Positions 1-61,056 of a stretch of 61,056 nt of DNA are shown piece by piece. Below the pieces are notes generated by a model that saw only the letters and a program-made list of their open reading frames with translations, was not told the DNA's origin and did no database searches. This DNA is from a bacterium (GTDB taxonomy: Bacteria; Desulfobacterota; DSWW01). The position numbers were made by a program, and so were the translations under genes. The first letter of the stretch is position 1. The number at the start of each line of letters is the position of its first letter. The stretch lies in contig WFRX01000097.1 in the NCBI GenBank assembly GCA_015486285.1, positions 1 through 61,056 of the forward strand. The letters run 5' to 3'.

Positions 1-663
1 CGGCTGGAGGAAATCGTAGATCGGTGCGCAAAGGCAGGGCTTCTCCCGGAGGATGAGCCGGCGGATAGGGCTGTCGCCCCGGCAGGCCCCGGCGAGGGAC
101 TCCGTCCGGGGGGCGACAGGGCGAAGGAGCCCCCTGCTCAGGCTTCTCCTGTCGACGAGACGCCGGGAGAAACGGATTCCCCGTCGAGAGACGCCGAAAA
201 CGAAGAAGACTTCGAGATCGTGGAAGAGGATTCCCCTGCCGACGATCAGGGGGACACGATTGTTCACTGCCCCCCGAACCTGTCCGCCGGCAGACCCCCG
301 GCGCAAGGGGATGCGGCGCAGGCAACGGGCCAACGGGGCCCGAAGGCGGCCTCCAGCGAGTTCGTCACCGGCTATCTCGTCGCGCTGGAGGGCAGCCGCA
401 AGGGAGAACGTTTTCCCATGATCAGCTCGAACATCACCCTGGGCAACTCTCCGGGGATCGACATTCGCTTAAGCGATTCCGGCATCGCAAGCTTCCACGC
501 ACGGATCCTGTACAAAGAGCGGAAGCACTTCCTGGAAAACCTGGACAACATGGGGAGAAGCTTCGTCAACGGCGTACAGGCTTCGGAGGTTGTGGAGCTC
601 AAAGACGGGGATGTCATTCGGCTCGGCGACATCAAGATGCAGGTGGAGTATGCCTCCGCATAG
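1..663 (+). CDS. FHA domain-containing protein (5' end outside window)
   Basis: Frame 1 is open from nt 1. The C-terminal ~95 aa (GYLVALEG..ITLGNSPGIDIRLSDSGIASFHARI..FLENLDNMGRSFVNG..LKDGDVIRLGD) is a typical FHA signature. The N-terminal part is acidic/Pro-rich low complexity. Confidence 0.8.
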   Translation, partial: RLEEIVDRCAKAGLLPEDEPADRAVAPAGPGEGLRPGGDRAKEPPAQASPVDETPGETDSPSRDAENEEDFEIVEEDSPADDQGDTIVHCPPNLSAGRPPAQGDAAQATGQRGPKAASSEFVTGYLVALEGSRKGERFPMISSNITLGNSPGIDIRLSDSGIASFHARILYKERKHFLENLDNMGRSFVNGVQASEVVELKDGDVIRLGDIKMQVEYASA

Positions 664-696
664 ACAACGCGCGCCCATTTGGCTGCATAACCCTGG

Positions 697-2097
697 ATGA
701 CCGATACGATGCTCCTTCCCTGCCCACACTGCAAAAAGCGATTCAGGCTCTCACCCGACCGACTCCGGGCGGCAGGAACGGCAAAGCTCAAGTGTCCCGC
801 ATGCCAGGGGCAGTTTATGGTCGACACCGCGCCTCTCCGGCAGGTTCCGGACCCGCCCCCAAGCCCGCTCGCGCACCCGCCCAAATCCGACAACATGCCC
901 GAGGCGTCGCCCCAACCGATCCCCACGGGCAGCGACGAACCACGTGCGGAGCCGCTAAGAAACAGACGGTCGGTGCACCTCTGGTTTTTGCTCCCCGTGT
1001 CGGCTATTCTCGTGGCCCTCCTGGGGGTTCTCATGCCGGCTGTCTGGAACAGACCGGTCGCGCCTGGCGAACGACCCCCCCGGGAAGCCCCGGCCGCATC
1101 CTGCGCTCTGCCCTCTTCCCGCCCTGACCTTGCAAGCACGGAGATGCCCGAAGCGAACGCCGCCCGGCAGGCCGTCCAGGAAGCGAATCAACCGGTTCAG
1201 CCGAGAAGACCCTTCACCTATCGAGCTCTGTGGCCCTTTTCGCCGATGGGGAAGCGCAACGACTGCGAGGTGCTGGCACAACTCGGAACCGAGGGAGGCC
1301 TGAAAAGCACCAAAACCCGCACTACTTTCTATCCCCCGTGGATCGCCTATCTCAGCCTCGAAGCCTCATCCACCCCCGGGTGTGACCTGGACACACCCTT
1401 CGGCATGGCCACCGATGCCATCGAACAGGGGAAACTCAGCGGTCGCGGGTACGCATTCCTTTCCATCTATTACTCGTTCAAGAGAGTCCCCGACCGATCC
1501 CGATCGTTCCTCGAGGAAGCGCTTCATGCGTCTCCGACAGATCCCTGGGTCAAACTCGTGGAAGCCGTGGTCACCATGCGAGATTGTCGCGACAGCGGAA
1601 AGGCCGCCAAGATCCTGCAGGATCTGATCCGGGAGAACCCTTCCTTTGCCATCGCTCAGTATCATCTCGCCAGGATCTACATCGGGGAGGAGGAATACGG
1701 AAAGGCGAAAGGCCTCTTCGCGAGCCTCGAAAAGGCCTTCCCCCGGCAGCACGGATTCCGGAGCCTTCAGCAAGCCCTAGCCGGTGTCGAACATCTCCCC
1801 TATTACAGCGCTGAAAAGGCCAGAGGACTTCTGGAAATCAGCAGGGTCCTGTCCGACCTGAAGGACTACACCCTGGCCGGGCGCCTCTGTCGCACGGTTC
1901 TCGAGGACATGCCGAACACCCTTCCCAAGACGGAAAAGAAGTCCGCCTTCTATGATCTGGGTCGAATCTGCGAACTCAGGGGAGACATGGAGACCGCTTT
2001 CACCTGCTACCAGAACGCCCTGCGGATCGACCCCGCCTACCGGGACACCCTCAAACGAATGGGGGACATTTTGAAGGACGCAGCCCAAACCTCCTGA
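697..2097 (+). CDS. MJ0042-type zinc-ribbon protein with central TM segment and C-terminal TPR repeats
   Basis: N-terminus CPHCKKRF..(17)..KCPACQGQF is a CxxC..CxxC zinc ribbon, followed by a Pro-rich linker. It has a hydrophobic segment (WFLLPVSAILVALLGVLMPAV). The C-terminal part is TPR-like (AQYHLARIYIGEEEYGKAKGLF, FYDLGRICELRGDMETAFTCYQNALRIDP). Confidence 0.75.
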   Translation: MTDTMLLPCPHCKKRFRLSPDRLRAAGTAKLKCPACQGQFMVDTAPLRQVPDPPPSPLAHPPKSDNMPEASPQPIPTGSDEPRAEPLRNRRSVHLWFLLPVSAILVALLGVLMPAVWNRPVAPGERPPREAPAASCALPSSRPDLASTEMPEANAARQAVQEANQPVQPRRPFTYRALWPFSPMGKRNDCEVLAQLGTEGGLKSTKTRTTFYPPWIAYLSLEASSTPGCDLDTPFGMATDAIEQGKLSGRGYAFLSIYYSFKRVPDRSRSFLEEALHASPTDPWVKLVEAVVTMRDCRDSGKAAKILQDLIRENPSFAIAQYHLARIYIGEEEYGKAKGLFASLEKAFPRQHGFRSLQQALAGVEHLPYYSAEKARGLLEISRVLSDLKDYTLAGRLCRTVLEDMPNTLPKTEKKSAFYDLGRICELRGDMETAFTCYQNALRIDPAYRDTLKRMGDILKDAAQTS

Positions 2098-2120
2098 CCC
2101 TCGTCGAAAAGGGAAGAAAC

Positions 2121-2447
2121 ATGTTCAACAAGAGCGCTGACGTGGGGCCGGTCCTCATGCTGGAGGGCATCGAGCGCAGGACCCTTACCTACGGGGACAA
2201 CATGCTGCTGGTTGAATTCACGATACAGGCCGGATCCGTGTTTCCGGAGCACGCCCATCCTTATGAACAGATCGGGTACCTCTGCCGTGGATCGGGGAGG
2301 CTCTGGATCGGAGAAGAATGCCGGGAAATCGGACCCGGTTCGAGCTGGTGCATTCCGGAAGGCATGCTCCACAAGGCGGAATTCTCGGAAAACTCGATCG
2401 CCCTGGATATCTTCCACCCTGTCCGGGAAGACTACCTGCCGGGCTGA
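2121..2447 (+). CDS. cupin domain protein
   Basis: 108-aa ORF with a cupin-like core (GSVFPEHAHPYEQIGYLCRGSGRLWIGEE..IPEGMLHKAEF). It follows the upstream gene after 23 nt. Confidence 0.7.
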   Translation: MFNKSADVGPVLMLEGIERRTLTYGDNMLLVEFTIQAGSVFPEHAHPYEQIGYLCRGSGRLWIGEECREIGPGSSWCIPEGMLHKAEFSENSIALDIFHPVREDYLPG

Positions 2448-2462
2448 AGAAGACACGCCCTT

Positions 2463-3260
2463 TCAGGAATAAGAGAAGAGCTTTTTCCAGAAGCCTCTTC
2501 TTTTCTTCTTGAGAGGCTGGTCGGCCACGGGCTCCGGGACCTCCACGTGGGCCCCCTCCAGGATCCTGGCAGGTCTTTGGAGAAAAATCCGCTCGGCTTC
2601 CTCACTACCCACTTCTTCCTGTACGACCCGCACGGCATCCGAAAGCCTGGGGGCCCGCCGGCCTGTATTGTGCGCGTCCGTGGAGACGAGATGGGCCGTT
2701 CTGGACCTGAGGAGACGGAGAGAACAATCGCGGACCCGGGTCCCAAAGACGCCGGTCACGCTGCCTGCGGTAATCTGCGTCAAGCTGCCGGCACTGACCA
2801 GATCATCCAGGATGGCCGGGCTTTGCTGGATTGCGATGTTCCTCTCCGGGTGGGTAATGATCGGGGTGATGCCTTTCAACTGGACCTGAAAGAGCACCTC
2901 CCGTGCCCCTTCCGGCACGATATCCTGCGGGAACTCCAGCAACAAGTGGCGTCCGAGATCGGCCACGGTCACCAGGTCGCCCCGGTCCAGCCGGCCGAGC
3001 AGCGACCGGTCCAGGTGCACGTCGGCCCCCGGGAGGATCTCCAAAGGAACCGATGCCTCGCCCAGGGCACTGGAAATACGCTGAACGCCCCCCAACACGT
3101 CCTCGCGCTCGACCGAAAACATCCCGTTCAACATGTGGGGAGTAGCCACGACGATCCGGATTCCATCCTCCACCGCGATCCGGCACATCTCCAGCGCTTC
3201 CTCCATGGAAGCAGGCCCGTCATCCAGGCCGGGCAGAATATGGCAGTGAAGGTCGATCAC
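2463..3260 (-). CDS. CpsB/YwqE-type (PHP-fold) protein-tyrosine phosphatase
   Basis: The motifs IDLHCHILPGLDDGP, ATPH and THPER match the CpsB/CapC family. The ORF-track start is a TTG at 3320 overlapping the kinase gene. The in-frame GTG at 3260 gives the family-typical N-terminus (M)IDLHCHILPG; no clear SD, so the start is uncertain. Confidence 0.85.
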   Translation of the reverse strand: MIDLHCHILPGLDDGPASMEEALEMCRIAVEDGIRIVVATPHMLNGMFSVEREDVLGGVQRISSALGEASVPLEILPGADVHLDRSLLGRLDRGDLVTVADLGRHLLLEFPQDIVPEGAREVLFQVQLKGITPIITHPERNIAIQQSPAILDDLVSAGSLTQITAGSVTGVFGTRVRDCSLRLLRSRTAHLVSTDAHNTGRRAPRLSDAVRVVQEEVGSEEAERIFLQRPARILEGAHVEVPEPVADQPLKKKRRGFWKKLFSYS

Positions 3261-3276
3261 GGCACGCCGATGGAGG

Positions 3277-5634
3277 TCAAACGGGTAAGTCGGGGGGGTC
3301 GTGAGAAGTCGATTCTTCAATGGGGGATTCGGCCGTCTTCTTTCCCCACGGCCTCCAGGCCTTCCTGGCGGGCTTGGCGGTCGAGGACTTTCCGTCTCCG
3401 CCCTTTGCCCGGTTCGACCGCCTCTTACCCCGCTTCGTCAGGTCCTGCTCGCTGTCTCCATAATAGTAGTACTGGCTCGAATAGTAGTAGTAGCCGTCGT
3501 ATCCGTAAGCCCCTTTCGGGGTATCCGCATTGTTGAGAATCACGCCCAGCATTCGACCCTGGGTCCCCTGGAGGAGTTCCGAAGCCCTCTGGGCCAGTTC
3601 CCGCTGCGTGGTAAAGCCTCTGACGACAAGCAGCCCGCCCCCCACGAAGTGCATCAGGATCGTGGCATCCGTAACGTTGACCACCGGCGGGGAATCGAAA
3701 ATCACCCGGTCGAACATCTCCTCCATCTCATTAAGGAGTCCCCCCATGCGTTCCGTGGCGAGGAGTTCAGCAGGGTTGGGAGGACGAGGACCGGAAGGCA
3801 GGACGTACAGGTTGTCTATCTCGGTCTCCAGCACCACATCCCCGAGCCTCTTTGCGTCTTCCGATGTCAGCAGGTTGCTCAACCCCATCGTCGGCGACAG
3901 CCCGAAGGTCTTGTGGATCCGCGGCTTCCGAAGATCACTGTCCACCAGAAGCACCCTCTTGCCTGCCTGAGCAAAGGTAAGCGCCAGATTGATGCTCACG
4001 AGGGATTTGCCTTCCAGGGGCGAGGGGCTGGTCACCAGAATGCTTCGCACTCCCTGGGTATCCATCGAGAAACTCAGCCCTGTTCGCAGCGAACGAAAGG
4101 CCTCCGCCAAGGCCGACCGGGGTCGTTCGACGGCCAGCATGTCATAGCTCGACCGCTCCGTAGCTGCCGTATCGCCGTTCAGTTCGTCTCGGAGCGCCGG
4201 CACATACCCGAGAACGGGAAGGCCCGTGGCCTGTTCGACATCGTCCCGTGTCTTCACCGTTGTATCCAGGTACTGGAGAAAAAAGGCCAGCCCGATACCG
4301 AGCATCGGACCGAGGATGAAGGCCAGAGCGATGGCCTGCAAGCGCTTCGGTTTTGCCTTCTTCACCGGCGTCTTTGCAGGAGCGATGACAAAGATATTGT
4401 CCTCTTCGGTTCCCGCCGCGGAGGAGATCTCGATCTCGTCGATCCGCTGGATGATGGACCGGTACGTCTTGTGCAGAGTATCGTGAGCATCCAGGAGAAC
4501 CTGGTACTGGGCCCGCAGTTTATCCAGGTCCATGACCTTTTCCTGCTGTTGCTTCAGGGCATCCAGGATTTCCTGCTCCTGGTTCTTGGCACGTTGGTAT
4601 TCAAGGTGGGTAGAACTCAGGATGCTCCGGACATCCATTTCGATCTTGTCCCGGATGGCCTGCAGCTTCGCACGGGCGGAAACCAACTGCGGATGGTTCG
4701 GTCCGAACCGCTTGCTCAGGTCGCTGATCTCCTGCTCCGTCCGGATCCACTCCATCTTCAGGTCCCGCATCGTAGGGCTGTCCACCACCTCGGGAAGGTC
4801 CTCCAGGGCCGTCCTGCTCTCGAGGGCCTGGCCGATGGACTGAATGCGGCTTTGCAGCTCGATTCGCTTGTTCTGCACCTGGGTCAGTTCCCGGTTCAGA
4901 TCTTTCAAGCGCTCCACGATGATGTTCTGGGACTGCTCCAGCGAAACCGTGCCGTGCGCAATCCGGAACGCCTGCAACGCCTCGGCCCGCTCGGCGACCT
5001 TGGGACGGAGTTCCTCCGCCTTTTTCTTCAATGCCGCCAGGCCACCGCCGGTCACGCCCAACCGTCTCTCGCGATACCCCTGGATGTAAGCGTCTACCAG
5101 GTAATTGACGACCTCGGCGGCCAGCTTCGGGTCTTTCCATTCGAAAGAAACCTCTACCAGCCGCGTCCGCCGCACCGGGCTGACATGGAACTTCTTCGTG
5201 AAGGATGGAATCGGGTCCTGAACATCCCGGTATTCTTCTGTCTCCCCGAAATGGAAGCGCGCGAACACCTGTTCCATCAGAGGCCGGCATGTGAGGAGGT
5301 TGAACTGGGTCTCCATGAACTCCCGGCGGGCCAGCTCGCTGCCCGCGAACTGGGACAAGGTCGGATCGTACACATCCTGAAAATCAGTGATATTGATCTT
5401 CGTGGGTTCGATCAGCAGGAGGGAGGTGGCCCGGTAAACAGGGGTCATGATAAAAACGGTCAGCGCGGTAGCGAAAATCACCAGGAGAGAAACGCCGACC
5501 ACGACCCACCTCCGCATGAACAGCACACGGAAGTAGTCCTTCAGATGGGGTTCCTCAACGCCACCGGCCAGCCGCCCCTTGACCCGGAGGTCGGGCCCGG
5601 TCTCCTCTCGTACCGATCCGGGATCTAGATCCAT
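3277..5634 (-). CDS. polysaccharide biosynthesis tyrosine autokinase (Wzc/GumC-type chain-length determinant + BY-kinase)
   Basis: N-terminal TM, Wzz-like region with a long coiled coil, and a second TM. P-loop-like SPSPLEGKS, Walker A'/B (LLVDSDLRKP, VIFDSPP) and a C-terminal Tyr cluster (YGYDGYYYYSSQYYYYG). The ORF-track start 5655 is TTG; the first ATG is at 5634. Confidence 0.85.
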   Translation of the reverse strand: MDLDPGSVREETGPDLRVKGRLAGGVEEPHLKDYFRVLFMRRWVVVGVSLLVIFATALTVFIMTPVYRATSLLLIEPTKINITDFQDVYDPTLSQFAGSELARREFMETQFNLLTCRPLMEQVFARFHFGETEEYRDVQDPIPSFTKKFHVSPVRRTRLVEVSFEWKDPKLAAEVVNYLVDAYIQGYRERRLGVTGGGLAALKKKAEELRPKVAERAEALQAFRIAHGTVSLEQSQNIIVERLKDLNRELTQVQNKRIELQSRIQSIGQALESRTALEDLPEVVDSPTMRDLKMEWIRTEQEISDLSKRFGPNHPQLVSARAKLQAIRDKIEMDVRSILSSTHLEYQRAKNQEQEILDALKQQQEKVMDLDKLRAQYQVLLDAHDTLHKTYRSIIQRIDEIEISSAAGTEEDNIFVIAPAKTPVKKAKPKRLQAIALAFILGPMLGIGLAFFLQYLDTTVKTRDDVEQATGLPVLGYVPALRDELNGDTAATERSSYDMLAVERPRSALAEAFRSLRTGLSFSMDTQGVRSILVTSPSPLEGKSLVSINLALTFAQAGKRVLLVDSDLRKPRIHKTFGLSPTMGLSNLLTSEDAKRLGDVVLETEIDNLYVLPSGPRPPNPAELLATERMGGLLNEMEEMFDRVIFDSPPVVNVTDATILMHFVGGGLLVVRGFTTQRELAQRASELLQGTQGRMLGVILNNADTPKGAYGYDGYYYYSSQYYYYGDSEQDLTKRGKRRSNRAKGGDGKSSTAKPARKAWRPWGKKTAESPIEESTSHDPPDLPV

Positions 5635-5683
5635 TCCAGTCGATTTGCCTTTCAAGAGGCCGCGAAGCCTCCGGCCAACATCA

Positions 5684-6193
5684 TCAATCGCCGCCGCTCA
5701 CGGGCTCATGGACATCCGAGTCATGGTCCGCGATCTGCCAGGCGGCAAAGCCCACCAGCAGAACACCACCTGCGATCGCCACGATCAGCGGAGCGCTCAA
5801 GCCGCCTGCCGCCCCTGCGGTGTACGGCTCCATCGATGTGGGCACCATCGCATTGACAACCGTGTTATTGCTGGAGGATTTGACCACGAGTGCAATCTTC
5901 TGCATGCCGGCGATGACCATGGTATAGGTCCCTGCGGCAAGATTGTCTATCGAGTAGGTCCCGTCTTCGCTCGTGGTAGCGGTGTATTCGGCCTTACCCA
6001 CGGCGTCCAGGACCTTCACGGACTGCCCCGCCATGGGCTGCTCGTCCATGTTCATGATCTTGCCGGTAAGGACTCCCGGTTTCACCTCAACCACGGCAGC
6101 CTTGGAAGCAGCATAGCTCGCACTCAGTGCAAAGACGGAGTACGTAGCAAAGGCCACCGCAGTCAGCAGAGAAATCGATGCTCGTCCTCTCAT
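5684..6193 (-). CDS. exported CarboxypepD_reg-like (Ig-fold) protein with C-terminal TM anchor
   Basis: The ATG at 6193 is preceded by GGAGGG and gives a signal peptide (MRGRASISLLTAVAFATYSVFALSA). The core DGTYSIDNLAAGTYTMV is typical of carboxypeptidase-regulatory-like domains. There is a C-terminal hydrophobic helix. The longer track ORF (to 6550) has an Arg-rich, non-protein-like extension. Confidence 0.6.
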   Translation of the reverse strand: MRGRASISLLTAVAFATYSVFALSASYAASKAAVVEVKPGVLTGKIMNMDEQPMAGQSVKVLDAVGKAEYTATTSEDGTYSIDNLAAGTYTMVIAGMQKIALVVKSSSNNTVVNAMVPTSMEPYTAGAAGGLSAPLIVAIAGGVLLVGFAAWQIADHDSDVHEPVSGGD

Positions 6194-6365
6194 GGTTTTT
6201 CCCTCCCTTTCCTGTTTACTCGGAATGCTGTCGCACCTCATCATCGCTGCGTTGAGGGCATTGGGCCTGTCCATCCCCCTGACCCCGTTAAACCACAGAA
6301 ACCCTGGATCGGCATTTTCCCGCCAAAAGATGAGCCCTGACTCCTCCCCCTTGACACCGCCGCTC

Positions 6366-6791
6366 TCAAAAATCGGGCAGAATGTCCACCGTCCGTTTTT
6401 TGCGCTGCACGTGCTGCGCCTCTCTCCTGCGGGCCCTCTCCCTGGCCTCCTCTTCTTCCTTCTGGAAATTTTGCTCCCGTCCCCGCATCGCCTCTTTTGC
6501 GCGAAGGCGCTCGTCGTCCCGCCTCTCCAGGCGAATCTTCCTCTCTTCATACCCGATCTTCTGGTCGTTCATCCGTCTGTCGAAGATGCGTTCCTCACGG
6601 CCTTTCATGCGGGATTCCACACGCATCGTGTCGCGCTCACCCTTGCGCAAACCTTCGATCGAAGCCGCATCTTGGGCCAGGCCGACGGTCGCACACAAGA
6701 TGTTGAGAAAACATACGGAAAAGAACGTGGCAAAAACGCTCCGTTTTCCGAAACACCTGCATGAGCCCATCGTCACCGGGATCGTGTTCAT
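6366..6791 (-). CDS. hypothetical exported Arg/Glu-rich protein
   Basis: ATG start, a hydrophobic signal-like segment (VFATFFSVCFLNILCATVGLA), then highly charged R/E/K repeats predicted helical. The antisense ORF 6382..6873 is Ser/Arg-rich and looks spurious. Confidence 0.45.
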   Translation of the reverse strand: MNTIPVTMGSCRCFGKRSVFATFFSVCFLNILCATVGLAQDAASIEGLRKGERDTMRVESRMKGREERIFDRRMNDQKIGYEERKIRLERRDDERLRAKEAMRGREQNFQKEEEEARERARRREAQHVQRKKRTVDILPDF

Positions 6792-6895
6792 TGCTGCCCG
6801 TGTTTTCCCCCGGTTTTCATTCCCTTACGATCCCGCATGCTCCAAGAAATGGTCCGGGCAAGTACGTTATTGAAACTCAAACTCGGTCTCTAGAC

Positions 6896-6923
6896 ATTTA
6901 AAGGGGAAATTTAAGAATGTCAA
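6896..6923 (-). promoter_or_regulatory. candidate sigma-70 promoter (TTGACA-16-TTAAAT) in AT-rich intergenic region
   Basis: The minus strand reads TTGACAttcttaaatttcccctTTAAAT, about 100 nt upstream of the 6791 start. Pattern match only. Confidence 0.3.
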
Positions 6924-7004
6924 GCTAAAAAGCAGATTTTTCACAAAAAACTTCTTAAAAACACACCCCCTAAACGCAATAACAGGCCCCTCGGCGCCTC
7001 GAAT

Positions 7005-7838
7005 TTATGCACAATGCAGACCATTGCATCCCTGACAGATCTGCACAAACGCGGTTATTTTGTCCTCGATCATTCGTTCCGCCGTCCGAAGCTCTTCCGC
7101 CGACGAGAATGCAGAACCGAGGCTCACGAGAATCCTGTCGTAACGTGACTTGCTACAGCCGATCTCCTCGTAGGGAATGCGGGCCTCCCGGTACTCATCC
7201 TCGGCAAAACAATATTTCCCGAAGCGGTCCCCATCCTCTGTCCGGTACGGCCAGGAAACCTTCAGTGAAAAAAAGTCTCCCAGAGACGCCCGGACAGCCG
7301 GACGGGAGAGCACCGACACGGCGGGTTCGGCCCCGAGTCGTCCGGCCGCGTGGGCGAAAAAGTCCTTGCAGAGGTCGATATCCGTAATGCAGATTCCATA
7401 GAGGTACCAGTCATCCAGGCTCAGGATCACGGCCCATTTCTCGCTCCGGGTCAGTTTCTGGTAACTCAAGCAAAGATGGCCGTCACAAAGCTCTGCCCCA
7501 TAAAAAGAACAATCTCGCAGGTCTTCCCCCCTGTGCAGGCAGGGATGCAGCAGGCAGCCGACCCTGCGCATCTGCCCATCCAGAAACCCGAGAAACTCGC
7601 AGTTGTGAATGGTTTCCAGCAGCTTCCCCTGAGGTTCCGTGTGGCGGACCCAATCGGAGAATCCCTTGAGGGCCTCGGGCGTATACCGCCCGATCTTCCG
7701 AAAGGCTTCCGTCCTGCGCTTCAGCCGGGCCTCGAGACCGGACCGGCTCGATTCCCGGTAATTGTAGAGGCCGCAGCATGCACCGCACGATTTGTCCGCA
7801 TCGGGCTGGCAGAGATGAGGCGATTCCATAGGCGGCAT
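7005..7838 (-). CDS. hypothetical Cys-rich protein
   Basis: 277-aa ORF with an ATG start and an N-terminal CxxCC cluster (KSCGACCGLYNY) plus many further Cys/His residues. No family recognised with confidence. Confidence 0.5.
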   Translation of the reverse strand: MPPMESPHLCQPDADKSCGACCGLYNYRESSRSGLEARLKRRTEAFRKIGRYTPEALKGFSDWVRHTEPQGKLLETIHNCEFLGFLDGQMRRVGCLLHPCLHRGEDLRDCSFYGAELCDGHLCLSYQKLTRSEKWAVILSLDDWYLYGICITDIDLCKDFFAHAAGRLGAEPAVSVLSRPAVRASLGDFFSLKVSWPYRTEDGDRFGKYCFAEDEYREARIPYEEIGCSKSRYDRILVSLGSAFSSAEELRTAERMIEDKITAFVQICQGCNGLHCA

Positions 7839-7947
7839 GAGGGGGCGGGCAAGGAGCGTTGGTTCTCGTTCCGAGTTGGGTTGTTTCGAGGGGACGCGCC
7901 GGAAAAGGCCGTAAGCGCCCCGCCATGGATGGTCTTGAAGACCGCCT

Positions 7948-8244
7948 TCACAATAATTCGTTCAGGATACTCTCCTGGAGAAGGCGATCCGCAACCGACT
8001 TACTGTCAAACTCGAGGTTTCCCGCCTGCAGTGCCTTCTTGATCTCGTCGACTCGATCCCTGCGAACGTCCGGGGCCTTCTTGATCCGTTCGAGGGCCTT
8101 TTTTGCCGAGTCTTTCAGCGCGGCATCCTGCAACCGGTCCTTCGGGGAGGACCTGTTCTGCCGGCTCTCCGCCTCCCGGTCGGCCTCCTCAATGCGCTCT
8201 TGCTTCTGTCGGAAGGCCTCCCGCAGGAGATCCATTTCCAGCAT
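7948..8244 (-). CDS. flgM: anti-sigma-28 factor FlgM-like protein
   Basis: 98 aa. The C-terminal RVDEIKKALQAGNLEFDSKSVADRLL matches the conserved FlgM C-terminal sigma-28 binding helix pattern. A GGGAGAAG SD lies 5 nt before the ATG. Confidence 0.65.
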   Translation of the reverse strand: MLEMDLLREAFRQKQERIEEADREAESRQNRSSPKDRLQDAALKDSAKKALERIKKAPDVRRDRVDEIKKALQAGNLEFDSKSVADRLLQESILNELL

Positions 8245-8473
8245 ATTGCTTCTCCCGATCCTCTATCATCACAGGCGCTCCCCTGAAGGGCGACTCGCCT
8301 ACATGTACAACTACAACGTTCTCGTCGAAAATTCAAGCCGGATTTACCGGCCCCGGATGAGGGCCGCTCTCTCAGGCCGCCCAAAACACTCAAAGGACAC
8401 GGTTTCTCGCATTTTTCGTGGGGTTTCCCTACTATGTGAATCGACCCGTTCCCAAAAAAACCTAAGAATTGTA

Positions 8474-8502
8474 TTGACAAATCACTACCGAAATGATTAG
8501 AA
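8474..8502 (+). promoter_or_regulatory. candidate sigma-70 promoter (TTGACA-17-TTAGAA) upstream of the OmpA-family gene
   Basis: Perfect -35 hexamer in an AT-rich stretch ~115 nt upstream of the 8617 start; the -10 is weak. Confidence 0.3.
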
Positions 8503-8616
8503 AGGGTCTAATTTTCCTACCTTAAGGTTCGCGGTGTGTTCCAAGAGGGCGGGAATCGCTTATCCATTGTGATCGAGATCAGAACCGAAAATAATGAGAG
8601 AAAAGGAGAGTGGAAG

Positions 8617-10122
8617 ATGAGTAAAAAGCTGTTCAGCATGTCATTGATCATTGCCTTTCTGATGTGCATGCCTCTAAGTGCCTCAGCCGAGGAAATCTCG
8701 TTGCGGGAAGGCGGCTTTTATATCACACCCATGGCGGGGGGGATTTTCTACCTCAAGGACAGCGATGTCGACCTGGATCATTGGGGGCTCTTCGGAGGAC
8801 GAATCGGCTATATGCTCACAAGGAAATGGAGCGTGGAGGGTTCCTTCGATTACGGTTTCAGCGAATTCAACGGGCCCTCTCGGTCGGAGGCAGGGTGGGA
8901 CGAACCGTACGACGGCCTCAATGCGAACAATTACTTCATGACGGCGAACGCCCTCTATCATTTCGAGCCGATTCTTTCCGAGCGCTTAAGGCCGTTCGCG
9001 CTCGCCGGCATCGGGGTGGGAACCCTGCAATCGAACATGGACAATACAGGATTCCTGGGGCAAATCGGCGGCGGCGTCCATTACGGCCTCACTGAGAACA
9101 TCCTCTTGCGGGGAGAAGTTCGCGCTCTCTTCGATACGAACCCCTCGATGGTCAACCTGATCGTACAGGTCGGGCCGGCATTCCACTTCGGAGGGGCGGC
9201 CCCGGCTCCCCCGCCTCCACCGCCTCCCGTCTGGAAGGATTTTGACGAGGACGGCGTCCCCGACCATCTCGATAAATGTCCGACCACGCCCAAGGGCTGT
9301 GTCGTCGACAAGGAGGGCTGCCCGCTTGACGCCGATGTAGACGGCGTGTGCGACGGCCTGGATGAGTGCCCCGACACACCGCTCGGCACGGCGGTCGATG
9401 AAAAGGGCTGTCCGGTCCGGGTTAAGAAGGTATCGCTGAGTTGGGCACAGGGTCTCACCTTCGCGCTCGGCAGCGCCAAGCTGACGAAGCAGGCGGAGAA
9501 GGTCCTCATGGACCTGGTGGTACTCGCCAACAAGAATCCGAAGGCGGTGGTCGAGATCGGCGGCTACACGGATTCGACGGGGTCCGCAGTGTTCAACCAG
9601 AGGCTTTCCGAGAAGCGCGCCAAAGCGGTACGGAATTTCATGATACTGAACGGCATTACACCGGACCGGCTCATCGCTGTCGGATACGGCGAGACGAATT
9701 TCGTGGCCACGAACGACACCCCCGAGGGCAGGCAGCAAAACCGCAGGGTGGAGTTCAAGTTCCTCGGTCAGGATGCACTCGGACTGCCGCTGCTCCACTT
9801 CAAGGTCGGGAAGAGCGAGCTGACCGAGAAGTCCAAGAGCGATCTCAACGACATCGCCGAAAAACTGAAGGCGCACCCGAATGTAAGGATAAAAATCACC
9901 GCCTACACCGACTCCTCCGGGTCGCCGGAACTGAACAAACGCCTCTCCTTGAAGAGGGCCATGATGGTCAAGAAGATGCTCGTCGCCAAGGGTGTCGCTC
10001 CGGAGAACCTCAAGGCGGTCGGCCGAGGCGCGAACGACTTCCTGACCACGAACGCGACCAAGGAAGGCAGGCAGATGAACCGGCGCGTTGAGCTCACGAT
10101 CTTCTGGGCCAGCGGCTGGTAA
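8617..10122 (+). CDS. OmpA-family outer-membrane protein (beta-barrel + thrombospondin type-3 repeats + two OmpA_C domains)
   Basis: The ATG at 8617 follows AAGGAGAG and gives a signal peptide (MSKKLFSMSLIIAFLMCMPLSASA). Features are a Pro run, DxDxDGxxDxxDxCP repeats, and two copies of the OmpA C-terminal motif (GYTDSTGS..NQRLSEKRA..NRRVEF; AYTDSSGS..NKRLSLKRA..NRRVEL). Confidence 0.9.
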   Translation: MSKKLFSMSLIIAFLMCMPLSASAEEISLREGGFYITPMAGGIFYLKDSDVDLDHWGLFGGRIGYMLTRKWSVEGSFDYGFSEFNGPSRSEAGWDEPYDGLNANNYFMTANALYHFEPILSERLRPFALAGIGVGTLQSNMDNTGFLGQIGGGVHYGLTENILLRGEVRALFDTNPSMVNLIVQVGPAFHFGGAAPAPPPPPPPVWKDFDEDGVPDHLDKCPTTPKGCVVDKEGCPLDADVDGVCDGLDECPDTPLGTAVDEKGCPVRVKKVSLSWAQGLTFALGSAKLTKQAEKVLMDLVVLANKNPKAVVEIGGYTDSTGSAVFNQRLSEKRAKAVRNFMILNGITPDRLIAVGYGETNFVATNDTPEGRQQNRRVEFKFLGQDALGLPLLHFKVGKSELTEKSKSDLNDIAEKLKAHPNVRIKITAYTDSSGSPELNKRLSLKRAMMVKKMLVAKGVAPENLKAVGRGANDFLTTNATKEGRQMNRRVELTIFWASGW

Positions 10123-10173
10123 GACGGTAAAGGGACCTTTCCCAACAGGGGAGGCTCGAACGGTCGAAAAACC

Positions 10174-10215
10174 AAAACCCGATGACGACCTTGCTTGTCG
10201 TCATCGGGTTTTTTT
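10174..10215. terminator. bidirectional rho-independent terminator
   Basis: AAAACCCGATGACGAC-cttgctt-GTCGTCATCGGGTTTTTTT: a 16-bp perfect stem with an A-tract 5' and a T-tract 3'. It sits between the convergent OmpA-family and MinD-like genes. Confidence 0.75.
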
Positions 10216-10234
10216 GTGCCCTCCCTGCAAAGGG

Positions 10235-11200
10235 CTATGTTCCAGCCAGCGTCGGCCGGGCGGGCGATGGGGCCCCTCCCCATTCGGTGCCGTCCGAGGC
10301 GAAGAGCCTCTTCCAGAAGAACTGCAACGAGCCGACGGGATAGTCCTCCGGGATCGCATCGAGCAACCGGGAGGCGAGCTGACTGAAGGACCGGCTGGAA
10401 GCCGCATCCGGGTAGAGTTCCACGACGGGCTTCTGGGAGCGGACCGCCTCCCGTATCCGCCTGTCGTACGGAATGTTTCCGAAATGTCTCACCGAAACAC
10501 CCAGGAACCTCCGGCATGCCTCTGTAATCCGATCCAGGACTCGGGCCGCTTCGCCCTCCTCCTTCACGGAATTCATCAAGACCTTGAACGTCTTGCGTTG
10601 ATACCGCATGGCCAGAATCTTCATCAGCACATAGGCGTCCGACATGGAGGCGGGTTCAGGGCAGACAACCATGATATTCTCGTGGGAGACGATGTTGAAA
10701 AAGAGCACATTCGGGGAGATGCCCGCCCCGGTATCGATCAGCACCACATCGAAATCCTGTTCGAGCTCTTCGGTCTCGCATAGAAGCCGCAGCTTCTGCT
10801 CCTCTGTCAGGGCGGCAAGTTCCTGCACGCCAAAGCCCGCCGGGAGGACCGTAACCCCTTCCGGCCCCGGGAAAAGCACCTCTTTCATTCGCATCTCCCC
10901 GAAGAGCACATGGGAGATGTTGTACTGCGGAACCAGCCCCAGGAGGATCGGGACGTTGGAAAGGCCGAGGTCCGCATCGAAAACCAGGACGCGCAGGCCC
11001 CTGCGCTGGATCTCGACGGCCAGGTTGATCACCACATTGGTCTTTCCAACTCCGCCCTTTCCGCTGGATATGGCCAGCACATAGGGGCTGGTCCGGGCAA
11101 GGGGCTCGGAAGGGGATGAGAAGGGCCGCACGGTGTTTCCTTGGGATACGGTTTGCACGTTCTCTCCTTCGTGAGATGCAGTTCGTCTCGCGTCCGCCAT
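10235..11200 (-). CDS. MinD/ParA-family P-loop ATPase (FlhG/YlxH-like)
   Basis: Deviant Walker A SSGKGGVGKTNVVINLA, DADLGLSN, VLIDTGAG. Start is either ATG 11200 or ATG 11248. Confidence 0.8.
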   Translation of the reverse strand: MADARRTASHEGENVQTVSQGNTVRPFSSPSEPLARTSPYVLAISSGKGGVGKTNVVINLAVEIQRRGLRVLVFDADLGLSNVPILLGLVPQYNISHVLFGEMRMKEVLFPGPEGVTVLPAGFGVQELAALTEEQKLRLLCETEELEQDFDVVLIDTGAGISPNVLFFNIVSHENIMVVCPEPASMSDAYVLMKILAMRYQRKTFKVLMNSVKEEGEAARVLDRITEACRRFLGVSVRHFGNIPYDRRIREAVRSQKPVVELYPDAASSRSFSQLASRLLDAIPEDYPVGSLQFFWKRLFASDGTEWGGAPSPARPTLAGT

Positions 11201-11446
11201 GCAGGATTTTGCAAGACCTATGCCGCGGAGAGGCGGCTTGCGAGCCATGTGGAAGAGTTCGAAAAACCGTTTGTATTTTCGTTTGTTAGGCGTCTTGTCG
11301 ACAGAAGGCGGGCAAAAAAGGTTCGCTCAGGAAGGGACCCGAAACCCAGGAAGGCGGCAAAGATCTATTCTTCCCGTCAATGCTTTGACTATCTCACAGG
11401 GCATCGGAAAAGGGCCGGCAGCCCCACAACGTACGTACCGGAAACA

Positions 11447-12823
11447 TCAGCGGCCTTCGGATTCGAGGCGTCTTCTCTTGATCTTCTCCACGAGGGTGGT
11501 TCGATTCAGACGCAGAAGATCCGCCGCCTTATTCTTGTTGCCGTGTGTGCGCTGGAGGGCCTGCGTGATCAACTCATTCTCGAATCGAGATACCGCCGTC
11601 CGGAAACAAATCCCTTCCGAAGGCAGGGCCACCGTCGGCGGGGAGACATCCGGCCCCTGATCCATATACCGGTCCCGGATGTCATCGATTTCAATCATGC
11701 CCTCCCCCTTCAGGATCACGAGTCGCTCGATCAGGTTCTCGAGTTCCCGCACGTTCCCGGGCCACGAATAGCCTTTCAGGTAGTTCATTGCATCTTCCGA
11801 AAACCCGAGGATGTCCCCACGCAGCCGCTGATTGAAGCTCTTGAGGAAATGGTCGCAGAGCAGGGGGATGTCTTCGACACGCTCCCGCAAGGGAGGCAAG
11901 TGGATCTGGATGACGTTCAGGCGATAGTACAGGTCCATCCGGAATTTCTTCTCTTCGATCAGCTTGCGCAGATCCTGATGGGTGGCCGCGATCACCCGCA
12001 CATCCACCTGGAGGGTCTTGGTGCTTCCCACCGGCTCGAAGGCCTGCTCCTGGATGACACGCAGCAGCTTGGTCTGCAGATGAGGGCTCATGTCCCCGAT
12101 TTCGTCAAGGAAGATCGTCCCCTTGTCGGCCAGGGAAAAGCGTCCGGGCCGGGAATAGAGGGCCCCTGTAAATGCCCCTTTCACGTGGCCGAACAATTCG
12201 CTCTCGAGCAGATTCTCCGGAATCGACCCGCAGTTGACGGGAACGAGCGGTTTCGCCGCTCGGGGGCTGCCGTCATAAATGGCCCGGGCGACCAGCTCCT
12301 TGCCCGTGCCGCTCTCTCCGGTAATCAGCACCGTGGAGTCCGTCGGGGCCACTCGCTCGATCAGGGAATAGACCGTCTGCATCGCGGGAGAATCCCCAAC
12401 GAGGGCTGAACGCTTTCGCTTTTGTCCGGAACGGCTCAGGTACGAAGTCCGGGACTGTGTCACGGCGGAAGTGGCCAGCTCCAGAACCTCTTCATTGTCA
12501 AAGGGCTTGGTCATGAAATGGAAGGCCCCCTGCTTCATGGCCTCCACAGCCGTTGTAATCTCCCCGTATGCAGTGATCATGACGATGCTCATGCCGGGTT
12601 TTTTACCGCGCAATCTCCGAATCAGCTCCATTCCATCCATTCCCGGCATCTTCAAGTCGACAAAGGCCACGGAGAAGTCCTGCTCTTTGCAGGCCCGCAA
12701 CGCCTCGATCCCGGATCCGCAGGTGGTCACAAGGAAGCCCCTTGTTTCCAGCAGGCGACGTAAGGCCTTCTGCACCACCAGGTCATCATCAACGACCAGA
12801 ATTCTCCCGCCTTCCCTGTTCAT
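11447..12823 (-). CDS. sigma-54-dependent response regulator (NtrC/AtoC family)
   Basis: REC domain (ILVVDDD..FVDLKMPGMDG), AAA+ sigma-54 interaction domain (GESGTGKE, GAFTGA, ESELFGH) and a C-terminal Fis-type HTH. The ATG at 12823 is preceded by GGAGAGGAGAGG. Confidence 0.9.
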   Translation of the reverse strand: MNREGGRILVVDDDLVVQKALRRLLETRGFLVTTCGSGIEALRACKEQDFSVAFVDLKMPGMDGMELIRRLRGKKPGMSIVMITAYGEITTAVEAMKQGAFHFMTKPFDNEEVLELATSAVTQSRTSYLSRSGQKRKRSALVGDSPAMQTVYSLIERVAPTDSTVLITGESGTGKELVARAIYDGSPRAAKPLVPVNCGSIPENLLESELFGHVKGAFTGALYSRPGRFSLADKGTIFLDEIGDMSPHLQTKLLRVIQEQAFEPVGSTKTLQVDVRVIAATHQDLRKLIEEKKFRMDLYYRLNVIQIHLPPLRERVEDIPLLCDHFLKSFNQRLRGDILGFSEDAMNYLKGYSWPGNVRELENLIERLVILKGEGMIEIDDIRDRYMDQGPDVSPPTVALPSEGICFRTAVSRFENELITQALQRTHGNKNKAADLLRLNRTTLVEKIKRRRLESEGR

Positions 12824-12974
12824 GCCTCTCCTCTCCTTGCGGTCTATATCATAAGGAAGCGCCACACAAATGATACCAGAAAGAGCCTCCTCTTTTCCAA
12901 GGGCATCCCCCGGTGCGACTCGTTCCTGCATGGGGACGTCGGCCGACAGCCTCCGAGAGGCACTTGTTCAACAC

Positions 12975-14567
12975 CTAGCTCAAAGGAAATTTCAGCAGAA
13001 AAGTCGTCCCCTTGGCCGTACTGGATGACACCTCGATCGACCCGCCGAGGGATTCCATCAACTTGCGGCAGATGCTCAAACCGAGACCCGTCCCCTCTCC
13101 CGCCCCCTTGGTCGTAAAAAAGGGTTCGAAGATCCGTTCCCGGTCCCGCTGAGGGATGCCGGGGCCCGTGTCCCGCACGGACAGGAAGATATACCGTTGC
13201 CCCCTCTCACTGGCCTGACGGGCCTTCAGACTCAAGAGGCCTCCGGCATCCATCGCATCCCGGGCATTGGAAACCAGGTTGACCAGGACCTGATGAAGCA
13301 GATCCGGATGGATCGGAATCTTCGGGAGGGAAGCCGGCAGATCCAACTCCACCCGGGTCTCCTTGGCTTCCAACTTCGGACGGAGGAGCGAGAGAGCCTG
13401 GTCGGCAACCTCATGCAGGCTGACCGGCTCTGCGGGCGCTGCCTCCGGTTTCCGTGCAAAAGCAAGCAGATCTTCCACGATCTTCTTGCACCGGAGGGCC
13501 GCATGTTCGATGTTTTTCAAGTCTTCCACGTAAGGCAGTCCCGGATCCATCTCCTTCAAGAGAATCTGACTGAAGGAGATGACCCCGCTCAAGGGGTTGT
13601 TCAATTCGTGGGCCACCGCAGCGGCCAACTGGCCGAGCACCCCCATCTTCTCCGCATGTACGAGTTGCTGCTGCATCCGCCTGTATTCCGTGATGTCCTT
13701 TTCATACACCGCTACCGACTCGAGGTTCCCGGACGGATCCAGGATCGGATAACTCCAGGCGTGAAAGACGGCTTCCCGCTCCTGAAACCAGACTTCCGCC
13801 GCGGCTTCCTGCCCCGTCTCCATGGTAACAACGGCAGGACAAGAGGGGCAGACATCACCCTGGGAGGCCAGGAGGGCATAACATTTTTTCCCCTGCAGCT
13901 GCTCTACGGTCACATCGCCCAATTCCGCCAGCCGCCGGTTCCCCCTGCGGACGACAAACTCCCGATCGATGATCATCACCACATCACGGATGGCATCGGC
14001 GGTCCTCTCCCATTCCTTCTTGGCGTGCAACACCTTCTCGAACAAACTCGCCCTGTCCAGGCTTGCGGAAAGCATGTCGGTGCATACGGCGACCACGTTC
14101 AGGTCGTCTTCGTCACAGGCCTTCTCCCGCCCTGCCCCGGCGAAGACGACCCAGCCTTCAGAGCCTGCGCCGCCGGACAATGGGATGGCAACCTGAATAT
14201 TCAGCGAGACGGCGCCCGATGTTCCGCCGACCGCCTGCGCGCGGACCGCCTTGCTTCCCCTTCGCCTGCCCTTCTGAAGCACCCCTTCGAGCAGATCCCT
14301 TTCTTCCTGCAACAAGGCCTGCCACCCGACGATGGTCAAACCCCGGGACTTCCGCTCGCAAAGGAAGACCCGTTTCGGTCGATCCTCCCCTTTCTCGTGA
14401 AAAAGGAAGTACACCTTCTCAAGCCATGGACAAATCGTCCTGAGAACCCCGCAATAAGCGTTGATCTGCTCCTGGGGATGGGCCAGGGTATTCAGTTGCC
14501 TGCCCAGCGCAACCACAACGGCAAGGTAGTCCTTCCCCGGTGTTTCCCGGTAACGTTTTGCACCCAT
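12975..14567 (-). CDS. cytoplasmic PAS-domain sensor histidine kinase
   Basis: HisKA H-box (AAAVAHELNNPL) and HATPase N/G boxes ([27 protein letters not shown]), with a PAS-like region upstream. No TM segment seen. Confidence 0.9.
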   Translation of the reverse strand: MGAKRYRETPGKDYLAVVVALGRQLNTLAHPQEQINAYCGVLRTICPWLEKVYFLFHEKGEDRPKRVFLCERKSRGLTIVGWQALLQEERDLLEGVLQKGRRRGSKAVRAQAVGGTSGAVSLNIQVAIPLSGGAGSEGWVVFAGAGREKACDEDDLNVVAVCTDMLSASLDRASLFEKVLHAKKEWERTADAIRDVVMIIDREFVVRRGNRRLAELGDVTVEQLQGKKCYALLASQGDVCPSCPAVVTMETGQEAAAEVWFQEREAVFHAWSYPILDPSGNLESVAVYEKDITEYRRMQQQLVHAEKMGVLGQLAAAVAHELNNPLSGVISFSQILLKEMDPGLPYVEDLKNIEHAALRCKKIVEDLLAFARKPEAAPAEPVSLHEVADQALSLLRPKLEAKETRVELDLPASLPKIPIHPDLLHQVLVNLVSNARDAMDAGGLLSLKARQASERGQRYIFLSVRDTGPGIPQRDRERIFEPFFTTKGAGEGTGLGLSICRKLMESLGGSIEVSSSTAKGTTFLLKFPLS

Positions 14568-14580
14568 CGCTACGAACCTC

Positions 14581-15462
14581 TCAGGCCTGCACGTGTCGTC
14601 TGTATGCGAGCAGGTCGCTCACCGCCTGCAGGAACCCATCCGGACCAATCCCCGGCAGGAACCGGATCTTCCCGTCTCTCGGGATGTCCGGGTCGTGGCT
14701 GCCGTCGGCCCTGTTTACCAGGTAGGCCCGGTCCACCGCGCGGAGCATCGGCAAGTCGTTGGCGGCATCCCCGACAGCGGCCGTATGTACGCTTCCCGAT
14801 GTCTCTTCATAGCGCTGCGAGACGTATCGCACCGCCTTTCCCTTGTCCGATGCGCCGTGGACGTGAAGGCATCTCCCGCCGCGCGTCAGCCTCATGCCCT
14901 GTTTTTCAACCGCCTCCCGAAATACGGCCAGCCTTTCCGGGTCTGCGTGCCCCTCGATCCAAAAGGTCTCATCGAAATCCCTTCGCCCCGCCAACCTCGC
15001 CTCCTCGAGAGGAAGGCGGGTCCTCCGGGCGATCTCTTCCGGCGTGGACCCGGCGAAGGTGCGAATGTGCAGGCCCGCGATTTCCGCCGCTTCCGTAAGG
15101 ACACCCAGGACGTCTTCGCGGCGGGCCCCGAGAGTGACCTTCCAGAAGTCTCCGGACATCTCTCCTCCCGGAGGCCTTGCCCACTCCCCCGCAGGGAAGA
15201 AAACGCCTCCCCCGTTTTCCGCGATGAAGGGGACCCCCGGATGGGAAGCAAACCGCTCATGATAGAGCCGGATCTCCGCTCCTGTCTTGCTCGAACAGAA
15301 GATGACCGGAATATCCGCCTCCCGGCATCCTTTCAGCGCCTCCAGAGAGGGCCCCGGCTCGTAGGTCTCCCTGTCCAGCAGGGTCCCGTCCAGATCCGTG
15401 AAGAGGATCCAGCGATGCCCGCCCTTCGATTTTCCGATATGGCAACTCCCCTGTGACCTCAT
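14581..15462 (-). CDS. HAD-IIB family phosphatase (mannosyl-/glucosyl-3-phosphoglycerate phosphatase-like)
   Basis: HAD motif I (FTDLDGTLL), motif II (CSSKT) and C-terminal GDAANDLPML. Its stop is only 13 nt upstream of the histidine kinase start. Confidence 0.75.
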   Translation of the reverse strand: MRSQGSCHIGKSKGGHRWILFTDLDGTLLDRETYEPGPSLEALKGCREADIPVIFCSSKTGAEIRLYHERFASHPGVPFIAENGGGVFFPAGEWARPPGGEMSGDFWKVTLGARREDVLGVLTEAAEIAGLHIRTFAGSTPEEIARRTRLPLEEARLAGRRDFDETFWIEGHADPERLAVFREAVEKQGMRLTRGGRCLHVHGASDKGKAVRYVSQRYEETSGSVHTAAVGDAANDLPMLRAVDRAYLVNRADGSHDPDIPRDGKIRFLPGIGPDGFLQAVSDLLAYRRHVQA

Positions 15463-15587
15463 GAATCATTTAGAAATCGCGAAGGTTGCAATGAAAGACC
15501 CTCATATCATATTTTAGGGGGGATAGGAAAGAATAGAGAACATGACGTAAAAGGCCGTTTTTCGACAGGCCCCTGAGGAGGAGAGAA

Positions 15588-16130
15588 ATGAAATCGGTCG
15601 CTGTCCTGCTGGCCCCCGGGTTCGAGGAAATCGAGGCGATCACGGTCATCGACGTGCTTCGCCGTGCCGATATCCAGGTCACCGTGGCGGGCCTCCAGGG
15701 GGGAGAGATTACGGGCTCCCATGAGATCACGGTCCGTTGCGACAAGCCCCTCGAGGCGGTAAGCCCGGAACACTTTGACATGGTCGTCCTGCCGGGCGGG
15801 ATCCCCGGCACGAATCATCTGCGCGAGGATCCAGGGGTCCTGGCCTTTGTGCAGGCAATGGCGACGTCCGGGAAACACACGTGCGCCATCTGTGCGGCAC
15901 CCACCGTGCTCAAGGCGGCGGATGTAGTCCGGGGAAAGGCGGTAACGAGCCATCCGAGCGTGCGGGAGGACCTCCAGGGGTTGGACTATCGGGAGGACCG
16001 GGTCGTGGTCGACGGGTCCGTCGTAACCAGCCGCGGCGCCGGTACGGCCATGGAGTTCGCACTCGAACTGGTGCGCATCCTGGCGGGGCAAGAAAAAGCG
16101 GACCTCCTGGCGGGGATGATGCTCGTATAG
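15588..16130 (+). CDS. DJ-1/PfpI family protein
   Basis: Nucleophile-elbow context AICAAP plus GFEEIEA..DVLRRA, typical of DJ-1/YajL. A GAGGAGGAG SD is present. Confidence 0.9.
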   Translation: MKSVAVLLAPGFEEIEAITVIDVLRRADIQVTVAGLQGGEITGSHEITVRCDKPLEAVSPEHFDMVVLPGGIPGTNHLREDPGVLAFVQAMATSGKHTCAICAAPTVLKAADVVRGKAVTSHPSVREDLQGLDYREDRVVVDGSVVTSRGAGTAMEFALELVRILAGQEKADLLAGMMLV

Positions 16131-16170
16131 TGCAATTTCCCTGTCCCGACTCGATCGACTTGGTCCTCTT

Positions 16171-17583
16171 CTACCCTGTGCCCTTTTCCCTCCACCTGGC
16201 ATAGCGGTACAGCGCTCCGAGGGCGCCGGCGGCCGCCTGGGGCGTGGGAAGGATGGGAGCGCCCGGGAAAAGGGACCGGCTGCACGCCTCCCGCCATTCC
16301 GGATGACCGGGCACGGAAAGGATCACCGGCTTTTCGCGCATCGCCTTCTCCAACAGGGTACCGTCTACGAACATCTCCCCGGCGGCGGCGGGGTCCCCAT
16401 GTAAAACGGGGGCTATCACCGTCCACGGTATGACCGGAAAAGCGATCACGGCATCCACCCCCGGGTCTTGAAACGCCACATCCATGGCCGCCCGAAAGAG
16501 CCCGGAAGGGCCCACATCCAAGGGATTTGCCAGGTTCATCCACGCAGGGGCCTTCTCCCGAAGGGCAGACAGCCCCGAAGGAGAAAGTTCCGCAAAGCCA
16601 AGGCCCTCTTCCACGATGCGATCGGCGGCCATCACGCCCAAAGAGCCCGATGCGGTCACCGTGAGCACCCGCTTTCCCCTGGGCAGCGGGCACAGCGAGA
16701 AAACCTTGGCGGTCTCGAACAGCTCCACCGGGTCGGCTGCGATCCAGACCCCGGCCTGTCGCAGGACATCCTTGTCCAGCCTTCCGAAGCCGGCCATGGA
16801 CCCGGTGTGGCTGCTCGTGGCCATGCGTCCCGCCTCGGTCTGCCCGCCCAGGTAGGCCAGCACCGGTTTTTTCCGGGACACCTCCCGTGCGGTTTCCAGG
16901 AAGTCGCGGCCCCGTCGGATGCTCTCCATGTACAGGACAATGACGCCCGTGTCCGGATCGTCTCCGTAGTAGGCCAGAAAATCCGTCTCGTCCAGGTCCG
17001 CACGGTTTCCGATGGTGGCCACCTTGGCAATCCGCACCTCCTGCGCCGGCGCCCCGTCCAGCAGGATATTGCCGAAGACCCCGCTTTGAGCGACCATCGA
17101 AATGTTCCCCGGCTGGATATCCTTGAGAAGGATTTCGGTCGTACCGAACCCGTTGGGCACATCCACGATCCCGATACAGTTCGGCCCGACCATCCGTATT
17201 CCCGCCTCCCGCACAAGCCGGGTGAGCGAGTCCTGCATCTTCTTTCCTTCCGGCCCGACCTCGGCGAACCCGGCGGTCATGACAATAACGGCCTTCACGC
17301 CCTTTGCAATGCATTCCTTCAGGACCCCTTCCACAAAACGGGCAGGGACCATGATACAGGCAAGGTCGATATCCACCGGCACGTCGCGAATCGAGGGATA
17401 GGCCCGTATGCCTTCGATTTCATCCACCTTGGGGTTCACCGGATAGATCCGGTCCCCCCATCCCAGATCGATCAAGAACCGCGGCAGTCCGTGGCCGAAT
17501 CCGGCGCTCCGGCTCACCCCGACCAAAGCAACCGTGCGGGGGTGATAGAACAGGTCGATCGCCTTTCTCTTCTCTGCATCCAT
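16171..17583 (-). CDS. CoA-binding / succinyl-CoA-synthetase-like alpha-type protein (ADP-forming acyl-CoA synthetase family, no ATP-grasp part)
   Basis: PRTVALVGVS, YPVNP, and MVGPNCIG followed by a ligase-CoA flavodoxin-like region. Starts are possible at 17583 or 17589 (GGAGGAAG-ATGGGCATG). Confidence 0.75.
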   Translation of the reverse strand: MDAEKRKAIDLFYHPRTVALVGVSRSAGFGHGLPRFLIDLGWGDRIYPVNPKVDEIEGIRAYPSIRDVPVDIDLACIMVPARFVEGVLKECIAKGVKAVIVMTAGFAEVGPEGKKMQDSLTRLVREAGIRMVGPNCIGIVDVPNGFGTTEILLKDIQPGNISMVAQSGVFGNILLDGAPAQEVRIAKVATIGNRADLDETDFLAYYGDDPDTGVIVLYMESIRRGRDFLETAREVSRKKPVLAYLGGQTEAGRMATSSHTGSMAGFGRLDKDVLRQAGVWIAADPVELFETAKVFSLCPLPRGKRVLTVTASGSLGVMAADRIVEEGLGFAELSPSGLSALREKAPAWMNLANPLDVGPSGLFRAAMDVAFQDPGVDAVIAFPVIPWTVIAPVLHGDPAAAGEMFVDGTLLEKAMREKPVILSVPGHPEWREACSRSLFPGAPILPTPQAAAGALGALYRYARWREKGTG

Positions 17584-17765
17584 GCCCATCTTCCTCCAGG
17601 GACCGCCGTTCAGGAACAGCCGTTTCCCGTGTTGGGGCTCGGCACCACCAAACACGGGACGACCTCAGGCCCGAAATTGATATCGTTCCCGATTCGCGTC
17701 TCACATCTCACGATTCCCTCGGCGGGTATTGTTTTCCGCTCCCGTGTTCTTGTCCAAGCGAGGCC

Positions 17766-17803
17766 GGGGGATTGCCACGTCGCTTCGCTCTTCGCAATAT
17801 CCC
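17766..17803. repeat. REP-like palindromic element (GGGATTGC..GCAATATCCC family)
   Basis: GGGGGATTGCCACGTCGCTTCGCTCTTCGCAATATCCC. The same family recurs at 20735, 20794, 21613, 21717, 21861, 21940, 59705 and 59846. Confidence 0.7.
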
Positions 17804-17850
17804 ACTTTCCTCCGATCTTGGACACATCATCGTATTGATGTGCCGGAGCG

Positions 17851-18552
17851 CTAGGCCTTCTGCTGCTGCTCCAGGGGGCCGGGAGGCCCCGAGGTCGATT
17901 CGGCGGGATCCTTCTTCCGTGTCAGGGCCCCGACCGGACAAGAGTCGACGCAGCGCATACAGTCGTCGCACTCGGAGTCACCCAGCGGCTCCAGGCGAAA
18001 GGGCGCAACACGCGTCCGCAGGCCCCGGAAAACAAAGTCGAGAACCCCGGACCTGCCGGCCTGGTTGCACACCCAGACACACTTGCCGCACAGGATGCAC
18101 CGGTTCGGGTTCAACACAATGGCCGCGTGGCTGTCGTCAACGGGCGCCTCGGTCGGCAGCTTGCGGAACCGCTTCGGCCGAAGCGAAACCTTCAACGTCC
18201 CGGCCAGCTTCTGGAGAGCGCAGGAACGGTTCCGTGCGCAGTTCTTGCAGTCGAGATCGTGGTGGCTCATCAGGAGTTCGAAGGCGGTCCTTCGCAGCCG
18301 GTCGACCCTTTCCGATCGGGTATGCACACGCATCCCGGCGGCCACAGGCTCGCTGCAGGAGAGCACGGGGAGATCCCTTCCCTCTACTTCCACGAAGCAA
18401 AGCCTGCAGGCCCCGAAGGGCTCTTCCCGTTCCCGCTCTGCACACAGATGAGGAATTTCGATTCCATTGTCCAGCGCGGCCCAGAGGATCTTCTCTCCGG
18501 CCCGGGCCTGCACCGGCTTGTCATCAATGAAGAAGTTTACTTCTGCGCTCAT
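17851..18552 (-). CDS. HoxU / NuoG-N-terminal-like iron-sulfur protein (2Fe-2S + His-ligated 4Fe-4S + two 4Fe-4S), no catalytic domain
   Basis: The plant-type 2Fe-2S region (CAEREREEPFGACRLCFVEV..SC), HHDLDCKNCARNRSC, CILCGKCVWVC and CDDCMRCVDSCP are present. The protein then ends after ~230 aa. The ATG is at 18552. Confidence 0.85.
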   Translation of the reverse strand: MSAEVNFFIDDKPVQARAGEKILWAALDNGIEIPHLCAEREREEPFGACRLCFVEVEGRDLPVLSCSEPVAAGMRVHTRSERVDRLRRTAFELLMSHHDLDCKNCARNRSCALQKLAGTLKVSLRPKRFRKLPTEAPVDDSHAAIVLNPNRCILCGKCVWVCNQAGRSGVLDFVFRGLRTRVAPFRLEPLGDSECDDCMRCVDSCPVGALTRKKDPAESTSGPPGPLEQQQKA

Positions 18553-18614
18553 CGTGTATTCCTCTGAAACCCGGAGTACCGCCGGCCAATTGGATGTCCG
18601 TCCCCTGATCCCTG

Positions 18615-20573
18615 TCATCCCTCATCATCGCCTTTTTCCTGCTTGGGCTGCTCTCCCCGATCCGGGAGGTCTGCAAGGGGAGAAATCCGCACAACCGCCT
18701 GGTACTGAGGCGGGCAGGCGTCCACGCAGGCACCGCATTGAATACACAAGGCCTGGTCGATCACCTTGATCCTCTTCGCGTTCACCCAGATCGCCTCGGT
18801 CGGACAGCTGCCCACACACGCATCGCAGCTCCGTTCGCACTTGTCCGGGAGAATGTAGTGGGCGGTCAGTGCGGTGCACACCTTGGCGGGACACCTCTTC
18901 TCCAGAACGTGGGCCTCATACTCGTCCCGGAAGTGCCGTATCGTGGTCAGGATCGGGTTCGGAGCGGTCTTCCCCAGATTGCACAGGGACCCCAGGCGGA
19001 TATCCTCTGCAAGCGATTCGAGGAGATCCAACTGCTCCATCGAGCCCTCGCCCCGACAGATGTCTTCGAGAATCACGAGCATCTGTTGCGTCCCGATCCG
19101 GCAGAAGGTGCACTTGCCGCAGGATTCCTTCTGGGTGAAGTCCAGGAAGAATCGCGCGGTCTCGACCATGCAGTTGCCTTCATCCAGGACCACCATACCC
19201 CCTGAACCCATCATCGCGCCCGCTTCCCTGAGGGACTTGAACCCGATGGGCGTATCCAGGAGGGACTCCGGAAGACATCCGCCGGAAGGACCTCCGATCT
19301 GAACCGCCTTGAAGCGCTTTCCGTCCGGGATCCCGCCCCCCATCTCGAAGACAAGCTGTCGAAGCGAAGTGCCCATGGGCACCTCGACCAGGCCCGTGTT
19401 CATCACCTTCCCTGCCAGTGCGAAAACCGTCGTTCCCCTCGTCGATCCCACCCCAAGCCGCTCAAAGGCCTCCCACCCTTCCTCCAGGATCCGCTGAACA
19501 CTGGCAAAGGTCTTTACGTTGTTGATGACCGTGGGCCGCCCGTAAAGGCCCCGGTCCGCCGGATACGGGGGCCTCAGGCGCGGCATGCCCCGCCGGCCTT
19601 CAATGGAGGCTATCAGGGCGGTCTCTTCGCCGCAGACAAAGGCGCCCGCCGCCTCGAAAACCTCGAGGCGAAGGCCAAGCCCGCTTCCCAGGATATTTTC
19701 GCCGAGAAGGCCCGCCTCCTCTGCCTGCCCGATCGCCTTGCGCACCCTTTCAACGGCCAGCGGATACTCGGCCCGGACATAGATCTTCCCGATCGATGCT
19801 CCCACCGCCCACGCGCAGATCGCCATGCCTTCCAGGATGCTGTGGGGGTCCCCTTCCAGGAGCGACCGATCCATGAACGCGCCCGGATCCCCTTCGTCCG
19901 CGTTGCAGATGACGATCTTCTCCGGCCCCGGAGACTGCCTACATGCCTGCCATTTCCTCCAGGTTTCGAAGCCCGCGCCCCCGAGCCCCTTGAGCTTCGA
20001 GCGCTTGATCTCTTCGATCACCTCCTCGGGATCCATCCGGAGGGCCCTGGCCAGGCCGCCGTACACACCCGCGCGAACAGCACCATCGAAATCCTCCGGA
20101 TCGATGACCCCGCAGTGCTTGAGCAGGGACCGGTGTTCGTGGGCGCTTCGCGGAAAGTCCTTGAGGGCCGGAACGATCTCATGGGGCTCCAGGCCCCCCA
20201 GGAGGTACTCGAAACACGGGTCGTCCTCACCGAGGAACCGCTGGATGAGGACCTTGGCGATCCCGGGGTTTACGGTTCCGTACAGAATCGGGGGCCAGCC
20301 TTCCTTGTGGATCGTCACCAAAGGCTCGGCATAGCAATGCCCGTTGCAGCCCACCTCCACCACCCGGCCGGCCATATCCCGCGCATCCAATTCCTCCCGG
20401 ATCGCCGCCAGGGTCTCGAGCGCCCCTGCCGCGCGGCCGCACGTGGCGGTCCCGACCTGAATGATCGGGAGTTGATCCTTGGCTTCCGCCTCGCAACGGT
20501 CCACGGCGCCTTGCCTCAACAGGGCATAGGCCTCCCGTACCCTCCCGCCTCTATCGGATTCCTTTGCGTCCAT
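18615..20573 (-). CDS. NuoF-like NAD(H)-binding flavoprotein with N-terminal thioredoxin-like domain and C-terminal 2x[4Fe-4S] (HydB/HndC/HoxF type)
   Basis: GLGGAGF (FMN/NADH), NADEGDPGAF, CGKCTFCRIG..SLCNLG (N3 cluster), and C-terminal CDACVGSCP / CIQCGACVDACP. Confidence 0.9.
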   Translation of the reverse strand: MDAKESDRGGRVREAYALLRQGAVDRCEAEAKDQLPIIQVGTATCGRAAGALETLAAIREELDARDMAGRVVEVGCNGHCYAEPLVTIHKEGWPPILYGTVNPGIAKVLIQRFLGEDDPCFEYLLGGLEPHEIVPALKDFPRSAHEHRSLLKHCGVIDPEDFDGAVRAGVYGGLARALRMDPEEVIEEIKRSKLKGLGGAGFETWRKWQACRQSPGPEKIVICNADEGDPGAFMDRSLLEGDPHSILEGMAICAWAVGASIGKIYVRAEYPLAVERVRKAIGQAEEAGLLGENILGSGLGLRLEVFEAAGAFVCGEETALIASIEGRRGMPRLRPPYPADRGLYGRPTVINNVKTFASVQRILEEGWEAFERLGVGSTRGTTVFALAGKVMNTGLVEVPMGTSLRQLVFEMGGGIPDGKRFKAVQIGGPSGGCLPESLLDTPIGFKSLREAGAMMGSGGMVVLDEGNCMVETARFFLDFTQKESCGKCTFCRIGTQQMLVILEDICRGEGSMEQLDLLESLAEDIRLGSLCNLGKTAPNPILTTIRHFRDEYEAHVLEKRCPAKVCTALTAHYILPDKCERSCDACVGSCPTEAIWVNAKRIKVIDQALCIQCGACVDACPPQYQAVVRISPLADLPDRGEQPKQEKGDDEG

Positions 20574-20907
20574 AAACAGTCCATTCCTTCGTTACGAGCC
20601 GTCTCCCGGCCCAATGTGTCACGGGATCCCCACCTGCGCGGTATGACGATGCGTCCGAGGCTCGGGTCGACCCTCTTCCATCGGACTCCGCGCCTGCGCG
20701 GCATGACAGCATTTGCGGCACGTTGCGCGATGGCGGACATTGCGAGCGCAGCGAAGCAATCTCCCGGCGTATTGCGCCTTTCCCCATGGAGCCGGGGGAT
20801 TGCCGCGTCGCCTCCGGCTCCTCGCAATATCCGGAGGGTGCCGATAGACTCCCGGGAACCCATTGCCCGGCTGTTCCGGTCCCTTTGCCCGGCTCAACCA
20901 TCTCGCC
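20574..20907. repeat. mosaic of REP-like palindromic elements (two families) filling the nuoE-nuoF intergenic gap
   Basis: Family 'GTCAT.CCGCGCAGG..GGATCC' occurs at 20624-20647 and 20683-20707. Family 'GGACATTGC..GCAATCTCCCGG' occurs at 20735-20767 and, inverted, at 20794-20834. Confidence 0.75.
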
Positions 20908-21501
20908 CTAATCCCCGGATTCTTGTTTCTCTTGCTCGCGCTCCCTCTTTTCCGCAAGCTCGACGGCGAGCATAATCCCGTCCACGGTCGTGGGCGTCAT
21001 GTTTCCGTACACTTCCTCCCCCACAACCGCCACAGGGGCCATGGCGCAGCAACCCACACAGGCGACCCGGTCCAGGCTGTACAACCGGTCCTCGGTCACC
21101 TCCCCTTCGCTGATGCCCAGCTTCGTCTCCCATACATTGAGAATCGCGTTTCCGCCCTTGATGTGGCAGGCGGTTCCCATACACATCTTCACAGGATGTT
21201 TCCCCGGCGGGATCATGCGGAACTGATTGTAAAAAGAGGCGACACCAAAAACGGCGGCCGGGGAAATCTCTTTTGCCCGCGCCACTTCGATCATGGCCTC
21301 CCGGGGAAGGTATCCAAAGTGTCTCTGGACCTTCTGCAAAAGGGTAACCAGGCTGGTATTCCTCAAATCCGTAGATTCGAGAATCCCCCTCATCTCCTGC
21401 AGGACGTCCAACTCGTCTTCCACTGCTTGCGCCATAGCTTCCCCACTGATCTGCGAATCAACGAAACGGATTGAATTGTTCAGTATAGCATTTTTCGCCA
21501 C
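20908..21501 (-). CDS. NuoE-like thioredoxin-fold [2Fe-2S] subunit (HydC/HndA/HoxE type)
   Basis: CMGTACHIKG..(36)..CVGCCAMAP is the NuoE Cx4C..Cx3C pattern. The GTG start at 21501 has a GGGGGAGA SD; an alternative ATG lies at 21435. Confidence 0.9.
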   Translation of the reverse strand: MAKNAILNNSIRFVDSQISGEAMAQAVEDELDVLQEMRGILESTDLRNTSLVTLLQKVQRHFGYLPREAMIEVARAKEISPAAVFGVASFYNQFRMIPPGKHPVKMCMGTACHIKGGNAILNVWETKLGISEGEVTEDRLYSLDRVACVGCCAMAPVAVVGEEVYGNMTPTTVDGIMLAVELAEKREREQEKQESGD

Positions 21502-22088
21502 TGCTTTTCATCTCCCCCGTGACACTTTTCCCCTTGGTCCTTCTTCCCTTCACCCTTTCAGGAGGACCGGTGCTGGTTCCCGATTACCCCTGGCGCGGAC
21601 ACGGCAAGCGGGGCGAAGCAATCTCCCGGAACCGTGTAACACCGCAATCCCCGAAGGGGTCATTCCCCCAATCTTGAGACACGCAATGATGGGGAGGCAG
21701 GGCACGCCTCGGGGTTGGGAGATTGCTTCGATCGCCTCCGGCTCCTCGCAATGTCCGCCAACGGACAGCGGAACGCCCGCAAGCGACCATAGGAAGCGAT
21801 CCATTTCATAGGGACAGGGGAACATCCACAAACGGCCATACGCAGCGCCCCAGCACGTACGGACATTGCCAGCGAAGCAATGTCCGCCAACGGACAGGGG
21901 AACGTCCCAAGCGGCCATACACAGCGCTCCATTATGTACGGACATTGCGAGCGAAGCGAAGCAATCTCCCGGTCCATTGCGCCTTTCCCTTGACATAACC
22001 GGCGATTCTCCCTAGCTTATTAGGCTGTCCAGCGACCCCCTGAAAACGGGCTTCTCACACGCCTCCCGGCTAATTCACAGGATCGCAC
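21502..22088. repeat. REP-like element cluster with degenerate tandem units
   Basis: Palindromes occur at 21613-21629 (partial), 21717-21756, 21861-21885 (perfect GGACATTGC-cagcgaa-GCAATGTCC) and 21940-21972. Between them are three degenerate ~55-bp units (GGACAG.GGAAC.TCC..AA.CGGCCATAC.CAGCG). A solo arm resembling the hairpin family lies at 21569-21590 (GGTGCTGGTTCCCGATTACCCC). Confidence 0.7.
21990..22018 (+). promoter_or_regulatory. candidate sigma-70 promoter (TTGACA-17-TAGCTT) upstream of panE
   Basis: Perfect -35 hexamer ~95 nt upstream of the panE ATG; the -10 is weak. Pattern match only. Confidence 0.3.
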
Positions 22089-23021
22089 ATGCGCATTGCG
22101 ATAGCGGGCACGGGCGCCATGGGCCTCCTGTTCGCCCATCTGCTCTCCCGGGACGAAGGTTCGGAAATCTGGCTGATCGACATCCACCCGGACCGGGCGG
22201 CGAAGATCCGGGAGGAAGGCCTCTTTGTGGAGGGCGTCAGCGGAGAACATCACCTGCACCCCCGGATTACCGTGCGTCCCGGGGAGATCGGGAGGGTGGA
22301 TCTCGTCATCCTCTACGTAAAGGCCCCGGACACCTTCGAGGCCGCCCGGAACGTAAGCCCCCTGCTGGGTCCTGACACGGGTGTCCTGACCCTGCAGAAC
22401 GGCCTCGGCAACATCGAAGCGATCGAACAGGCGGTGGGTGCGGGCCGGGCGTTCGGGGGCACGACTTCCATGGGCGCAACGGTACTCGCTCCGAACCGTA
22501 TCCGACACGCCGGATGGGGCGAAACGATCATCGGGGAACCGACCGGAGACAGGACGGATCGCGCAGAGGCGGTTCTCGATGTCTTCGGGCGCGCGGGCCT
22601 CGAGGCCGACTTCACCGACAATCTCCCCGGTCTTCTCTGGAGCAAGCTCATCATCAACGTAGGCATCAATGCGCTCACCGCGCTCACCCGCATCCACAAC
22701 GGCCGACTGATCGAACACGAAGGGACGAAGACCGTAATGAGGGCGGCCGTCGAGGAGGCCGCGCAGGTCGCCCGCGCTCTGGGAATCCGTTTGCTCTACG
22801 ACCGCCCTGTCGAAAAGGTGGAAGGGGTCTGCAAGTCGACCGCGGGCAATATCGCCTCCATGCTGCAGGATGTCTTGAGAGAGAGAAGGACCGAGATCGC
22901 GCAGATCAACGGGGCCGTGGTGCGCGAGGCGGTCCGGGTCGGAGTCCCCACGCCGGTGAACGAAACGTTGCTCGGGCTGGTCAGGACATTGGAAGAGACG
23001 TACGCGAACCGTATCCATTGA
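22089..23021 (+). CDS. panE: 2-dehydropantoate 2-reductase
   Basis: N-terminal Rossmann motif MRIAIAGTGAMG and ApbA/PanE-like central and C-terminal regions (LQNG, SMLQD..R.TE....G). Confidence 0.8.
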   Translation: MRIAIAGTGAMGLLFAHLLSRDEGSEIWLIDIHPDRAAKIREEGLFVEGVSGEHHLHPRITVRPGEIGRVDLVILYVKAPDTFEAARNVSPLLGPDTGVLTLQNGLGNIEAIEQAVGAGRAFGGTTSMGATVLAPNRIRHAGWGETIIGEPTGDRTDRAEAVLDVFGRAGLEADFTDNLPGLLWSKLIINVGINALTALTRIHNGRLIEHEGTKTVMRAAVEEAAQVARALGIRLLYDRPVEKVEGVCKSTAGNIASMLQDVLRERRTEIAQINGAVVREAVRVGVPTPVNETLLGLVRTLEETYANRIH

Positions 23022-23035
23022 AGGAACGAAATCTC

Positions 23036-26035
23036 ATGGGCACACGGATCGAAGCCGCCATCCGACCGGACCTCCCGGACCCCCGGGGCAACCGGTTTCG
23101 CAAGCGTATCCGGGATGATTACGGCATCCGCGTCGACGCCATCCGGATCCTCGACGTTTACCACGTGGACAAAGACCTGGACGAGGAAAACCTGGAACGA
23201 TGCCGCCGCGAGCTGTTCACCGACCCGGTCACCCAGCATTCCTCCCTGGGACCTCTTCCCGGCAAGGCCTTCGACTGGATCATCGAAATCGGCTTTCTTC
23301 CGGGCGTCACGGACAATGTGGGGCACACTTCCCGGGAGGCGGTCGAGGACCTGCTGGGCATCTCCTTTCAGCCGGGCGAGTCGGTCTATTCGGCGGAGCA
23401 GATTCTGCTCGTGGGCGCCCTGACCGAGGACCAGGTGCGGAAGATCGCCTCAATCCGGCACAACCCCCTGATCCAGCGGGCGTGGATCCAGTGCCGCGCG
23501 GACTGGGAGCGGGACCCGATCGACGGCCGGTTCTACGCGCCCAAGGTCCGCCTCGCGCCGAGCAGGCGGATCGACACGGTCGACCTGAACGTGGACGACA
23601 AGGAACTCGCCCGTCTGGGCAGGGAGGGCATCCTCGATCCCGGGGAAGACGGCCGGGGGGCCGCCCGGGGACCGCTGGCCCTGGATGTGCCGACATTGAA
23701 GGTCATCCGGGACCACTTCAACCGTCTCGGGAGAGACCCGACGGACATTGAGCTGGAGTCGATCGCTCAGACCTGGTCCGAACACTGCAAGCACAATATC
23801 TTCGCCGCCCGCATCGACGAAGTCGACAGCCTGTACAAGACTTACATCCAGGGCGCAACCCGGAAGATCCGGGAACGGCTGGGCAACGACGACTGGTGCC
23901 TGTCCGTCTTCCGGGACAACTCCGGCGTCATCCGCCTGAACCGGGACTGGAGCGTCTGCTACAAGGTGGAAACCCACAACAGCCCTTCCGCGCTGGATCC
24001 GTACGGCGGGGCGATCACCGGGATCGTCGGCGTGAACCGGGATCCCCTCGGCACCGGCATGGGAGCCCGGCTCATCGTAAACACCTACGGGTTCTGTTTC
24101 GGGGACCCCTATTACGTGGGAAGCCCTTACTACCGTCTGCCGGGGCGCAGGGATCCCGTGCTCCACCCGAAGGTGATCTTCGAGGGGGTCCGCGAAGGCG
24201 TGGAGCACGGGGGGAACAAGAGCGGGATCCCGACGGCCTGGGGCTTCCTCACCTTTGATCCCCGCTACATGGGCAAGCCCCTCGTGTTCGTCGGCACGGT
24301 GGGGCTCCTGCCGGCCACCCTTCATGGAAGGCCTTCCCACGAGAAGGGCGCGCAACCCGGGGACCGGATCATCATGGCCGGGGGCCGGGTGGGCAAGGAC
24401 GGCATCCACGGGGCGACCTTTTCCTCCGAGGCGATGCATGCCGGCAGCCCGGCGACAGCGGTCCAGATCGGCGACCCGATCACCCAGAAAAAGCTGGCGG
24501 ACGCCCAGATCGAGATCCGGGACCTGGGGCTCTACCACTCCGTGACCGACAACGGGGCGGGCGGGCTCTCCTGCTCGGTGGCGGAAATGGCCCGGGAGTG
24601 CGGCGGATGCACGGTTGTGCTCGACCGGGTGCCGATCAAGTACGAGGGGCTGCTTCCTTACGAAACCTGGATCAGCGAGTCCCAGGAACGGATGACCTAC
24701 GCGGTTCCTCCGCAGAACGTAGACGGCTTCTGCGACCTGATGCGGCGAAGGGGGGTAGAGGCCACCGTGATCGGGGAATTCACGGACGACGGCCGTTGCG
24801 TCGTCGAGTTCGAGGGGCGCCGCATCATGGACCTGGACATGGAGTTCCTCCACGACGGGGTCCCGCAAAAGGTTCTAAAGACCACCTATACCGCACCGGA
24901 CCACCCGGAGCCGGAGTTTCCGGAACCCGAAGACCCCGCCGGGACCCTGGGGCGGATGCTCGGCCGGCTGAACCTCTGCAGCAAGGAGTATGTGGTCCGC
25001 CAGTTCGACCACGAAGTTCAGGCCGGCTCGGTCATCAAGCCCCTTGTGGGAAGATATCAGGACGTGGCGAGCGATGCGGCGGTCGTCCGTCCCCTGCTCG
25101 ACCGGACGGACGGCATCGGTCTCTCCCACAGCCTGTATCCCGCCTACGGGGATATCGACCCGTACTGGATGGCCGCCTGCGCAATCGACACGGCGATTCG
25201 AAACCTGGTGGCCGTGGGCGCTGTGCCGGAACGAATCGCTCTGCTGGATAACTTCTGCTGGTGCAGCTCGGACGATCCGGAGCGACTCGGCCAGCTCAAG
25301 CGCGCCGCCCGGGCCTGCTACGATTTCGCTGTTGCCTACGGCACGCCCTTCATCTCGGGCAAAGACAGCATGTACAACGATTTCAAAGGGTTCGACGAAG
25401 ACGACCGGCCCGTGAAAATCTCCGTGCCCCCTACCCTGCTGATCAGCTCTCTGGGCATCCTGGAAGATGTGACCCGGAGCGTCACCCTGGACGCCAAGAT
25501 GCCGGAAGACAGGCTCTACCTCCTGGGCACGACCCGGGACGAGCTGGGAGCCTCGGAGTATTACGCCCTGGCGGGCGAGGCCCTGGAAGGGGAACGGTTC
25601 ATCGGCAAGCGCGTCCCCACCGTGGACGCCGACTCGAACGCGGCCGTCTACCGGGCCCTTCACCGGGCGATCCGCCAGGGGCTCGTCTCCGCTGCGGCGA
25701 GCCTGGGGCAGGGCGGCCTGGCCGTGGCCGCCTCCAAGATGGCCCTGGCAGGGGACCTCGGGATGGAGATCGACCTGTCCGCCGTGGCCGTCGAGCCGGG
25801 GGGCCTGCGCGCCGACCGGATCCTGTATTCCGAATCCCAGGGCAGGATCCTGGTTGCGGTAGCCCCGGAAAACGAGGACCCATTCCTTGCCGGCTTCGAG
25901 GGGCTCGCCTGCCGGCTTGTAGGCCGCATCCATGAGGAGGCCTTCCTGCGGATCCGGGGCGCGGACGGGGCCCCCTATCTCGAGCAAAGTCTCGAGAATT
26001 TGCGGGAGGCGTACAAGAAGACTCTCTGGTGGTAA
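23036..26035 (+). CDS. purL: phosphoribosylformylglycinamidine synthase subunit PurL (long ~1000-aa form with PurS-like N-terminal region)
   Basis: WSEHCKH, ETHNSPSA, DPYGGA and the duplicated AIR-synthase-like halves are present. The ATG at 23036 lies 14 nt after the panE stop. The track ORF start (22514) overlaps panE in an Arg-rich frame. Confidence 0.9.
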   Translation: MGTRIEAAIRPDLPDPRGNRFRKRIRDDYGIRVDAIRILDVYHVDKDLDEENLERCRRELFTDPVTQHSSLGPLPGKAFDWIIEIGFLPGVTDNVGHTSREAVEDLLGISFQPGESVYSAEQILLVGALTEDQVRKIASIRHNPLIQRAWIQCRADWERDPIDGRFYAPKVRLAPSRRIDTVDLNVDDKELARLGREGILDPGEDGRGAARGPLALDVPTLKVIRDHFNRLGRDPTDIELESIAQTWSEHCKHNIFAARIDEVDSLYKTYIQGATRKIRERLGNDDWCLSVFRDNSGVIRLNRDWSVCYKVETHNSPSALDPYGGAITGIVGVNRDPLGTGMGARLIVNTYGFCFGDPYYVGSPYYRLPGRRDPVLHPKVIFEGVREGVEHGGNKSGIPTAWGFLTFDPRYMGKPLVFVGTVGLLPATLHGRPSHEKGAQPGDRIIMAGGRVGKDGIHGATFSSEAMHAGSPATAVQIGDPITQKKLADAQIEIRDLGLYHSVTDNGAGGLSCSVAEMARECGGCTVVLDRVPIKYEGLLPYETWISESQERMTYAVPPQNVDGFCDLMRRRGVEATVIGEFTDDGRCVVEFEGRRIMDLDMEFLHDGVPQKVLKTTYTAPDHPEPEFPEPEDPAGTLGRMLGRLNLCSKEYVVRQFDHEVQAGSVIKPLVGRYQDVASDAAVVRPLLDRTDGIGLSHSLYPAYGDIDPYWMAACAIDTAIRNLVAVGAVPERIALLDNFCWCSSDDPERLGQLKRAARACYDFAVAYGTPFISGKDSMYNDFKGFDEDDRPVKISVPPTLLISSLGILEDVTRSVTLDAKMPEDRLYLLGTTRDELGASEYYALAGEALEGERFIGKRVPTVDADSNAAVYRALHRAIRQGLVSAAASLGQGGLAVAASKMALAGDLGMEIDLSAVAVEPGGLRADRILYSESQGRILVAVAPENEDPFLAGFEGLACRLVGRIHEEAFLRIRGADGAPYLEQSLENLREAYKKTLWW

Positions 26036-26056
26036 GCACATAGGAAAGAAGCGAAA

Positions 26057-26866
26057 ATGGCCGTTCCAAGAGCGCTTGTCTTGACAGGATACGGGATCAA
26101 CTGCGACCGGGAAACCGCCTTTGCCTTTGAACAGGCCGGCGCGGAGGCCCGGCGGGTGCATGTGAACGACCTGATCGACGGGCACGACCGCCTGGACCGC
26201 TACCAGATCCTCTCGTTTCCGGGCGGGTTCTCGTACGGAGACGACATTGCTTCGGGCAAGGTCCTGGCCAACCGGGTGAAGACCCATCTGGACGACGCGA
26301 TCCAGCGGTTCATCGAGGGAGGAGGGCTCGTGCTGGGGATCTGCAACGGCTTCCAGGTGATGGTCAAATACGGCCTCCTCGGATCCCCGCAGGGGGTGGT
26401 GGAGGCGCAGCGGTCCACCCTGACGTACAACGACTCGAGCCGCTATGAAGACCGATGGGTTCATCTCCTCCCTGAAAAGGGGCGTTGCGTGTTCACTCGT
26501 GGGATCGAGAAACTCTACCTGCCCGTTGCCCACGGGGAGGGGAAGTTCTTCACCGACCCCGGCACGCTGGCAGGGCTCGAGGCGGCCGGCTGTGTCGTCC
26601 TTCGTTACGCGGACGAGGAAGGGCGGGCCGCGGGAGGCCGCTTCCCGTGGAACCCGAACGGGTCGTTGAACGACATTGCCGGCGTCTGCGACCCGTCGGG
26701 CCGGGTCTTCGGGCTGATGCCCCACCCGGAGAGACATCTGCACTTCACCCAGCACCCCCTCTGGACGCAGCTCGCAGAGGAATGCAGGCGGGCGGGAAGG
26801 CGCCTGCCCGAGGAGGGACACGGCATGGCCATCTTCCGCAACGCGGTCACGTATTTCACGGACTAG
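26057..26866 (+). CDS. purQ: phosphoribosylformylglycinamidine synthase glutaminase subunit PurQ
   Basis: GATase-1 motifs (GICNGFQ with catalytic Cys; MPHPER). It immediately follows purL. Confidence 0.9.
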   Translation: MAVPRALVLTGYGINCDRETAFAFEQAGAEARRVHVNDLIDGHDRLDRYQILSFPGGFSYGDDIASGKVLANRVKTHLDDAIQRFIEGGGLVLGICNGFQVMVKYGLLGSPQGVVEAQRSTLTYNDSSRYEDRWVHLLPEKGRCVFTRGIEKLYLPVAHGEGKFFTDPGTLAGLEAAGCVVLRYADEEGRAAGGRFPWNPNGSLNDIAGVCDPSGRVFGLMPHPERHLHFTQHPLWTQLAEECRRAGRRLPEEGHGMAIFRNAVTYFTD

Positions 26867-26911
26867 CGGTTTGACTTGCGAATACCACTATGATTCAGGA
26901 GTATCTCACTG

Positions 26912-27019
26912 TTCGGTGCTGTTCCCGATTCCCTCTCCGATTTGCTTGGGCTCCGTCTCCCCCTCTCCCGACAAAGTCGCCCGGCACAAATCTCCGAGGG
27001 AATCGGGAACAGCACCGAA
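26912..27019. repeat. long-hairpin repeat, copy A (conserved ~50-nt core, 24-bp perfect outer stem)
   Basis: TTCGGTGCTGTTCCCGATTCCCTC ... GAGGGAATCGGGAACAGCACCGAA flank the core GATTTGCTTGGGCTCCGTCTCCCCCTCTCCCGACAAAGTCGCCCGGCACAAATC. See findings. Confidence 0.85.
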
Positions 27020-27053
27020 AAACGCCGCCTCTGTCCGGAAACCACAGCGACGC

Positions 27054-29345
27054 TTGATTGTCACCCCGCTGGGAACCCTCTCGGCAAAGGAAAGAAATCA
27101 AAGGAGCACGGCCATAGCACGTTTCGGCAATCGCTACCATTACGTAACGGGTCTCATCGGTCTTGCGCTTGTCCTGTTCGCGATGACAGGCTGCACGAAC
27201 AACCCGTACCGTCCTTCCGAAAAGGGGAAGAACTACCTGTACAGCAGCTTCAGCGAGCCCCCCAAGCACCTCGACCCGGCGGTTTCCTATTCCTCCGATG
27301 AGTACGACTTCATCCTCCAGATCTACGAGCCTCCCTTGCAGTACCATTACTTGAAACGCCCCTACGAACTGGTCCCCCTGACCGCCCGCGAGGTGCCCGC
27401 GCCGAAGTACTACGACCGGGACGGGAAACGGCTCGAAGGGGACCCCCCTTCCGAAAAGGTCGCCAGGGCGGTCTATACCATCCGCATCCGGAAGGGAATC
27501 CTCTACCAGGAGCATCCCTGCTTCGCCAGGGATGCGGACGGCGCACGGGTCTATGACGACCTGACGGAAGCACAGCTCAAGGGGATCCGGGACATCAACG
27601 ACTTCCCGAAAAAAGGAACCCGCGAACTGACCGCCGCGGACTATGTGTACCAGATCAAGCGTCTTGCCCATCCGAAACTCGACTGCCCCTTGTTCAGCAC
27701 CATGGCGCACTACATCCTGGGCCTCGACGAACTGGCACAGGACCTCCAGGGAGAACTGAACCGCATCCGCGCCGAGAGGAGAAAGGGGCAAGGGGCCCTG
27801 TACAACCAGGAGAGAGACGAGCGGGAACACCCGATCCGGCTCGACCTCGACGCGTTTCCCCTGAAAGGGGCCCGCGTGGTGGGCCGGTACACGTACGAAA
27901 TCACGCTGAAGCGCAAATACCCCCAGTTCGTCTACTGGCTGGCCATGCCTTTCTTCGCACCCATGCCGCGCGAGGCAGACCGGTTTTTCGAGCAGGCCCC
28001 CCTCATCGCCCGAAACCTGAAGCTCGACAATCGTCCGGTGGGCACGGGCCCCTACAGGATGGAAACCTTTCGCCCGAACCGGGAGATCGTCCTGGCTCGA
28101 AACAAGAACTTCCACGGCGAAACCTACCCGGAAGAAGGGGAACCCGGAGACCGCGCGCTGGGGCTCCTCGACGATGCGGGCAAACCGCTTCCCTTCATCG
28201 ACAAGGCGATCTACAAGCAGGAGAAGGAGGCGATCCCACGCTGGAACAAGTTCCTGCAGGGATACTACGATACCTCCGGCATCATCAACGAGGTCTTCGA
28301 CCAGGCCGTACAGATGAACACCGAAGGGGACATCGAGCTTTCCGACACCATGAAAAAGAGGGGAATCCGGCTCCTGAAGGCCGTCACCACGGTGACGTAC
28401 TACTTCGCCTTCAACATGCTGGACGATGTGGTGGGCGGCTACACGCCGGAGAAGCGGAAGCTGCGCACGGCGATCTCGATCGCCGTGGATATGGAGGAAT
28501 GGATCCAGATCTTCGACAACGGCCGCGGCGTGCCCGCCCAGAGCATCCTGCCGCCGGGCATCTTCGGTTACCGGCCCGGACGGAAGGGGCTCAATCAATA
28601 CGTATACACGTGGAACGAGGAAGCAGGGGGGCCGCAGAGGCGATCCATCGAAGAGGCGAAGCGGCTCCTGGCGGAGGCGGGATATCCGGGGGGAAAGGAC
28701 CGGGAGGGGAACCCCTTGGTGATCCGCTTCGACACGGCCTGGACCGGGGCCTCCGCAAAGCCCCGCATCGATTGGCTCAGGAAACAGTTCAAGAAACTCG
28801 ACATCGACCTCCAGATTCGCCAGACCGATTACAACCGCTTCCAGGACAAGGTCAAGAAGGGGGATTTCCAGATCCTCTTCTGGGGCTGGCACGCGGACTA
28901 CCCGGATCCGGAAAACTTCCTGTTCCTCCTGTACGGCCCCAACGGCAAGGCGAGGCATGGGGGCGAGAATGCCGCGAATTATGCCAATGCCGCCTTCGAC
29001 TCCCTCTTCCGGCGGATGGAGTCCATGCAGAACAACCGGGAGCGGATGGCGATCATCGGCGAGATGCTCGAGATCGCGGGACGGGACGCGCCGATGATGT
29101 GGGGATACCACCCCGTGGCCTTCGGCCTGTACCATGAATGGTACCGGAATGCCAAGCCCATGACGATCGGCGGAAACACGCTGAAGTACAAGCGTATCGA
29201 CCCCCTGCTCCGGGAGCGGGAGCGGGAGGCCTGGAACCGGCCGATCCTGTGGCCCGTGGCCGCCTTCTTCGCTCTCCTTCTCCTGGCCGGGCTGCCCGCG
29301 GTCTACAAGGCCTGGCTGCGCCAGCGAAAGGGCGGTATGCCATGA
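27054..29345 (+). CDS. ABC transporter substrate-binding lipoprotein (family 5, peptide/nickel; YejA-like, enlarged)
   Basis: Lipobox-like LVLFAMTGC and a family-5 SBP body. The stop overlaps the permease ATG (ATGA). The start is uncertain: no in-frame ATG lies upstream of the signal peptide. Candidates are TTG 27054 or a non-canonical ATA at 27114, 7 nt after AAGGAG. The track start (26871) lies inside hairpin repeat A. Confidence 0.75.
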   Translation: MIVTPLGTLSAKERNQRSTAIARFGNRYHYVTGLIGLALVLFAMTGCTNNPYRPSEKGKNYLYSSFSEPPKHLDPAVSYSSDEYDFILQIYEPPLQYHYLKRPYELVPLTAREVPAPKYYDRDGKRLEGDPPSEKVARAVYTIRIRKGILYQEHPCFARDADGARVYDDLTEAQLKGIRDINDFPKKGTRELTAADYVYQIKRLAHPKLDCPLFSTMAHYILGLDELAQDLQGELNRIRAERRKGQGALYNQERDEREHPIRLDLDAFPLKGARVVGRYTYEITLKRKYPQFVYWLAMPFFAPMPREADRFFEQAPLIARNLKLDNRPVGTGPYRMETFRPNREIVLARNKNFHGETYPEEGEPGDRALGLLDDAGKPLPFIDKAIYKQEKEAIPRWNKFLQGYYDTSGIINEVFDQAVQMNTEGDIELSDTMKKRGIRLLKAVTTVTYYFAFNMLDDVVGGYTPEKRKLRTAISIAVDMEEWIQIFDNGRGVPAQSILPPGIFGYRPGRKGLNQYVYTWNEEAGGPQRRSIEEAKRLLAEAGYPGGKDREGNPLVIRFDTAWTGASAKPRIDWLRKQFKKLDIDLQIRQTDYNRFQDKVKKGDFQILFWGWHADYPDPENFLFLLYGPNGKARHGGENAANYANAAFDSLFRRMESMQNNRERMAIIGEMLEIAGRDAPMMWGYHPVAFGLYHEWYRNAKPMTIGGNTLKYKRIDPLLREREREAWNRPILWPVAAFFALLLLAGLPAVYKAWLRQRKGGMP

Positions 29346-30652
29346 CCGCCTACGTGATTCGCAGGGCCCTGTATGCAATTCCGATCGTGATCGGCGTCAA
29401 CTTGATCACCTTTATCCTGTTTTTCTTCGTCAATACCCCGGACGACATGGCCCGCGCGCACCTGGGGGCGAAACGCGTGACCGAAGAACAGATCTCCCGC
29501 TGGAAGCGCGAGCGCGGCTACCTGTACCCTTATTTCTACAACGACGGCTGGTCCGAGACCGCGGTCCGCCAGGTGAACGGAGCCGACGTATCGCTCCGTC
29601 TGAAAGCGCTGCCGGCGGGGGCGTACCGGCTGCGGATCGAGGCCCCGGAAGCGGACAAGGGACGCCTGGCCGTCGAAATGTCGACGGATGAAACCGCCCG
29701 CCTGGTCCTGCCGGATCGATCCGATCGAGGCCGGCTCCAAATCGACCTGGCGGACCGGACCCGGCGGACCTTCCCCTTCCGGCTCGAGTCGACGGACGGG
29801 ACACTCCACCCGATCCGCCTGTCATTCCGGCCCTCGAAGGGCGCCCCGATGGCCGTCGTGCGCCTGGACTTCAAGGAAGACCTTTCCCCGGCGGAGCGCT
29901 TTACGGAGACGATCTTCTGGAAGAAATCCGTGCAGCTTCTCTTGTTCCGGTTCGGCACTTCGGATGACGGCCGCAACATCGGCCGGGAAATCCGCAGCCG
30001 GATCACACCGAGCCTCGCCGTGACGCTGCCGATCTTCCTCATCGGCCTGTTCGTGAACATCACCGTGGCGGGCATCCTGGCCTTCTACCGGGGGACCTAT
30101 CTCGACTTCTGGGGGGTCGTCACATGCGTCGTGATGATGTCCGTGTCGATCCTGTTCTACGTCATCGGGGGCCAGTGGCTCCTCGGCAAGACCCTCCGGC
30201 TCGTGCCCGTCTCGGGCTACGATACCGGCATCCACGCCATCAAGTTCGTTCTTCTCCCCGTGCTGATCGGCGTCGTCAGCGGGATCGGCAACGGCGTGCG
30301 GTGGTATCGCACGATCTACCTGGAAGAGATGGGCAAGGACTATATCCGAACGGCCCGGGCCAAGGGGCTCCCCGAGTCGCTCGTTCTGTACAAGCACGCG
30401 CTGAAGAACGCGATGATCCCCATCCTGACGGGCGTCGTGGTGACGATCCCGTTCCTGTTCATCGGCAGCCTGGTACTCGAATCCTTTTTCGCCATCCCGG
30501 GCATGGGCAGCTTCACCCTGGAGGCGATCCAGCGCCAGGACTTCGCGATCGTCCAGGCCATGGTCTTTCTCGGCTCGGTCCTCTATATCGTGGGCCTGAT
30601 CATGACCGACATCTCCTACACCCTCGTGGATCCGAGGATCCGTCTGGAGTAA
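29342..30652 (+). CDS. ABC transporter permease (DppB/YejB-like) with ~130-aa periplasmic insertion
   Basis: N-terminus MTAYVIRRALYAIPIVIGVNLITFILFF and the EAA-type loop (YIRTARAKGL). There is an extra beta-rich segment between TM1 and TM2. Confidence 0.9.
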   Translation: MTAYVIRRALYAIPIVIGVNLITFILFFFVNTPDDMARAHLGAKRVTEEQISRWKRERGYLYPYFYNDGWSETAVRQVNGADVSLRLKALPAGAYRLRIEAPEADKGRLAVEMSTDETARLVLPDRSDRGRLQIDLADRTRRTFPFRLESTDGTLHPIRLSFRPSKGAPMAVVRLDFKEDLSPAERFTETIFWKKSVQLLLFRFGTSDDGRNIGREIRSRITPSLAVTLPIFLIGLFVNITVAGILAFYRGTYLDFWGVVTCVVMMSVSILFYVIGGQWLLGKTLRLVPVSGYDTGIHAIKFVLLPVLIGVVSGIGNGVRWYRTIYLEEMGKDYIRTARAKGLPESLVLYKHALKNAMIPILTGVVVTIPFLFIGSLVLESFFAIPGMGSFTLEAIQRQDFAIVQAMVFLGSVLYIVGLIMTDISYTLVDPRIRLE

Positions 30653-30664
30653 GGAGCCGAACGT

Positions 30665-32080
30665 ATGATCCGATTGTCCTTCGACGCCTTCCGCCTCGTT
30701 CTCCTGCCCACGGATCTCCTCCTCTTCCTGCTTCTCTTCGCAACGGCCGGCTTCCTGCTGCATGCCCGCCGGAAGGAATACTACCGGGCAGCATGGCGCC
30801 AGGTTCGGACAAAATCCCTTGCCATGATCTGCATGGGCATCTGCCTCTTGTACGCGTCGGTCGCCCTCATCGACTCGGTACGGTTTCAGAAGCGGGCTTC
30901 CGAGGTCGACGGCACGGAACAGAAGACCGAAACGGGATCCCCGGTTTACAGGACCGAGGTCCTCACGCTGCTCGACGCCCTCTGCTCCCGTCTGCTGGAA
31001 CATACCGAGAAGACATTCTCCGCCCCCTTTGCGGTGCATCAGTTCACGAAAGAGACCATCGAGCTTCCCGGGGGCAGGACGATCCGAGCCTATCCGAGGT
31101 TGCGGTACGGGGGTGCATCCCTCACCGACCCCCGACAGAAGTGGCCGCAGATCGGCCGGCTCGCCCTCGAGGGCCTGCTTGCCGGAGCCGGTGCGGGCGG
31201 GCTCCTGATCGCCCTGGCAGTCGGCCTTTTCGCGGCACGACGACGATTTTCGCAGGGAACCGATTCGACCGGGCCGGTTCGTTCCGGGCTCAGGGTGGGG
31301 GCCTTCCTGGCGGCCGTGGCCATCCTCGTCGGGATCCTGGCGAGCCTTTCCACGGAATACCACGTCTTCGGTACGGACCAGGTCGGCCGCGACGTGCTCT
31401 ACCGTGCGCTCAAAGGCTGCCGGGTCGGTTTGATTGTGGGGACCTTGACCACCCTCATCGCAACGCCTCTGGCCATCCTTTTCGGGATCATGGCCGGCTA
31501 CTTCGGCGGCCGGATCGACGACATCATTCAATACCTCTACACGACCCTGGACTCGATCCCGAGCATCCTGCTCATCGCCGCCGCGATGCTGATCGTCACG
31601 ACCCGCGTCGACGTACAGCAGGCCGCCCTGGCCTCGGACAGCCGGCTCCTCTGGCTCTGCGTGGTCCTGGGAATCGGAAGCTGGACCGGGCTGTGCCGCC
31701 TTCTTCGGGGCGAGACGCTGAAGGTTCGGGAGAACGAATACGTGGAAGCGGCCGAGGCCTTCGGGGTGAGCCGAATCGAGATCATGTTCCGCCATCTTCT
31801 GCCGAACGTTATGCACATCGTTCTGATCTCGACCATCCTGCGGTTCAGCGGGCTCGTCCTCGCAGAGGCGGTGCTCGCCTATGTGGGCATCGGCGTGGAC
31901 CCCGCTATGGAAAGCTGGGGCAACATGATCAATGCAGCGCGCCTGGACATCTCGCGCGACCCGATCGTCTGGTGGAACCTGCTGGCCGCCTTCGTATTCA
32001 TGTTCGGACTGGTCCTGCCCGCCAACATCTTCGGAGACGCGGTTCGGGACGCGCTCGATCCGAGATTGAAGACAGAGTAG
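30665..32080 (+). CDS. ABC transporter permease (DppC/YejE-like) with ~190-aa N-terminal extension
   Basis: The C-terminal 280 aa are a BPD_transp_1 core (GTDQVGRDVL.., YVEAAEAFGVS). The N-terminal extension has additional TM segments. Confidence 0.9.
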   Translation: MIRLSFDAFRLVLLPTDLLLFLLLFATAGFLLHARRKEYYRAAWRQVRTKSLAMICMGICLLYASVALIDSVRFQKRASEVDGTEQKTETGSPVYRTEVLTLLDALCSRLLEHTEKTFSAPFAVHQFTKETIELPGGRTIRAYPRLRYGGASLTDPRQKWPQIGRLALEGLLAGAGAGGLLIALAVGLFAARRRFSQGTDSTGPVRSGLRVGAFLAAVAILVGILASLSTEYHVFGTDQVGRDVLYRALKGCRVGLIVGTLTTLIATPLAILFGIMAGYFGGRIDDIIQYLYTTLDSIPSILLIAAAMLIVTTRVDVQQAALASDSRLLWLCVVLGIGSWTGLCRLLRGETLKVRENEYVEAAEAFGVSRIEIMFRHLLPNVMHIVLISTILRFSGLVLAEAVLAYVGIGVDPAMESWGNMINAARLDISRDPIVWWNLLAAFVFMFGLVLPANIFGDAVRDALDPRLKTE

Positions 32081-32090
32081 AAAAGCGATC

Positions 32091-34187
32091 ATGGAATCAG
32101 CGGCTGAAAAAACACGAGAGCGGAACGAGGAGCCTATCCTCGAGGTACGGGGCTTGAAGACCTACTTCAGGACATCGGAAGGGATCGCCCGCGCCGTGGA
32201 CGGCATATCCTTCCGGATCCGGGCGGGCGAGTCCTATGCGCTGGTCGGGGAATCGGGGTGCGGCAAGAGCGTGACCGCCCTTTCCATCATCCAGCTCGTC
32301 CAGGGGCCCTCGGGGTACATAGCGGGAGGAGGCATCGCGTACCGGGGGAGGGACATCGTTCACATCCCGGAGATCGAAAAGCGCGCGCTCCGCGGCAACG
32401 AGATCTCCATGATCTTCCAGGAGCCGATGACCAGCCTCAACCCGGTCTTCACGGTGGAACAACAACTCACAGAGGTGATACGGCGACACCGGAGAGTGGA
32501 CCGGCAGGAGGCGCGGCACGAAGCGCTCCGCATGCTGGAACGGGTCAAGCTCCCGGAACCCCGCCTGCGGTTGAAGGAGTACCCCCACCAGCTCTCCGGC
32601 GGGATGAAGCAGCGCGTGATGATCGCCATGGCCCTGGCGTGCCGGCCGGGTCTCCTGATCGCCGACGAACCGACCACCGCACTCGACGTGACGATCCAGG
32701 AACAGATCCTCGCCCTGATGCGGGAACTTCGCAGGGAGTTCGGCACCGCCGTGCTGCTCATTACGCACGACCTGGGCGTAGTCGCCGAGAATGCGGACCG
32801 CGTGGCCGTCATGTATGCGGGCAGAATCGTGGAAGAAGGCAGCCTGGAACAGATCCTCAGGGCCCCGGCGCACCCGTACACGGTGAAGCTGCTCGCTTCG
32901 CTCCCGTCCGCCGGGAAACGCCATGAAGCGCTCCAGACCATCGAGGGACGGGTCCCGCCGCCCACCCGCTTCCCCGAGGGCTGCCGTTTTGCACCCCGTT
33001 GTCACAAGGCGATGGAGATCTGCAGGGAGGTCGATCCGGAACTCGTGTACGTCGGAAACGGACACCGGACCGCCTGCGTCCTCTATGATGAAGGGAGACT
33101 CGGGCGCAAGGCGTCTCCCGAAGAGGTTCGGGCCCCGTCCCCGCCGAGACACCGGGACCACGGCTTCGCCGGCGCCGTTCCCCTGGTCAGGGTGCGGGGG
33201 CTGAAACTCTGGTTCCCGATCCGGCGCGGCCTCTTCAAGAAGGTCGTCGGCCAGGTGCGTGCCGTGGACGGCGTGGACCTGGAAATGCGGAGGGGCAGGA
33301 CGTCGGCGCTCGTGGGCGAATCCGGCTGCGGCAAGACGACCCTCGGCAAGGCGGTCCTGCAGCTCCTTCAACCGAGCGGGGGAAGCGTCGAATTCGATGG
33401 AACCGAACTCACGGGGCGCTCCAGGTCCGCCTTGAAGCCCTTCCGCCGCAAGCTCCAGATCATCTTCCAGGATCCTTTCAGCTCCCTCGATCCGCGCATG
33501 ATGATCGGCGACATCCTGACGGAAGGCATGGCGGCGCACCGGATGGGGAGATCAAGGCCGGAGAGGCTGGCTCGAGCGAAGGAACTGCTGGACAAGGTGG
33601 GACTGGACCCGCAGATGGTATACCGTTACCCCCACGAGTTCTCCGGCGGGCAGCGTCAGCGAATCGCCATCGCGCGGTGCCTGGCGGTCGAACCGGAGTT
33701 CATCGTTTGCGACGAGGCCACCAGTGCACTGGACGTCTCCGTTCAGGCCCAGGTCATCAACCTCCTGAAAAGGCTTCAGGAGGAGATGAATCTCACGTAC
33801 CTGTTCATCACCCACGATCTGTCGGTGGTCGAATACCTGGCAGACGAGGTCTGTGTGATGTATCTGGGACGGATCGTCGAAAGGGGCCTGAGCGAAGAGA
33901 TCTTTTCGAGCCCGAGGCATCCCTACACGCGGGCACTCCTCTCCGCGGTGCCCCGGATCGATCCGGATGCCGGCGTAAAGAAGATTCGTCTCGCGGGCGA
34001 TACGCCTTCACCGGCCCATCCCCCGGCGGGCTGCCACTTTCATCCCCGCTGCCCGGAGGCGATGGAAAGATGCTCGGGCGAGTATCCACGCCGATTCGAG
34101 TTCTCGGGGACCCATTCCGCCTGTTGCTGGCTGTATGCAGGACAAGGGTCAGGGATCGGGGATCAGGGATCATCAGGTCCAAGGTAA
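32091..34187 (+). CDS. fused double ABC ATPase (YejF-like), each half with an oligopeptide-type C-terminal Cys domain
   Basis: Two sets of Walker A (GESGCGKS / GESGCGKT), signature (LSGGMKQR / FSGGQRQR) and Walker B (LLIADEPT / FIVCDEAT). Two HPYT..C..PRC tails. Confidence 0.9.
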   Translation: MESAAEKTRERNEEPILEVRGLKTYFRTSEGIARAVDGISFRIRAGESYALVGESGCGKSVTALSIIQLVQGPSGYIAGGGIAYRGRDIVHIPEIEKRALRGNEISMIFQEPMTSLNPVFTVEQQLTEVIRRHRRVDRQEARHEALRMLERVKLPEPRLRLKEYPHQLSGGMKQRVMIAMALACRPGLLIADEPTTALDVTIQEQILALMRELRREFGTAVLLITHDLGVVAENADRVAVMYAGRIVEEGSLEQILRAPAHPYTVKLLASLPSAGKRHEALQTIEGRVPPPTRFPEGCRFAPRCHKAMEICREVDPELVYVGNGHRTACVLYDEGRLGRKASPEEVRAPSPPRHRDHGFAGAVPLVRVRGLKLWFPIRRGLFKKVVGQVRAVDGVDLEMRRGRTSALVGESGCGKTTLGKAVLQLLQPSGGSVEFDGTELTGRSRSALKPFRRKLQIIFQDPFSSLDPRMMIGDILTEGMAAHRMGRSRPERLARAKELLDKVGLDPQMVYRYPHEFSGGQRQRIAIARCLAVEPEFIVCDEATSALDVSVQAQVINLLKRLQEEMNLTYLFITHDLSVVEYLADEVCVMYLGRIVERGLSEEIFSSPRHPYTRALLSAVPRIDPDAGVKKIRLAGDTPSPAHPPAGCHFHPRCPEAMERCSGEYPRRFEFSGTHSACCWLYAGQGSGIGDQGSSGPR

Positions 34188-34202
34188 AAGGGCGAGGCCG
34201 AT

Positions 34203-35135
34203 ATGCATCGTGTGCTGATCACCGGGGCCAGCGGGTTCGTGGGCGAGAACCTTGCCCACCGTTTCGCGCGGGACACCGAGCCGGCCCTGGCCTACGGAAG
34301 GCACCGACCGCGGGCGTTGTCGGACAGGGCCTTCTCCGTCGACCTTTCCGTGCGGGGGGACTTTTCGAGGGCCCTCGAAGATCTGCATCCGGACACGGTC
34401 ATCCACACGGCGGCCATGACCAGCCCGGACCTCTGCGAGAAGAACCCGCGGATAGCGCGCGCCGTCAACGTGGAAGGCACCCGCGAGGTCGCGCGGTGGG
34501 CGGAGGCGAAGGGCGCCAGGATGATCTACTTCTCCACGGACCTCATTTTCGACGGCAAGCAGGGCTGGTACCGGGAAGAGGACACGCCCGGGCCCTTGAA
34601 CCTCTACGGGAGGACAAAACTCGAGGGAGAAGAGCAGGTCCTTCGAATCTGCACCCGGTGGGTGATCGTTCGGATGGCCTTGAGCTACGGGGAGACCCGG
34701 GGGGCCGGAGGAGACTGGACCCTGTCGATGCGCAAGGCCCTCAGCGCGGGCGGGACGCTCCGCCTGTACACGGACCAGTTCCGGACCCCGGCATACATAG
34801 GCGACACGGCGGAGGCCGTCTTCCGGCTCGCCCGGCACGACAAGAACGGGATCTACCACATGGGCGGCGCGGACAGGATCAGTCGCTACGGTTTCGGGCG
34901 GGTGTTCTGCCGCCTCTTCGGCCTGGAGGCAGAACGATTCGTGCCGGTCCGGATGGAGGAGGTACGGATGGACGCGCCCCGGGCAAAGGACTGCTCCCTC
35001 GACACGGAAAAGATCCGACGGGAAATCGGCCTGGCCCCGTGCGGCGTGGAACAGGGCCTGCGCCGCCAGAAGCAGGCGGAAGCCGCCCTCGACAAGGGGA
35101 ACGAATCCCCGCAGCGGCGGAGCGGCCCGGCCTGA
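34203..35135 (+). CDS. SDR-family NAD(P)-dependent sugar reductase (RmlD/dTDP-4-dehydrorhamnose reductase-like)
   Basis: ITGASGFVG Rossmann motif and YGRTKLEGE (YxxxK). Length and layout are RmlD-like; no rmlABC genes nearby. Confidence 0.7.
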   Translation: MHRVLITGASGFVGENLAHRFARDTEPALAYGRHRPRALSDRAFSVDLSVRGDFSRALEDLHPDTVIHTAAMTSPDLCEKNPRIARAVNVEGTREVARWAEAKGARMIYFSTDLIFDGKQGWYREEDTPGPLNLYGRTKLEGEEQVLRICTRWVIVRMALSYGETRGAGGDWTLSMRKALSAGGTLRLYTDQFRTPAYIGDTAEAVFRLARHDKNGIYHMGGADRISRYGFGRVFCRLFGLEAERFVPVRMEEVRMDAPRAKDCSLDTEKIRREIGLAPCGVEQGLRRQKQAEAALDKGNESPQRRSGPA

Positions 35136-35391
35136 CCCCTGCCCCGCCCCCCGACCCTGCACCGTGACCGCCTGTTCACAAAAGGCAGCGCCGGAAAACG
35201 GCCCAAAACGACAATCCTCTCTGCACGGTTCGCGCGAAGGGCACCGCAATCACCCGGTCGAAGCCATGCCGCCGTGCTGCCGGCCTGCTTCGGAAGACGC
35301 AGGGACCCTTTCGGAACGATTCTTGCCTCTCCCGCCCCTGTAACCTGCCCGACTCCTCTTTGCGTATACAGTACAGCCCGGAGGAAGGGAC

Positions 35392-36849
35392 ATGAAGGTC
35401 TCGTGCAGGATCGCCGGCAGCTTCACAGGCAGCGGACCCGGCACGGGCGCAAAGGCGTCCGGCCCCGTCCCCACCCTCGCGAAGAAGATGCAACAGAGCC
35501 GGTTCCTCATCACGGGATGCTACCTCCTGCTCGGCGGCCTTGCGTACGGCATCGGTGCCGTGGAAGACAACATGGCAAGGGTCCTCTTTGCGATCGCCGT
35601 CATGCCGCTTTCGAGCCTCTTCTCGCTCTGGTTGATGCACAGGCTGCCGGGAGTTCAGTCAACCATCACCGCGGTCAACCTCGTGCTGGACACCCTGCTG
35701 ACCTCCTGGGTCATCTTCTGGACCGGCGGCACCCTGAGCCCCTGCCTCCCCTTCTATCTCACCACCGTAATGGCCGCCTCCTTCCGGTTCGGCCCCCGCG
35801 GCAGCCTGCTTTCCACCCTGCTCGCCGTCGCCTGCTATTGCGTGGTGGGCGCCCTGGGCCCGGATCCGCCGGCCACCCTTCACGCCGCAGCCGGCATGAC
35901 CCTGCGGATCGCCTTCCTGTTCGCGGCGGCGGGCTTCGGAATTCGCGCCCTCCACCAGAACCTCGAACGCTACCGGAAGGAGAAGGCCCTGAACCGCAGC
36001 CTGGAAGAGACCAACCAGGCCCTCGCCGCCGCCTACCAGGACCTCCGGACGACGCAGGACCAGCTCCTCCACGCAGAAAAGCTCGCCTCCCTCGGACAAC
36101 TCGTCGCCGGAGTGGCCCATGAAATCAACAACCCCATCAGCTTTGTGTACGGAAATCTCGTTCATCTCAAGACATACGTACAGCGACTGGAATCGCTGCT
36201 CTCCCTTGACGACAACCTGCCCCTGTCCGGCCCGGTTCTCGAACGGCGGGAGGCGATCAAGAAGGCCATCGATTACGATTACCTGATGGAAGACCTCCAC
36301 GGCGCTCTCGGGTCGTGCTTCAAGGGGGCGAAGCGGATCCAGGGGATTGTCGGCTCGCTGCTCGACTTCTGCCGTATGCGAAAGCCCGCGTTCCACCCCG
36401 TGGACCTCCGGGAGACCATCGAAAACGCCCTGTGCATACTGGGAAGCAAGATCCCGGCAGACGTTCAGGTCCGACGCGAATACACGGCGGGGGACTGTAC
36501 GATCCGGGGCGATGCGAACCAGCTCAGCCAGCTCTTCTTGAATCTCCTCGCAAACGCCCTGGACGCACTCGAGGGCCGGGGCACCATACGGGTAAGGGCC
36601 TTCAGCCGGCGGGACGGGGACAACCGGGAGAGGGTATTCGTAGAGGTGGAAGACAACGGGCCGGGCATCCCCCCTGAGGATCGAGCCCGGATCTTCGAGC
36701 CCTTCTTCACGACCAAGGACGTGGGAAGGGGCACCGGCCTGGGCCTGTCGATCGCTTACAGCATCGCCAAACGGCACAAAGGCGAACTGGCCGTGCAGAC
36801 CGGCTCCCCCCGGGGCGCTCTCTTTCGCGTCTCGCTGCCCGCGGCCTGA
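35392..36849 (+). CDS. membrane-bound sensor histidine kinase
   Basis: Multiple N-terminal TM helices, H-box ([12 protein letters not shown]) and N/G boxes ([25 protein letters not shown]). The ATG at 35392 is preceded by GGAGGAAGGG; an alternative ATG lies at 35488. Confidence 0.85.
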
Positions 36850-36995
36850 GAAAAAAAAGGAAAAGAAAAGAAAAAAGGGGACAGACCTATTTTTCTCCCT
36901 TTCGCGTCTCGCTGCCCGCGGCCTGGAAAAAAGCAAAAGGGAAAAAAGGAGAAAAAAGGGAGAAAAAAGAAAAATAGGTCCGTCCCCTTTTTTCC
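36818..36995. repeat. duplicated gene-3'-end + polypurine tracts + 20-bp inverted repeat
   Basis: 31-nt direct repeat CTC(T/C)CTTTCGCGTCTCGCTGCCCGCGGCCTG at 36818-36848 (end of the kinase CDS) and 36895-36925. Each copy is followed by an A/G-only tract. IR GGGGACAGACCTATTTTTCT (36877-36896) pairs with AGAAAAATAGGTCCGTCCCC (36968-36987) and is followed by T6. Confidence 0.8.
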
Positions 36996-37043
36996 TGTTG
37001 GGTACGATCCCAGCCCTTTCCGAAGGCAGCCGATGGCCGTATA

Positions 37044-37958
37044 ATGGAGATCTTTCACCTTTTCAACCATCCGGGGAAACGCAGCGTGAACATCGATCTG
37101 CACATCCACACCACCGCCTCGGACGGGTCGATGACGCCCGCACAGGTCGTGGAGGAGGCGATACAGGCAGGCCTGAGCGTCATCTCGATCGCAGACCACG
37201 ACACGACAGGCGGCGTCGCAGCAGCGCTTGAGACGCGGCACGCCCAGGAGATCGTCGTCGTGCCCGGCGTGGAAATCAGCGCTTCGCACCCTTCCGGAGA
37301 GGTCCACATCCTGGGCTACTGGATGGATTACGGGAACCCGGCCTTCCAGGCCTTTCTGGAAAGGCCCCGCTCCACGCGCGTCCCCAGGATGATCGAGATG
37401 TGCAGGCGCCTGCGCGGTGTCGGTCTCCAAGTCCGGCCCGAAGAGGTCTTCGAAGAGGCCGGAGGCACCGACGCCGTGGGCAGACCGCACCTTGCCAGGG
37501 TATTGCTCGCCAAGGGCTATGTGAAGGATATGGAAGAGGCCTTCCGGAACTATCTCACGAAAGGGACCCCCGGCTACGTCAAAAGGGTCAAGAACCGGAC
37601 GGCCGAGGCCATCGCCATGATCCACCGCTTCGGAGGCATCTCGGTGATCGCCCACCCGGGGCTGCTCGAAGACCCGGGGCTCGTCGATCACCTCATCCGC
37701 GAAGGGGTCATGGGCATCGAGGTACTCTGCCACGAACACGACCGCGAGGCCGTGGAGAAATACTCGGAGATAGCGGACCGAAACGGGCTGCTCAAGACCG
37801 GCGGGTCGGACTACCACGGCGACATGCTGGGGAAATCTTTCCGCCTCGGGGACCTCAAGGTGCCGTACGAGTACTATCTCGCCCTGAAGGAGGCGAAAGA
37901 AAAAAGGACAGGGGTCAGGGATCAGGCCGCGCGCTGTCAGAAAGCGGGACGCCATTGA
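37044..37958 (+). CDS. PHP-domain phosphoesterase (TrpH/YciV-like)
   Basis: IDLHIHTTASDG, ADHDT, the HP.. motifs and GSDYHG are present. The start is ATG 37044 (no SD; a TATAAT overlaps it) or GTG 37086 (GGGGAAA SD). Confidence 0.85.
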   Translation: MEIFHLFNHPGKRSVNIDLHIHTTASDGSMTPAQVVEEAIQAGLSVISIADHDTTGGVAAALETRHAQEIVVVPGVEISASHPSGEVHILGYWMDYGNPAFQAFLERPRSTRVPRMIEMCRRLRGVGLQVRPEEVFEEAGGTDAVGRPHLARVLLAKGYVKDMEEAFRNYLTKGTPGYVKRVKNRTAEAIAMIHRFGGISVIAHPGLLEDPGLVDHLIREGVMGIEVLCHEHDREAVEKYSEIADRNGLLKTGGSDYHGDMLGKSFRLGDLKVPYEYYLALKEAKEKRTGVRDQAARCQKAGRH

Positions 37959-37974
37959 GGCGGCCGGCATCTGG

Positions 37975-38069
37975 TGCTGCCTCCTATCGCGCTTCGGTTT
38001 GTGCAGGGCGACTTTGTAGGGAGAGGGGGAGACGGAGCCCAAACAAACCGGGGCGCGACAGGGCAGCAC
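37975..38069. repeat. long-hairpin repeat, copy D (inverted orientation)
   Basis: The reverse complement carries the core TTTGTTTGGGCTCCGTCTCCCCCTCTCCCTACAAAGTCGCCCTGCACAAA. The outer stem segments pair as GTGCTGCC/GGCAGCAC, TCGCGC/GCGCGA and GGTTTG/CAAACC. It lies between the convergent PHP and gpmI stops. Confidence 0.8.
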
Positions 38070-38071
38070 AT

Positions 38072-39673
38072 TCAACCGCCCGCAAGGGCGCGGTAGGCCT
38101 TTTCGATCCTGTCCCAGTTGTGCTCCCGGTCGAGCGCCCAGTATCGGCCCATGACCGTAACCACCTCCCCCAACCCGAGCTCCCGGGCCTTCTGCTCCAC
38201 CTTTTCCACATAGATCGCCCCGCTCGCAGGCTGCTCCCCCCTTCTGCCCAGCAGGCTGTGGATGCAGACCCTGCGCACCCCTTCCCGCTTCGCCATCTCC
38301 ATCAGGGCGAAGAGATGATCCAGCGAACCGTGGGAGCTGTAGAACGAGACGATCCCGAGCAGGTGGAGCGTCTTTCCTCCTTGCCGGCAGGGCGCCATGG
38401 CCCAGCGGAAGGCCTCGTTTTCGTAGAAAGCGCCCGTGCGGATCGCCTCATCGATGCGCACCCGGTCTGAAGGGACCACCCGCCCCGCCCCGAGGTGCAG
38501 ATGCCCGGCCTCTGAATTCCCCACGCTCCCGGCGGGCATCCCGACGGCCCTGCCCGCGGCCTCCAGCAAGGTCCACGGGCAGGCCGCCATGAGCCGGTCC
38601 ATGACAGGCGTCGGCGTACGGGCGATCAGATTCCCCTCCTCATCCGCCCGGTGGCCCCAGCCGTCGAGAATCAGCAAGAGCACCCGGGGCGGTCCGGCAA
38701 ACAGGGCCCCCGCATCGATTCCCTTGCCCGCCCCCTTCAGCAGGCTGCTGCCCGTCATCTCCTCCGGCACGGGAATGCCGAAGATCTCCAGGACCGTCGG
38801 GGCCACATCCACGAGCGAGCCCCCCGACCGGAGCGCGAGCGGCCTCGCCGACCCGCCGTCCGGCGGGATGACGAGGAAGGGCACCGGGCTGTCGCTGTGC
38901 CCCGTGTCGATGGTCCCATCCGGGTACAGTCTCTTTTCCACGGTCCCGTGATCCGCCGTAATCAAGGTCACGTAGCCCTGCCTCTTCGCCTCTTCGACCA
39001 CGATTCCCGTCTGGGCATCCACCACGCGGATCGCCGTTTCCACGGCCGCCTCGTTCTCCATGTGTCCCACCACGTCCACGTTGGCAAAATTGCCCAGGAC
39101 GAAGGGGCAGGTCCCTTCTCGCAGCCTCGCCGTGATGGCATCGGCCACCTCGGAAGCGCTCATCTCCGGAAGCTCATCGAAGTTTTGAACCTCCCGGCTG
39201 GATGGAATGAACACCCTTTCCTCCAGGGGAAAGGGGTCCGCAGCCTTTCCGTTGAGGAAGTAGGAAACGTGAATCGCCTTTTCCGACTCCACGACCCGTA
39301 CCTGGCGTATTCCCTGCCTGCTCAACACTTCCCCAAGGGTGTTCTTGATCTTCCCGATCGGGGGAAACCCCACCCGAACGGGCAGGCCCGCCTCGTATTC
39401 GATCATGGTGGCCATGCGGGCCGGACGGCCGGAAGCCCTTTCAAAGTGGCTGAAATCAGGCTCCACGAGCGCCTTCGTCAGTTGCACTTCCCTTTCACCG
39501 CGGATATTGTAGAAGATTACGCACTCCCCTTCCCCGATCGCGCCGAGGAGTCCTCCCCGGTCATCGACGCTGACGATCGGCTCGAAAAGCTCGTCTTCCT
39601 GGCCTTCTGCGTACGCCTGTCGCACAGCCTCGGCCATGCTCGCCACGTCCCTGCCCATTCGGACTTTTCTCAT
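38072..39673 (-). CDS. gpmI: 2,3-bisphosphoglycerate-independent phosphoglycerate mutase, circularly permuted domain order
   Basis: All iPGM hallmarks are present but in permuted order. C-terminal-type motifs (FYNIRGEREVQ, NFANVDVVGHMEN, ITADHG, EEMTG) come first. The canonical N-terminus (LLILDGWG, TPVMD, GNSEAGHLHLGAGR, SSHGSLDHL, GRYWALDREHNWDR) occupies residues ~330-533. Confidence 0.85.
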   Translation of the reverse strand: MRKVRMGRDVASMAEAVRQAYAEGQEDELFEPIVSVDDRGGLLGAIGEGECVIFYNIRGEREVQLTKALVEPDFSHFERASGRPARMATMIEYEAGLPVRVGFPPIGKIKNTLGEVLSRQGIRQVRVVESEKAIHVSYFLNGKAADPFPLEERVFIPSSREVQNFDELPEMSASEVADAITARLREGTCPFVLGNFANVDVVGHMENEAAVETAIRVVDAQTGIVVEEAKRQGYVTLITADHGTVEKRLYPDGTIDTGHSDSPVPFLVIPPDGGSARPLALRSGGSLVDVAPTVLEIFGIPVPEEMTGSSLLKGAGKGIDAGALFAGPPRVLLLILDGWGHRADEEGNLIARTPTPVMDRLMAACPWTLLEAAGRAVGMPAGSVGNSEAGHLHLGAGRVVPSDRVRIDEAIRTGAFYENEAFRWAMAPCRQGGKTLHLLGIVSFYSSHGSLDHLFALMEMAKREGVRRVCIHSLLGRRGEQPASGAIYVEKVEQKARELGLGEVVTVMGRYWALDREHNWDRIEKAYRALAGG

Positions 39674-39760
39674 GATTCAGAATTCCCTTTCAGTCGTTTT
39701 GTAATCCGTTGCATGGTGCGCTGAAACCGAGCCTGGGCATGTATCGGGAAGGTCCGGGAT

Positions 39761-39865
39761 TGCAGTGCTGTCCCTGGTTCCCTCTCCGATTTGCTTGGGC
39801 TCCGTCTCCCCCTCCCTCGAAGTCGCCCTGCACAAATCTCCGAGGAAACCAGGGACAGCACTGCA
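39761..39865. repeat. long-hairpin repeat, copy B
   Basis: TGCAGTGCTGTCCCTGGTTCCCTC ... GAGGAAACCAGGGACAGCACTGCA (one C-A mismatch, which is G-U on the opposite strand) flank the conserved core. It lies between the TPR lipoprotein stop and the gpmI start. Confidence 0.85.
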
Positions 39866-39982
39866 CGATTCGAACTCTGCCATGGAAGCATAGCGACGGC
39901 TTCGCCTCCTCGCAATGTCCCCCACTGCACCGAAAGATTCCCCCCTGCCCTTTCACCTTCCCCCTTCGACCCGATCCGTGTG

Positions 39983-40570
39983 CTACTGGGTCTTCTGCCT
40001 GGCCGTTTCGTTCCAGGGGTTGTGCTTCAGGGCTTTGCTGTAAGCTTCCCTTGCCTTGTCCGGGGAGCCGAGGGACTCCCAGTACCGGCCTTCCTGCGTG
40101 TACGCCTCGCCGAGCCAGTACGGATGGCCCTGAAAGAGCACCTCGGCCTGATGCAGGAGGATGATCGCCTGCCGCGTCTTTCCTTCCCGCTGGCGGATTT
40201 CGGCCAGATAGAGATAGCAGAACGGGTTCCGGGGATCCACGGACAAGGCCTTCTCCAGCCGGTCTTCCGCCTCTCCGGGCAGCCCGTTTTGAAGCGCCCG
40301 GTAGCCTTCCGCCGCCAGGCGAAAGGAAGCGGCCCGATGGGCGGGGGCGTCTGCCGGAACCTTTTCGACCGTAAACGACTCGTCTTCCAGTACAGCCCTT
40401 CGCAGCTCCGCCTCCGGGCCGACTCCCCGGCCGAGGACGGCGCACCCGGAAACCACCAGGGCGACGAGCAGAAGATGCCCGCAAGCCAACCGCCTTCCGA
40501 CCCGTGAACGGCACGAGTGCTCTATGGTCCGTCCCCGCCTGCGGCGGGACAAGCTCCAGCGGAGATCCAT
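39983..40570 (-). CDS. TPR-repeat lipoprotein
   Basis: Lipobox LLLVALVVSGC and TPR-like helices (EAEDRLEKALSVDPRNPFCYLYLAEIRQREGK..; GSPDKAREAYSKALKHNP). The start is uncertain: the track start 40627 runs through a REP element, the ATG at 40570 is used here, and a later TTG is also possible. Confidence 0.65.
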   Translation of the reverse strand: MDLRWSLSRRRRGRTIEHSCRSRVGRRLACGHLLLVALVVSGCAVLGRGVGPEAELRRAVLEDESFTVEKVPADAPAHRAASFRLAAEGYRALQNGLPGEAEDRLEKALSVDPRNPFCYLYLAEIRQREGKTRQAIILLHQAEVLFQGHPYWLGEAYTQEGRYWESLGSPDKAREAYSKALKHNPWNETARQKTQ

Positions 40571-40586
40571 GGGCACAATGTGCTCA

Positions 40587-40612
40587 GGGATCCCTGCCTT
40601 CGCAGGGATGAC
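40587..40612. repeat. REP-like palindrome (GGGATCCCTGC-cttc-GCAGGGATGAC)
   Basis: Same family as 20624-20647 and 20683-20707. It translates as the frequent spurious peptide VIPAKAGIP. Confidence 0.65.
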
Positions 40613-40640
40613 AGATGGTGTGGCCACTGGACTCTCCCTG

Positions 40641-40669
40641 AAAAAAAAGGGAGGTCGGCAGAACCTCCC
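40641..40669 (-). terminator. rho-independent terminator downstream of lon
   Basis: The minus strand reads GGGAGGT-tctgccg-ACCTCCC followed by T8, about 50 nt after the lon stop. Confidence 0.75.
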
Positions 40670-40716
40670 GCTTCCTGTCCCAGCACGGTCCGTCTTTTCC
40701 GATTAGCCGGGCCGCA

Positions 40717-43305
40717 TCAGCGTGACTTTTTCGCTGTCCTGAGCGTCTTCTTCACCGGCAGCTTCTTGAGCGTCTTTTTCTTGACCGAACTCTTCTTCGC
40801 CGGTTTCTTCCCGGCCGAACTTTTCTTCACCGTCTTCTTTTTGACGGTTTTCCGGGTTGCGGCCTTTTTCTTCGCGGCTTTCTTCACACCGGCCTTCCCT
40901 TTTACCGCCCCCTTTTTCGATGGACCGGCCGCCGACGGCTTCGCAAGGGCCGCATGGACCGCTTCGGCGATGTCGTCTACCAGGACGAATGCCATCTCCT
41001 TGCGCACCGGTTCAGGAAGTTCCTCGAGATCCTTGGCGTTCAATTTCGGGAGCAGGATCGTCCGGATGCCCGCCCTGTGCGCGGCCAGCACCTTCTCCTT
41101 GATCCCGCCCACAGGCAAGACCTTGCCGCGAAGGGTAATCTCACCTGTCATGGCCACGTCCGATTTCACCTTGCGGCCGGTCAAGAGGCTGCACAGGGCC
41201 ACGACCATCGTAACCCCGGCGGAAGGGCCGTCTTTCGGGATCGCACCGGCCGGAACGTGGAGATGGATGTCCGCCGTATCGAAGAATTTCCGCTCCACGC
41301 CCAGTTCGGCGGCATTGGCCCGGATGTAGCTCAAGGCGGCCTGGGCGCTCTCCTTCATCACGTCGCCCAGCTGCCCCGTAAGGATCAGCTGCTTCCTCCC
41401 CGCCATCCGGGTCGCTTCCACAAACAGGATGTCCCCCCCGGTCGGGGTCCAGGCCAGCCCGGTGGCGATCCCCGGGGCCGTCAGCCGCTCCGCCGTTTCC
41501 GAGAAGAATTTGATCGGGCCCAGGTACCCGCTCACGTCCGCCGCATCGACACGGGCGGTCTCGACCTCTCCCTCCACCACCTGCCGGGCCACAGCGCGGC
41601 AAATCGAGGCGAGTTCACGCTCCAGGTTACGAACGCCCGCCTCGCGGGTGTAGTCCTGGATCACCCGCCGGATGGCCTCGTCCGTGATCTCGAGCTGTCC
41701 TTCCCGCAGCCCGTGCTCCTTGAGCTGCTTCGGAAACAGGTACTTCCTGGCGATCCACAGCTTCTCCTCCTGCGTATAGCCGGGCAGTTCCAGAACCTCC
41801 ATCCGGTCGCGAAGCGGAGCAGGGATGGACCCGAGGACGTTGGCGGTGGTAATGAAAAAGACCTTCGAAAGGTCGAAGGGCACCTCCAGGTAGTGATCCG
41901 CAAAACTGAAGTTCTGCTCCGGATCGAGCACCTCGAGCAGGGCCGAGGAAGGGTCCCCGCGGAAATCCGAACCCACTTTGTCGACTTCATCCAGCATGAA
42001 GACGGGATTGTTCGATCCCGCTTTCTTCAGCTCCTGGATCACCCTGCCCGGAAGGGCCCCCACATAGGTTCTTCTGTGGCCCCGGATCTCCGCTTCGTCC
42101 CGAACGCCCCCCAGGGACATGCGAATGAACTTCCTGCCCAGGGCCCTGGCGATCGACCGACCCAGGGAGGTCTTCCCCACGCCCGGCGGCCCGGCAAAGC
42201 AGAGGATCGGGCCCTTCATGTCCTCCTTGAGCTTGCGGACGGCCAGGTATTCCAGGATCCGCTTCTTGACCTTTTCCAGGTCATAATGATCTTCGTTGAG
42301 GATCCCTTCCGCCTTCTTCACGTCCAGATCGTCCTCCGTGGACTTGGACCACGGAACCTCGATCAACCAGTCCAGATAGGTCCGGGAAACGGAATACTCA
42401 GGGGCGGCGGGGTTCATCATGGCCAGCCGATCCACCTCCTTCTGGGCGACCTTCTCCGCCTCGGGCGGCAGGTGCGCCTCTGCCAGCCTGGCGCGCAGCG
42501 TCTCGATCTCGACGGTCTTCTCGTCCTTTACCCCCAGCTCCTCCTGGATCTTCTTCAACTGCTCCCGGAGGATGTGCTTGCGTTGCTCTTCACCCATCTC
42601 CCCCGCGATTTCTTCCTGAATCTTCTTGCTCAGTTCCAGTTTCTGGATCTCCCGGTTCACCAGGACCATGACCTTCCGGATCCTTTCCCGGTGGCTGAGC
42701 TCTTTCAGGATGTCCTGCTGATCCTCCGGCGACAGCGGAATGTTGGCCGCCACGAAGTCGGCGAGCCTCCCCGGGTCCTTGATGTTCATCGCGGTCATCA
42801 GGGCAGGACCGGGGTAATTGGGGATCAACTCGGCCAGGCGCTGAAAAACCTGGCGCAGCCCGGAGACGAGCGCCTCCATGTCGCTGTCCTGGGAGGGCTG
42901 TTCCGCGAGCTTCCTGACGCGCGCGACGAAATACGGCTCCCGCTGCGTGTACTCTTCGATCCGAATCCTCGCCATGCCCTGCACGAGAAAGCTCACCCCT
43001 CCCGTGGGCAACTGCATCATCTTCAGGACCTTGGCGGCCGTTCCCACCTTGGAGAGGGTCGCGATGTCCGGATCCTTGTCCGCCTCGGGCTGCTCGTTCG
43101 CCGTGACACCGATGAGTTGGTCCTTGACCACGGCATCATCGACGAGCTGAATATAGTGTTTCTGCCCCACCATCAGCGGGGCGGCGATGCCCGGAAACAG
43201 AACAACACCGGACAGGGGCAGAATGGGGAGCTCCTCCGGAATGGGGATCTCTTCGGCATCCGTCTCCCCGGGATTTGTCGCTATCGGGTCACTCTGCGGG
43301 TCCAT
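40717..43305 (-). CDS. lon: ATP-dependent Lon protease (LonA) with Lys-rich C-terminal extension
   Basis: LON N-domain (LPILPLSGVVLFPG), Walker A GPPGVGKTS, and a protease domain with PKDGPSAG (catalytic Ser). The ATG at 43305 is preceded by GGGGAGGGAG; the track start 43323 is TTG. The last ~75 aa are KKxxK repeats. Confidence 0.9.
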   Translation of the reverse strand: MDPQSDPIATNPGETDAEEIPIPEELPILPLSGVVLFPGIAAPLMVGQKHYIQLVDDAVVKDQLIGVTANEQPEADKDPDIATLSKVGTAAKVLKMMQLPTGGVSFLVQGMARIRIEEYTQREPYFVARVRKLAEQPSQDSDMEALVSGLRQVFQRLAELIPNYPGPALMTAMNIKDPGRLADFVAANIPLSPEDQQDILKELSHRERIRKVMVLVNREIQKLELSKKIQEEIAGEMGEEQRKHILREQLKKIQEELGVKDEKTVEIETLRARLAEAHLPPEAEKVAQKEVDRLAMMNPAAPEYSVSRTYLDWLIEVPWSKSTEDDLDVKKAEGILNEDHYDLEKVKKRILEYLAVRKLKEDMKGPILCFAGPPGVGKTSLGRSIARALGRKFIRMSLGGVRDEAEIRGHRRTYVGALPGRVIQELKKAGSNNPVFMLDEVDKVGSDFRGDPSSALLEVLDPEQNFSFADHYLEVPFDLSKVFFITTANVLGSIPAPLRDRMEVLELPGYTQEEKLWIARKYLFPKQLKEHGLREGQLEITDEAIRRVIQDYTREAGVRNLERELASICRAVARQVVEGEVETARVDAADVSGYLGPIKFFSETAERLTAPGIATGLAWTPTGGDILFVEATRMAGRKQLILTGQLGDVMKESAQAALSYIRANAAELGVERKFFDTADIHLHVPAGAIPKDGPSAGVTMVVALCSLLTGRKVKSDVAMTGEITLRGKVLPVGGIKEKVLAAHRAGIRTILLPKLNAKDLEELPEPVRKEMAFVLVDDIAEAVHAALAKPSAAGPSKKGAVKGKAGVKKAAKKKAATRKTVKKKTVKKSSAGKKPAKKSSVKKKTLKKLPVKKTLRTAKKSR

Positions 43306-43319
43306 GCTCCCTCCCCGGT

Positions 43320-43760
43320 TCAATAGGATTCCTCGGTTTCAATCACGATTTCGATGGGCTCCTTCGCCTTTTTTCGAAGCACGACCCTCAGCAGTCCGTT
43401 CTTGTGCTCCGCCTCTATGCCCTCCAAGTCGAGGTCGCGAGGGACGCGGAAGAGTTTCTGAAAAAACCCGTAGTCGATCTCCATCCGATGGTACCGCTTC
43501 ATTCCGGGCACGCGCGGCCTCCTCCTCACCCCGGAGATCTTCAGCAGATCCCCGTCGTGGACAATCTTGATGTCCCTCTTGTCCAGGCCGGAAAGATCCA
43601 TGAGGATCACGACGGCGTCTTCCGTCTCCACGATATCCGTCTTCGGCGTCCACCCCTGCCGGCCGAGGAATCGATCGGCACCGAAGGGGTCGAGGCAACA
43701 CTCCCGGCCTTCCTCCTCATTTCGGAAACGGACGGTAAAGAACTTTGTCGATCGATCCAT
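43320..43760 (-). CDS. Hsp20/alpha-crystallin small heat-shock protein
   Basis: Alpha-crystallin domain (DIVETEDAVVILMDLSGLDKRDIKI..GLLRVVL.K). The ATG at 43760 is preceded by GGAGGAGG. Its stop lies 15 nt before the lon ATG. Confidence 0.9.
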   Translation of the reverse strand: MDRSTKFFTVRFRNEEEGRECCLDPFGADRFLGRQGWTPKTDIVETEDAVVILMDLSGLDKRDIKIVHDGDLLKISGVRRRPRVPGMKRYHRMEIDYGFFQKLFRVPRDLDLEGIEAEHKNGLLRVVLRKKAKEPIEIVIETEESY

Positions 43761-43828
43761 GGCGCCTCCTCCGGGGGACCGCACAGGCAAGCCGGTCTCG
43801 CAATCCGTTCATGTTGGTCCTAACATTT

Positions 43829-43857
43829 TATATAACGCATCACCATCGAAGAGTCGA
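43829..43857 (-). promoter_or_regulatory. candidate sigma-70 promoter (TCGACT-17-TATATA) upstream of hsp20-lon
   Basis: Pattern match on the minus strand ~70 nt upstream of the hsp20 ATG. No CIRCE or obvious sigma-32 consensus was seen. Confidence 0.35.
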
Positions 43858-43875
43858 GTTCCGGAACGAGTCCTG

Positions 43876-46356
43876 TCACCGAAACCAGTCCAAGACCTTC
43901 CTGAACAGGCCTTTCCGGGCCCCTTCCCGCCTCCCCTGCCCTGTCGAGCCGGCCGCCGGATGGAGGGGGCAGGGCTCTTGGGGCTCCGTGCCTTCGATAA
44001 AGACCTCGCGGATCGTGTCCGTGCACGACGCGGTCGCCAACAGCCCGCTCAGCCGATCGATCTTCCGAAAAACAACGCCGGGGGGCGGCACAAAATCTTC
44101 TGTGACGAGCCAGGCGGAGGCGCGCCGGATGAAATCGGCCCAAATCGGCAGGGCCGCCTGCGAACCCGTCCGCCCGATACTCCGGGGCTCGTCGAACCCT
44201 ACCCAGACCAGCGCAGCCAGCCGGGGGGTATACCCGGCAAACCAGGCGTCCCGGTAGTCGTTGGTCGTCCCCGTCTTTCCAGCGGCAGGGACGCCGAGCT
44301 TGCCTGCGACCGACCGGGCCGTCCCTCGCTCGATCACCCCTTTCAAAAGGGACGTGATCACATAGGCGACCTGCGGCGAAACAGCCTGTTCGAGTTCCAT
44401 GGGCCTCCTTTCCAGGAGGGCGCCCTCCTTGTCCAGCACCTTCTTGACGGCCCGGGGGCGGGCGAGAACGCCATGATTCGCAAAGGCACCGAAGGCGGAG
44501 GCCATCTCCAGGGGCTCCGTCTCGAAGGCGCCGAGTGCCAGGGAAGGCGCCGGTTCCATGGGAGAGGTGATGCCGAGTCTCCGGGCGGTCTCGATGATCC
44601 GGTCCAGGCCGACACGCTGACTCAGCCAGACGGTCGCAGAGTTCAGCGAATTCTCGAGAGCGGTACGAACCGTCACCCGGCCGTAGAACTGATTGTTGAA
44701 ATTGCGCGGGCTCCAGGTCTTGCCCCCGTACCGGATGTGTATCGGCTCGTCCCGAAGGATGGACGCGGCCGTGAAGGAAGGGCCGCGGCCGTTCCTCTCC
44801 AGGGCCGTTGCATACACGACCGGCTTGAACAGGCTCCCCGGCTGACGGCGGGCCTGGACGACCCGGTTGAACTGGCTCGTCTTGTAGTCCCTGCCCCCGA
44901 CCATGGCGCGAATGAAGCCCGTCTGCGGTTCGATCGCCACCAGGCATGCCTGGAGGACCTGTTTCGGCCCCTTCGGGCCCGTCCGCTTGAGGGACGGCGT
45001 ACTCGCCTCCAGCCTTTTCAGCCCCTTCCGGACGCTCCTCCTGGCTTCGTTTTGCATCTCCACATCGAGGGTCGTAAAGATCCGAAGGCCTTCCGATGTC
45101 AAAATGTCCAACGAGTAATCCTTCTCCAGCTCCTTGACCAGATAGTCCACAAAATACGGGGCGTCGTTGCGCTGCGGCCGAAATGCCCGGACCACCACGG
45201 GCGCCTTCACCGCCTTGTCGTACTGATCCTCGGAGATCATGCCCAATTCCCACATCCTCTTCAGAACGCGGTCCCTCCTCTTCCGGATCTTTGCCACGTC
45301 CTTGTGGGGCGCATAGATGTTCGGGGACCGTATCAGGCCGGCCAGGAAAGCGCTTTCCGGCAAGGTCAACTTCCGGACGGACTTTCCGAAATAGAACTCC
45401 GCGGCCTCTCCGATCCCATAGACGCCCTGCGCCCCTTTCTGGCCGAAGTAGATCTCGTTCAGATATGCCTCGAGGATCTGCTGCTTCGTGTAGTGGAGTT
45501 CCAGGAGCAGGGCCATCAAGGCTTCCTTGATCTTTCGCGAGAGGATCCTCTGGGGGGTCAGGTAGAAATTCTTGACCAGTTGCTGGGTCAGCGTGCTGGC
45601 CCCCTGGACGATTGCCCCGGCCCGTATATCGGCAAGCAAGGCCCTGGCAATGGAGGGAAAGTCGAGGCCGAAATGTTCGTAGAACCGGCAGTCCTCGATG
45701 GCGATCACCGCGTTCTTCGTGTATTCGGGCACCTCGGAAAGGCTCACCAGCTTCCTCTCTTCCCAGACCTGTTCGAACAAGCCGGCGATCAACTCCGGCT
45801 CCAGGTCCACCGAATCGATCTCCTTGCCCGGCGGCTCTCCTCGAAGATCCAGGAGCCGTGTAACCGCACCCTTCGCGGTCTCGATCCGGACGGGAAAGCC
45901 TTCGAATTCCCCGTCCGGGTAACGGAAGTCGTGCAGGTGAATCTCCATGAACCCCTTCCCCACCCGGTACTCCCCCTTGCGCGGAGGCCTTTGCTTCGAC
46001 GACTGGTACCCGAGGCGGCGCAACCGGTTCCTGATGTGGGCCGCCGGGAAGGGGGCCCCGGGATACAGGGAAAAGGTGTCGGAATAGATCTTCGAAGGCA
46101 GTCGCCAGCGTTTCCCCTCGAAACGGCCGACCACCTCCCGGTCCAGGATGAGCAGGTAGCCGCCCCCAACGATCGCGAGCACCAGGGCCAGGACCATCAC
46201 AGCGGTCCAGGACTTCCAGGCTCGGGATCTCGCGGCCGGCGTACGGGACTTCGGCTTTGATTTCTTCGGCTTCTTTCCGGGGGGCTTCCGGGACCGGGTG
46301 CGGGTACCGGGCCGACGCACAGGCGGTCTTCTTGTGGTGCGGGTTTTCGCGCTCAT
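43876..46356 (-). CDS. mrcA: penicillin-binding protein 1A (bifunctional glycosyltransferase/transpeptidase)
   Basis: GT51 motifs (AIEDCRFYEHFG, GASTLTQQLVKN, RKIKEA), transpeptidase SLFK (SxxK), SLN and KTGTT. It has a basic N-terminal tail and a TM anchor. Confidence 0.9.
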   Translation of the reverse strand: MSAKTRTTRRPPVRRPGTRTRSRKPPGKKPKKSKPKSRTPAARSRAWKSWTAVMVLALVLAIVGGGYLLILDREVVGRFEGKRWRLPSKIYSDTFSLYPGAPFPAAHIRNRLRRLGYQSSKQRPPRKGEYRVGKGFMEIHLHDFRYPDGEFEGFPVRIETAKGAVTRLLDLRGEPPGKEIDSVDLEPELIAGLFEQVWEERKLVSLSEVPEYTKNAVIAIEDCRFYEHFGLDFPSIARALLADIRAGAIVQGASTLTQQLVKNFYLTPQRILSRKIKEALMALLLELHYTKQQILEAYLNEIYFGQKGAQGVYGIGEAAEFYFGKSVRKLTLPESAFLAGLIRSPNIYAPHKDVAKIRKRRDRVLKRMWELGMISEDQYDKAVKAPVVVRAFRPQRNDAPYFVDYLVKELEKDYSLDILTSEGLRIFTTLDVEMQNEARRSVRKGLKRLEASTPSLKRTGPKGPKQVLQACLVAIEPQTGFIRAMVGGRDYKTSQFNRVVQARRQPGSLFKPVVYATALERNGRGPSFTAASILRDEPIHIRYGGKTWSPRNFNNQFYGRVTVRTALENSLNSATVWLSQRVGLDRIIETARRLGITSPMEPAPSLALGAFETEPLEMASAFGAFANHGVLARPRAVKKVLDKEGALLERRPMELEQAVSPQVAYVITSLLKGVIERGTARSVAGKLGVPAAGKTGTTNDYRDAWFAGYTPRLAALVWVGFDEPRSIGRTGSQAALPIWADFIRRASAWLVTEDFVPPPGVVFRKIDRLSGLLATASCTDTIREVFIEGTEPQEPCPLHPAAGSTGQGRREGARKGLFRKVLDWFR

Positions 46357-46567
46357 ATCCGGGTCAGACTCGATCGTGATGATTCAGCAGGCCCGCAGGA
46401 ACCGTTCCCCCGCCTTGGGGAACATGCGATCGAGGAGCCGTCGAAGGCTCTCCCCGAGAGGCACGGCGCGGAGACCGAAATACAAGCGTGACGAATGCGC
46501 AACAGATCGGCGGCTGTCTCCGATCCCGGCAAGAAACCCAATGATGAACCCGCTCTTGCTCGAATCT

Positions 46568-47488
46568 CTAGCCGCCCTTGGCCTTTTTCGACTTGGCCAT
46601 GGCGGACTTGAGCTGCTCCAGCTTCCGGGCCGCCAGCTTCGCCTGAGGGGCCTTGGGGTAGGCCTTCAAGAGTTTTTCCATGGCCGCCGCCGCGGCCTGT
46701 AGCTCCTTCATTTTCTCGAGGGCGTATCCCATCTTGAGCAACGCATCGGGTCCCTTGGACCCTTTCGGATACTTCTTGACCACCTGCTGGTACTTGAGGA
46801 TGGCATTCGCGTAATCTTCGGTACGGTAATACGTCTCTCCCGTCCAGAACAGGGCATTGTCGACGAGGGGCGAATCGGGAAAACGCCGGACGAATTGATC
46901 GAAGGCCTTGCGGGCCGCCTCGTTCTCGTTGGCCTTGAAAAGATGATAGGCCATCTCATAGGCATCCTCCGCGCTCAGCGCCTTCTGCGGAGGGGGCGAC
47001 GAGACGGCCGCGGTCTTTTGCCCGCCGCCCGGCGCCGCCGTAACCGACGCCGGTTTCGACGCCCGGCGCCCGGCCGCCGGGGTACTCGCGAGCGGCTTGA
47101 GCCCGAAGTATTCTTCGATCCGGGCAAGGCGTGCCTCGGTCATCTGCATCCGCTGCTGGAGGTTGCTGAGTTGGAGGACGACCGATTCCTCCATCGACCG
47201 GCGGTCCCGTCCCTCCACATCCCGTTCGTGTGTACCGGACGACCACTCACCGCGCAGCGTCTGAATTTCGGTTCGCACATCGATCAGATCCGCTTTGATA
47301 TCGGCCTGATCCCCTCGAACCGCCTCGAGGGATTGATTGACCTTGTCCTCGACGTCCGCCAGGCGCTTGTCGATTTGGTCCGTCGCCACCAGGAGCCTCC
47401 GGACATCCTTCTGATACGGCTGGAATTCCGTCTTTGTCACACAGCCCGATACGAGGCACGCCGCGATCGCCAGGATCGTGTACTTCAT
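46568..47488 (-). CDS. cpoB: Tol-Pal system protein CpoB/YbgF (coiled coil + TPR)
   Basis: Lipoprotein-type signal (LAIAACLVSGC), a coiled-coil N-half and C-terminal YbgF-type TPRs (PDSPLVDNALFWTGETYY..YPKGSKGPDALLKMG). It sits directly after pal. Confidence 0.8.
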   Translation of the reverse strand: MKYTILAIAACLVSGCVTKTEFQPYQKDVRRLLVATDQIDKRLADVEDKVNQSLEAVRGDQADIKADLIDVRTEIQTLRGEWSSGTHERDVEGRDRRSMEESVVLQLSNLQQRMQMTEARLARIEEYFGLKPLASTPAAGRRASKPASVTAAPGGGQKTAAVSSPPPQKALSAEDAYEMAYHLFKANENEAARKAFDQFVRRFPDSPLVDNALFWTGETYYRTEDYANAILKYQQVVKKYPKGSKGPDALLKMGYALEKMKELQAAAAAMEKLLKAYPKAPQAKLAARKLEQLKSAMAKSKKAKGG

Positions 47489-47500
47489 CCGGGAAACCCC

Positions 47501-48067
47501 CTATTTTTTCAGCAGCACAAAATGGCAACGGCGGTTCTTGGCCCAGGCCTCCTCATTGTGTGCCGGATCCAGGGGCCTCTCCTCGCCGTAGCTGACCGTG
47601 CTTACCCGGCCGGCATCCATCCCGAGGCTGACCAGATAGTCCCGGGCCGCGTTGGCCCGCCTCTGGCCCAGGGCCAGGTTGTATTCCACGGTTCCGCGTT
47701 CGTCGCAAAACCCCTCGATGAGGACTTCGGCATTGGGAACGCCCCGCAACACTTCATAGTTCTTTTTCAAAATCAATCGGGCGGCCGGCTGGATGTTGTA
47801 TTTGTCGAAATCGAAATGGATATCCTCGAGCTGGGCTTGAATCTCCTGATGGGTCCCGGCCTGCAGCGTCTCCTCCGAGAGCCCCTGCTCCTCCTCCCCC
47901 GCCGTCCCCGGGGCTTCGCCGCCGACCGGCGTCTCGGCCCCGCCGGGCTCGATCTCCTCAGGCCCCGGGGCCACCTGGCCCTTCTTGGCGCATCCGAAAA
48001 ATCCGAAAAGGGCCATCACGATTACCACACCCATAACGAACTTCCGACGTGGATTTTCGCTGTTCAT
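47501..48067 (-). CDS. pal: peptidoglycan-associated lipoprotein Pal
   Basis: Lipobox FGFFGC and an OmpA_C domain (IHFDFDKYNI..GFCDERGTVEYNLALGQRRA..NRRCHF). Confidence 0.9.
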   Translation of the reverse strand: MNSENPRRKFVMGVVIVMALFGFFGCAKKGQVAPGPEEIEPGGAETPVGGEAPGTAGEEEQGLSEETLQAGTHQEIQAQLEDIHFDFDKYNIQPAARLILKKNYEVLRGVPNAEVLIEGFCDERGTVEYNLALGQRRANAARDYLVSLGMDAGRVSTVSYGEERPLDPAHNEEAWAKNRRCHFVLLKK

Positions 48068-48131
48068 CCTGGTTCCCTTCCATTTTTTCGATGGACAGTC
48101 ACCTCTTGTTCGACTCGAATCTATAACATAA

Positions 48132-48231
48132 GGTGCCCTTGTCTGTCACCTCCAGGTTTGCTTGGGCTCCGTCTCTCCCTCCCCCTACAAAGTCGCCCGG
48201 CACAAACCTGGAGGTGACAGACAAGGGCACC
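48132..48231. repeat. long-hairpin repeat, copy C (29-bp perfect outer stem)
   Basis: GGTGCCCTTGTCTGTCACCTCCAGGTTTG ... CAAACCTGGAGGTGACAGACAAGGGCACC flank CTTGGGCTCCGTCTCTCCCTCCCCCTACAAAGTCGCCCGGCA. It lies in the tolB-pal intergenic region. Confidence 0.85.
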
Positions 48232-48271
48232 AGAGGCCCCTCTCCCTTCCACCCCCCCCGTTGAGTTCGAG

Positions 48272-48315
48272 GGATCATGCAATTTGCTTGGGCTCCGTCG
48301 CCCTCGCCCACGCGT
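48272..48315. repeat. truncated half-copy (E) of the long-hairpin repeat
   Basis: AATTTGCTTGGGCTCCGTCGCCCTCGCCC retains only the left half of the core. It abuts the tolB stop codon. Confidence 0.6.
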
Positions 48316-49749
48316 TCAGCGGCGGGCAGGCGACCAGGCCGGATCCGTCTCGTCACCGGGCCCCCAGGTCAGCCGCCTCACGCCCGTCCCATCCGCCCGC
48401 ATCAGATAGAGGTCGGAAGACCCCTCTCGATTGGAGCTAAAAACAATCAGCCGGCCGTCAGGAGACCAGCTCGGCTTGAGGTGGTCCCCGGCCCCCTCGG
48501 TCAATTGCCTCCTGTCCGTTCCGTCCGAACGAATTCGGAAGATCTGAAAGGCTCCACCCACCCGTGACACATAGGCGATCGCGTCCCCCCTGGGAGACCA
48601 GGCCGGGCCGGCATTGTAGGACCCCTCGAAGGTCAGGCGCATGATCTTCCCATTGTCGGGCTGCAGGATGTACAGATCGGGCCGGCCGGCCCTGTCCGAG
48701 ACGAACACCATGTGCTTACCGTCGGGCGACCAGGACGGAGAAACGTCGATCGCCCAGTTCTTCGTCAGTCTCTGCGGCCTCGTTCCGTCGCCGGCAGGAA
48801 CACGAAACAGCTCCGTATTCCCATCCAGGGAGGCGGAAAAGGCCAGCCATTTCCCGTCCGCCGACCAGGCACCGCCCGAGCACAGGGGAGAAAACCCGGG
48901 AAACATCTGTTTCAACGCCGAAGCGCCCCTCAGATCCAGCAGGTACAGGGCCGGATTTCTCTTCCAGAAGGAGGTGAACACGATCTTCCGGCCGTCCGGA
49001 GACCAGGCCGGAGACAGACAAATGGAATGCAATGCGGTCAGCTTCCTCGGTCCGTTGCCGTCATAATCCATCACATAGAGTTCTTTGGAACCCGTGGCGT
49101 TCGAGATATACGCAATACGCGTATCAAAGGCTCCCGGCACGCCGGTCAGTTCTTTTGTCACCTCGTTGGCGAACCGGTGCGCTACACGCCGGGCCCCGGC
49201 GCTCTCGCTCTTGTACCGTTTCCAAGTCAACAGCTTGCCCGTGAGGACATCCAGCAGCTGGGCTTCCGTCTCGATCTGTCCCCCCTTACAGGTGGTTCGC
49301 AGGAGGATAAGGGCCTCGGCGCCGATCAGGGACCACGCGCGGTAGTCGATCTTCGCCGGGTAGAACTTGACCTGGTCCCTTTCCACGAGAAAGACATCGG
49401 GAGCAAGGGTTCGAAAATAGCCGGACACGTCCAGGTCATTGAGAAGGACTTTCTCGATCACCTCTTCCACCTGTCGATCCGGACACGGGGAGCCCCCGGG
49501 GGCCGCCTTCAGGGTCAGAACGGCCAGCGGCAACCGCCGGGAGCCGGGCGAATCGATATCGATGTACACCTTCGCGAACGCAGAGAGCGGCAACAAGCAG
49601 AGGATCGATAGAGTCAGGGCCGTCCACCGGGGAAAGGCCTTCAGCAGCGAAAAACGTCTTCGCCTCGTTCCTCCGACCTTTGAACTTTTTCCTTTTTCCC
49701 GCAGCCGGGCGTACGACGGATCCATGTTTTTCATCGGCTCGATACGCAT
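48316..49749 (-). CDS. tolB: Tol-Pal system beta-propeller protein TolB
   Basis: Signal peptide, TolB N-domain and repeated WSPDG propeller blades (AWSPDGRKIVF, SWSPDGKHMVF, AWSPRGDAIAY, SWSPDGRLIVF). The start was chosen as the first ATG after the tolA stop (49749); ATGs at 49734 and 49725 are also possible. Confidence 0.9.
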   Translation of the reverse strand: MRIEPMKNMDPSYARLREKGKSSKVGGTRRRRFSLLKAFPRWTALTLSILCLLPLSAFAKVYIDIDSPGSRRLPLAVLTLKAAPGGSPCPDRQVEEVIEKVLLNDLDVSGYFRTLAPDVFLVERDQVKFYPAKIDYRAWSLIGAEALILLRTTCKGGQIETEAQLLDVLTGKLLTWKRYKSESAGARRVAHRFANEVTKELTGVPGAFDTRIAYISNATGSKELYVMDYDGNGPRKLTALHSICLSPAWSPDGRKIVFTSFWKRNPALYLLDLRGASALKQMFPGFSPLCSGGAWSADGKWLAFSASLDGNTELFRVPAGDGTRPQRLTKNWAIDVSPSWSPDGKHMVFVSDRAGRPDLYILQPDNGKIMRLTFEGSYNAGPAWSPRGDAIAYVSRVGGAFQIFRIRSDGTDRRQLTEGAGDHLKPSWSPDGRLIVFSSNREGSSDLYLMRADGTGVRRLTWGPGDETDPAWSPARR

Positions 49750-49754
49750 CCTTT

Positions 49755-50564
49755 CTACGGCGCCTGAGGGGTGGAATGAAAGCGGAGCCCGAGCTCGAAG
49801 TATCGCTTCTTCAACCCGATGGGCGGCGGAGGGAAGGGCGTGGACTTGAGGATCGCCCGCATGACGGACTGATCGAACTGCGGGTTTCCGGAAGACTCTT
49901 CGATATAGGACTTCAAAACCCTTCCGTCCGGAAGCAGGGTGAGGGAAACAACGGTCATAGCCGGCGCTTCCTCGAAATTCATGTCCTGGGGCGGAATCCA
50001 GTTCTCCCGCACGGCGCGCTCCACCTGGTCGTAGTAAGCCTTGTATTCGATCTCTTTCTGCTTTTTTTCCCATGCGGAGGAAGCCTCTCCAGGCGCGCCT
50101 GCCGCCTCCTTTTTCCGGGATCCCGCTTTTTTCTTGATCCGTGCCAGCGCCTCCGCCAGGACCTCGTCCGGGGCAGGCTCCGGCGGCTTCTTCACGGGAG
50201 GAGGCGCCGGTTTCGGCTTCTTTGCCGCCTTCTTCTTTACCGCCTTCTTCGGATGCGTCTTCTTCGGAAGAGGCTTCTCCGTCTTCTTCTTCTTCGGTGC
50301 CGTCTTCTTCTTGGGTAGGACCACCTTTTTCGGCTTTGGTTTCGGCTTCGGCCTTCGGACGGCCGGGCGGGGAGACCGCCTGGCGACCTTTTTCTTCCGG
50401 GCCTTCGCCGGAGCCGCAATCTCCTGCGGCCGGACGAGACGCACATGGTACTGGGGCTTGTAAACGACCCGCGCCCGCCCCGTGCCCGACAGGAGCAGGA
50501 GTGCCAGAAAAAGCGCTGCATGGAGACAGGCCGACAGGATGATCGACCCTCTCAGACTCAACAT
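49755..50564 (-). CDS. tolA: TolA/TonB-family protein (TM anchor, Lys/Pro-rich linker, TonB_C-like domain)
   Basis: N-terminal TM (IILSACLHAALFLALLLL), a KP/KK-rich linker and a C-terminal TonB_C-like fold (VVSLTLLPDGRV..SSGNPQFDQSVMRAI). Its position between tolR and tolB supports the call. The ATG is at 50564. Confidence 0.75.
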   Translation of the reverse strand: MLSLRGSIILSACLHAALFLALLLLSGTGRARVVYKPQYHVRLVRPQEIAAPAKARKKKVARRSPRPAVRRPKPKPKPKKVVLPKKKTAPKKKKTEKPLPKKTHPKKAVKKKAAKKPKPAPPPVKKPPEPAPDEVLAEALARIKKKAGSRKKEAAGAPGEASSAWEKKQKEIEYKAYYDQVERAVRENWIPPQDMNFEEAPAMTVVSLTLLPDGRVLKSYIEESSGNPQFDQSVMRAILKSTPFPPPPIGLKKRYFELGLRFHSTPQAP

Positions 50565-50814
50565 GGACCCTTGTTCCCGTCTTGGCTGTAATGATTCCCT
50601 CCCCGGAGAGCGGGGAAGCCGGCGCTGTTGAGCCGTCCCCGGACGGCCGGGGATCCGCGCCGGGCGCGAAAATCGACGATCAAGGATTGAGATGGGTAGA
50701 ATAGCATACCTGCTCGAGGGGGACACGGCATCCAGGCAAACCGGAGCGAGAACCCGGGCCGCCATTGAGTGGCAAGACTCTCGTGAGACATCGCGATGTT
50801 TTCAAGTCACTCCG

Positions 50815-51231
50815 CTAATCCGGTGACTCTGTGATCAGGCCCATCTGGTCGATTCCCGCGGCCCGGATGACGGCCATGGTCTTCACCACAAACCCGTAAG
50901 GCACGCTCTTGTCCGCCTGGAGGAAGATCTCCTTTCTCTGCTTTCCCTTGTAGACCGCCTCGAGCTTCTTTCCCAGCTCCGACAGGGAGACCTTGTACCG
51001 GTCCACATAGATGGTACGATCCTTGCCGATACTCAGGACAACCTGCTCTTTCGGGACTTCAAGGGTTTGCCGGCTCGACTCCGGGAGATCCACCTTCACC
51101 CCGTACTGGAGCAGGGGCGCCGTAACCATGAAAATGATCAGGAGGACCAGCATCACGTCCACGAAAGGCGTAACGTTGATCTCGCTCAGCAGCGTGTTAT
51201 CCTCGTCTTCGGTTTTCATCCCCTCATCCAC
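50815..51231 (-). CDS. tolR: biopolymer transport protein TolR/ExbD
   Basis: EINVTPFVDVMLVLLIIFMV is the ExbD/TolR TM signature. The start is GTG 51231 or ATG 51219. Confidence 0.85.
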   Translation of the reverse strand: MDEGMKTEDEDNTLLSEINVTPFVDVMLVLLIIFMVTAPLLQYGVKVDLPESSRQTLEVPKEQVVLSIGKDRTIYVDRYKVSLSELGKKLEAVYKGKQRKEIFLQADKSVPYGFVVKTMAVIRAAGIDQMGLITESPD

Positions 51232-51255
51232 GTCGCACCGCCGGCGCCGGCCCCG

Positions 51256-52053
51256 TCAGGCCGTCTTTCGAAGATGCCTCTCGATCGCGTTGATCAAGTC
51301 CGTTGAGAAATTTTCCATTTCCTTCGTAACGACACGAACCCGATGGATGAAGAAGTTGTAGGCCACCACCGCTGGAATGGCGGCAAACAGGCCCATCGCG
51401 GTCGCGATCAATGCCTCGGCGATCCCGGGCGCTACGGTGGCAAGGTTTGCGCTGCCCGAGGCTCCGATACTCCGGAAGGCGGTCATGATGCCCCAGACGG
51501 TTCCGAAAAGCCCGATAAAGGGGGCCGTCGAACCGGTTGTGGCCAGAAATGTCAGGTATTTTTCCAGATGGGTGTTCGCCTTGCTCTTCGCCTTCTGCAT
51601 CGCCCGGGCGACGTTGTCCACACCCCCCATCTTCAAGGGAGCCACGGACGTATCGCCGCCGTCCTGGGAAGAGGGCGATCCGGTGGCGGACAGCAACCTG
51701 GAAAGCTCCCGGTAGCCGGCCTCGAACACCTCGAGCAGCGGGCTGGGCGCGAGATTTTTGGATGCGTGGTAGACCTCCATCAGGCTCGAGGCCTTGGAGA
51801 AGAACTCGGAGAATTCTCCGCCGTTCTGCTGGGCCCTGCGCAGGATGAGATACTTGTAAAAGATGATTCCCCAGCAGACCACGGAAAGCACCACCAGGAG
51901 CAAGAGCACAAGCTTCACCACGGGCCCCGCCTGGAGAAAGGTATCGGCCAGCAGGCTTCCGCCCGCGGCGGTCGAGACTCCCTGCCGCAGGGCCTGATGA
52001 ATCGGCGCTTCGTGCTGCACGGCGGTCTGGGCTGTCACTTGCAGGAAGGTCAT
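51256..52053 (-). CDS. tolQ: MotA/TolQ/ExbB proton-channel protein TolQ
   Basis: Three TM segments and the conserved LATVAPGIAEALIATAMGLFAAIPAV region. The ATG is at 52053; the track start 52077 is TTG. Confidence 0.85.
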   Translation of the reverse strand: MTFLQVTAQTAVQHEAPIHQALRQGVSTAAGGSLLADTFLQAGPVVKLVLLLLVVLSVVCWGIIFYKYLILRRAQQNGGEFSEFFSKASSLMEVYHASKNLAPSPLLEVFEAGYRELSRLLSATGSPSSQDGGDTSVAPLKMGGVDNVARAMQKAKSKANTHLEKYLTFLATTGSTAPFIGLFGTVWGIMTAFRSIGASGSANLATVAPGIAEALIATAMGLFAAIPAVVAYNFFIHRVRVVTKEMENFSTDLINAIERHLRKTA

Positions 52054-52107
52054 ACGGTTTGCTCGTCCCCTTGGCAAGAATCGGGGATTTGTGGTAGAAT
52101 AAGAAGT

Positions 52108-52135
52108 TTGCTTGACCCTGGAAATGAGCTATAAT
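52108..52135 (+). promoter_or_regulatory. candidate sigma-70 promoter (TTGCTT-16-TATAAT) upstream of ffh
   Basis: Perfect -10 hexamer 80 nt upstream of the ffh ATG; the -35 is weak. Confidence 0.4.
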
Positions 52136-52215
52136 ATCGATTCAAAGGCGGGAAGCACCCGCCGAAACCCACAAAACGGGCCGGACCTCGGGTTACGAGC
52201 CCGCAGAACAAGCGC

Positions 52216-53544
52216 ATGTTTGACAACCTCACCGACAAGCTTTCCCTCGTCTTCAAGAAGGTCCGTGGGCACGGGAAGCTCAATGAAAAGAACCTCCAAG
52301 AGGCTCTCCGGGACGTCAGGATGGCTCTTTTGGAGGCGGATGTCAACTATAAGGTGGTCAAGGAATTCACCGGCGCCGTCAAGGCGCGGGCCACCGGCAG
52401 CGAGGTGATGGAAAGCCTCACGCCGGGCCAGCAATTCGTCAAGATCGTACACGAAGAGCTGATTCAGACGATGGGCTCCAAACAGGCGGAGCTGGACCTG
52501 AAGGGACAGAATCCGGCGAGCCTCGTCCTGATCGGGCTCCAGGGTTCGGGCAAGACGACCACCGCGGCCAAGCTCGCGGTCTGGCTTCGGAATACGAAGC
52601 GGAATCCCTACCTGGTGCCGGCGGACGTATATCGTCCCGCGGCCATTGAGCAGCTGACCCGGCTCGGGGAACAGATCCAGGTGCCCGTCCACCCGTCCCG
52701 CGTCGATCAGGACCCGGTGGACATCTGCCGGGAGGCCCGGGAGGAGGCCCGCGCGCAGGGCCGGGACACGCTGATCATCGACACGGCGGGCAGGCTGCAC
52801 ATCGATGAAGAGCTGATGGACGAACTCCGCAGGATCCGCGAAGCGATCCAGCCGTCGGAGATCCTGATGATCGCGGACGCCATGACGGGCCAGGACGCCG
52901 TCAACGTCGCTTCGCGGTTCAACGAATTGCTGGATATCGACGGGGTGATCCTCACCAAGCTCGACGGGGACGCCAGGGGCGGCGCGGCCCTCTCGATACG
53001 CGCCGTGACCGGGAAACCGATCAAGTTCGTCGGCGTGGGAGAAAAAACGAACGCCCTGGAGCCCTTCCATCCGGACCGAATGGCCAACCGGATCCTCGGC
53101 ATGGGGGACATCCTCTCCCTGATCGAAAAGGCGGAGGCCTCCATTGACGAGAAGAAGGCCAGGGAGCTGGAGGAGAAACTCCGCAAGAACAGCTTCACCC
53201 TCGAGGATTTTCAGGATCAGTTGCGCCAGGTTCGCCAGATGGGCCCCCTGGACGAGCTGGTTTCGATGATTCCGGGGTTCAACAAGATGAAGAAGATGCC
53301 GGGCGCTCAGCCCGATGAGCGGGAGCTGGTCAAGATCGAAGCCATCATCAACTCCATGACCCTCAAGGAGCGGCGGGACCACACGATCCTGAACGGGAGC
53401 CGGCGAAAGCGGATCGCCCGGGGAAGCGGCACCTCCGTCCAGGACGTGAACCGGCTTCTCAAGCAGTATGTGCAGGCCAAGCAGATGATGAGGAAAATCC
53501 AGAAAATGGGACCGCGCGGACTGGGAAAATTGTTCATGCAATAG
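52216..53544 (+). CDS. ffh: signal recognition particle protein Ffh
   Basis: N-domain (MFDNLTDKL..), SRP54 GTPase (GLQGSGKTTT, DTAGR, TKLDGD) and a Met-rich M-domain. Confidence 0.95.
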   Translation: MFDNLTDKLSLVFKKVRGHGKLNEKNLQEALRDVRMALLEADVNYKVVKEFTGAVKARATGSEVMESLTPGQQFVKIVHEELIQTMGSKQAELDLKGQNPASLVLIGLQGSGKTTTAAKLAVWLRNTKRNPYLVPADVYRPAAIEQLTRLGEQIQVPVHPSRVDQDPVDICREAREEARAQGRDTLIIDTAGRLHIDEELMDELRRIREAIQPSEILMIADAMTGQDAVNVASRFNELLDIDGVILTKLDGDARGGAALSIRAVTGKPIKFVGVGEKTNALEPFHPDRMANRILGMGDILSLIEKAEASIDEKKARELEEKLRKNSFTLEDFQDQLRQVRQMGPLDELVSMIPGFNKMKKMPGAQPDERELVKIEAIINSMTLKERRDHTILNGSRRKRIARGSGTSVQDVNRLLKQYVQAKQMMRKIQKMGPRGLGKLFMQ

Positions 53545-53575
53545 ATGCAATAGGAATGGAAAGGAGGACCCGAGT

Positions 53576-53839
53576 ATGGCCGTAAGGATTCGCTTGCAGA
53601 GAAGGGGAACCCACAAGAGACCCTTCTATCACATCGTGGTCGCAGACCGCAGGGCCCCCCGGGACGGGAAGTTCATCGAGAAGGTGGGAACCTACAATCC
53701 ACTGACCGACCCGGCGGCGATCACCCTCGAGACGGAACGGTATGACCAGTGGGTTGAAAAGGGGGCGCTGCCCTCCGAGGCCGTGGCCGACATCGTACGC
53801 CGGTTCCGGAAATCGACCCAGGTCGAAGACCAGCCTTGA
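53576..53839 (+). CDS. rpsP: 30S ribosomal protein S16
   Basis: MAVRIRLQRRGTHKRPFYHIVVADRRAPRDGKFIEKVGTYNP is the canonical S16 N-terminus. Confidence 0.95.
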   Translation: MAVRIRLQRRGTHKRPFYHIVVADRRAPRDGKFIEKVGTYNPLTDPAAITLETERYDQWVEKGALPSEAVADIVRRFRKSTQVEDQP

Positions 53840-53929
53840 ACGGCGGGCAAGGGACCGGATCGCAATGGAAGACTCGTCGGACAGCCTCGTGAGAACCCTG
53901 CTTAAGCGAGAGAGAGGAGTGACGAACCT

Positions 53930-54187
53930 ATGACGGCTCCGGAATCGACAGACAACGTGAAAGATCTGATCGAGTACATCGCGAAGGCACTGGTGGACCA
54001 GCCGGAACAGGTCAAGGTCAGCGAGGTGGAGGGAGAGAAGACCTCGGTCATCGAACTCACCGTCGCAAAGGAAGACCTGGGCAAGGTCATCGGAAAGCAG
54101 GGCCGAACGGCCCGCGCGATTCGGACCATCCTGAGCGCCGCGTCCACGAAGATTCGGAAACGGTCCGTCCTGGAGATCATCGAGTAG
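53930..54187 (+). CDS. KH-domain RNA-binding protein (YlqC/UPF0109)
   Basis: [18 protein letters not shown] is the KH GxxG motif. It has the conserved position between rpsP and rimM. Confidence 0.85.
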
Positions 54188-54337
54188 CGCCTTCCCGCCT
54201 TCTCGCATGCAGCCCTCGAGGCCCGCGTCCCGCCGCAACGCGGACACGGCCCGGGGGGGGATCACTCTCATTTTCATTGGAATCGGCAAGTCAATTCCGA
54301 GTCCATCCGTATCCCGGATCCCGGGCCGGGCGGGACC

Positions 54338-54892
54338 ATGCACAGCCGAATGAACGAAAAGGAGGAAATCTCACCGGATAGGCACCTGGCGATCGGCGAG
54401 GTGGCGAAGCCCTGGGGCCTGAAGGGCATGGTGAAGGTGACGAGCTACGCGGAGTCGATCGAAAGCTTCCGGCGCGTCTCCTCGCTCCGCGTCCAGGGTC
54501 GGGACGGCCCCGTCGTGCTTGCCCTCGAAGAAGCCCGGCAGCACAAAAAGGGGGTCCTGCTCAAATTCAAGGGGCGCGACCGTATCGAGGACGTCACGGA
54601 CCTGGTCGGGCTTACCCTGTACATGGACAAGAAGGACCTGCCCACGCTCGAAGAAGGCGAGTACTACTGGCACGAGCTGATCGGCATGGAAGTCCGGACA
54701 GAGGCCGGAACGGAGGTCGGAACCCTGGAGCGGATTCTGGATACGGGAAGCCACGACGTGTATGTCGTCCGGAAGGGGAAACGGGAAACCCTGATCCCCG
54801 CCATTCGGGACGTCATCCGGGAGGTGGACGTGCCCGGCAGGGGGATGGTGATCCACGTGGTCGAGGGGCTCTTGAACGAAGATGATCTTTGA
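54338..54892 (+). CDS. rimM: ribosome maturation factor RimM
   Basis: [15 protein letters not shown] (RimM N-domain), a PRC-barrel C-domain and conserved synteny. Confidence 0.9.
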
Positions 54893-55628
54893 AATCCTGA
54901 CCCTTTTCCCGGAGATGTTCGATTCGTACCTGGACACGAGCATCCTGGGACGGGCGATCACTGCGGGCCGTATCCAGGTGCGGCGCCACAACATCCGGGA
55001 TTACGCCGCGGACAAGCACCGCACGACGGACGACACGCCTTACGGCGGCGGCAGCGGGATGGTCATGAAGCCCGAGCCCCTTGTGCGATGCGTCGAGGCG
55101 GTTCAGCGGAAGGAGGCGTCCAGGGCGCGGGTCGTGTTGTTGAGCCCTCAGGGGCGGCTGTTCGACCAGCGGACGGCCGGGGAATTCAGCCGCCTTCCCC
55201 GCCTGATCCTGGTCTGCGGCAAGTATGAAGGGGTGGACGACCGCGTCCGAAGCCTGGGCGTGGACGAAGAGCTTTCCATCGGCGACTACATCCTCACCGG
55301 CGGGGAACTCGCGGCCATGGTCGTCCTGGAGGCGACGGCGCGGCTCCTGCCGGGGGTGCTGGGCAGCGAAGAATCGACGAGGGAGGAGTCTTTTTCCCGG
55401 GGCCTTCTCGAGTATCCCCATTACACGAGGCCCAGGGAATTCATGGGATACGAGGTTCCGGAGGTTCTGCTGTCCGGCAATCACAGCGAAATCGCCGCCT
55501 GGAGACGAAAGCAGGCGATCGAACGGACCCTGGCAAGAAGGCCCGACCTGCTCCGGAGCGCGAACCTGACGGAAGAGGACCGAAAATGTCTCGAGGAACT
55601 CGAGCGGGAAACAGGGCGAAGGGCCTGA
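54882..55628 (+). CDS. trmD: tRNA (guanine37-N1)-methyltransferase TrmD
   Basis: [49 protein letters not shown]. It overlaps the rimM stop by 11 nt. Confidence 0.95.
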
Positions 55629-55634
55629 TTCGCC

Positions 55635-56210
55635 ATGATGCGGCAACCATCGAGCCCTGTGTATGTTGCGCTCATTCATCACCCGGTGTACAACAAGAAC
55701 GGCCGGATCGTGCGCACCTGTCTGACCCCCCTGGACCTGCACGACATCTCCAGGGCCTGCCGGACGTACGGGGTTCGCGCCTTCTATTTTGTGAACCCGA
55801 TGCGGACCCAGAGAGAACTCGGCCGCATGATCTTCGACCACTGGAACACCGGATGGGGAGCCCGGTACAACCCGAACCGAAAAGAGGCGTTTTCCCTGTT
55901 ACGGATCATGCCCGACCTGGAGGCGACCCGAAGGGAAATCGAACAGGAGTGGGGAAAGGCCCCGAAGACCGTAGCAACCAGCGCCCGGATGGCGGACGCG
56001 GACCTCGGCTACCCGGAAATGAGGGCCGCTCTCCAAGAGGGAGAGGATGCCTTTCTGCTCCTCTTCGGCACCGGGTGGGGCCTTCTCGAGGAAGACATCG
56101 AAGCAGCCGACTATCGGCTGTCCCCGATCCGGGGTACAGGAGAATTCAACCACCTGTCGGTACGATCGGCCGTCTCGATCATACTCGACCGGATTTCGGT
56201 TGATCGGTGA
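55635..56210 (+). CDS. predicted SPOUT-type RNA methyltransferase (Methyltrn_RNA_4-like)
   Basis: ~190 aa. [21 protein letters not shown] and FGTGWGL..E are as I recall for the small SPOUT family often found between trmD and rplS. The family assignment is from memory and unverified. Confidence 0.55.
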
Positions 56211-56289
56211 TTTTTTTCACGTTTTGTGCGAACATGGGGACCCCCGGAAGGGCCGGCGGACCGCGTGGAGAGCAAAAGGAGCTGGAAAA

Positions 56290-56655
56290 ATGAACAACAT
56301 CGAACAGATCGAAAAGGAACAGATGCGCACGGACCTTCCCGAAGTCAGGACGGGCGACACGGTGCGCGTTTACAGCAAGTTTCGCGAGGGCGCCAAGGAA
56401 CGGGTCCAGCCTTACGAGGGCGTGGTCATCCGCGTGAAGAGGGGGCTCGCCAGGGGGACCTTCACGGTCCGGAAGGTCTCTTACGGGATCGGCGTGGAAA
56501 GGATCTTCCCGATCCATTCGCCGAACCTGGTCAAGATCGAGGTCCTCAAGCGGGCCCGCGTCCGGCGATCGAGAATCTACTTCCTCCGCGAGCGCTCCGG
56601 CAAGGCCGCACGGTTGAAAGAAATCCGGGAGTATCAAACCAAGAAGAAATCGTGA
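56290..56655 (+). CDS. rplS: 50S ribosomal protein L19
   Basis: The sequence [38 protein letters not shown]...[20 protein letters not shown] is canonical L19. Confidence 0.95.
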
Positions 56656-57350
56656 GCCGCACGTCCACGCAACAAGACCTGTGGGAAGCGCCTCCGGACA
56701 TGCTCCACTTCGAGACCGCCCGGCTGGCGAAGGGCTACCGCCACATCGCAGGCCTGGATGAAGCCGGCAGGGGCCCCCTTGCCGGTCCGGTGGTGGCCGC
56801 CGCCGTGATCCTGCCCCCGGGCGAGCGTTACCCCGGCATCAAGGATTCCAAACAGCTCCGGCCCGCGCAAAGGGAGAAGGCGTTCGACCTGATCCGAGAA
56901 AAGGCCCTCGCCTTCTCGATCGCCGAGGTCAGCCACGAGGAAATCGACGCCTTGAACATCCTCGTGGCCAGCCGAAAGGCGATGGAAAGGGCCGTCAGGG
57001 GGCTCGCCCCTGTGCCCGGCTTCCTGCTCATCGACGGCATCGTTCCCCTGGAGACCGAAATCCCCCAGCAATGCATCAAGAAGGGCGACCAGAGGAGCCA
57101 GTCGGTTGCCGCGGCCTCCATCCTGGCCAAGGTGACGCGGGATCGGCTCATGGAGGCCTTTCACCGGCGGTATCCTCAATACAACTTCAAGCAGAACAAG
57201 GGATACGGGACGCGCGAACACATGGAAGCGCTGCGGACACACGGCGCCTGCCCGATCCATCGCAGGACCTTCCGGGGCGTCAAGGAAGTCCTGACAGCGG
57301 AGACGCGCTCCCCTGTCCCCGATCTCCGCCCGCTCGACAGAACCCCTTAA
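56652..57350 (+). CDS. rnhB: ribonuclease HII
   Basis: [39 protein letters not shown]. The GTG at 56652 overlaps the rplS stop (GTGA); an alternative ATG lies at 56700. Confidence 0.9.
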
Positions 57351-57392
57351 AGCGGCTCGCGCCGCAAGGCGAAAGGCGACCCGAAAGGCTGC

Positions 57393-57779
57393 TTGAGCAT
57401 GGCGTTGAAAAAGGCCTCCACTCGCGAAAAGGGGCAGGAGGGGGAACGGCTCGCCGCCCGGTTCCTGGAAGATCAGGGATTCCGCATCCTGGACCGCAAT
57501 TACCGGAACCGCCTGGGAGAGATCGACATCGTGGCCGAAGACAAGGGGGTCATCGTGTTCGTGGAGGTGCGCACCCTGAAGGCATCCGCCGGCCACTCCC
57601 CGGAGGAGACGATCCAGTGGAAGAAGCAGCAGCGCATCTCGCGGACCGCCCAGGCCTACATCCAGTACAAGCGCCTGGAGGACCGGCCGGCGCGCTTCGA
57701 CGTGATCGCCGTCACCTTCGACGGCACCCGCTCCGCCCTGCGGCACATCCCGGACGCCTTCGAGATGTGGGAGGCGTGA
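57393..57779 (+). CDS. yraN: YraN-family (UPF0102) endonuclease-like protein
   Basis: GQEGERLAARFLEDQGFRILDRNYRNRLGEIDIVA..VFVEV matches the YraN signature. Confidence 0.85.
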   Translation: MSMALKKASTREKGQEGERLAARFLEDQGFRILDRNYRNRLGEIDIVAEDKGVIVFVEVRTLKASAGHSPEETIQWKKQQRISRTAQAYIQYKRLEDRPARFDVIAVTFDGTRSALRHIPDAFEMWEA

Positions 57780-57783
57780 GAAG

Positions 57784-58650
57784 ATGACGGAGGGCAAGAA
57801 GCCGGGCACGCTCCACCTGGTCGCCACCCCCATCGGAAACCTCGAAGACTTGAGCTTCCGGGCCTTGAGGATCCTCAAAGAATGCGAACTCATCGCGGCC
57901 GAGGATACCCGTCGGACCCGGAAACTGCTGACCCACTACGGGGTCTCCCGGCCCCTGGTGAGCTATTACGAACACAACGAGGAGCGGCGCATCCCGGCGA
58001 TCCTGGACGCCCTGCGGGGAGGCAAGGACGTGGCCCTCGTCTCCGACGCGGGCAGCCCGGGCGTGAGCGACCCCGGATACCGTCTGGTCCGGGAGGCGGT
58101 CGACCAGGGCGTGCCCGTGACCGCCGTGCCCGGCCCCTCGGCCGTCATCCTGGCCCTGACCGTGTCCGGCCTGCCCACGGACCGCTTCTCCTTTTACGGG
58201 TTCCCGCCCCGCACGGGCCGGGAGCGCAAGAGGCTTCTCGAGGAAGCGGCGCAGGTGCCGCACACGCTGATCTTCTTCGAGTCCCCTCACCGGGTCCTCA
58301 AGTTCCTGCAAGATATGCTCGATCTCCTGGGTGACAGGCGGGCCGCGGTCTGCCGGGAGCTGACCAAGCGGTTCGAGCAGGTCGAACGGGGCCCGCTCTC
58401 CGAGCTGATCGCCAGGGGCGGGGCCCGGGCCCCGAGAGGGGAATACTGCATCGTCGTGGAAGGGGCGGGGCGGAAGCATATCGGACCCGAGGACCGGGAG
58501 GAGAGGCTCGAGAGGGCCGCCCGGGACCTGAAACGCCTTACGGATCAACCGCTGCGGGAGGCCGCCCGCCGGGTGGCCCGGGAACACGGCCTTCCCCGGC
58601 GCGACGTCTACCGGCTGGGGCTGCAACAGAAGCGCGAAGAGGAGAATTGA
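57784..58650 (+). CDS. rsmI: 16S rRNA (cytidine1402-2'-O)-methyltransferase RsmI
   Basis: LHLVATPIGNLEDLSFRAL..AAEDTR.T..LL, SDAG.PGVSDPG, FFESPHR. Confidence 0.9.
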   Translation: MTEGKKPGTLHLVATPIGNLEDLSFRALRILKECELIAAEDTRRTRKLLTHYGVSRPLVSYYEHNEERRIPAILDALRGGKDVALVSDAGSPGVSDPGYRLVREAVDQGVPVTAVPGPSAVILALTVSGLPTDRFSFYGFPPRTGRERKRLLEEAAQVPHTLIFFESPHRVLKFLQDMLDLLGDRRAAVCRELTKRFEQVERGPLSELIARGGARAPRGEYCIVVEGAGRKHIGPEDREERLERAARDLKRLTDQPLREAARRVAREHGLPRRDVYRLGLQQKREEEN

Positions 58651-59583
58651 ATGCCGAGTACGTATCTCGTAACAGGCGCAGCAGGATTCATCGGCTCTCA
58701 CATCACGGAGGCATTGGTCGCACAGGGCGACCGCGTCAAGGTCCTGGACAATTTCGCGACCGGGAAGCGGGAAAACCTCGCCCCCTTTCTCGACAAGATC
58801 GAACTGATCGAAGGGGATCTTCGTAATCCGGAGGACGTGAGGAAGGCGGTCGAGGGTGTGGAGATCATCTTCCACGAAGGGGCCCTCCCCTCGGTGCCCA
58901 AATCGGTGGAAGATCCGATCGGCTCGAACGAAAGCAACATAACCGGCACCCTGAACCTGCTCGTCGCCGCCCGCGATGCGGACGTCAGGCGCGTCGTCTA
59001 TGCGGCCAGCTCATCGGCCTACGGCGACAGCCCCGCCCTGCCCAAAGAAGAGACCATGACGCCCGCGCCCCTGTCCCCCTACGCGACGCAGAAATACGTG
59101 GGGGAGCTCTACTGCAGGAATTTCTACGACCTCTTCGGGCTGGAGACGGTGGCCCTGCGCTACTTCAACGTATTCGGCCCGAGACAGGACCCCGCCTCCC
59201 AGTACGCGGCGGTGATCCCCAAGTTCATCACGGCCCTGGCCGCGGGCAAGCCGCCCACGATCTACGGCGATGGGGAGCAGTCCCGGGACTTCACGTACAT
59301 CGAGAACGTGGTGCGGGCCAACCTGCTCGCCGCCCGGGCCGAAGGCGTGGCCGGCGAGATGATGAACTTTGCCTGCGGGGAGCGCTACACGTTGAACCAG
59401 ATCCTGGAGATGCTCCAGAAGATCATGAAGACCGACATCCAGCCCGTCTTCGCCGACCCGAGGCCCGGCGACGTAAAGCACTCCCTGGCCGACACCCGGA
59501 AGAGCCGGGAACTGCTCGGGTACACGCCCCACGTTTCCCTGGAGGAGGGGCTCAAGCGCACCGTGGCCTTCTTCTGCCCCTGA
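58651..59583 (+). CDS. extended-SDR NAD-dependent sugar epimerase/dehydratase (WbpP/TviC-like)
   Basis: VTGAAGFIGSH, ASSSAYG, YATQKYVGE (YxxxK), RYFNVFGPRQ. Confidence 0.85.
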   Translation: MPSTYLVTGAAGFIGSHITEALVAQGDRVKVLDNFATGKRENLAPFLDKIELIEGDLRNPEDVRKAVEGVEIIFHEGALPSVPKSVEDPIGSNESNITGTLNLLVAARDADVRRVVYAASSSAYGDSPALPKEETMTPAPLSPYATQKYVGELYCRNFYDLFGLETVALRYFNVFGPRQDPASQYAAVIPKFITALAAGKPPTIYGDGEQSRDFTYIENVVRANLLAARAEGVAGEMMNFACGERYTLNQILEMLQKIMKTDIQPVFADPRPGDVKHSLADTRKSRELLGYTPHVSLEEGLKRTVAFFCP

Positions 59584-59704
59584 AGTGCCGGGATAGGAGA
59601 TCTGAAGGGGAAAGGTCCACGCCCATCCTCCCATGAAGCCGGCGAGGAAAGCCAACCTCGCGGAACAGGGGACGCATCCCTTTTTCTCGCCCCGGCGCTG
59701 TTCC

Positions 59705-59877
59705 GGACATTGCCAGGAGCCGCAGGCGACGCGGCAATCGCCCGGCACCCTTGATTCCCTCTCCCTCAGGGAGAGGGCCAGGGTGAGGGTGACGTACCTC
59801 CGCGGTCATTCACTCCCCGGAAACCCTTTGGCTCCCGCTCGGTGCTGGGAGATTGCCACGCCTTCGGCTCGCAATTT
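59705..59877. repeat. cluster of REP-like palindromes
   Basis: GGACATTGCCAGGAGCCGCAGGCGACGCGGCAATCGCCCGG at 59705-59745. CCCTCTCCCTCAGGGAGAGGG palindrome plus CCAGGGTGAGGGTGA at 59757-59791, which reads as the PLPEGEG-type peptide on the reverse strand. GGGAGATTGCCACGCCTTCGGCTCGCAATTTTC at 59846-59877. Confidence 0.7.
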
Positions 59878-59944
59878 TCTCGATTGTGCAGAGGGTCGAA
59901 CGGGATTGAGCAACCCCGCAGCTAAGCATCTTCACAACAAACGC

Positions 59945-59973
59945 TTGAATACTCACCCGAAAGGACTTATCAT
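59945..59973 (+). promoter_or_regulatory. candidate sigma-70 promoter (TTGAAT-17-TATCAT) for ssrA
   Basis: A good hexamer pair 44 nt upstream of the mature tmRNA 5' end, consistent with a processed precursor. Confidence 0.45.
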
Positions 59974-60017
59974 TATAGTACTACGCAACAACGAGTCTCC
60001 CATCCACAAAAATGAAA

Positions 60018-60377
60018 GGGGGCGAAACGGATTCGACGGGGATCGTCGGGGTTACGGCTGCATACCGAGGTCCCACCTTGCTCGTAAAACAGGTGGAAAC
60101 AACATAATCGCCAATGATTATGACTTTGCCATGGCCGCTTAATTGACGGTCATCGTCCTCCCGGCTCATTCTTGCGGGGCCGGATAGGGCGTCGATTAGC
60201 AAGATAGTCTCCACCTCTTCGCCTGCGGGAGGCTGGAGGCGAAATCTTTCGTAGGCTGGCTCCCCGGACGCCCTGCCTGTCGGGCAGCCGGAGAGCGAGA
60301 TCAATCGACAGGCTAAGTATGTAGACGCCGTAGGTCTGGGTTTCCGGACGTGGGTTCGACTCCCACCGCCTCCACCA
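60018..60377 (+). ncRNA. ssrA: tmRNA (SsrA), tag peptide ANDYDFAMAA
   Basis: The 5' end GGGGGCGAAACGGATTCGACGGGG pairs with the 3' end ..GGGTTCGACTCCCACCGCCTCCACCA (tRNA-like domain with T-arm and CCA). The resume codon GCC at 60110 opens GCC AAT GAT TAT GAC TTT GCC ATG GCC GCT TAA (60110-60142). Confidence 0.92.
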
Positions 60378-60393
60378 CTTTGAAAAAACACAA

Positions 60394-60438
60394 CCCGTCT
60401 CTCCGGGGTCATTCTCCGGGACGACGGGCTTTCTGTTT
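60394..60438 (+). terminator. probable rho-independent terminator after ssrA
   Basis: CCCGTC..CCGG-ggtcattct-CCGG..GACGGG, an imperfect stem followed by the T-rich CTTTCTGTTT. Confidence 0.45.
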
Positions 60439-60847
60439 CCCCTTGTTTTCAAAGGGCTTGCGTCCGTTTCACATCTTTCCAGACCCGTTCTCCACCTACC
60501 TGATTTTTACCAGTCTCCAGCCTTTCATTCTCTGTTTGCCCCCAGATTCTCTGTTTTCTCCGGACGAAGTCCGAAGCTCGTCCGGTGGGGCAATCCTTTT
60601 TATATCAAGAAATGAAACATGGTCTGAGAGACTGGTTGTCATCTCGAACGTTCGTCTGTGGGAATGAGCGGGAACTGGCGTTTATCCGGTTTTCCCAGCC
60701 TATGTTTTAGAAAATTACATAATCCTAAAACAAGATAGGCTGTTATTTTAGGCTACGTTGCTTGACTCCCGGTGTATCTTTTGTTGTTTTAATATACGTT
60801 ATTAAGCTAAAATAACGACATAGCTTATTTTAGGATACGGGAAAACG

Positions 60848-61056
60848 ATGAAGCGCAAACTTCAGGGACATTATGTAACCATATCAACGGTGGGTGAGGA
60901 GGCCCACGCCTTTGTTCCCGCCCCGTTGCCCCCGAAACCGCCCATCGAGTGGACGCCGGAGTTGCGCGGCAAATTCGACCAGGCGCTGCTGGCTCTCGGG
61001 CGGTTGGACAGCATTTCCACCTTCCTGACCGATATCTCTCTGTTCCTCTATATGTA
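60848..61056 (+). CDS. Fic-family protein, N-terminal part (3' end outside window)
   Basis: MKRKLQGHYVTISTVGEEAHAFVPAPLPPKPPIEWTPELRGKFDQALLALGRLDSISTFLTDISLFLYM matches the Fic_N domain pattern (AFVP.PLPP.P......L......A...LG.L......LP...LF.YMY). It is preceded by an AT-rich region and is not in the ORF track because no stop is reached. Confidence 0.75.
   Translation, partial: MKRKLQGHYVTISTVGEEAHAFVPAPLPPKPPIEWTPELRGKFDQALLALGRLDSISTFLTDISLFLYM

Follow-up and report, generated by a model that had tools for sequence, protein, structure and literature searches.

The ~100-bp hairpin at positions 26912-27019 turns out to be the inner portion of a larger unit, a member of a family of small, mobile palindromic repeats that had not been described before and occurs in Syntrophobacteria-like bacteria. 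Copies of this family are insertions, found in some genomes and missing from related ones; their insertion sites lie precisely at stop codons, and their core strand coincides with the sense strand of the gene upstream. We favour, if only modestly, the reading that the hairpin forms the centre of a new non-autonomous, MITE- or REPIN-like family of mobile palindromic repeats in Syntrophobacteria-type Thermodesulfobacteriota, each element being processed as a folded single strand.

Architecture of the Repeats and Their Copies in the Window

The window, i.e., the whole stretch of 61,056 nucleotides that was analysed, contains the four full copies (A to D) and the half copy (E) described in an earlier note. 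All lie at the coordinates given there, and their gene context agrees that they are intergenic. The count is nevertheless incomplete, as a sixth, decayed copy (F) also exists (Table 1). A 17-nt motif of the left core occurs five times in the window if at most one mismatch is allowed (0.30 expected by chance), and a 17-nt motif of the right core occurs four times (0.17 expected by chance).

The hairpin had been taken for the whole element. In A and B, it is in fact the inner half of palindromes of ~205-210 bp, and two types of units can be distinguished in the family. Type 1 (A, B and F) is ~205-210 bp long and possesses extra outer arms of ~45 nt ending on TA(G), with terminal inverted repeats of consensus (c)TAGTGGGnnGAC...GTCGACCCACTAG. 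Type 2 (C+E and D) is composed of the hairpin and a C-rich 3' tail, sometimes with a partial second core, and terminal inverted repeats are absent from its alignment. The stem of C, initially described as unrelated to the others, belongs together with D to this second subfamily. E does contain half a core but is part of the type-2 unit of C; a half core at this position is also present in certain further type-2 copies, and it has been retained in an orthologous locus (L074). The contrast that had been made with classical MITEs, which keep terminal inverted repeats, was drawn from half an element and does not hold for type 1.

The same core is found in every copy of both types, which appear as two "vehicles" for it. 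This core is 47-50 nt long, asymmetric and pyrimidine-rich (TTTGCTTGGGC-UCCGUCUCUCCCUCCCCC(UAC)AAAGUC-GCCCGGCACAAA); it is closed by two short conserved helices and surrounded by a helix of 23-25 bp, in which pairing is kept while the sequence drifts. The loop is a hot spot of nested insertions. A coding role of the core was rejected, since its length variants (47, 50, 52, 72 and 100 nt) do not all preserve the reading frame. CGTC and CTAC are found within the core and at neither end of the element. The type-1 consensus carries TA or TAG at both ends, where a TA target-site duplication would look the same as the palindrome itself, and the right end of copy A is TG. The left end of type 1 is mostly nTAG, with a variable first base (C before G, A and T), and this TAG doubles as a stop codon. 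Type 2 abuts TGA, TAA or TAG stops and has no common end sequence, so that a single "TAG target" rule does not fit both types.

Table 1. Copies of the repeat in the window and their parts.
Feature	Position	Strand	Parts	Evidence
Copy A, complete type-1 element, 204 bp	26866-27069	+	outer arms 26866-26911 and 27020-27069; inner hairpin 26912-27019; core 26941-26990	sequence reading; family alignment and consensus
Copy B, type-1 element, ~210 bp, outer arms degraded	39716-39925	+	inner hairpin 39761-39865; core 39790-39836 (47-nt form)	sequence; alignment; covariance model (117.6 bits)
C+E, single type-2 unit	48132-48313	+	hairpin 48132-48231 (perfect 29-bp arms); core 48157-48206; C-rich tail from 48232; partial second core E 48283-48309	sequence; repeats; covariance model (112 bits)
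Copy D, type-2 element	37959-38069	-	hairpin 37975-38069; core 37998-38047; one spacer base 37974; 15-nt tail 37959-37973	sequence reading; covariance model (88.3 bits on -)
Copy F, decayed type-1 copy	50691-50817	-		outer-arm motif search, then sequence reading

Copy A starts right at the TAG stop codon (26864-26866) of a purQ-like gene (26057-26866) encoding a GATase_5 protein, to which the copy is in sense orientation. Its full-length fold is closed by CUAGCGG/CCGCUGG, and it is scored by the covariance model at 132.7 bits on the + strand versus 56.3 on the - strand. Copy B lies between a TPR gene (39983-40627, - strand) and the start of gpmI (39673, - strand), and the C+E unit between tolB, whose stop codon is at 48316-48318, and the start of pal (48067), each being antisense to both of its neighbours. 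Copy D, in sense orientation, starts 2 nt past the TGA stop of gpmI (38072-38074) and its tail runs up to the convergent PHP gene, whose stop codon is at 37956-37958, so that the whole 113-nt spacer is filled. Copy F begins, in sense orientation, at the TAG stop (50815-50817) of a tolR/exbD gene, whose product is an ExbD/TolR protein. On its left side, the outer arm and the stem can still be made out, its right half is gone and its core is degenerate (TTTGCCTGGATGCCGTGTCCCCCTC, 50740-50716), with a weak partial match to the covariance model at 50648-50746 (- strand).

Distribution and Mobility

The family comprises 73 type-1 and 19 type-2 non-redundant copies, found in MAGs of Syntrophobacteria/Thermodesulfobacteriota (JAQYVQ01, CAYZMM01, JANQFG01, CAZSUQ01 and CAVORA01) and in metagenome contigs. 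A scan of the window with Rfam 15 at the gathering threshold returns a tmRNA alone, and permissive scans of A and C/E give nothing but sub-threshold matches to generic miRNA hairpins. Literature searches, by topic and by core sequence, return nothing on this repeat family, in agreement with the initial view that it is not a described RNA family. Phage and plasmid collections contain no sequence match to it.

Three of the copies of the window have empty counterparts. The Lon-TPR-gpmI-PHP loci that are orthologous in CAYZMM, JANQFG and an ENA assembly contain neither B nor D: the TPR-gpmI spacer is of 20 nt in L091 and 70 nt in L090, and the covariance model finds no copy in L089-L092. In L091, the gpmI and PHP stop codons abut (TGA directly followed by TCA, 0 nt of spacer), and D is also missing in L089 and L090. 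Similarly, copy A is absent from the orthologous purQ locus (L093), where the stop codon is at the same place. As these sites are empty, the elements are insertions. The earlier note had proposed that pairing reflects either selection on a fold or arm-to-arm conversion; both remain the live options for the kept pairing, but they make an incomplete reading of elements that are demonstrably inserted.

Other insertions are common to several genomes at five loci. Type-1 copies at orthologous positions resemble paralogs as much as they resemble one another, and one stop codon could be struck twice by targeted insertion. An argument for in situ compensation based on these positional "orthologs" was consequently downgraded. 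The C+E unit is kept with its spacer in L074, although the flanking genes are only 75-80% identical, and the 6 stem positions out of 25 that differ between L074 and copy C of the window are all compensated. Through their shared idiosyncratic flanks, these two copies are the only secured pair of orthologs.

No transposase is seen among the examined ORFs of the window. A repeat cluster located at 20.7-22.0 kb flanks a NuoE-like gene, with no transposase there. The search for a Y1-type transposase that had been suggested returned nothing for IS200-type TnpA by phmmer in 1.4 Mb of loci (8-kb pieces of MAGs), a weak test, as the query was an IS608 TnpA sequence, from which RAYTs may be too distant. 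Nor was a parent IS found: outer-arm motifs lacking the core do not occur in the genome loci searched.

Placement at Stop Codons

The placement of the copies relative to genes is strikingly asymmetric. Type 1 abuts the stop codon of a same-strand upstream gene in 39 copies (sense only), with 2 in the mirror arrangement (antisense only); the figures are 33 versus 2 for the copies assessable on both sides (p = 3.7e-8), and 18 versus 2 in an independent metagenome set. The orientation of the core, reported as not constant, does vary relative to genes within the window but is thus strongly biased across the family. As the abutted gene has its sense strand on the pyrimidine-rich side in 39 of the 41 informative type-1 copies, the proposed reading of the opposite strand as SD-like and GGA-rich is not favoured. 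A replication-direction bias is ruled out inside the window, where A, B and C are on the + strand but D and F on the - strand. The abutting stop codons are TAG (32), TAA (8) and TGA (8), with a TAG background of 30%; TAG represents two thirds of the stops abutted by type 1.

Strand-specific insertion next to TAG or TAA resembles single-strand (HUH/Y1-type) transposition and differs from the action of symmetric, TA-targeting DDE enzymes. In the mobile reading that we favour, insertion would be strand-specific, beside TAG/TAA on one strand, and a trans-acting enzyme would recognise the invariant core together with a helix of whatever sequence. Copies with a broken helix, such as F and E, would cease to propagate and then decay, a process that would leave compensated stems across the family. 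Conversion, arm-to-arm or copy-to-copy, may also contribute to the compensation of the stems.

Structured sites placed directly 3' of ORFs, in the orientation of the ORF, conserved in structure more than in sequence and likely folded as single strands are reminiscent of the attC recombination sites of integron cassettes. This identification is effectively refuted: the copies do not form cassette arrays but are scattered at intervals of ~10 kb between housekeeping genes (purQ, gpmI, tolB-pal, tolR), whose orthologs are syntenic with or without the element. There is no integrase and there are no R''/R' core sites, the stem ends (GTTCGG...CCGAAC) are the reverse of RYYYAAC...GTTRRRY, and conservation is found in the centre instead of at the ends.

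Stem Covariation and Its Possible Causes

The arms had been described as perfectly or almost perfectly complementary. This holds for A (33 nt, 91%), B (33 nt, 88%, with one C.A mismatch) and C (29 nt, 100%) but less so for D, which contains two non-standard pairs (C.A) and an internal loop. The compensated differences between A and B had been correctly quoted. For the four full copies of the window, folding z-scores range from -6 to -10, whichever strand is taken. Taken separately, the two arms of A and those of L062 show no folding beyond that of shuffles (z = -0.8 to +1.5), indicating that separate end hairpins, as in IS200/IS605, and self-folding REP units, as in REPINs, are lacking.

At the level of the family, the covariation of the stem is overwhelming. 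In the stem alignment, 95.2% of the cells are paired, 102 cells have changed on both sides, and double changes are seen at 22 of the 24 pairs, values that are reached by none of 500 shuffles; slid controls are 33-48% paired. The sequence of the distal stem is near-random, yet ~94% of it is Watson-Crick paired. In the inner stem, the best partner of a left arm is the right arm of its own copy, ahead of all foreign arms, in 31 of 42 copies. The claim that pairing, not sequence, is kept in the 23-25-bp stem therefore stands.

This pairing could alternatively be a by-product of correction at the DNA level, with no selection on the fold at all: intramolecular template switching or gene conversion could transfer a mutation from one arm to its partner (quasipalindrome correction), or whole hairpins could be overwritten from other copies, both arms changing together. 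Several features point in this direction. Double changes are of the transversion and transition types in ~50:50 proportions and one-sided G.U states are rare; C.C is found at stem position 8 in 11 of 42 copies, as an intermediate between C-G (20) and G-C (10); and the loop form, GGCA/GGCG and stem positions 8, 16 and 23 are mosaic among copies. With about half of the double changes being transversions, and with these mosaic states, conversion between arms or copies is indicated as much as selection. The lack of closeness between positional orthologs noted above is also in line with such a correction, as is the inverted position of the core between the arms of some copies (8 of 53 classifiable ones in type 1, 1 of 14 in type 2), which shows that recombination between arms happens. 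The existence of both core orientations also led to the idea that a core had been inserted into pre-existing palindromes; it was rejected as the main account, as an arm pair without core was never found in the genome loci searched.

A correction at the DNA level should nevertheless cover the whole palindrome, yet the outer arms have lost their copy-specific complementarity, the own arm being the best match in just 6 of 42 copies. It would also leave unexplained the near-invariant, asymmetric core and the strand-specific placement. Moreover, to extrapolate from the quasipalindrome work of Ripley and Lovett, the ~62-nt spacer between the arms would be long for template-switch correction. We consider it doubtful that such correction alone accounts for the stems.

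Conservation of the Core and a Possible Role at mRNA 3' Ends

Conservation decreases from the centre of the element to its ends. Mean pairwise identity is 0.93-0.95 in the core, a value partly inflated since copies were ascertained by exact core words, 0.85-0.90 in the proximal stem, 0.61-0.64 in the distal stem and 0.56-0.57 in the outer arms, the baseline in unrelated flanks being 0.46-0.49. Decay is visible in F, in E and in the left arm of L025. This gradient speaks against the mobile reading: with an internal core most conserved and the termini, which a transposase would normally require, least conserved, in situ selection on the core for a host function fits at least equally well as recognition by a transposase.

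The core and its hairpin could be an RNA module used by the host at mRNA 3' ends, spread by MITE-like vehicles and kept by purifying selection. This is compatible with mobility, the difference being that the host would select the fold, on RNA. The module might be a factor-dependent terminator (e.g., Rho-type, with the C-rich loop), might stabilise 3' ends, bind a protein or act as a hairpin on the terminating ribosome; REPs located at most 15 nt from a stop codon in E. coli are reported by Liang, Rudd and Deutscher (2015) to affect translation. The sense bias of the pyrimidine-rich strand, a helix that begins at the stop codon, the retention of core and helix while the presumed transposition termini decay, the sharing of one core by two vehicles and the conservation of the C/E unit with its spacer in two genomes are all consistent with such a role. 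So is the observation that B and C, the two intact copies lying within likely operons (TPR-gpmI and tolB-pal, respectively), are antisense and that the sense copy of the tol operon, F, is broken, as expected of a polar element acting on the sense strand. Finally, the core is still in sense in the four type-1 copies with flipped arms and an abutting stop codon.

Other observations do not favour a host-used RNA module. A U-tract or an intrinsic-terminator signature is present at no copy: T-runs are absent from the right flanks, and none of the 8 terminator-like sites found in 26500-40500 coincides with A, B or D. Wobble-type mismatches are not in favour of the sense strand, with 22 on the core strand and 52 on the other; without two inherited variants the excess shrinks to 31 versus 22, which is not significant, and the strand call from these mismatches was dropped. 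Rare G.U intermediates and a share of one half for transversions among double changes are atypical for RNA helices. Two intact copies of the window are antisense, related genomes have the same genes without the element, and the sole type-2 copy with a flipped core is antisense. On balance, we regard a host-used RNA module as possible but rather improbable.

A bolder and more tentative version, which we judge unlikely, is that of a mobile structured 3'-UTR element, made of an invariant loop and a sequence-free helix, inserted strand-specifically at the stops of dozens to hundreds of genes and exploited by the host. Possible roles are those of a factor-dependent terminator, a site for ribosomes or RNA-binding proteins, or a source of C-rich, 3'-derived small RNAs. 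Selection would then keep the orientation even as arms recombine and flip.

Each of these readings would have its own consequences. If the mobile reading is true, the family provides a natural case of repeats recognised by shape plus a short invariant loop and placed strand-specifically at stops; it would imply a single-strand transposition system in an uncultured syntrophic lineage and offer a marker useful for strain typing and for assembly breaks in MAGs. If the RNA reading is true, one mobile element gives many genes an identical structured 3' end, a directly testable model of how bacterial 3'-UTR regulation arose. Under either reading, the family, with well over 100 independent copies and near-saturated stem divergence, is well suited to telling selection on a fold apart from palindrome correction.

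Comparison with Known Systems

Compensated hairpins in mobile repeats are already known from REPINs (Bertels and Rainey, 2011, PMC3116915), and the termini of GTAG-type REPs often provide the TAG stop codon of the flanking ORF (PMC3116915; Di Nocera, 2013, PMC3733652). Like REPINs, which are REP doublets mobilised by RAYT/TnpA_REP, the present elements are dispersed and intergenic, measure ~100-200 bp, form one long hairpin with compensatory changes, persist at orthologous sites and leave decayed remnants similar to "singlets"; their nTAG left end serves as the stop in two thirds of the stop-abutting type-1 copies. REPINs, however, have conserved 16-mers or REPs at their ends and a variable middle, whereas here an invariant 50-nt middle is accompanied by decaying ends. 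The arms are not self-folding REP palindromes (a REP being of 20-40 bp), placement shows a strong strand bias, and no RAYT was found in a weak search.

The TA-flanked bacterial MITEs, such as the Correia elements of Neisseria, RUP and ERIC/YPAL, are imperfect palindromes of 100-200 bp with terminal inverted repeats and TA ends; they lie close to genes, are co-transcribed with them and are polymorphic between strains. Type 1 shares with them terminal inverted repeats, and its end TAGTGG resembles the Correia end, TATAGTGG; the presence/absence polymorphism of A, B and D at orthologous sites is a further likeness. In contrast, symmetric insertion at TA by a DDE enzyme predicts both orientations, which is at odds with the 39 versus 2 observed. 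The termini are here poorly conserved around an invariant internal core, type 2 has no terminal repeats, and the searches described above gave neither a phage or plasmid match nor a parent IS.

The IS200/IS605-derived PATEs differ from the present repeats in having separate subterminal hairpins, in the link to TnpA/TnpB, for which no gene was seen here (weak test), and in an orientation set by one replication direction, the orientation of the repeats following that of the genes within the window. With HUH transposition, the family nevertheless shares strand-specific insertion 3' of a short, one-strand target, the lack of an obligatory target duplication and the recognition of structure rather than sequence. 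It is this single-strand HUH behaviour that best matches the placement data.

Copies and architecture of the element

The hairpin element is present in the window as the full copies A, B, C and D and as the half copy E, all lying where the earlier note had placed them. The two halves of the core, the near-invariant pyrimidine-rich segment at the centre of the hairpin, occur five and four times, against chance expectations of 0.30 and 0.17. Every copy is indeed intergenic, since the flanking ORFs have clear Pfam identities, and the density is one copy per ~10-15 kb. As described, the arms are complementary within copies (91% in A, 88% in B and 100% in C, over 29-33 nt), with poorer pairing in D, and folding of A, B, C and D against shuffled sequence gives z values of -6 to -10 on either strand. 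When a covariance model of 45 aligned copies is run unfiltered over the window, the only strong matches are A, B, C and D, which score 19.5-56 bits on their opposite strand. The census of four full copies and a half copy thus stands, but it had missed a sixth, decayed copy, F.

Alignment of copies from related genomes distinguishes two architectures. Type 1 (A and B) is an imperfect palindrome of ~205-210 bp, with the hairpin as its inner half and the consensus (c)TAG-TGGGnnGAC-nTGGAAATnTCGCTATGTTTC-AGGAGAGnCTTGCC-[GTTCGGTGCTGTCCnGGGTTCCCTC-TCCGA-core-TCTCC-GAGGGAACCCnGGACAGCACCGAAC]-AACTnGAGCTCTGCCnGG-GAAACATAGCGAnATTTCC-nnGTCGACCCAC-TAG. Type 2 (C and D) is devoid of outer arms and has a C-rich 3' tail (CCAGAKGCCCCGCnCC...). 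Its stem, GTGCnATCnCCTGTYnCGnnnnnGA, is distinct from that of type 1 but related to it, and the stem of C had therefore been wrongly called unrelated. Some type-2 copies contain a partial second core ~50 nt downstream. E is the second core of the type-2 unit of C, kept in the ortholog L074: a half core is present, but not a separate element. Full pairing (CTCTCCGA...TCGGAGAG) closes the 3x3 internal loop (TCC/TCT) in L005, L141 and L120; most copies have TCTCCGA on both arms as a direct repeat, which would look like the outcome of a 7-bp inversion.

A repeat family of a second kind, GC-rich and unrelated to the hairpin element (CGGACATTGCGAGCGnAGCGAAGCAATCTCCCGG / TCGCCTCCGGCTCCTCGCAATnTCCG), is also found in the window. 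Its direct and inverted copies cluster on either side of a NuoE-like gene, with one near the tmRNA gene; the right outer arm of copy B includes a related stretch. A palindromic element, overlapped by a direct repeat, stands between the histidine-kinase and PHP genes and is matched by the covariance model as a generic hairpin only (25.5 bits).

Features of the window, with covariance-model scores of the element on the core strand
Feature	Coordinates	Strand	Score (bits)	Remarks
Copy A	26866-27069		132.7	Type 1; end-to-end fold
Stem position 16 from core, copy A	26925/27006
Copy B	39716-39925		117.6	Type 1; outer arms degraded
Stem position 16 from core, copy B	39774/39852
Copy C			112
Copy D			88.3
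Copy F	50691-50817	-		Decayed type 1, right half gone
GC-rich repeat copies	20734-20835, 21596-21646, 21732-21778, 21829-21989, 59702-59749
Stretch related to GC-rich repeat	39896-39921
NuoE-like [2Fe-2S] gene	20908-21501	-
Palindromic element	36818-36994
Its arms	36870-36896 / 36968-36994			AT-rich, 27 nt, 96% complementary
Overlapping direct repeat	36818-36855 / 36895-36932			Spaced by 77 nt
tmRNA gene	60018-60377			216 bits; tag peptide ANDYDFAMAA

Extent of the family

Copies were sought by an exact-word scan (17-mer core word, one genome per species) and are thus ascertained on core words; the source genomes are fragmented MAGs, with ORFs called mechanically. Among the matches listed, at least dozens of copies belong to a few Thermodesulfobacteriota MAGs, mostly Syntrophobacteria bacterium SG_15_bin2 (JAQYVQ01) and CAYZMM01, with some in JANQFG01, CAZSUQ01 and CAVORA01; the other matches are as numerous as expected by chance for a 17-mer. 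The tolB-pal region of the window is 75-80% identical to JAQYVQ010000212. A metagenome scan adds at least about 75 copies, and the non-redundant total is at least 73 type-1 and at least 19 type-2 copies. Rfam contains no matching family, in agreement with the earlier note, which did not recognise a described RNA family here, and leading us to reject such an identity. Plasmid and phage collections give no match either, and the searchable literature, queried with the core sequence itself included, yields nothing on the family.

Insertion at stop codons

Comparison with orthologous loci identifies the copies as insertions. CAYZMM, JANQFG, an ENA assembly and CAYLMK share the Lon-TPR-gpmI-PHP synteny block, and on these loci the covariance model finds no copy. 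In locus L091, the convergent gpmI and PHP stop codons adjoin directly (TGA|TCA); the 113-nt gpmI-PHP spacer of the window is exactly one type-2 unit (TGA-AT-[hairpin]-C-[tail]-TCA). Between TPR and gpmI, L091 has 20 nt and the window 309 nt, including copy B. In L093, the purQ ortholog, whose protein is 86% identical, ends on TAG at the same codon and unrelated sequence comes next; copy A thus went in at, or immediately behind, a stop codon that was already there.

Five insertion sites are common to more than one genome. Window C and L074 stem from a single ancestral insertion, as the idiosyncrasy of their shared flanks proves: the upstream 25 nt are identical, the core differs at 3/50 positions and the stem at 6/25, compensated in 6/6 cases. 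Type-1 copies resemble paralogs at least as much as positional orthologs, and their shared sites are possibly independent hits on the same stop codon.

The element goes in at stop codons, its pyrimidine-rich strand being the sense strand. In the type-1 alignment, the left arm is immediately preceded by a stop codon. Same-strand ORFs of 100 codons or more terminate solely at the left arm in 39 of the 73 type-1 copies compiled, at both ends in nine more and solely at the right end in 2. Among type-1 copies assessable on both sides, sense placement prevails by 33 to 2 (p = 3.7e-8), and by 18 to 2 in an independent metagenome set. The adjoining stops (TAG 32, TAA 8, TGA 8) are TAG-rich compared to long ORFs of the same loci (TAG 30%, TAA 15%, TGA 55%), which indicates that TA(G) belongs to the junction. 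At least 19 type-2 copies are available; 8 start 0-2 nt after a same-strand stop, be it TGA, TAA or TAG, and one has the mirror arrangement.

Of the window copies, A (purQ), D (gpmI) and F (tolR) obey this rule; B and C each lie between two co-directional genes, in antisense. Core orientation relative to transcription is thus variable in the window, as had been noted, but strongly sense-biased across type 1. As both type-1 ends begin with G, a symmetric TA-targeting enzyme would keep the stop codon whichever way the element went in; to explain the bias, either insertion must be strand-specific by mechanism or orientation must be under selection.

Conservation of core and pairing

The stem covaries beyond doubt. 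The earlier proposal that pairing is kept rather than sequence is borne out on 33 type-1 copies, where shuffle and slide controls are both clearly exceeded. The 24-bp outer helix of the stem is 93.6% paired, with double-sided changes in 22/24 pairs (102 such cells over the whole structure); the observed value of each of five covariation measures is never attained in 500 column shuffles, and pairing is only 33-48% when the partner is slid by 1-3 columns. Several stem pairs occur as three or four pair types. Position 16 from the core is hypervariable and displays all four (CG 15, GC 10, TA 14, AT 2), being Watson-Crick in 41/42 copies; it is the N of CCNGG, in GTCC-N-GGG / CCC-N'-GGAC, a context that might be relevant to its hypervariability. 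In 31/42 copies, the left arm of the inner stem finds its best match in the right arm of the same copy, ahead of all foreign right arms. The conserved inner helices GAUUUG/CAAAUC and UUGGGC/GCCCGG are invariant and, as they never vary, uninformative on covariation either way.

Identity declines from the centre outwards. Over 60 type-1 copies, mean pairwise identity is 0.93-0.95 in the core (inflated by ascertainment on core words), 0.85-0.90 in the proximal stem, 0.61-0.64 in the distal stem and 0.56-0.57 in the outer arms, for a baseline of 0.46-0.49 in unrelated flank. The distal stem is near saturation, yet Watson-Crick paired at ~94% (genome set) and ~89% (metagenome set). Copy-specific complementarity is largely gone from the outer arms, the own arm being best in 6/42. 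In the sole sample unbiased for core state, the window minus A plus the flanks of fetched loci, B, C, D and two extra loci copies have an intact core, E and F a degenerate one. The element thus combines an invariant asymmetric core with a helix that is free in sequence and constrained in pairing. An RNA module selected by the host at the 3' ends of its mRNAs, a reading compatible with mobility, would fit the same data about equally well, chiefly the decaying termini with persisting core and helix; we hold it to be rather unlikely. Mismatch types in the stem give no reliable strand call and so do not decide between RNA and ssDNA.

Core flipping and nested insertions

In 8/53 classifiable type-1 and 1/14 classifiable type-2 copies, the core lies in reverse orientation with respect to the asymmetric arms or tail, which indicates that arms recombine. 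Four flipped type-1 copies abut a stop codon, all (4/4) with the core still in sense; the single flipped type-2 copy is antisense. Flip/flop core loci are L130, L163, L176, L061 and L043 (type 1) and L150, L108 and L098 (type 2).

Loop insertions fall between CTACAA and AGTC, a position that tolerates or attracts them. They include a 22-nt hairpin (L004, L060, L066), a 50-nt hairpin (L009) and, after CTACAA, a third hairpin repeat of 113-114 nt (GAAAAGGTGTCAGGAACCTTTTT...AAAAGGTTCCTGACACCTTTTC; L007, L029, L073, L079), hosted by both type-1 and type-2 cores. This repeat is also seen alone, as short REP-like hairpins (cf. L073:4114-4300). In the metagenome loci L128 and L143, a truncated type-1 right half, in reverse complement, runs straight into a type-2 unit (...GGAGATTTGTGC|GTGCAAT...), junctions from which it follows that the cores of family members serve one another as sites of insertion or recombination.

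Copies carry mosaic combinations of character states. This mosaicism, the core flipping, the abundant transversion-type double changes and the frequent C.C intermediate would all fit a correction process acting on DNA and making the stems complementary, an explanation that we nevertheless consider rather unlikely. From these features, arm-to-arm or copy-to-copy conversion evidently plays a part, and it may be behind much of the stem 'compensation'.

Interpretation and comparison with known systems

Our results show that the element is a mobile, non-autonomous palindromic repeat family. Several other identities are rejected: an intrinsic terminator (no U-tract, and none of the terminator-scan matches at 26500-40500 on A, B or D), an attC site (wrong end motifs, no arrays, and syntenic housekeeping genes as neighbours), a strict REP doublet (arms alone do not fold, and conservation is central, not terminal), an IS200/IS605-type element with separate end hairpins, and a coding sequence. 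No transposase was found in the window, and a weak test on 1.4 Mb of fetched loci was negative too. The model that we moderately favour is that a trans-acting enzyme reading core and helix would act on the element as a folded single strand and insert it next to TAG/TAA on one strand, like single-strand HUH systems; copies with a broken helix would stop propagating and decay.

Compensated hairpins in dispersed bacterial repeats are already known from REPINs (PMC3116915), as are REP ends supplying TAG stop codons (PMC3733652). Compared to REPIN/REP, however, the conservation pattern is inverted here, with an invariant loop and drifting ends; two architectures have one core, which moreover flips, and sense placement at stop codons is near-absolute.

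Follow-up and report, generated by a model that had tools for sequence, protein, structure and literature searches.

A gene on the minus strand of the window (the whole 61-kb stretch of DNA analysed here) encodes what is probably an intact, selectively maintained member of the cofactor-independent phosphoglycerate mutases (iPGMs) of the GpmI/GpmM family, with a natural circular permutation. The permuted order is genuine and does not stem from faulty assembly, since the same swap occurs in hundreds of uncultured bacteria from many phyla. The enzyme most likely acts as a working Ser-phosphoenzyme mutase for 3PG/2PG.

Domain order of the permuted protein

The chain of canonical iPGMs comprises, in this order, the first part of the phosphatase domain, hinge 1, the transferase domain, hinge 2 and the second part of the phosphatase domain. 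Both GpmI/GpmM domains, the phosphatase domain (PF01676) and the transferase domain (PF06415), were identified in the window protein with Pfam. As envisaged in the initial annotation, which had proposed a profile search for inverted domain coordinates, the Metalloenzyme (174 bits) and iPGM_N (178 bits) profiles were each matched in two stretches with swapped order, with residues 103-300 corresponding to Metalloenzyme positions 62-250 and residues 407-531 to iPGM_N positions 1-125. The score for TIGR01307, summed over two stretches, reached 469.2 bits (cutoff 330.65), with residues 9-312 covering profile positions 209-504, while the cutoff of the stricter NCBIfam equivalog NF003897 was missed (370.5 bits versus 862). 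When searched against the PDB with phmmer, residues 14-312 aligned with residues 217-509 of the B. stearothermophilus iPGM (1EJJ; i-E 1.6e-55) and residues 331-531 with residues 6-206 (i-E 1.5e-53), so that the window protein departs from the canonical collinear order (phosphatase-1, transferase, phosphatase-2). With the two aligned halves swapped at these i-E values, the inverted order is therefore far beyond chance. Collectively, Pfam, TIGR01307 and phmmer bear out the earlier reading of a single 533-aa ORF with reversed halves, with new termini inside the transferase domain and with phosphatase-domain halves that are now contiguous. All motif strings quoted in that reading are present in the translation, and the linker, previously placed at about nt 38690-38740, was located at nt 38684-38737. 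The features of the locus, all on the minus strand, are as follows.

39674..39695 (-), region of translation initiation, in which AAGGGA, resembling a Shine-Dalgarno sequence, precedes the ATG by ~10 nt (sequence reading)
38072..39673 (-), CDS of the circularly permuted iPGM-family protein, 533 aa plus stop, ATG start
39383..39673 (-), residues 1-97, new N-terminus and C-terminal part of the transferase domain (canonical ~207-300; phmmer against 1EJJ)
~residues 97-103, hinge 2, immediately N-terminal to phosphatase-2
38738..39367 (-), residues 103-312, second part of the phosphatase domain (canonical ~306-509; Pfam Metalloenzyme)
38684..38737 (-), residues 313-330, linker KGAGKGIDAGALFAGPPR, bridging the two ancestral termini from C to N (gap between the PDB-aligned stretches)
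38465..38683 (-), residues 331-403, first part of the phosphatase domain (canonical 6-78; phmmer against 1EJJ)
38513-38515 (-), nucleophile S387 (= Ser62)
38075..38455 (-), residues 407-533, N-terminal part of the transferase domain (canonical 82-206) and new C-terminus (Pfam iPGM_N)
38234..38248 (-), GRRGE loop, G476-R477-R478-G479-E480, in place of canonical D-G-R-D-V

The ATG start is supported because the N-terminal segment MRKV.(I/M)G(K/R)D..SMAEAV is conserved in the closest homologues. Scans for promoters and terminators gave nothing exceeding shuffled expectation. By these alignments, the new termini map to a transferase-domain surface loop (canonical ~207-216), and the old termini are fused via the 18-residue linker, whose length and sequence vary across the permuted family. 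The phosphatase domain, which is alkaline-phosphatase-like, is thus contiguous in the window protein and forms the insert, and the transferase domain, contiguous in canonical enzymes, has become the split host. Neither hinge is lost, and the active site as a whole is kept, with a remodelled substrate loop at 151-154. The two-hinge, two-domain architecture of iPGMs has been described previously (PMC5382265).

An AlphaFold2 (AF2) model was obtained with a mean pLDDT of 90 and a pTM of 0.86. The linker, which includes a short helix at residues 321-324, was the region of lowest confidence (pLDDT ~70-76). Foldseek matched the model to iPGM structures only, with TM values of 0.46-0.49 over ~314 columns, as expected of a sequential aligner applied to a permuted chain.

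The halves of the window protein are each 32-36% identical to solved canonical structures (1EJJ, 1O98, 2IFY, 4MY4, 5KGL), with which they share the Ser nucleophile, the binuclear metal ligands, the Arg/Lys/His contacts and both hinges. They differ from them in several motifs (DGRD replaced by GRRGE, GVHS by SSHG, RxDRA by RGERE and ADHGN by ADHGT). Two other mutases of the alkaline-phosphatase superfamily, the archaeal-type iPGM apgM and the phosphopentomutase DeoB, likewise have a core interrupted by a cap domain. Their likeness to the window protein is weak and confined to the metal-binding core, and the latter belongs to neither family (27.1 bits versus a cutoff of 320 for TIGR00306, and 31.6 bits versus 254 for NF009049).

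Distribution and origin of the permuted form

The survey of relatives that had been suggested at the outset recovered the same domain order and cut point in at least 240 clusters from JGI, ENA, NCBI and Logan assemblies. All 120 of the closest clusters (55-85% identity) were collinear with the window protein, and another 120 clusters around the protein P0123 were likewise permuted. An identical protein (P0001) is encoded on the ENA scaffold ERZ23495071 scaffold_34. The permuted gene was also located at 46 genome loci with at least 10 phylum-level labels, including contigs of 0.5-2.75 Mb. Carriers among the metagenome-assembled genomes (MAGs) belong to the Thermodesulfobacteriota, Chloroflexota, Planctomycetota and other phyla. 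Comparison of the window gene with five orthologues yielded dN/dS values of 0.13-0.20; the gene is under purifying selection.

These data bear on the concern, raised in the initial annotation, that a tandem duplicate of a normal gpmI could have been collapsed or mis-joined during assembly, giving an apparent ORF with the C-terminal half ahead of the N-terminal half. The window does stem from a short-read metagenome scaffold, and repeat copies bracket the gene, but these repeats sit outside the CDS. Order, cut point and reading frame agree across the 240 listed clusters, which are independent of one another, and the 46 genome loci, the orthologues have diverged at the codon level as quantified above, and the termini and linker are kept among close relatives, leaving a mis-assembly with a negligible probability. 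A tandem-duplicated intermediate, for which the initial annotation had suggested a survey, was absent from the best 150 of 1864 clusters (50%-identity representatives). Six proteins in this set exceeded 600 aa, each of which contained one copy per half and represented a terminal fusion.

In neighbour-joining (NJ) trees, the main permuted clade received 98-99% bootstrap support. Its common derived motifs are SSHG and RGERE, and motif comparison between clades showed sharply separated subtype signatures, with the window subtype, as read from its GRRGE loop and ADHGT motif, being the most derived. The P0123-type subfamily, found in Anaerolineae/Chloroflexota MAGs, falls inside the same clade and shares the permutation, the cut point, SSHG and RGERE with the window protein (44% identity), but it retains D151, G152, R153 and N447 (DGRS, ADHGN). 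Three orphan permuted iPGMs (P0127, P0148 and P0157) have the same cut point and domain order as the window protein and are placed apart from the main clade. At each of the 12 positions diagnostic of the clade their residue is the canonical one, and they are ~50% identical to canonical iPGMs, compared with ~38-41% to the window protein. All of the 119 nearest neighbours listed for P0148 are canonical. Support for a single group of all permuted proteins was 0-3% under two distance corrections (NJ). The orphans may represent independent permutation events, or they may be slowly evolving early branches, with which distance methods are compatible. The main clade is large and old, and we infer that it probably originated when a canonical gpmI was tandemly duplicated or fused and the outer ends were then lost. 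The graded series from canonical motifs via DGRS to GRRGE, together with the orphans, provides material to reconstruct the fixation of a permutation and its aftermath.

Active site and proposed catalysis

The seven metal-site and nucleophile residues of the B. stearothermophilus enzyme (D12, S62, D403, H407, D444, H445 and H462) correspond to D337, S387, D200, H204, D241, H242 and H259 in the window protein and are invariant in 81 family sequences, which reach down to 55% identity to the window protein. H391, the equivalent of canonical His66, lies with D337 and S387 in the first part of the phosphatase domain and is also invariant in the family. The composition of the metal site matches that given for C. 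elegans iPGM (PMC5382265). The catalytic set is largely kept down to ~38% identity. As substrate contacts of the B. stearothermophilus enzyme (1EJJ/1O98) we take H123, R153, D154, R185, R191, R261, R264 and K336. Seven of these eight are identical and invariant among the 81 sequences (H448, R478, R510, R516, R58, R61 and K132, with R58 equivalent to Arg261 and R61 to Arg264). The eighth, D154, presumably a substrate contact in B. stearothermophilus, is Gly479 in the window protein. It is adjoined by Glu480, which is invariant, as are R477 and R478 in the same loop and the residues R58, E60, R61 and E62. From its position one residue past the lost Asp154, Glu480 could serve as the replacement. 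The initial claim that all metal and catalytic motifs are retained thus holds for the metal ligands and the Ser nucleophile but was overstated, because the substrate loop that holds Asp154 (D151-G152-R153-D154, here G-R-R-G) is remodelled.

Of the 93 columns that are conserved within the canonical group and within the permuted group, 81 carry the identical residue in the two. At the remaining 12 canonical-invariant positions the permuted clade has a different, fixed residue, among them D151G, G152R, D154G, V122S, D263E and N447T. V122S adjoins His123, and N447T is close to His445.

The chain starts in the transferase loop and passes through the rest of this part of the transferase domain and hinge 2 into phosphatase-2. 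The 18-residue linker then connects to phosphatase-1, which is followed by hinge 1 and the transferase domain's first half. In the proposed mechanism, the two domains would close over the substrate as in canonical iPGMs, after which the phosphate of 3-phosphoglycerate would pass to the nucleophile Ser387 in the binuclear metal site (D337, S387, D241, H242; D200, H204, H259). The glycerate would then be reoriented by R58, R61, K132, H448, R478, R510 and R516, and the phosphate passed back to O2. The earlier expectation that the enzyme is functional gains support from the invariant catalytic residues (n=81), the dN/dS values and the confident AF2 model. Its 3PG/2PG activity and its housekeeping role are putative.

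Genomic context and competing explanations

Synteny around the window gene is conserved with the loci L002-L004, and ORF clustering of 42 window-type loci showed synteny at the lineage level only. Recurrent neighbours noted by inspection include IspDF, Pcm, CarD-like, macro domain and DHH proteins. Glycolysis genes were absent near the window-type gene in the 42 clustered loci and in three Pfam-annotated contexts, and neither tblastn with the two halves nor a scan for dPGM motifs detected a second PGM in the 61-kb window. At L052, a His_Phos_1 gene overlaps the permuted gene on its downstream side, an arrangement that did not recur at other loci. The P0123-type gene lies in a conserved operon with genes for HAD phosphatases, an apgM-type iPGM (NF003160; 562 bits versus 468) and PRK-family kinases on three independent genome contigs; this apgM/PRK operon is absent at all 46+ window-subtype loci. 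Because the apgM-type enzyme is encoded in the same operon, the P0123 subtype is not the sole PGM candidate in its genome, and the housekeeping PGM role is uncertain because this sister subtype adjoins an archaeal-type iPGM.

Counted against the preferred explanation of a maintained, permuted phosphoglycerate mutase were the change of the DGRD loop to GRRG with 11 other changed canonical-invariant positions, the missed NF003897 cutoff, the P0123-type operon with apgM, the archaeal-type iPGMs reported for Syntrophales and a context of the window subtype without glycolysis genes. A neofunctionalised paralogue would have kept the Ser-phosphoenzyme chemistry but act on another phospho-acid or sugar acid substrate, or as a phosphatase, at the least in the window's GRRGE subtype and perhaps throughout the main permuted clade, with an apgM-type enzyme or dPGM carrying the glycolytic flux. 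The clustering of the 12 fixed changes around the substrate pocket, the sharp separation of the subtype signatures, the sister-subtype operon, the overlapping His_Phos_1 gene at one locus and the report of archaeal-type iPGMs in Syntrophales, including Syntrophus (PMC2964296), point in this direction. The Arg/Lys/His residues that hold the phosphate and the carboxylate are nevertheless all invariant, Glu480 could stand in for Asp154, the TIGR01307 cutoff is exceeded and the apgM/PRK operon is missing from the window subtype, in which the gene stands alone among housekeeping genes, so that a change of function appears rather unlikely. Many glycolytic genes stand alone in housekeeping neighbourhoods. 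A rearranged gpmI that has lost catalysis and is kept for a structural or regulatory role could explain the remodelled substrate loop, yet it is highly improbable given that the nucleophile, the six other metal ligands and the basic substrate residues are invariant down to 55% identity, and in a pseudoenzyme a low dN/dS would not by itself keep precisely these catalytic residues intact.

A joint reading, which we regard as doubtful, combines a distinct enzyme family in the main clade with at least two independent permutations of the same loop, possibly those of the main clade and of the P0148-like orphans. Under this reading, the remodelled 151-154 loop and the pocket changes may have retuned the clade to another phospho-acid, and the Anaerolineae form may belong to an undescribed pathway with the apgM-type mutase, HAD phosphatases and PRK-like kinases as its partners. 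If the loop was permuted twice independently, iPGM would be a natural case of convergent permutation, and if the clade diverged in function, MAG reconstructions may assign PGM wrongly.

As a maintained phosphoglycerate mutase, the window protein represents a clean natural circular permutation in a central-metabolism enzyme, with the roles of insert and host domain swapped and the hinges and active site kept, and could aid work on domain insertion in iPGMs, on the order of folding and on the dynamics of closure. As a test case for domain closure it is worth less than initially implied, because both interdomain hinges are kept. No description of a circularly permuted iPGM was found in the literature searched, and no characterised or solved example in the PDB or this literature, in line with the initial view that the form was undescribed; it is, however, already present in public databases as a large multi-phylum clade. 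iPGM is a drug target in nematodes and trypanosomatids. Public names for the permuted proteins are inconsistent (iPGM at JGI; among the names at NCBI, 'alkaline phosphatase family protein' and 'sulfatase-like hydrolase/transferase'), so metabolic reconstructions of MAGs may show a false gap at the PGM step. The permuted clade spans many uncultured anaerobic lineages.

Chain order and fold of the permuted protein

The permuted cofactor-independent phosphoglycerate mutase (iPGM) is encoded as follows:

38072–39673, minus strand: permuted iPGM ORF, 533 codons, ATG start
38684–38737: linker between the ancestral termini (residues 313–330)

A Shine-Dalgarno-like AAGGGA lies ~10 nt upstream of the ATG. 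In Pfam searches, iPGM_N (178 bits) and Metalloenzyme (174 bits) were each broken into two stretches with inverted coordinates, as the initial annotation had anticipated; the first 125 positions of iPGM_N fell on residues 407–531 and positions 62–250 of Metalloenzyme on residues 103–300. The protein scored 469 bits on TIGR01307 (bacterial iPGM, NCBIfam; cutoff 330.65), again in two stretches, with profile positions 209–504 matching residues 9–312. Against the PDB, residues 331–531 aligned without gaps to residues 6–206 of the B. stearothermophilus (Bst) enzyme (1EJJ; i-E 1.5e-53) and residues 14–312 to residues 217–509 (i-E 1.6e-55), placing the cut at canonical ~207–216. Given the Pfam, TIGR01307 and PDB alignments, the two halves stand in inverted order, which bears out in every structural detail the earlier description of a single 533-aa ORF with swapped halves; the peptide motifs quoted for it were all found in the ORF translation.

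The chain runs from the C-terminal transferase part through hinge 2, phosphatase-2, the linker, phosphatase-1 and hinge 1 to the N-terminal transferase part. Both hinges are kept, the phosphatase domain is contiguous and the transferase domain has become the split 'host'. The proposed position of the termini inside the transferase domain agrees with the PDB alignment. In an AlphaFold2 model built with an 81-sequence alignment (mean pLDDT 90, pTM 0.86; lowest confidence in the linker, ~70–76), the new termini flank an inter-helix loop, with helix 520–531 at the C-terminus and helix 13–22 near the N-terminus. Foldseek searches with the model returned 22 significant PDB chains, all canonical iPGMs, aligned over ~314 columns with TM 0.46–0.49, which is the behaviour expected of a sequential aligner on a circular permutant. 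The permuted order was found in no solved structure by sequence or Foldseek searches of the PDB.

Authenticity, distribution and origin of permuted iPGMs

An identical protein was called on ENA metagenome scaffold ERZ23495071 scaffold_34, where its neighbours are a TPR gene and lon to one side and PHP-domain and histidine-kinase genes to the other. The PHP and histidine-kinase neighbours are common to the window and its closest loci (78–80% identity; labelled uncultured Thermodesulfobacteriota). In a search of 5.8 billion proteins, the 120 best clusters were 55–85% identical to the window protein and, except for one 370-aa fragment, collinear with it over 93–100% of its length; separate BLAST of each half identified all 120 as permuted. 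When a single genome was scanned for each GTDB species, 46 loci were recovered, almost all of them collinear and of full length; the MAGs that carry them are labelled Thermodesulfobacteriota, Syntrophales, Smithella, Anaerolineae, Dehalococcoidia, Planctomycetales, Phycisphaerae, Gemmatimonadota, WOR-3, Aminicenantes, Stahlbacteria, Cloacimonadota, Chitinispirillaceae and Eubacteriales. The recurrence of the order in these clusters and loci, the shared neighbours and a dN/dS of 0.13–0.20 against five orthologues exclude a mis-assembly or collapsed tandem gpmI, the possibility raised initially as a refutation. The product is almost certainly a genuine iPGM-family enzyme, permuted and under selection.

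When 1.84 billion cluster representatives were searched exhaustively with phmmer, 1864 clusters passed E<=1e-30; the best 150 of these comprised 13 permuted (11 near full length), 135 canonical and 2 partial sequences. All permuted proteins share one cut point. For neighbour-joining (NJ) trees, permuted sequences were put back into canonical order and aligned with canonical ones. One clade held 38 of 41 permuted sequences (98–99% bootstrap), and all permuted sequences as one group received 0–3%. The outliers, orphan proteins P0127, P0148 and P0157, are ~50% identical to canonical iPGMs and carry the canonical residue at 12/12 main-clade diagnostic positions. An intact copy of P0148 is present on each of two contigs assembled separately (L048, 4041–5585; L049, 2341–3885), and canonical proteins, Geobacter- and Clostridia-like, make up all 119 of its nearest relatives. 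Judged from these sequences, the three may be either independent permutations at one loop or slowly evolving early branches, readings that distance trees such as NJ do not separate; permutation may thus be recurrent at a single loop.

Within the main clade, two large subtypes have clean signatures, the sister P0123-type comprising at least 120 clusters, mainly from Anaerolineae/Chloroflexota:

Canonical iPGM: DGRD, ADHGN, GHTG
P0123-type: DGRS, ADHGN, SSHG, RGERE
Window-type: GRRGE, ADHGT, SSHG, RGERE

Among 93 columns conserved at >=85% in both canonical and main-clade sets, the two have the same residue in 81 and different ones in 12 (A24L, L54M, L116I, V122S, D151G, G152R, D154G, D263E, T334S, M404V, G409E and N447T). 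Based on the subtype motifs and these columns, the window protein is the most derived form.

Canonical GpmI/GpmM is the closest known family, which the window protein matches in profile, domains, fold and catalytic residues but from which it departs in collinearity and one substrate-loop feature. Identity as an apgM-type iPGM (27 bits, cutoff 320) or phosphopentomutase (32 bits, cutoff 254) was rejected. In line with the initial annotation, full-text searches combining permutation with iPGM or the alkaline phosphatase superfamily returned no description of a permuted iPGM, and a 2010 survey of bacterial PGMs and a 2025 review of glycolysis evolution do not mention one. Undescribed in the literature searched, the topology is that of a large clade within a well-known enzyme family; it is no one-off oddity, and alone it answers no open question. 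Permuted sequences are already public under inconsistent names (seen for P0031, P0048, P0093, P0456, P0481 and P0502): JGI uniformly uses iPGM, and the names at NCBI include 'alkaline phosphatase family protein', 'sulfatase-like hydrolase/transferase' and 'phosphoglycerate mutase (2,3-diphosphoglycerate-independent)'. Such naming could make the PGM step seem falsely missing when the metabolism of MAGs is reconstructed.

Active site, function and gene context

Residues that we take to be catalytic or substrate-binding in Bst iPGM were mapped through the PDB alignment.

Mapped active-site residues (Bst iPGM, window protein)
D12, D337
S62, S387
H66, H391
H123, H448
R153, R478
D154, G479 (sole change)
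R185, R510
R191, R516
R261, R58
R264, R61
K336, K132
D403, D200
H407, H204
D444, D241
H445, H242
H462, H259

All mapped residues, together with R477 and E480, are invariant in the 81-sequence alignment of the subfamily. The claim that all catalytic and metal motifs are retained holds for the metal ligands, the serine and the basic residues, but not for the substrate loop, which is remodelled (D154 to G479). Published metal-site composition agrees with the list used (PMC5382265).

Catalysis would proceed as in canonical iPGM: the two domains would close, Ser387 of the binuclear metal site would take up the phosphate, and the glycerate would reorient on the Arg/His/Lys platform before receiving it back. 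As a natural test of domain closure the protein offers a real permutation; since the hinges are unchanged, it probes closure mechanics less sharply than hoped.

The retained phosphate-, carboxylate- and metal-binding residues argue for a phosphoglycerate-type substrate and canonical chemistry, and the invariant Glu480 beside the lost Asp154 points in the same direction. Judged from sequence, 3PG/2PG mutase activity is probable and a diverged substrate or role rather unlikely. A simple 'housekeeping PGM' label for the window-type gene is nevertheless weakened by the remodelled loop, an uninformative gene context and a sister subtype with another PGM adjoining. No glycolysis genes were found near it in 42 clustered loci or four Pfam-annotated neighbourhoods, and no second PGM within the 61-kb window. 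On three near-complete Anaerolineae-like genome contigs, the P0123-type gene is part of a conserved cluster of same-strand genes:

L053, 8505–15276
L054, 7243–12033
L055, 6467–13251

Members of the cluster are HAD hydrolase(s), the permuted iPGM, an apgM-type iPGM (562 bits on NF003160, cutoff 468) and one or two ~400-aa PRK/uridine-kinase-family proteins; no window-type locus has this cluster. Close to it are an RpiR or LacI regulator and sugar-acid genes. Archaeal-type iPGMs have been reported in Syntrophus (PMC2964296).

At one window-type locus (L052), a 208-aa His_Phos_1 gene (11590–12216) overlaps the permuted iPGM's stop by 4 nt and matches TIGR03848 best (putative phosphomutases; 189 bits, slightly under cutoff), and ATP-citrate-lyase and aconitase genes lie nearby. 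This pairing occurs at none of the 42 clustered window-type loci.

Repeats and other features of the window

A palindromic REP/MITE-like repeat (core TTTGCTTGGGCTCCGTCTC) occurs in five intergenic copies within 61 kb, vs 0 expected by chance:

26912–27052
37996–38061 (inverted)
39761–39898
48132–48208
48258–48313

The permuted gene lies between two copies of opposite orientation; the upstream one forms a hairpin of ~24 bp (MFE z = -6.8). The repeat is absent from the 54 other loci compared, orthologous L002–L004 among them, and therefore appears specific to this genome. Further features are:

60018–60377, plus strand: full-length tmRNA gene (RF00023, 216 bits)
20734–21989: clustered short direct repeats (units 31–51 nt, 65–94% identical, 77–862 nt apart)
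59702–59749: inverted partner of the latter, towards the window end that carries the tmRNA
36818–36932: two 38-nt direct repeats (92% identical, 77 nt apart), occupying the gap between the histidine-kinase and PHP-domain genes
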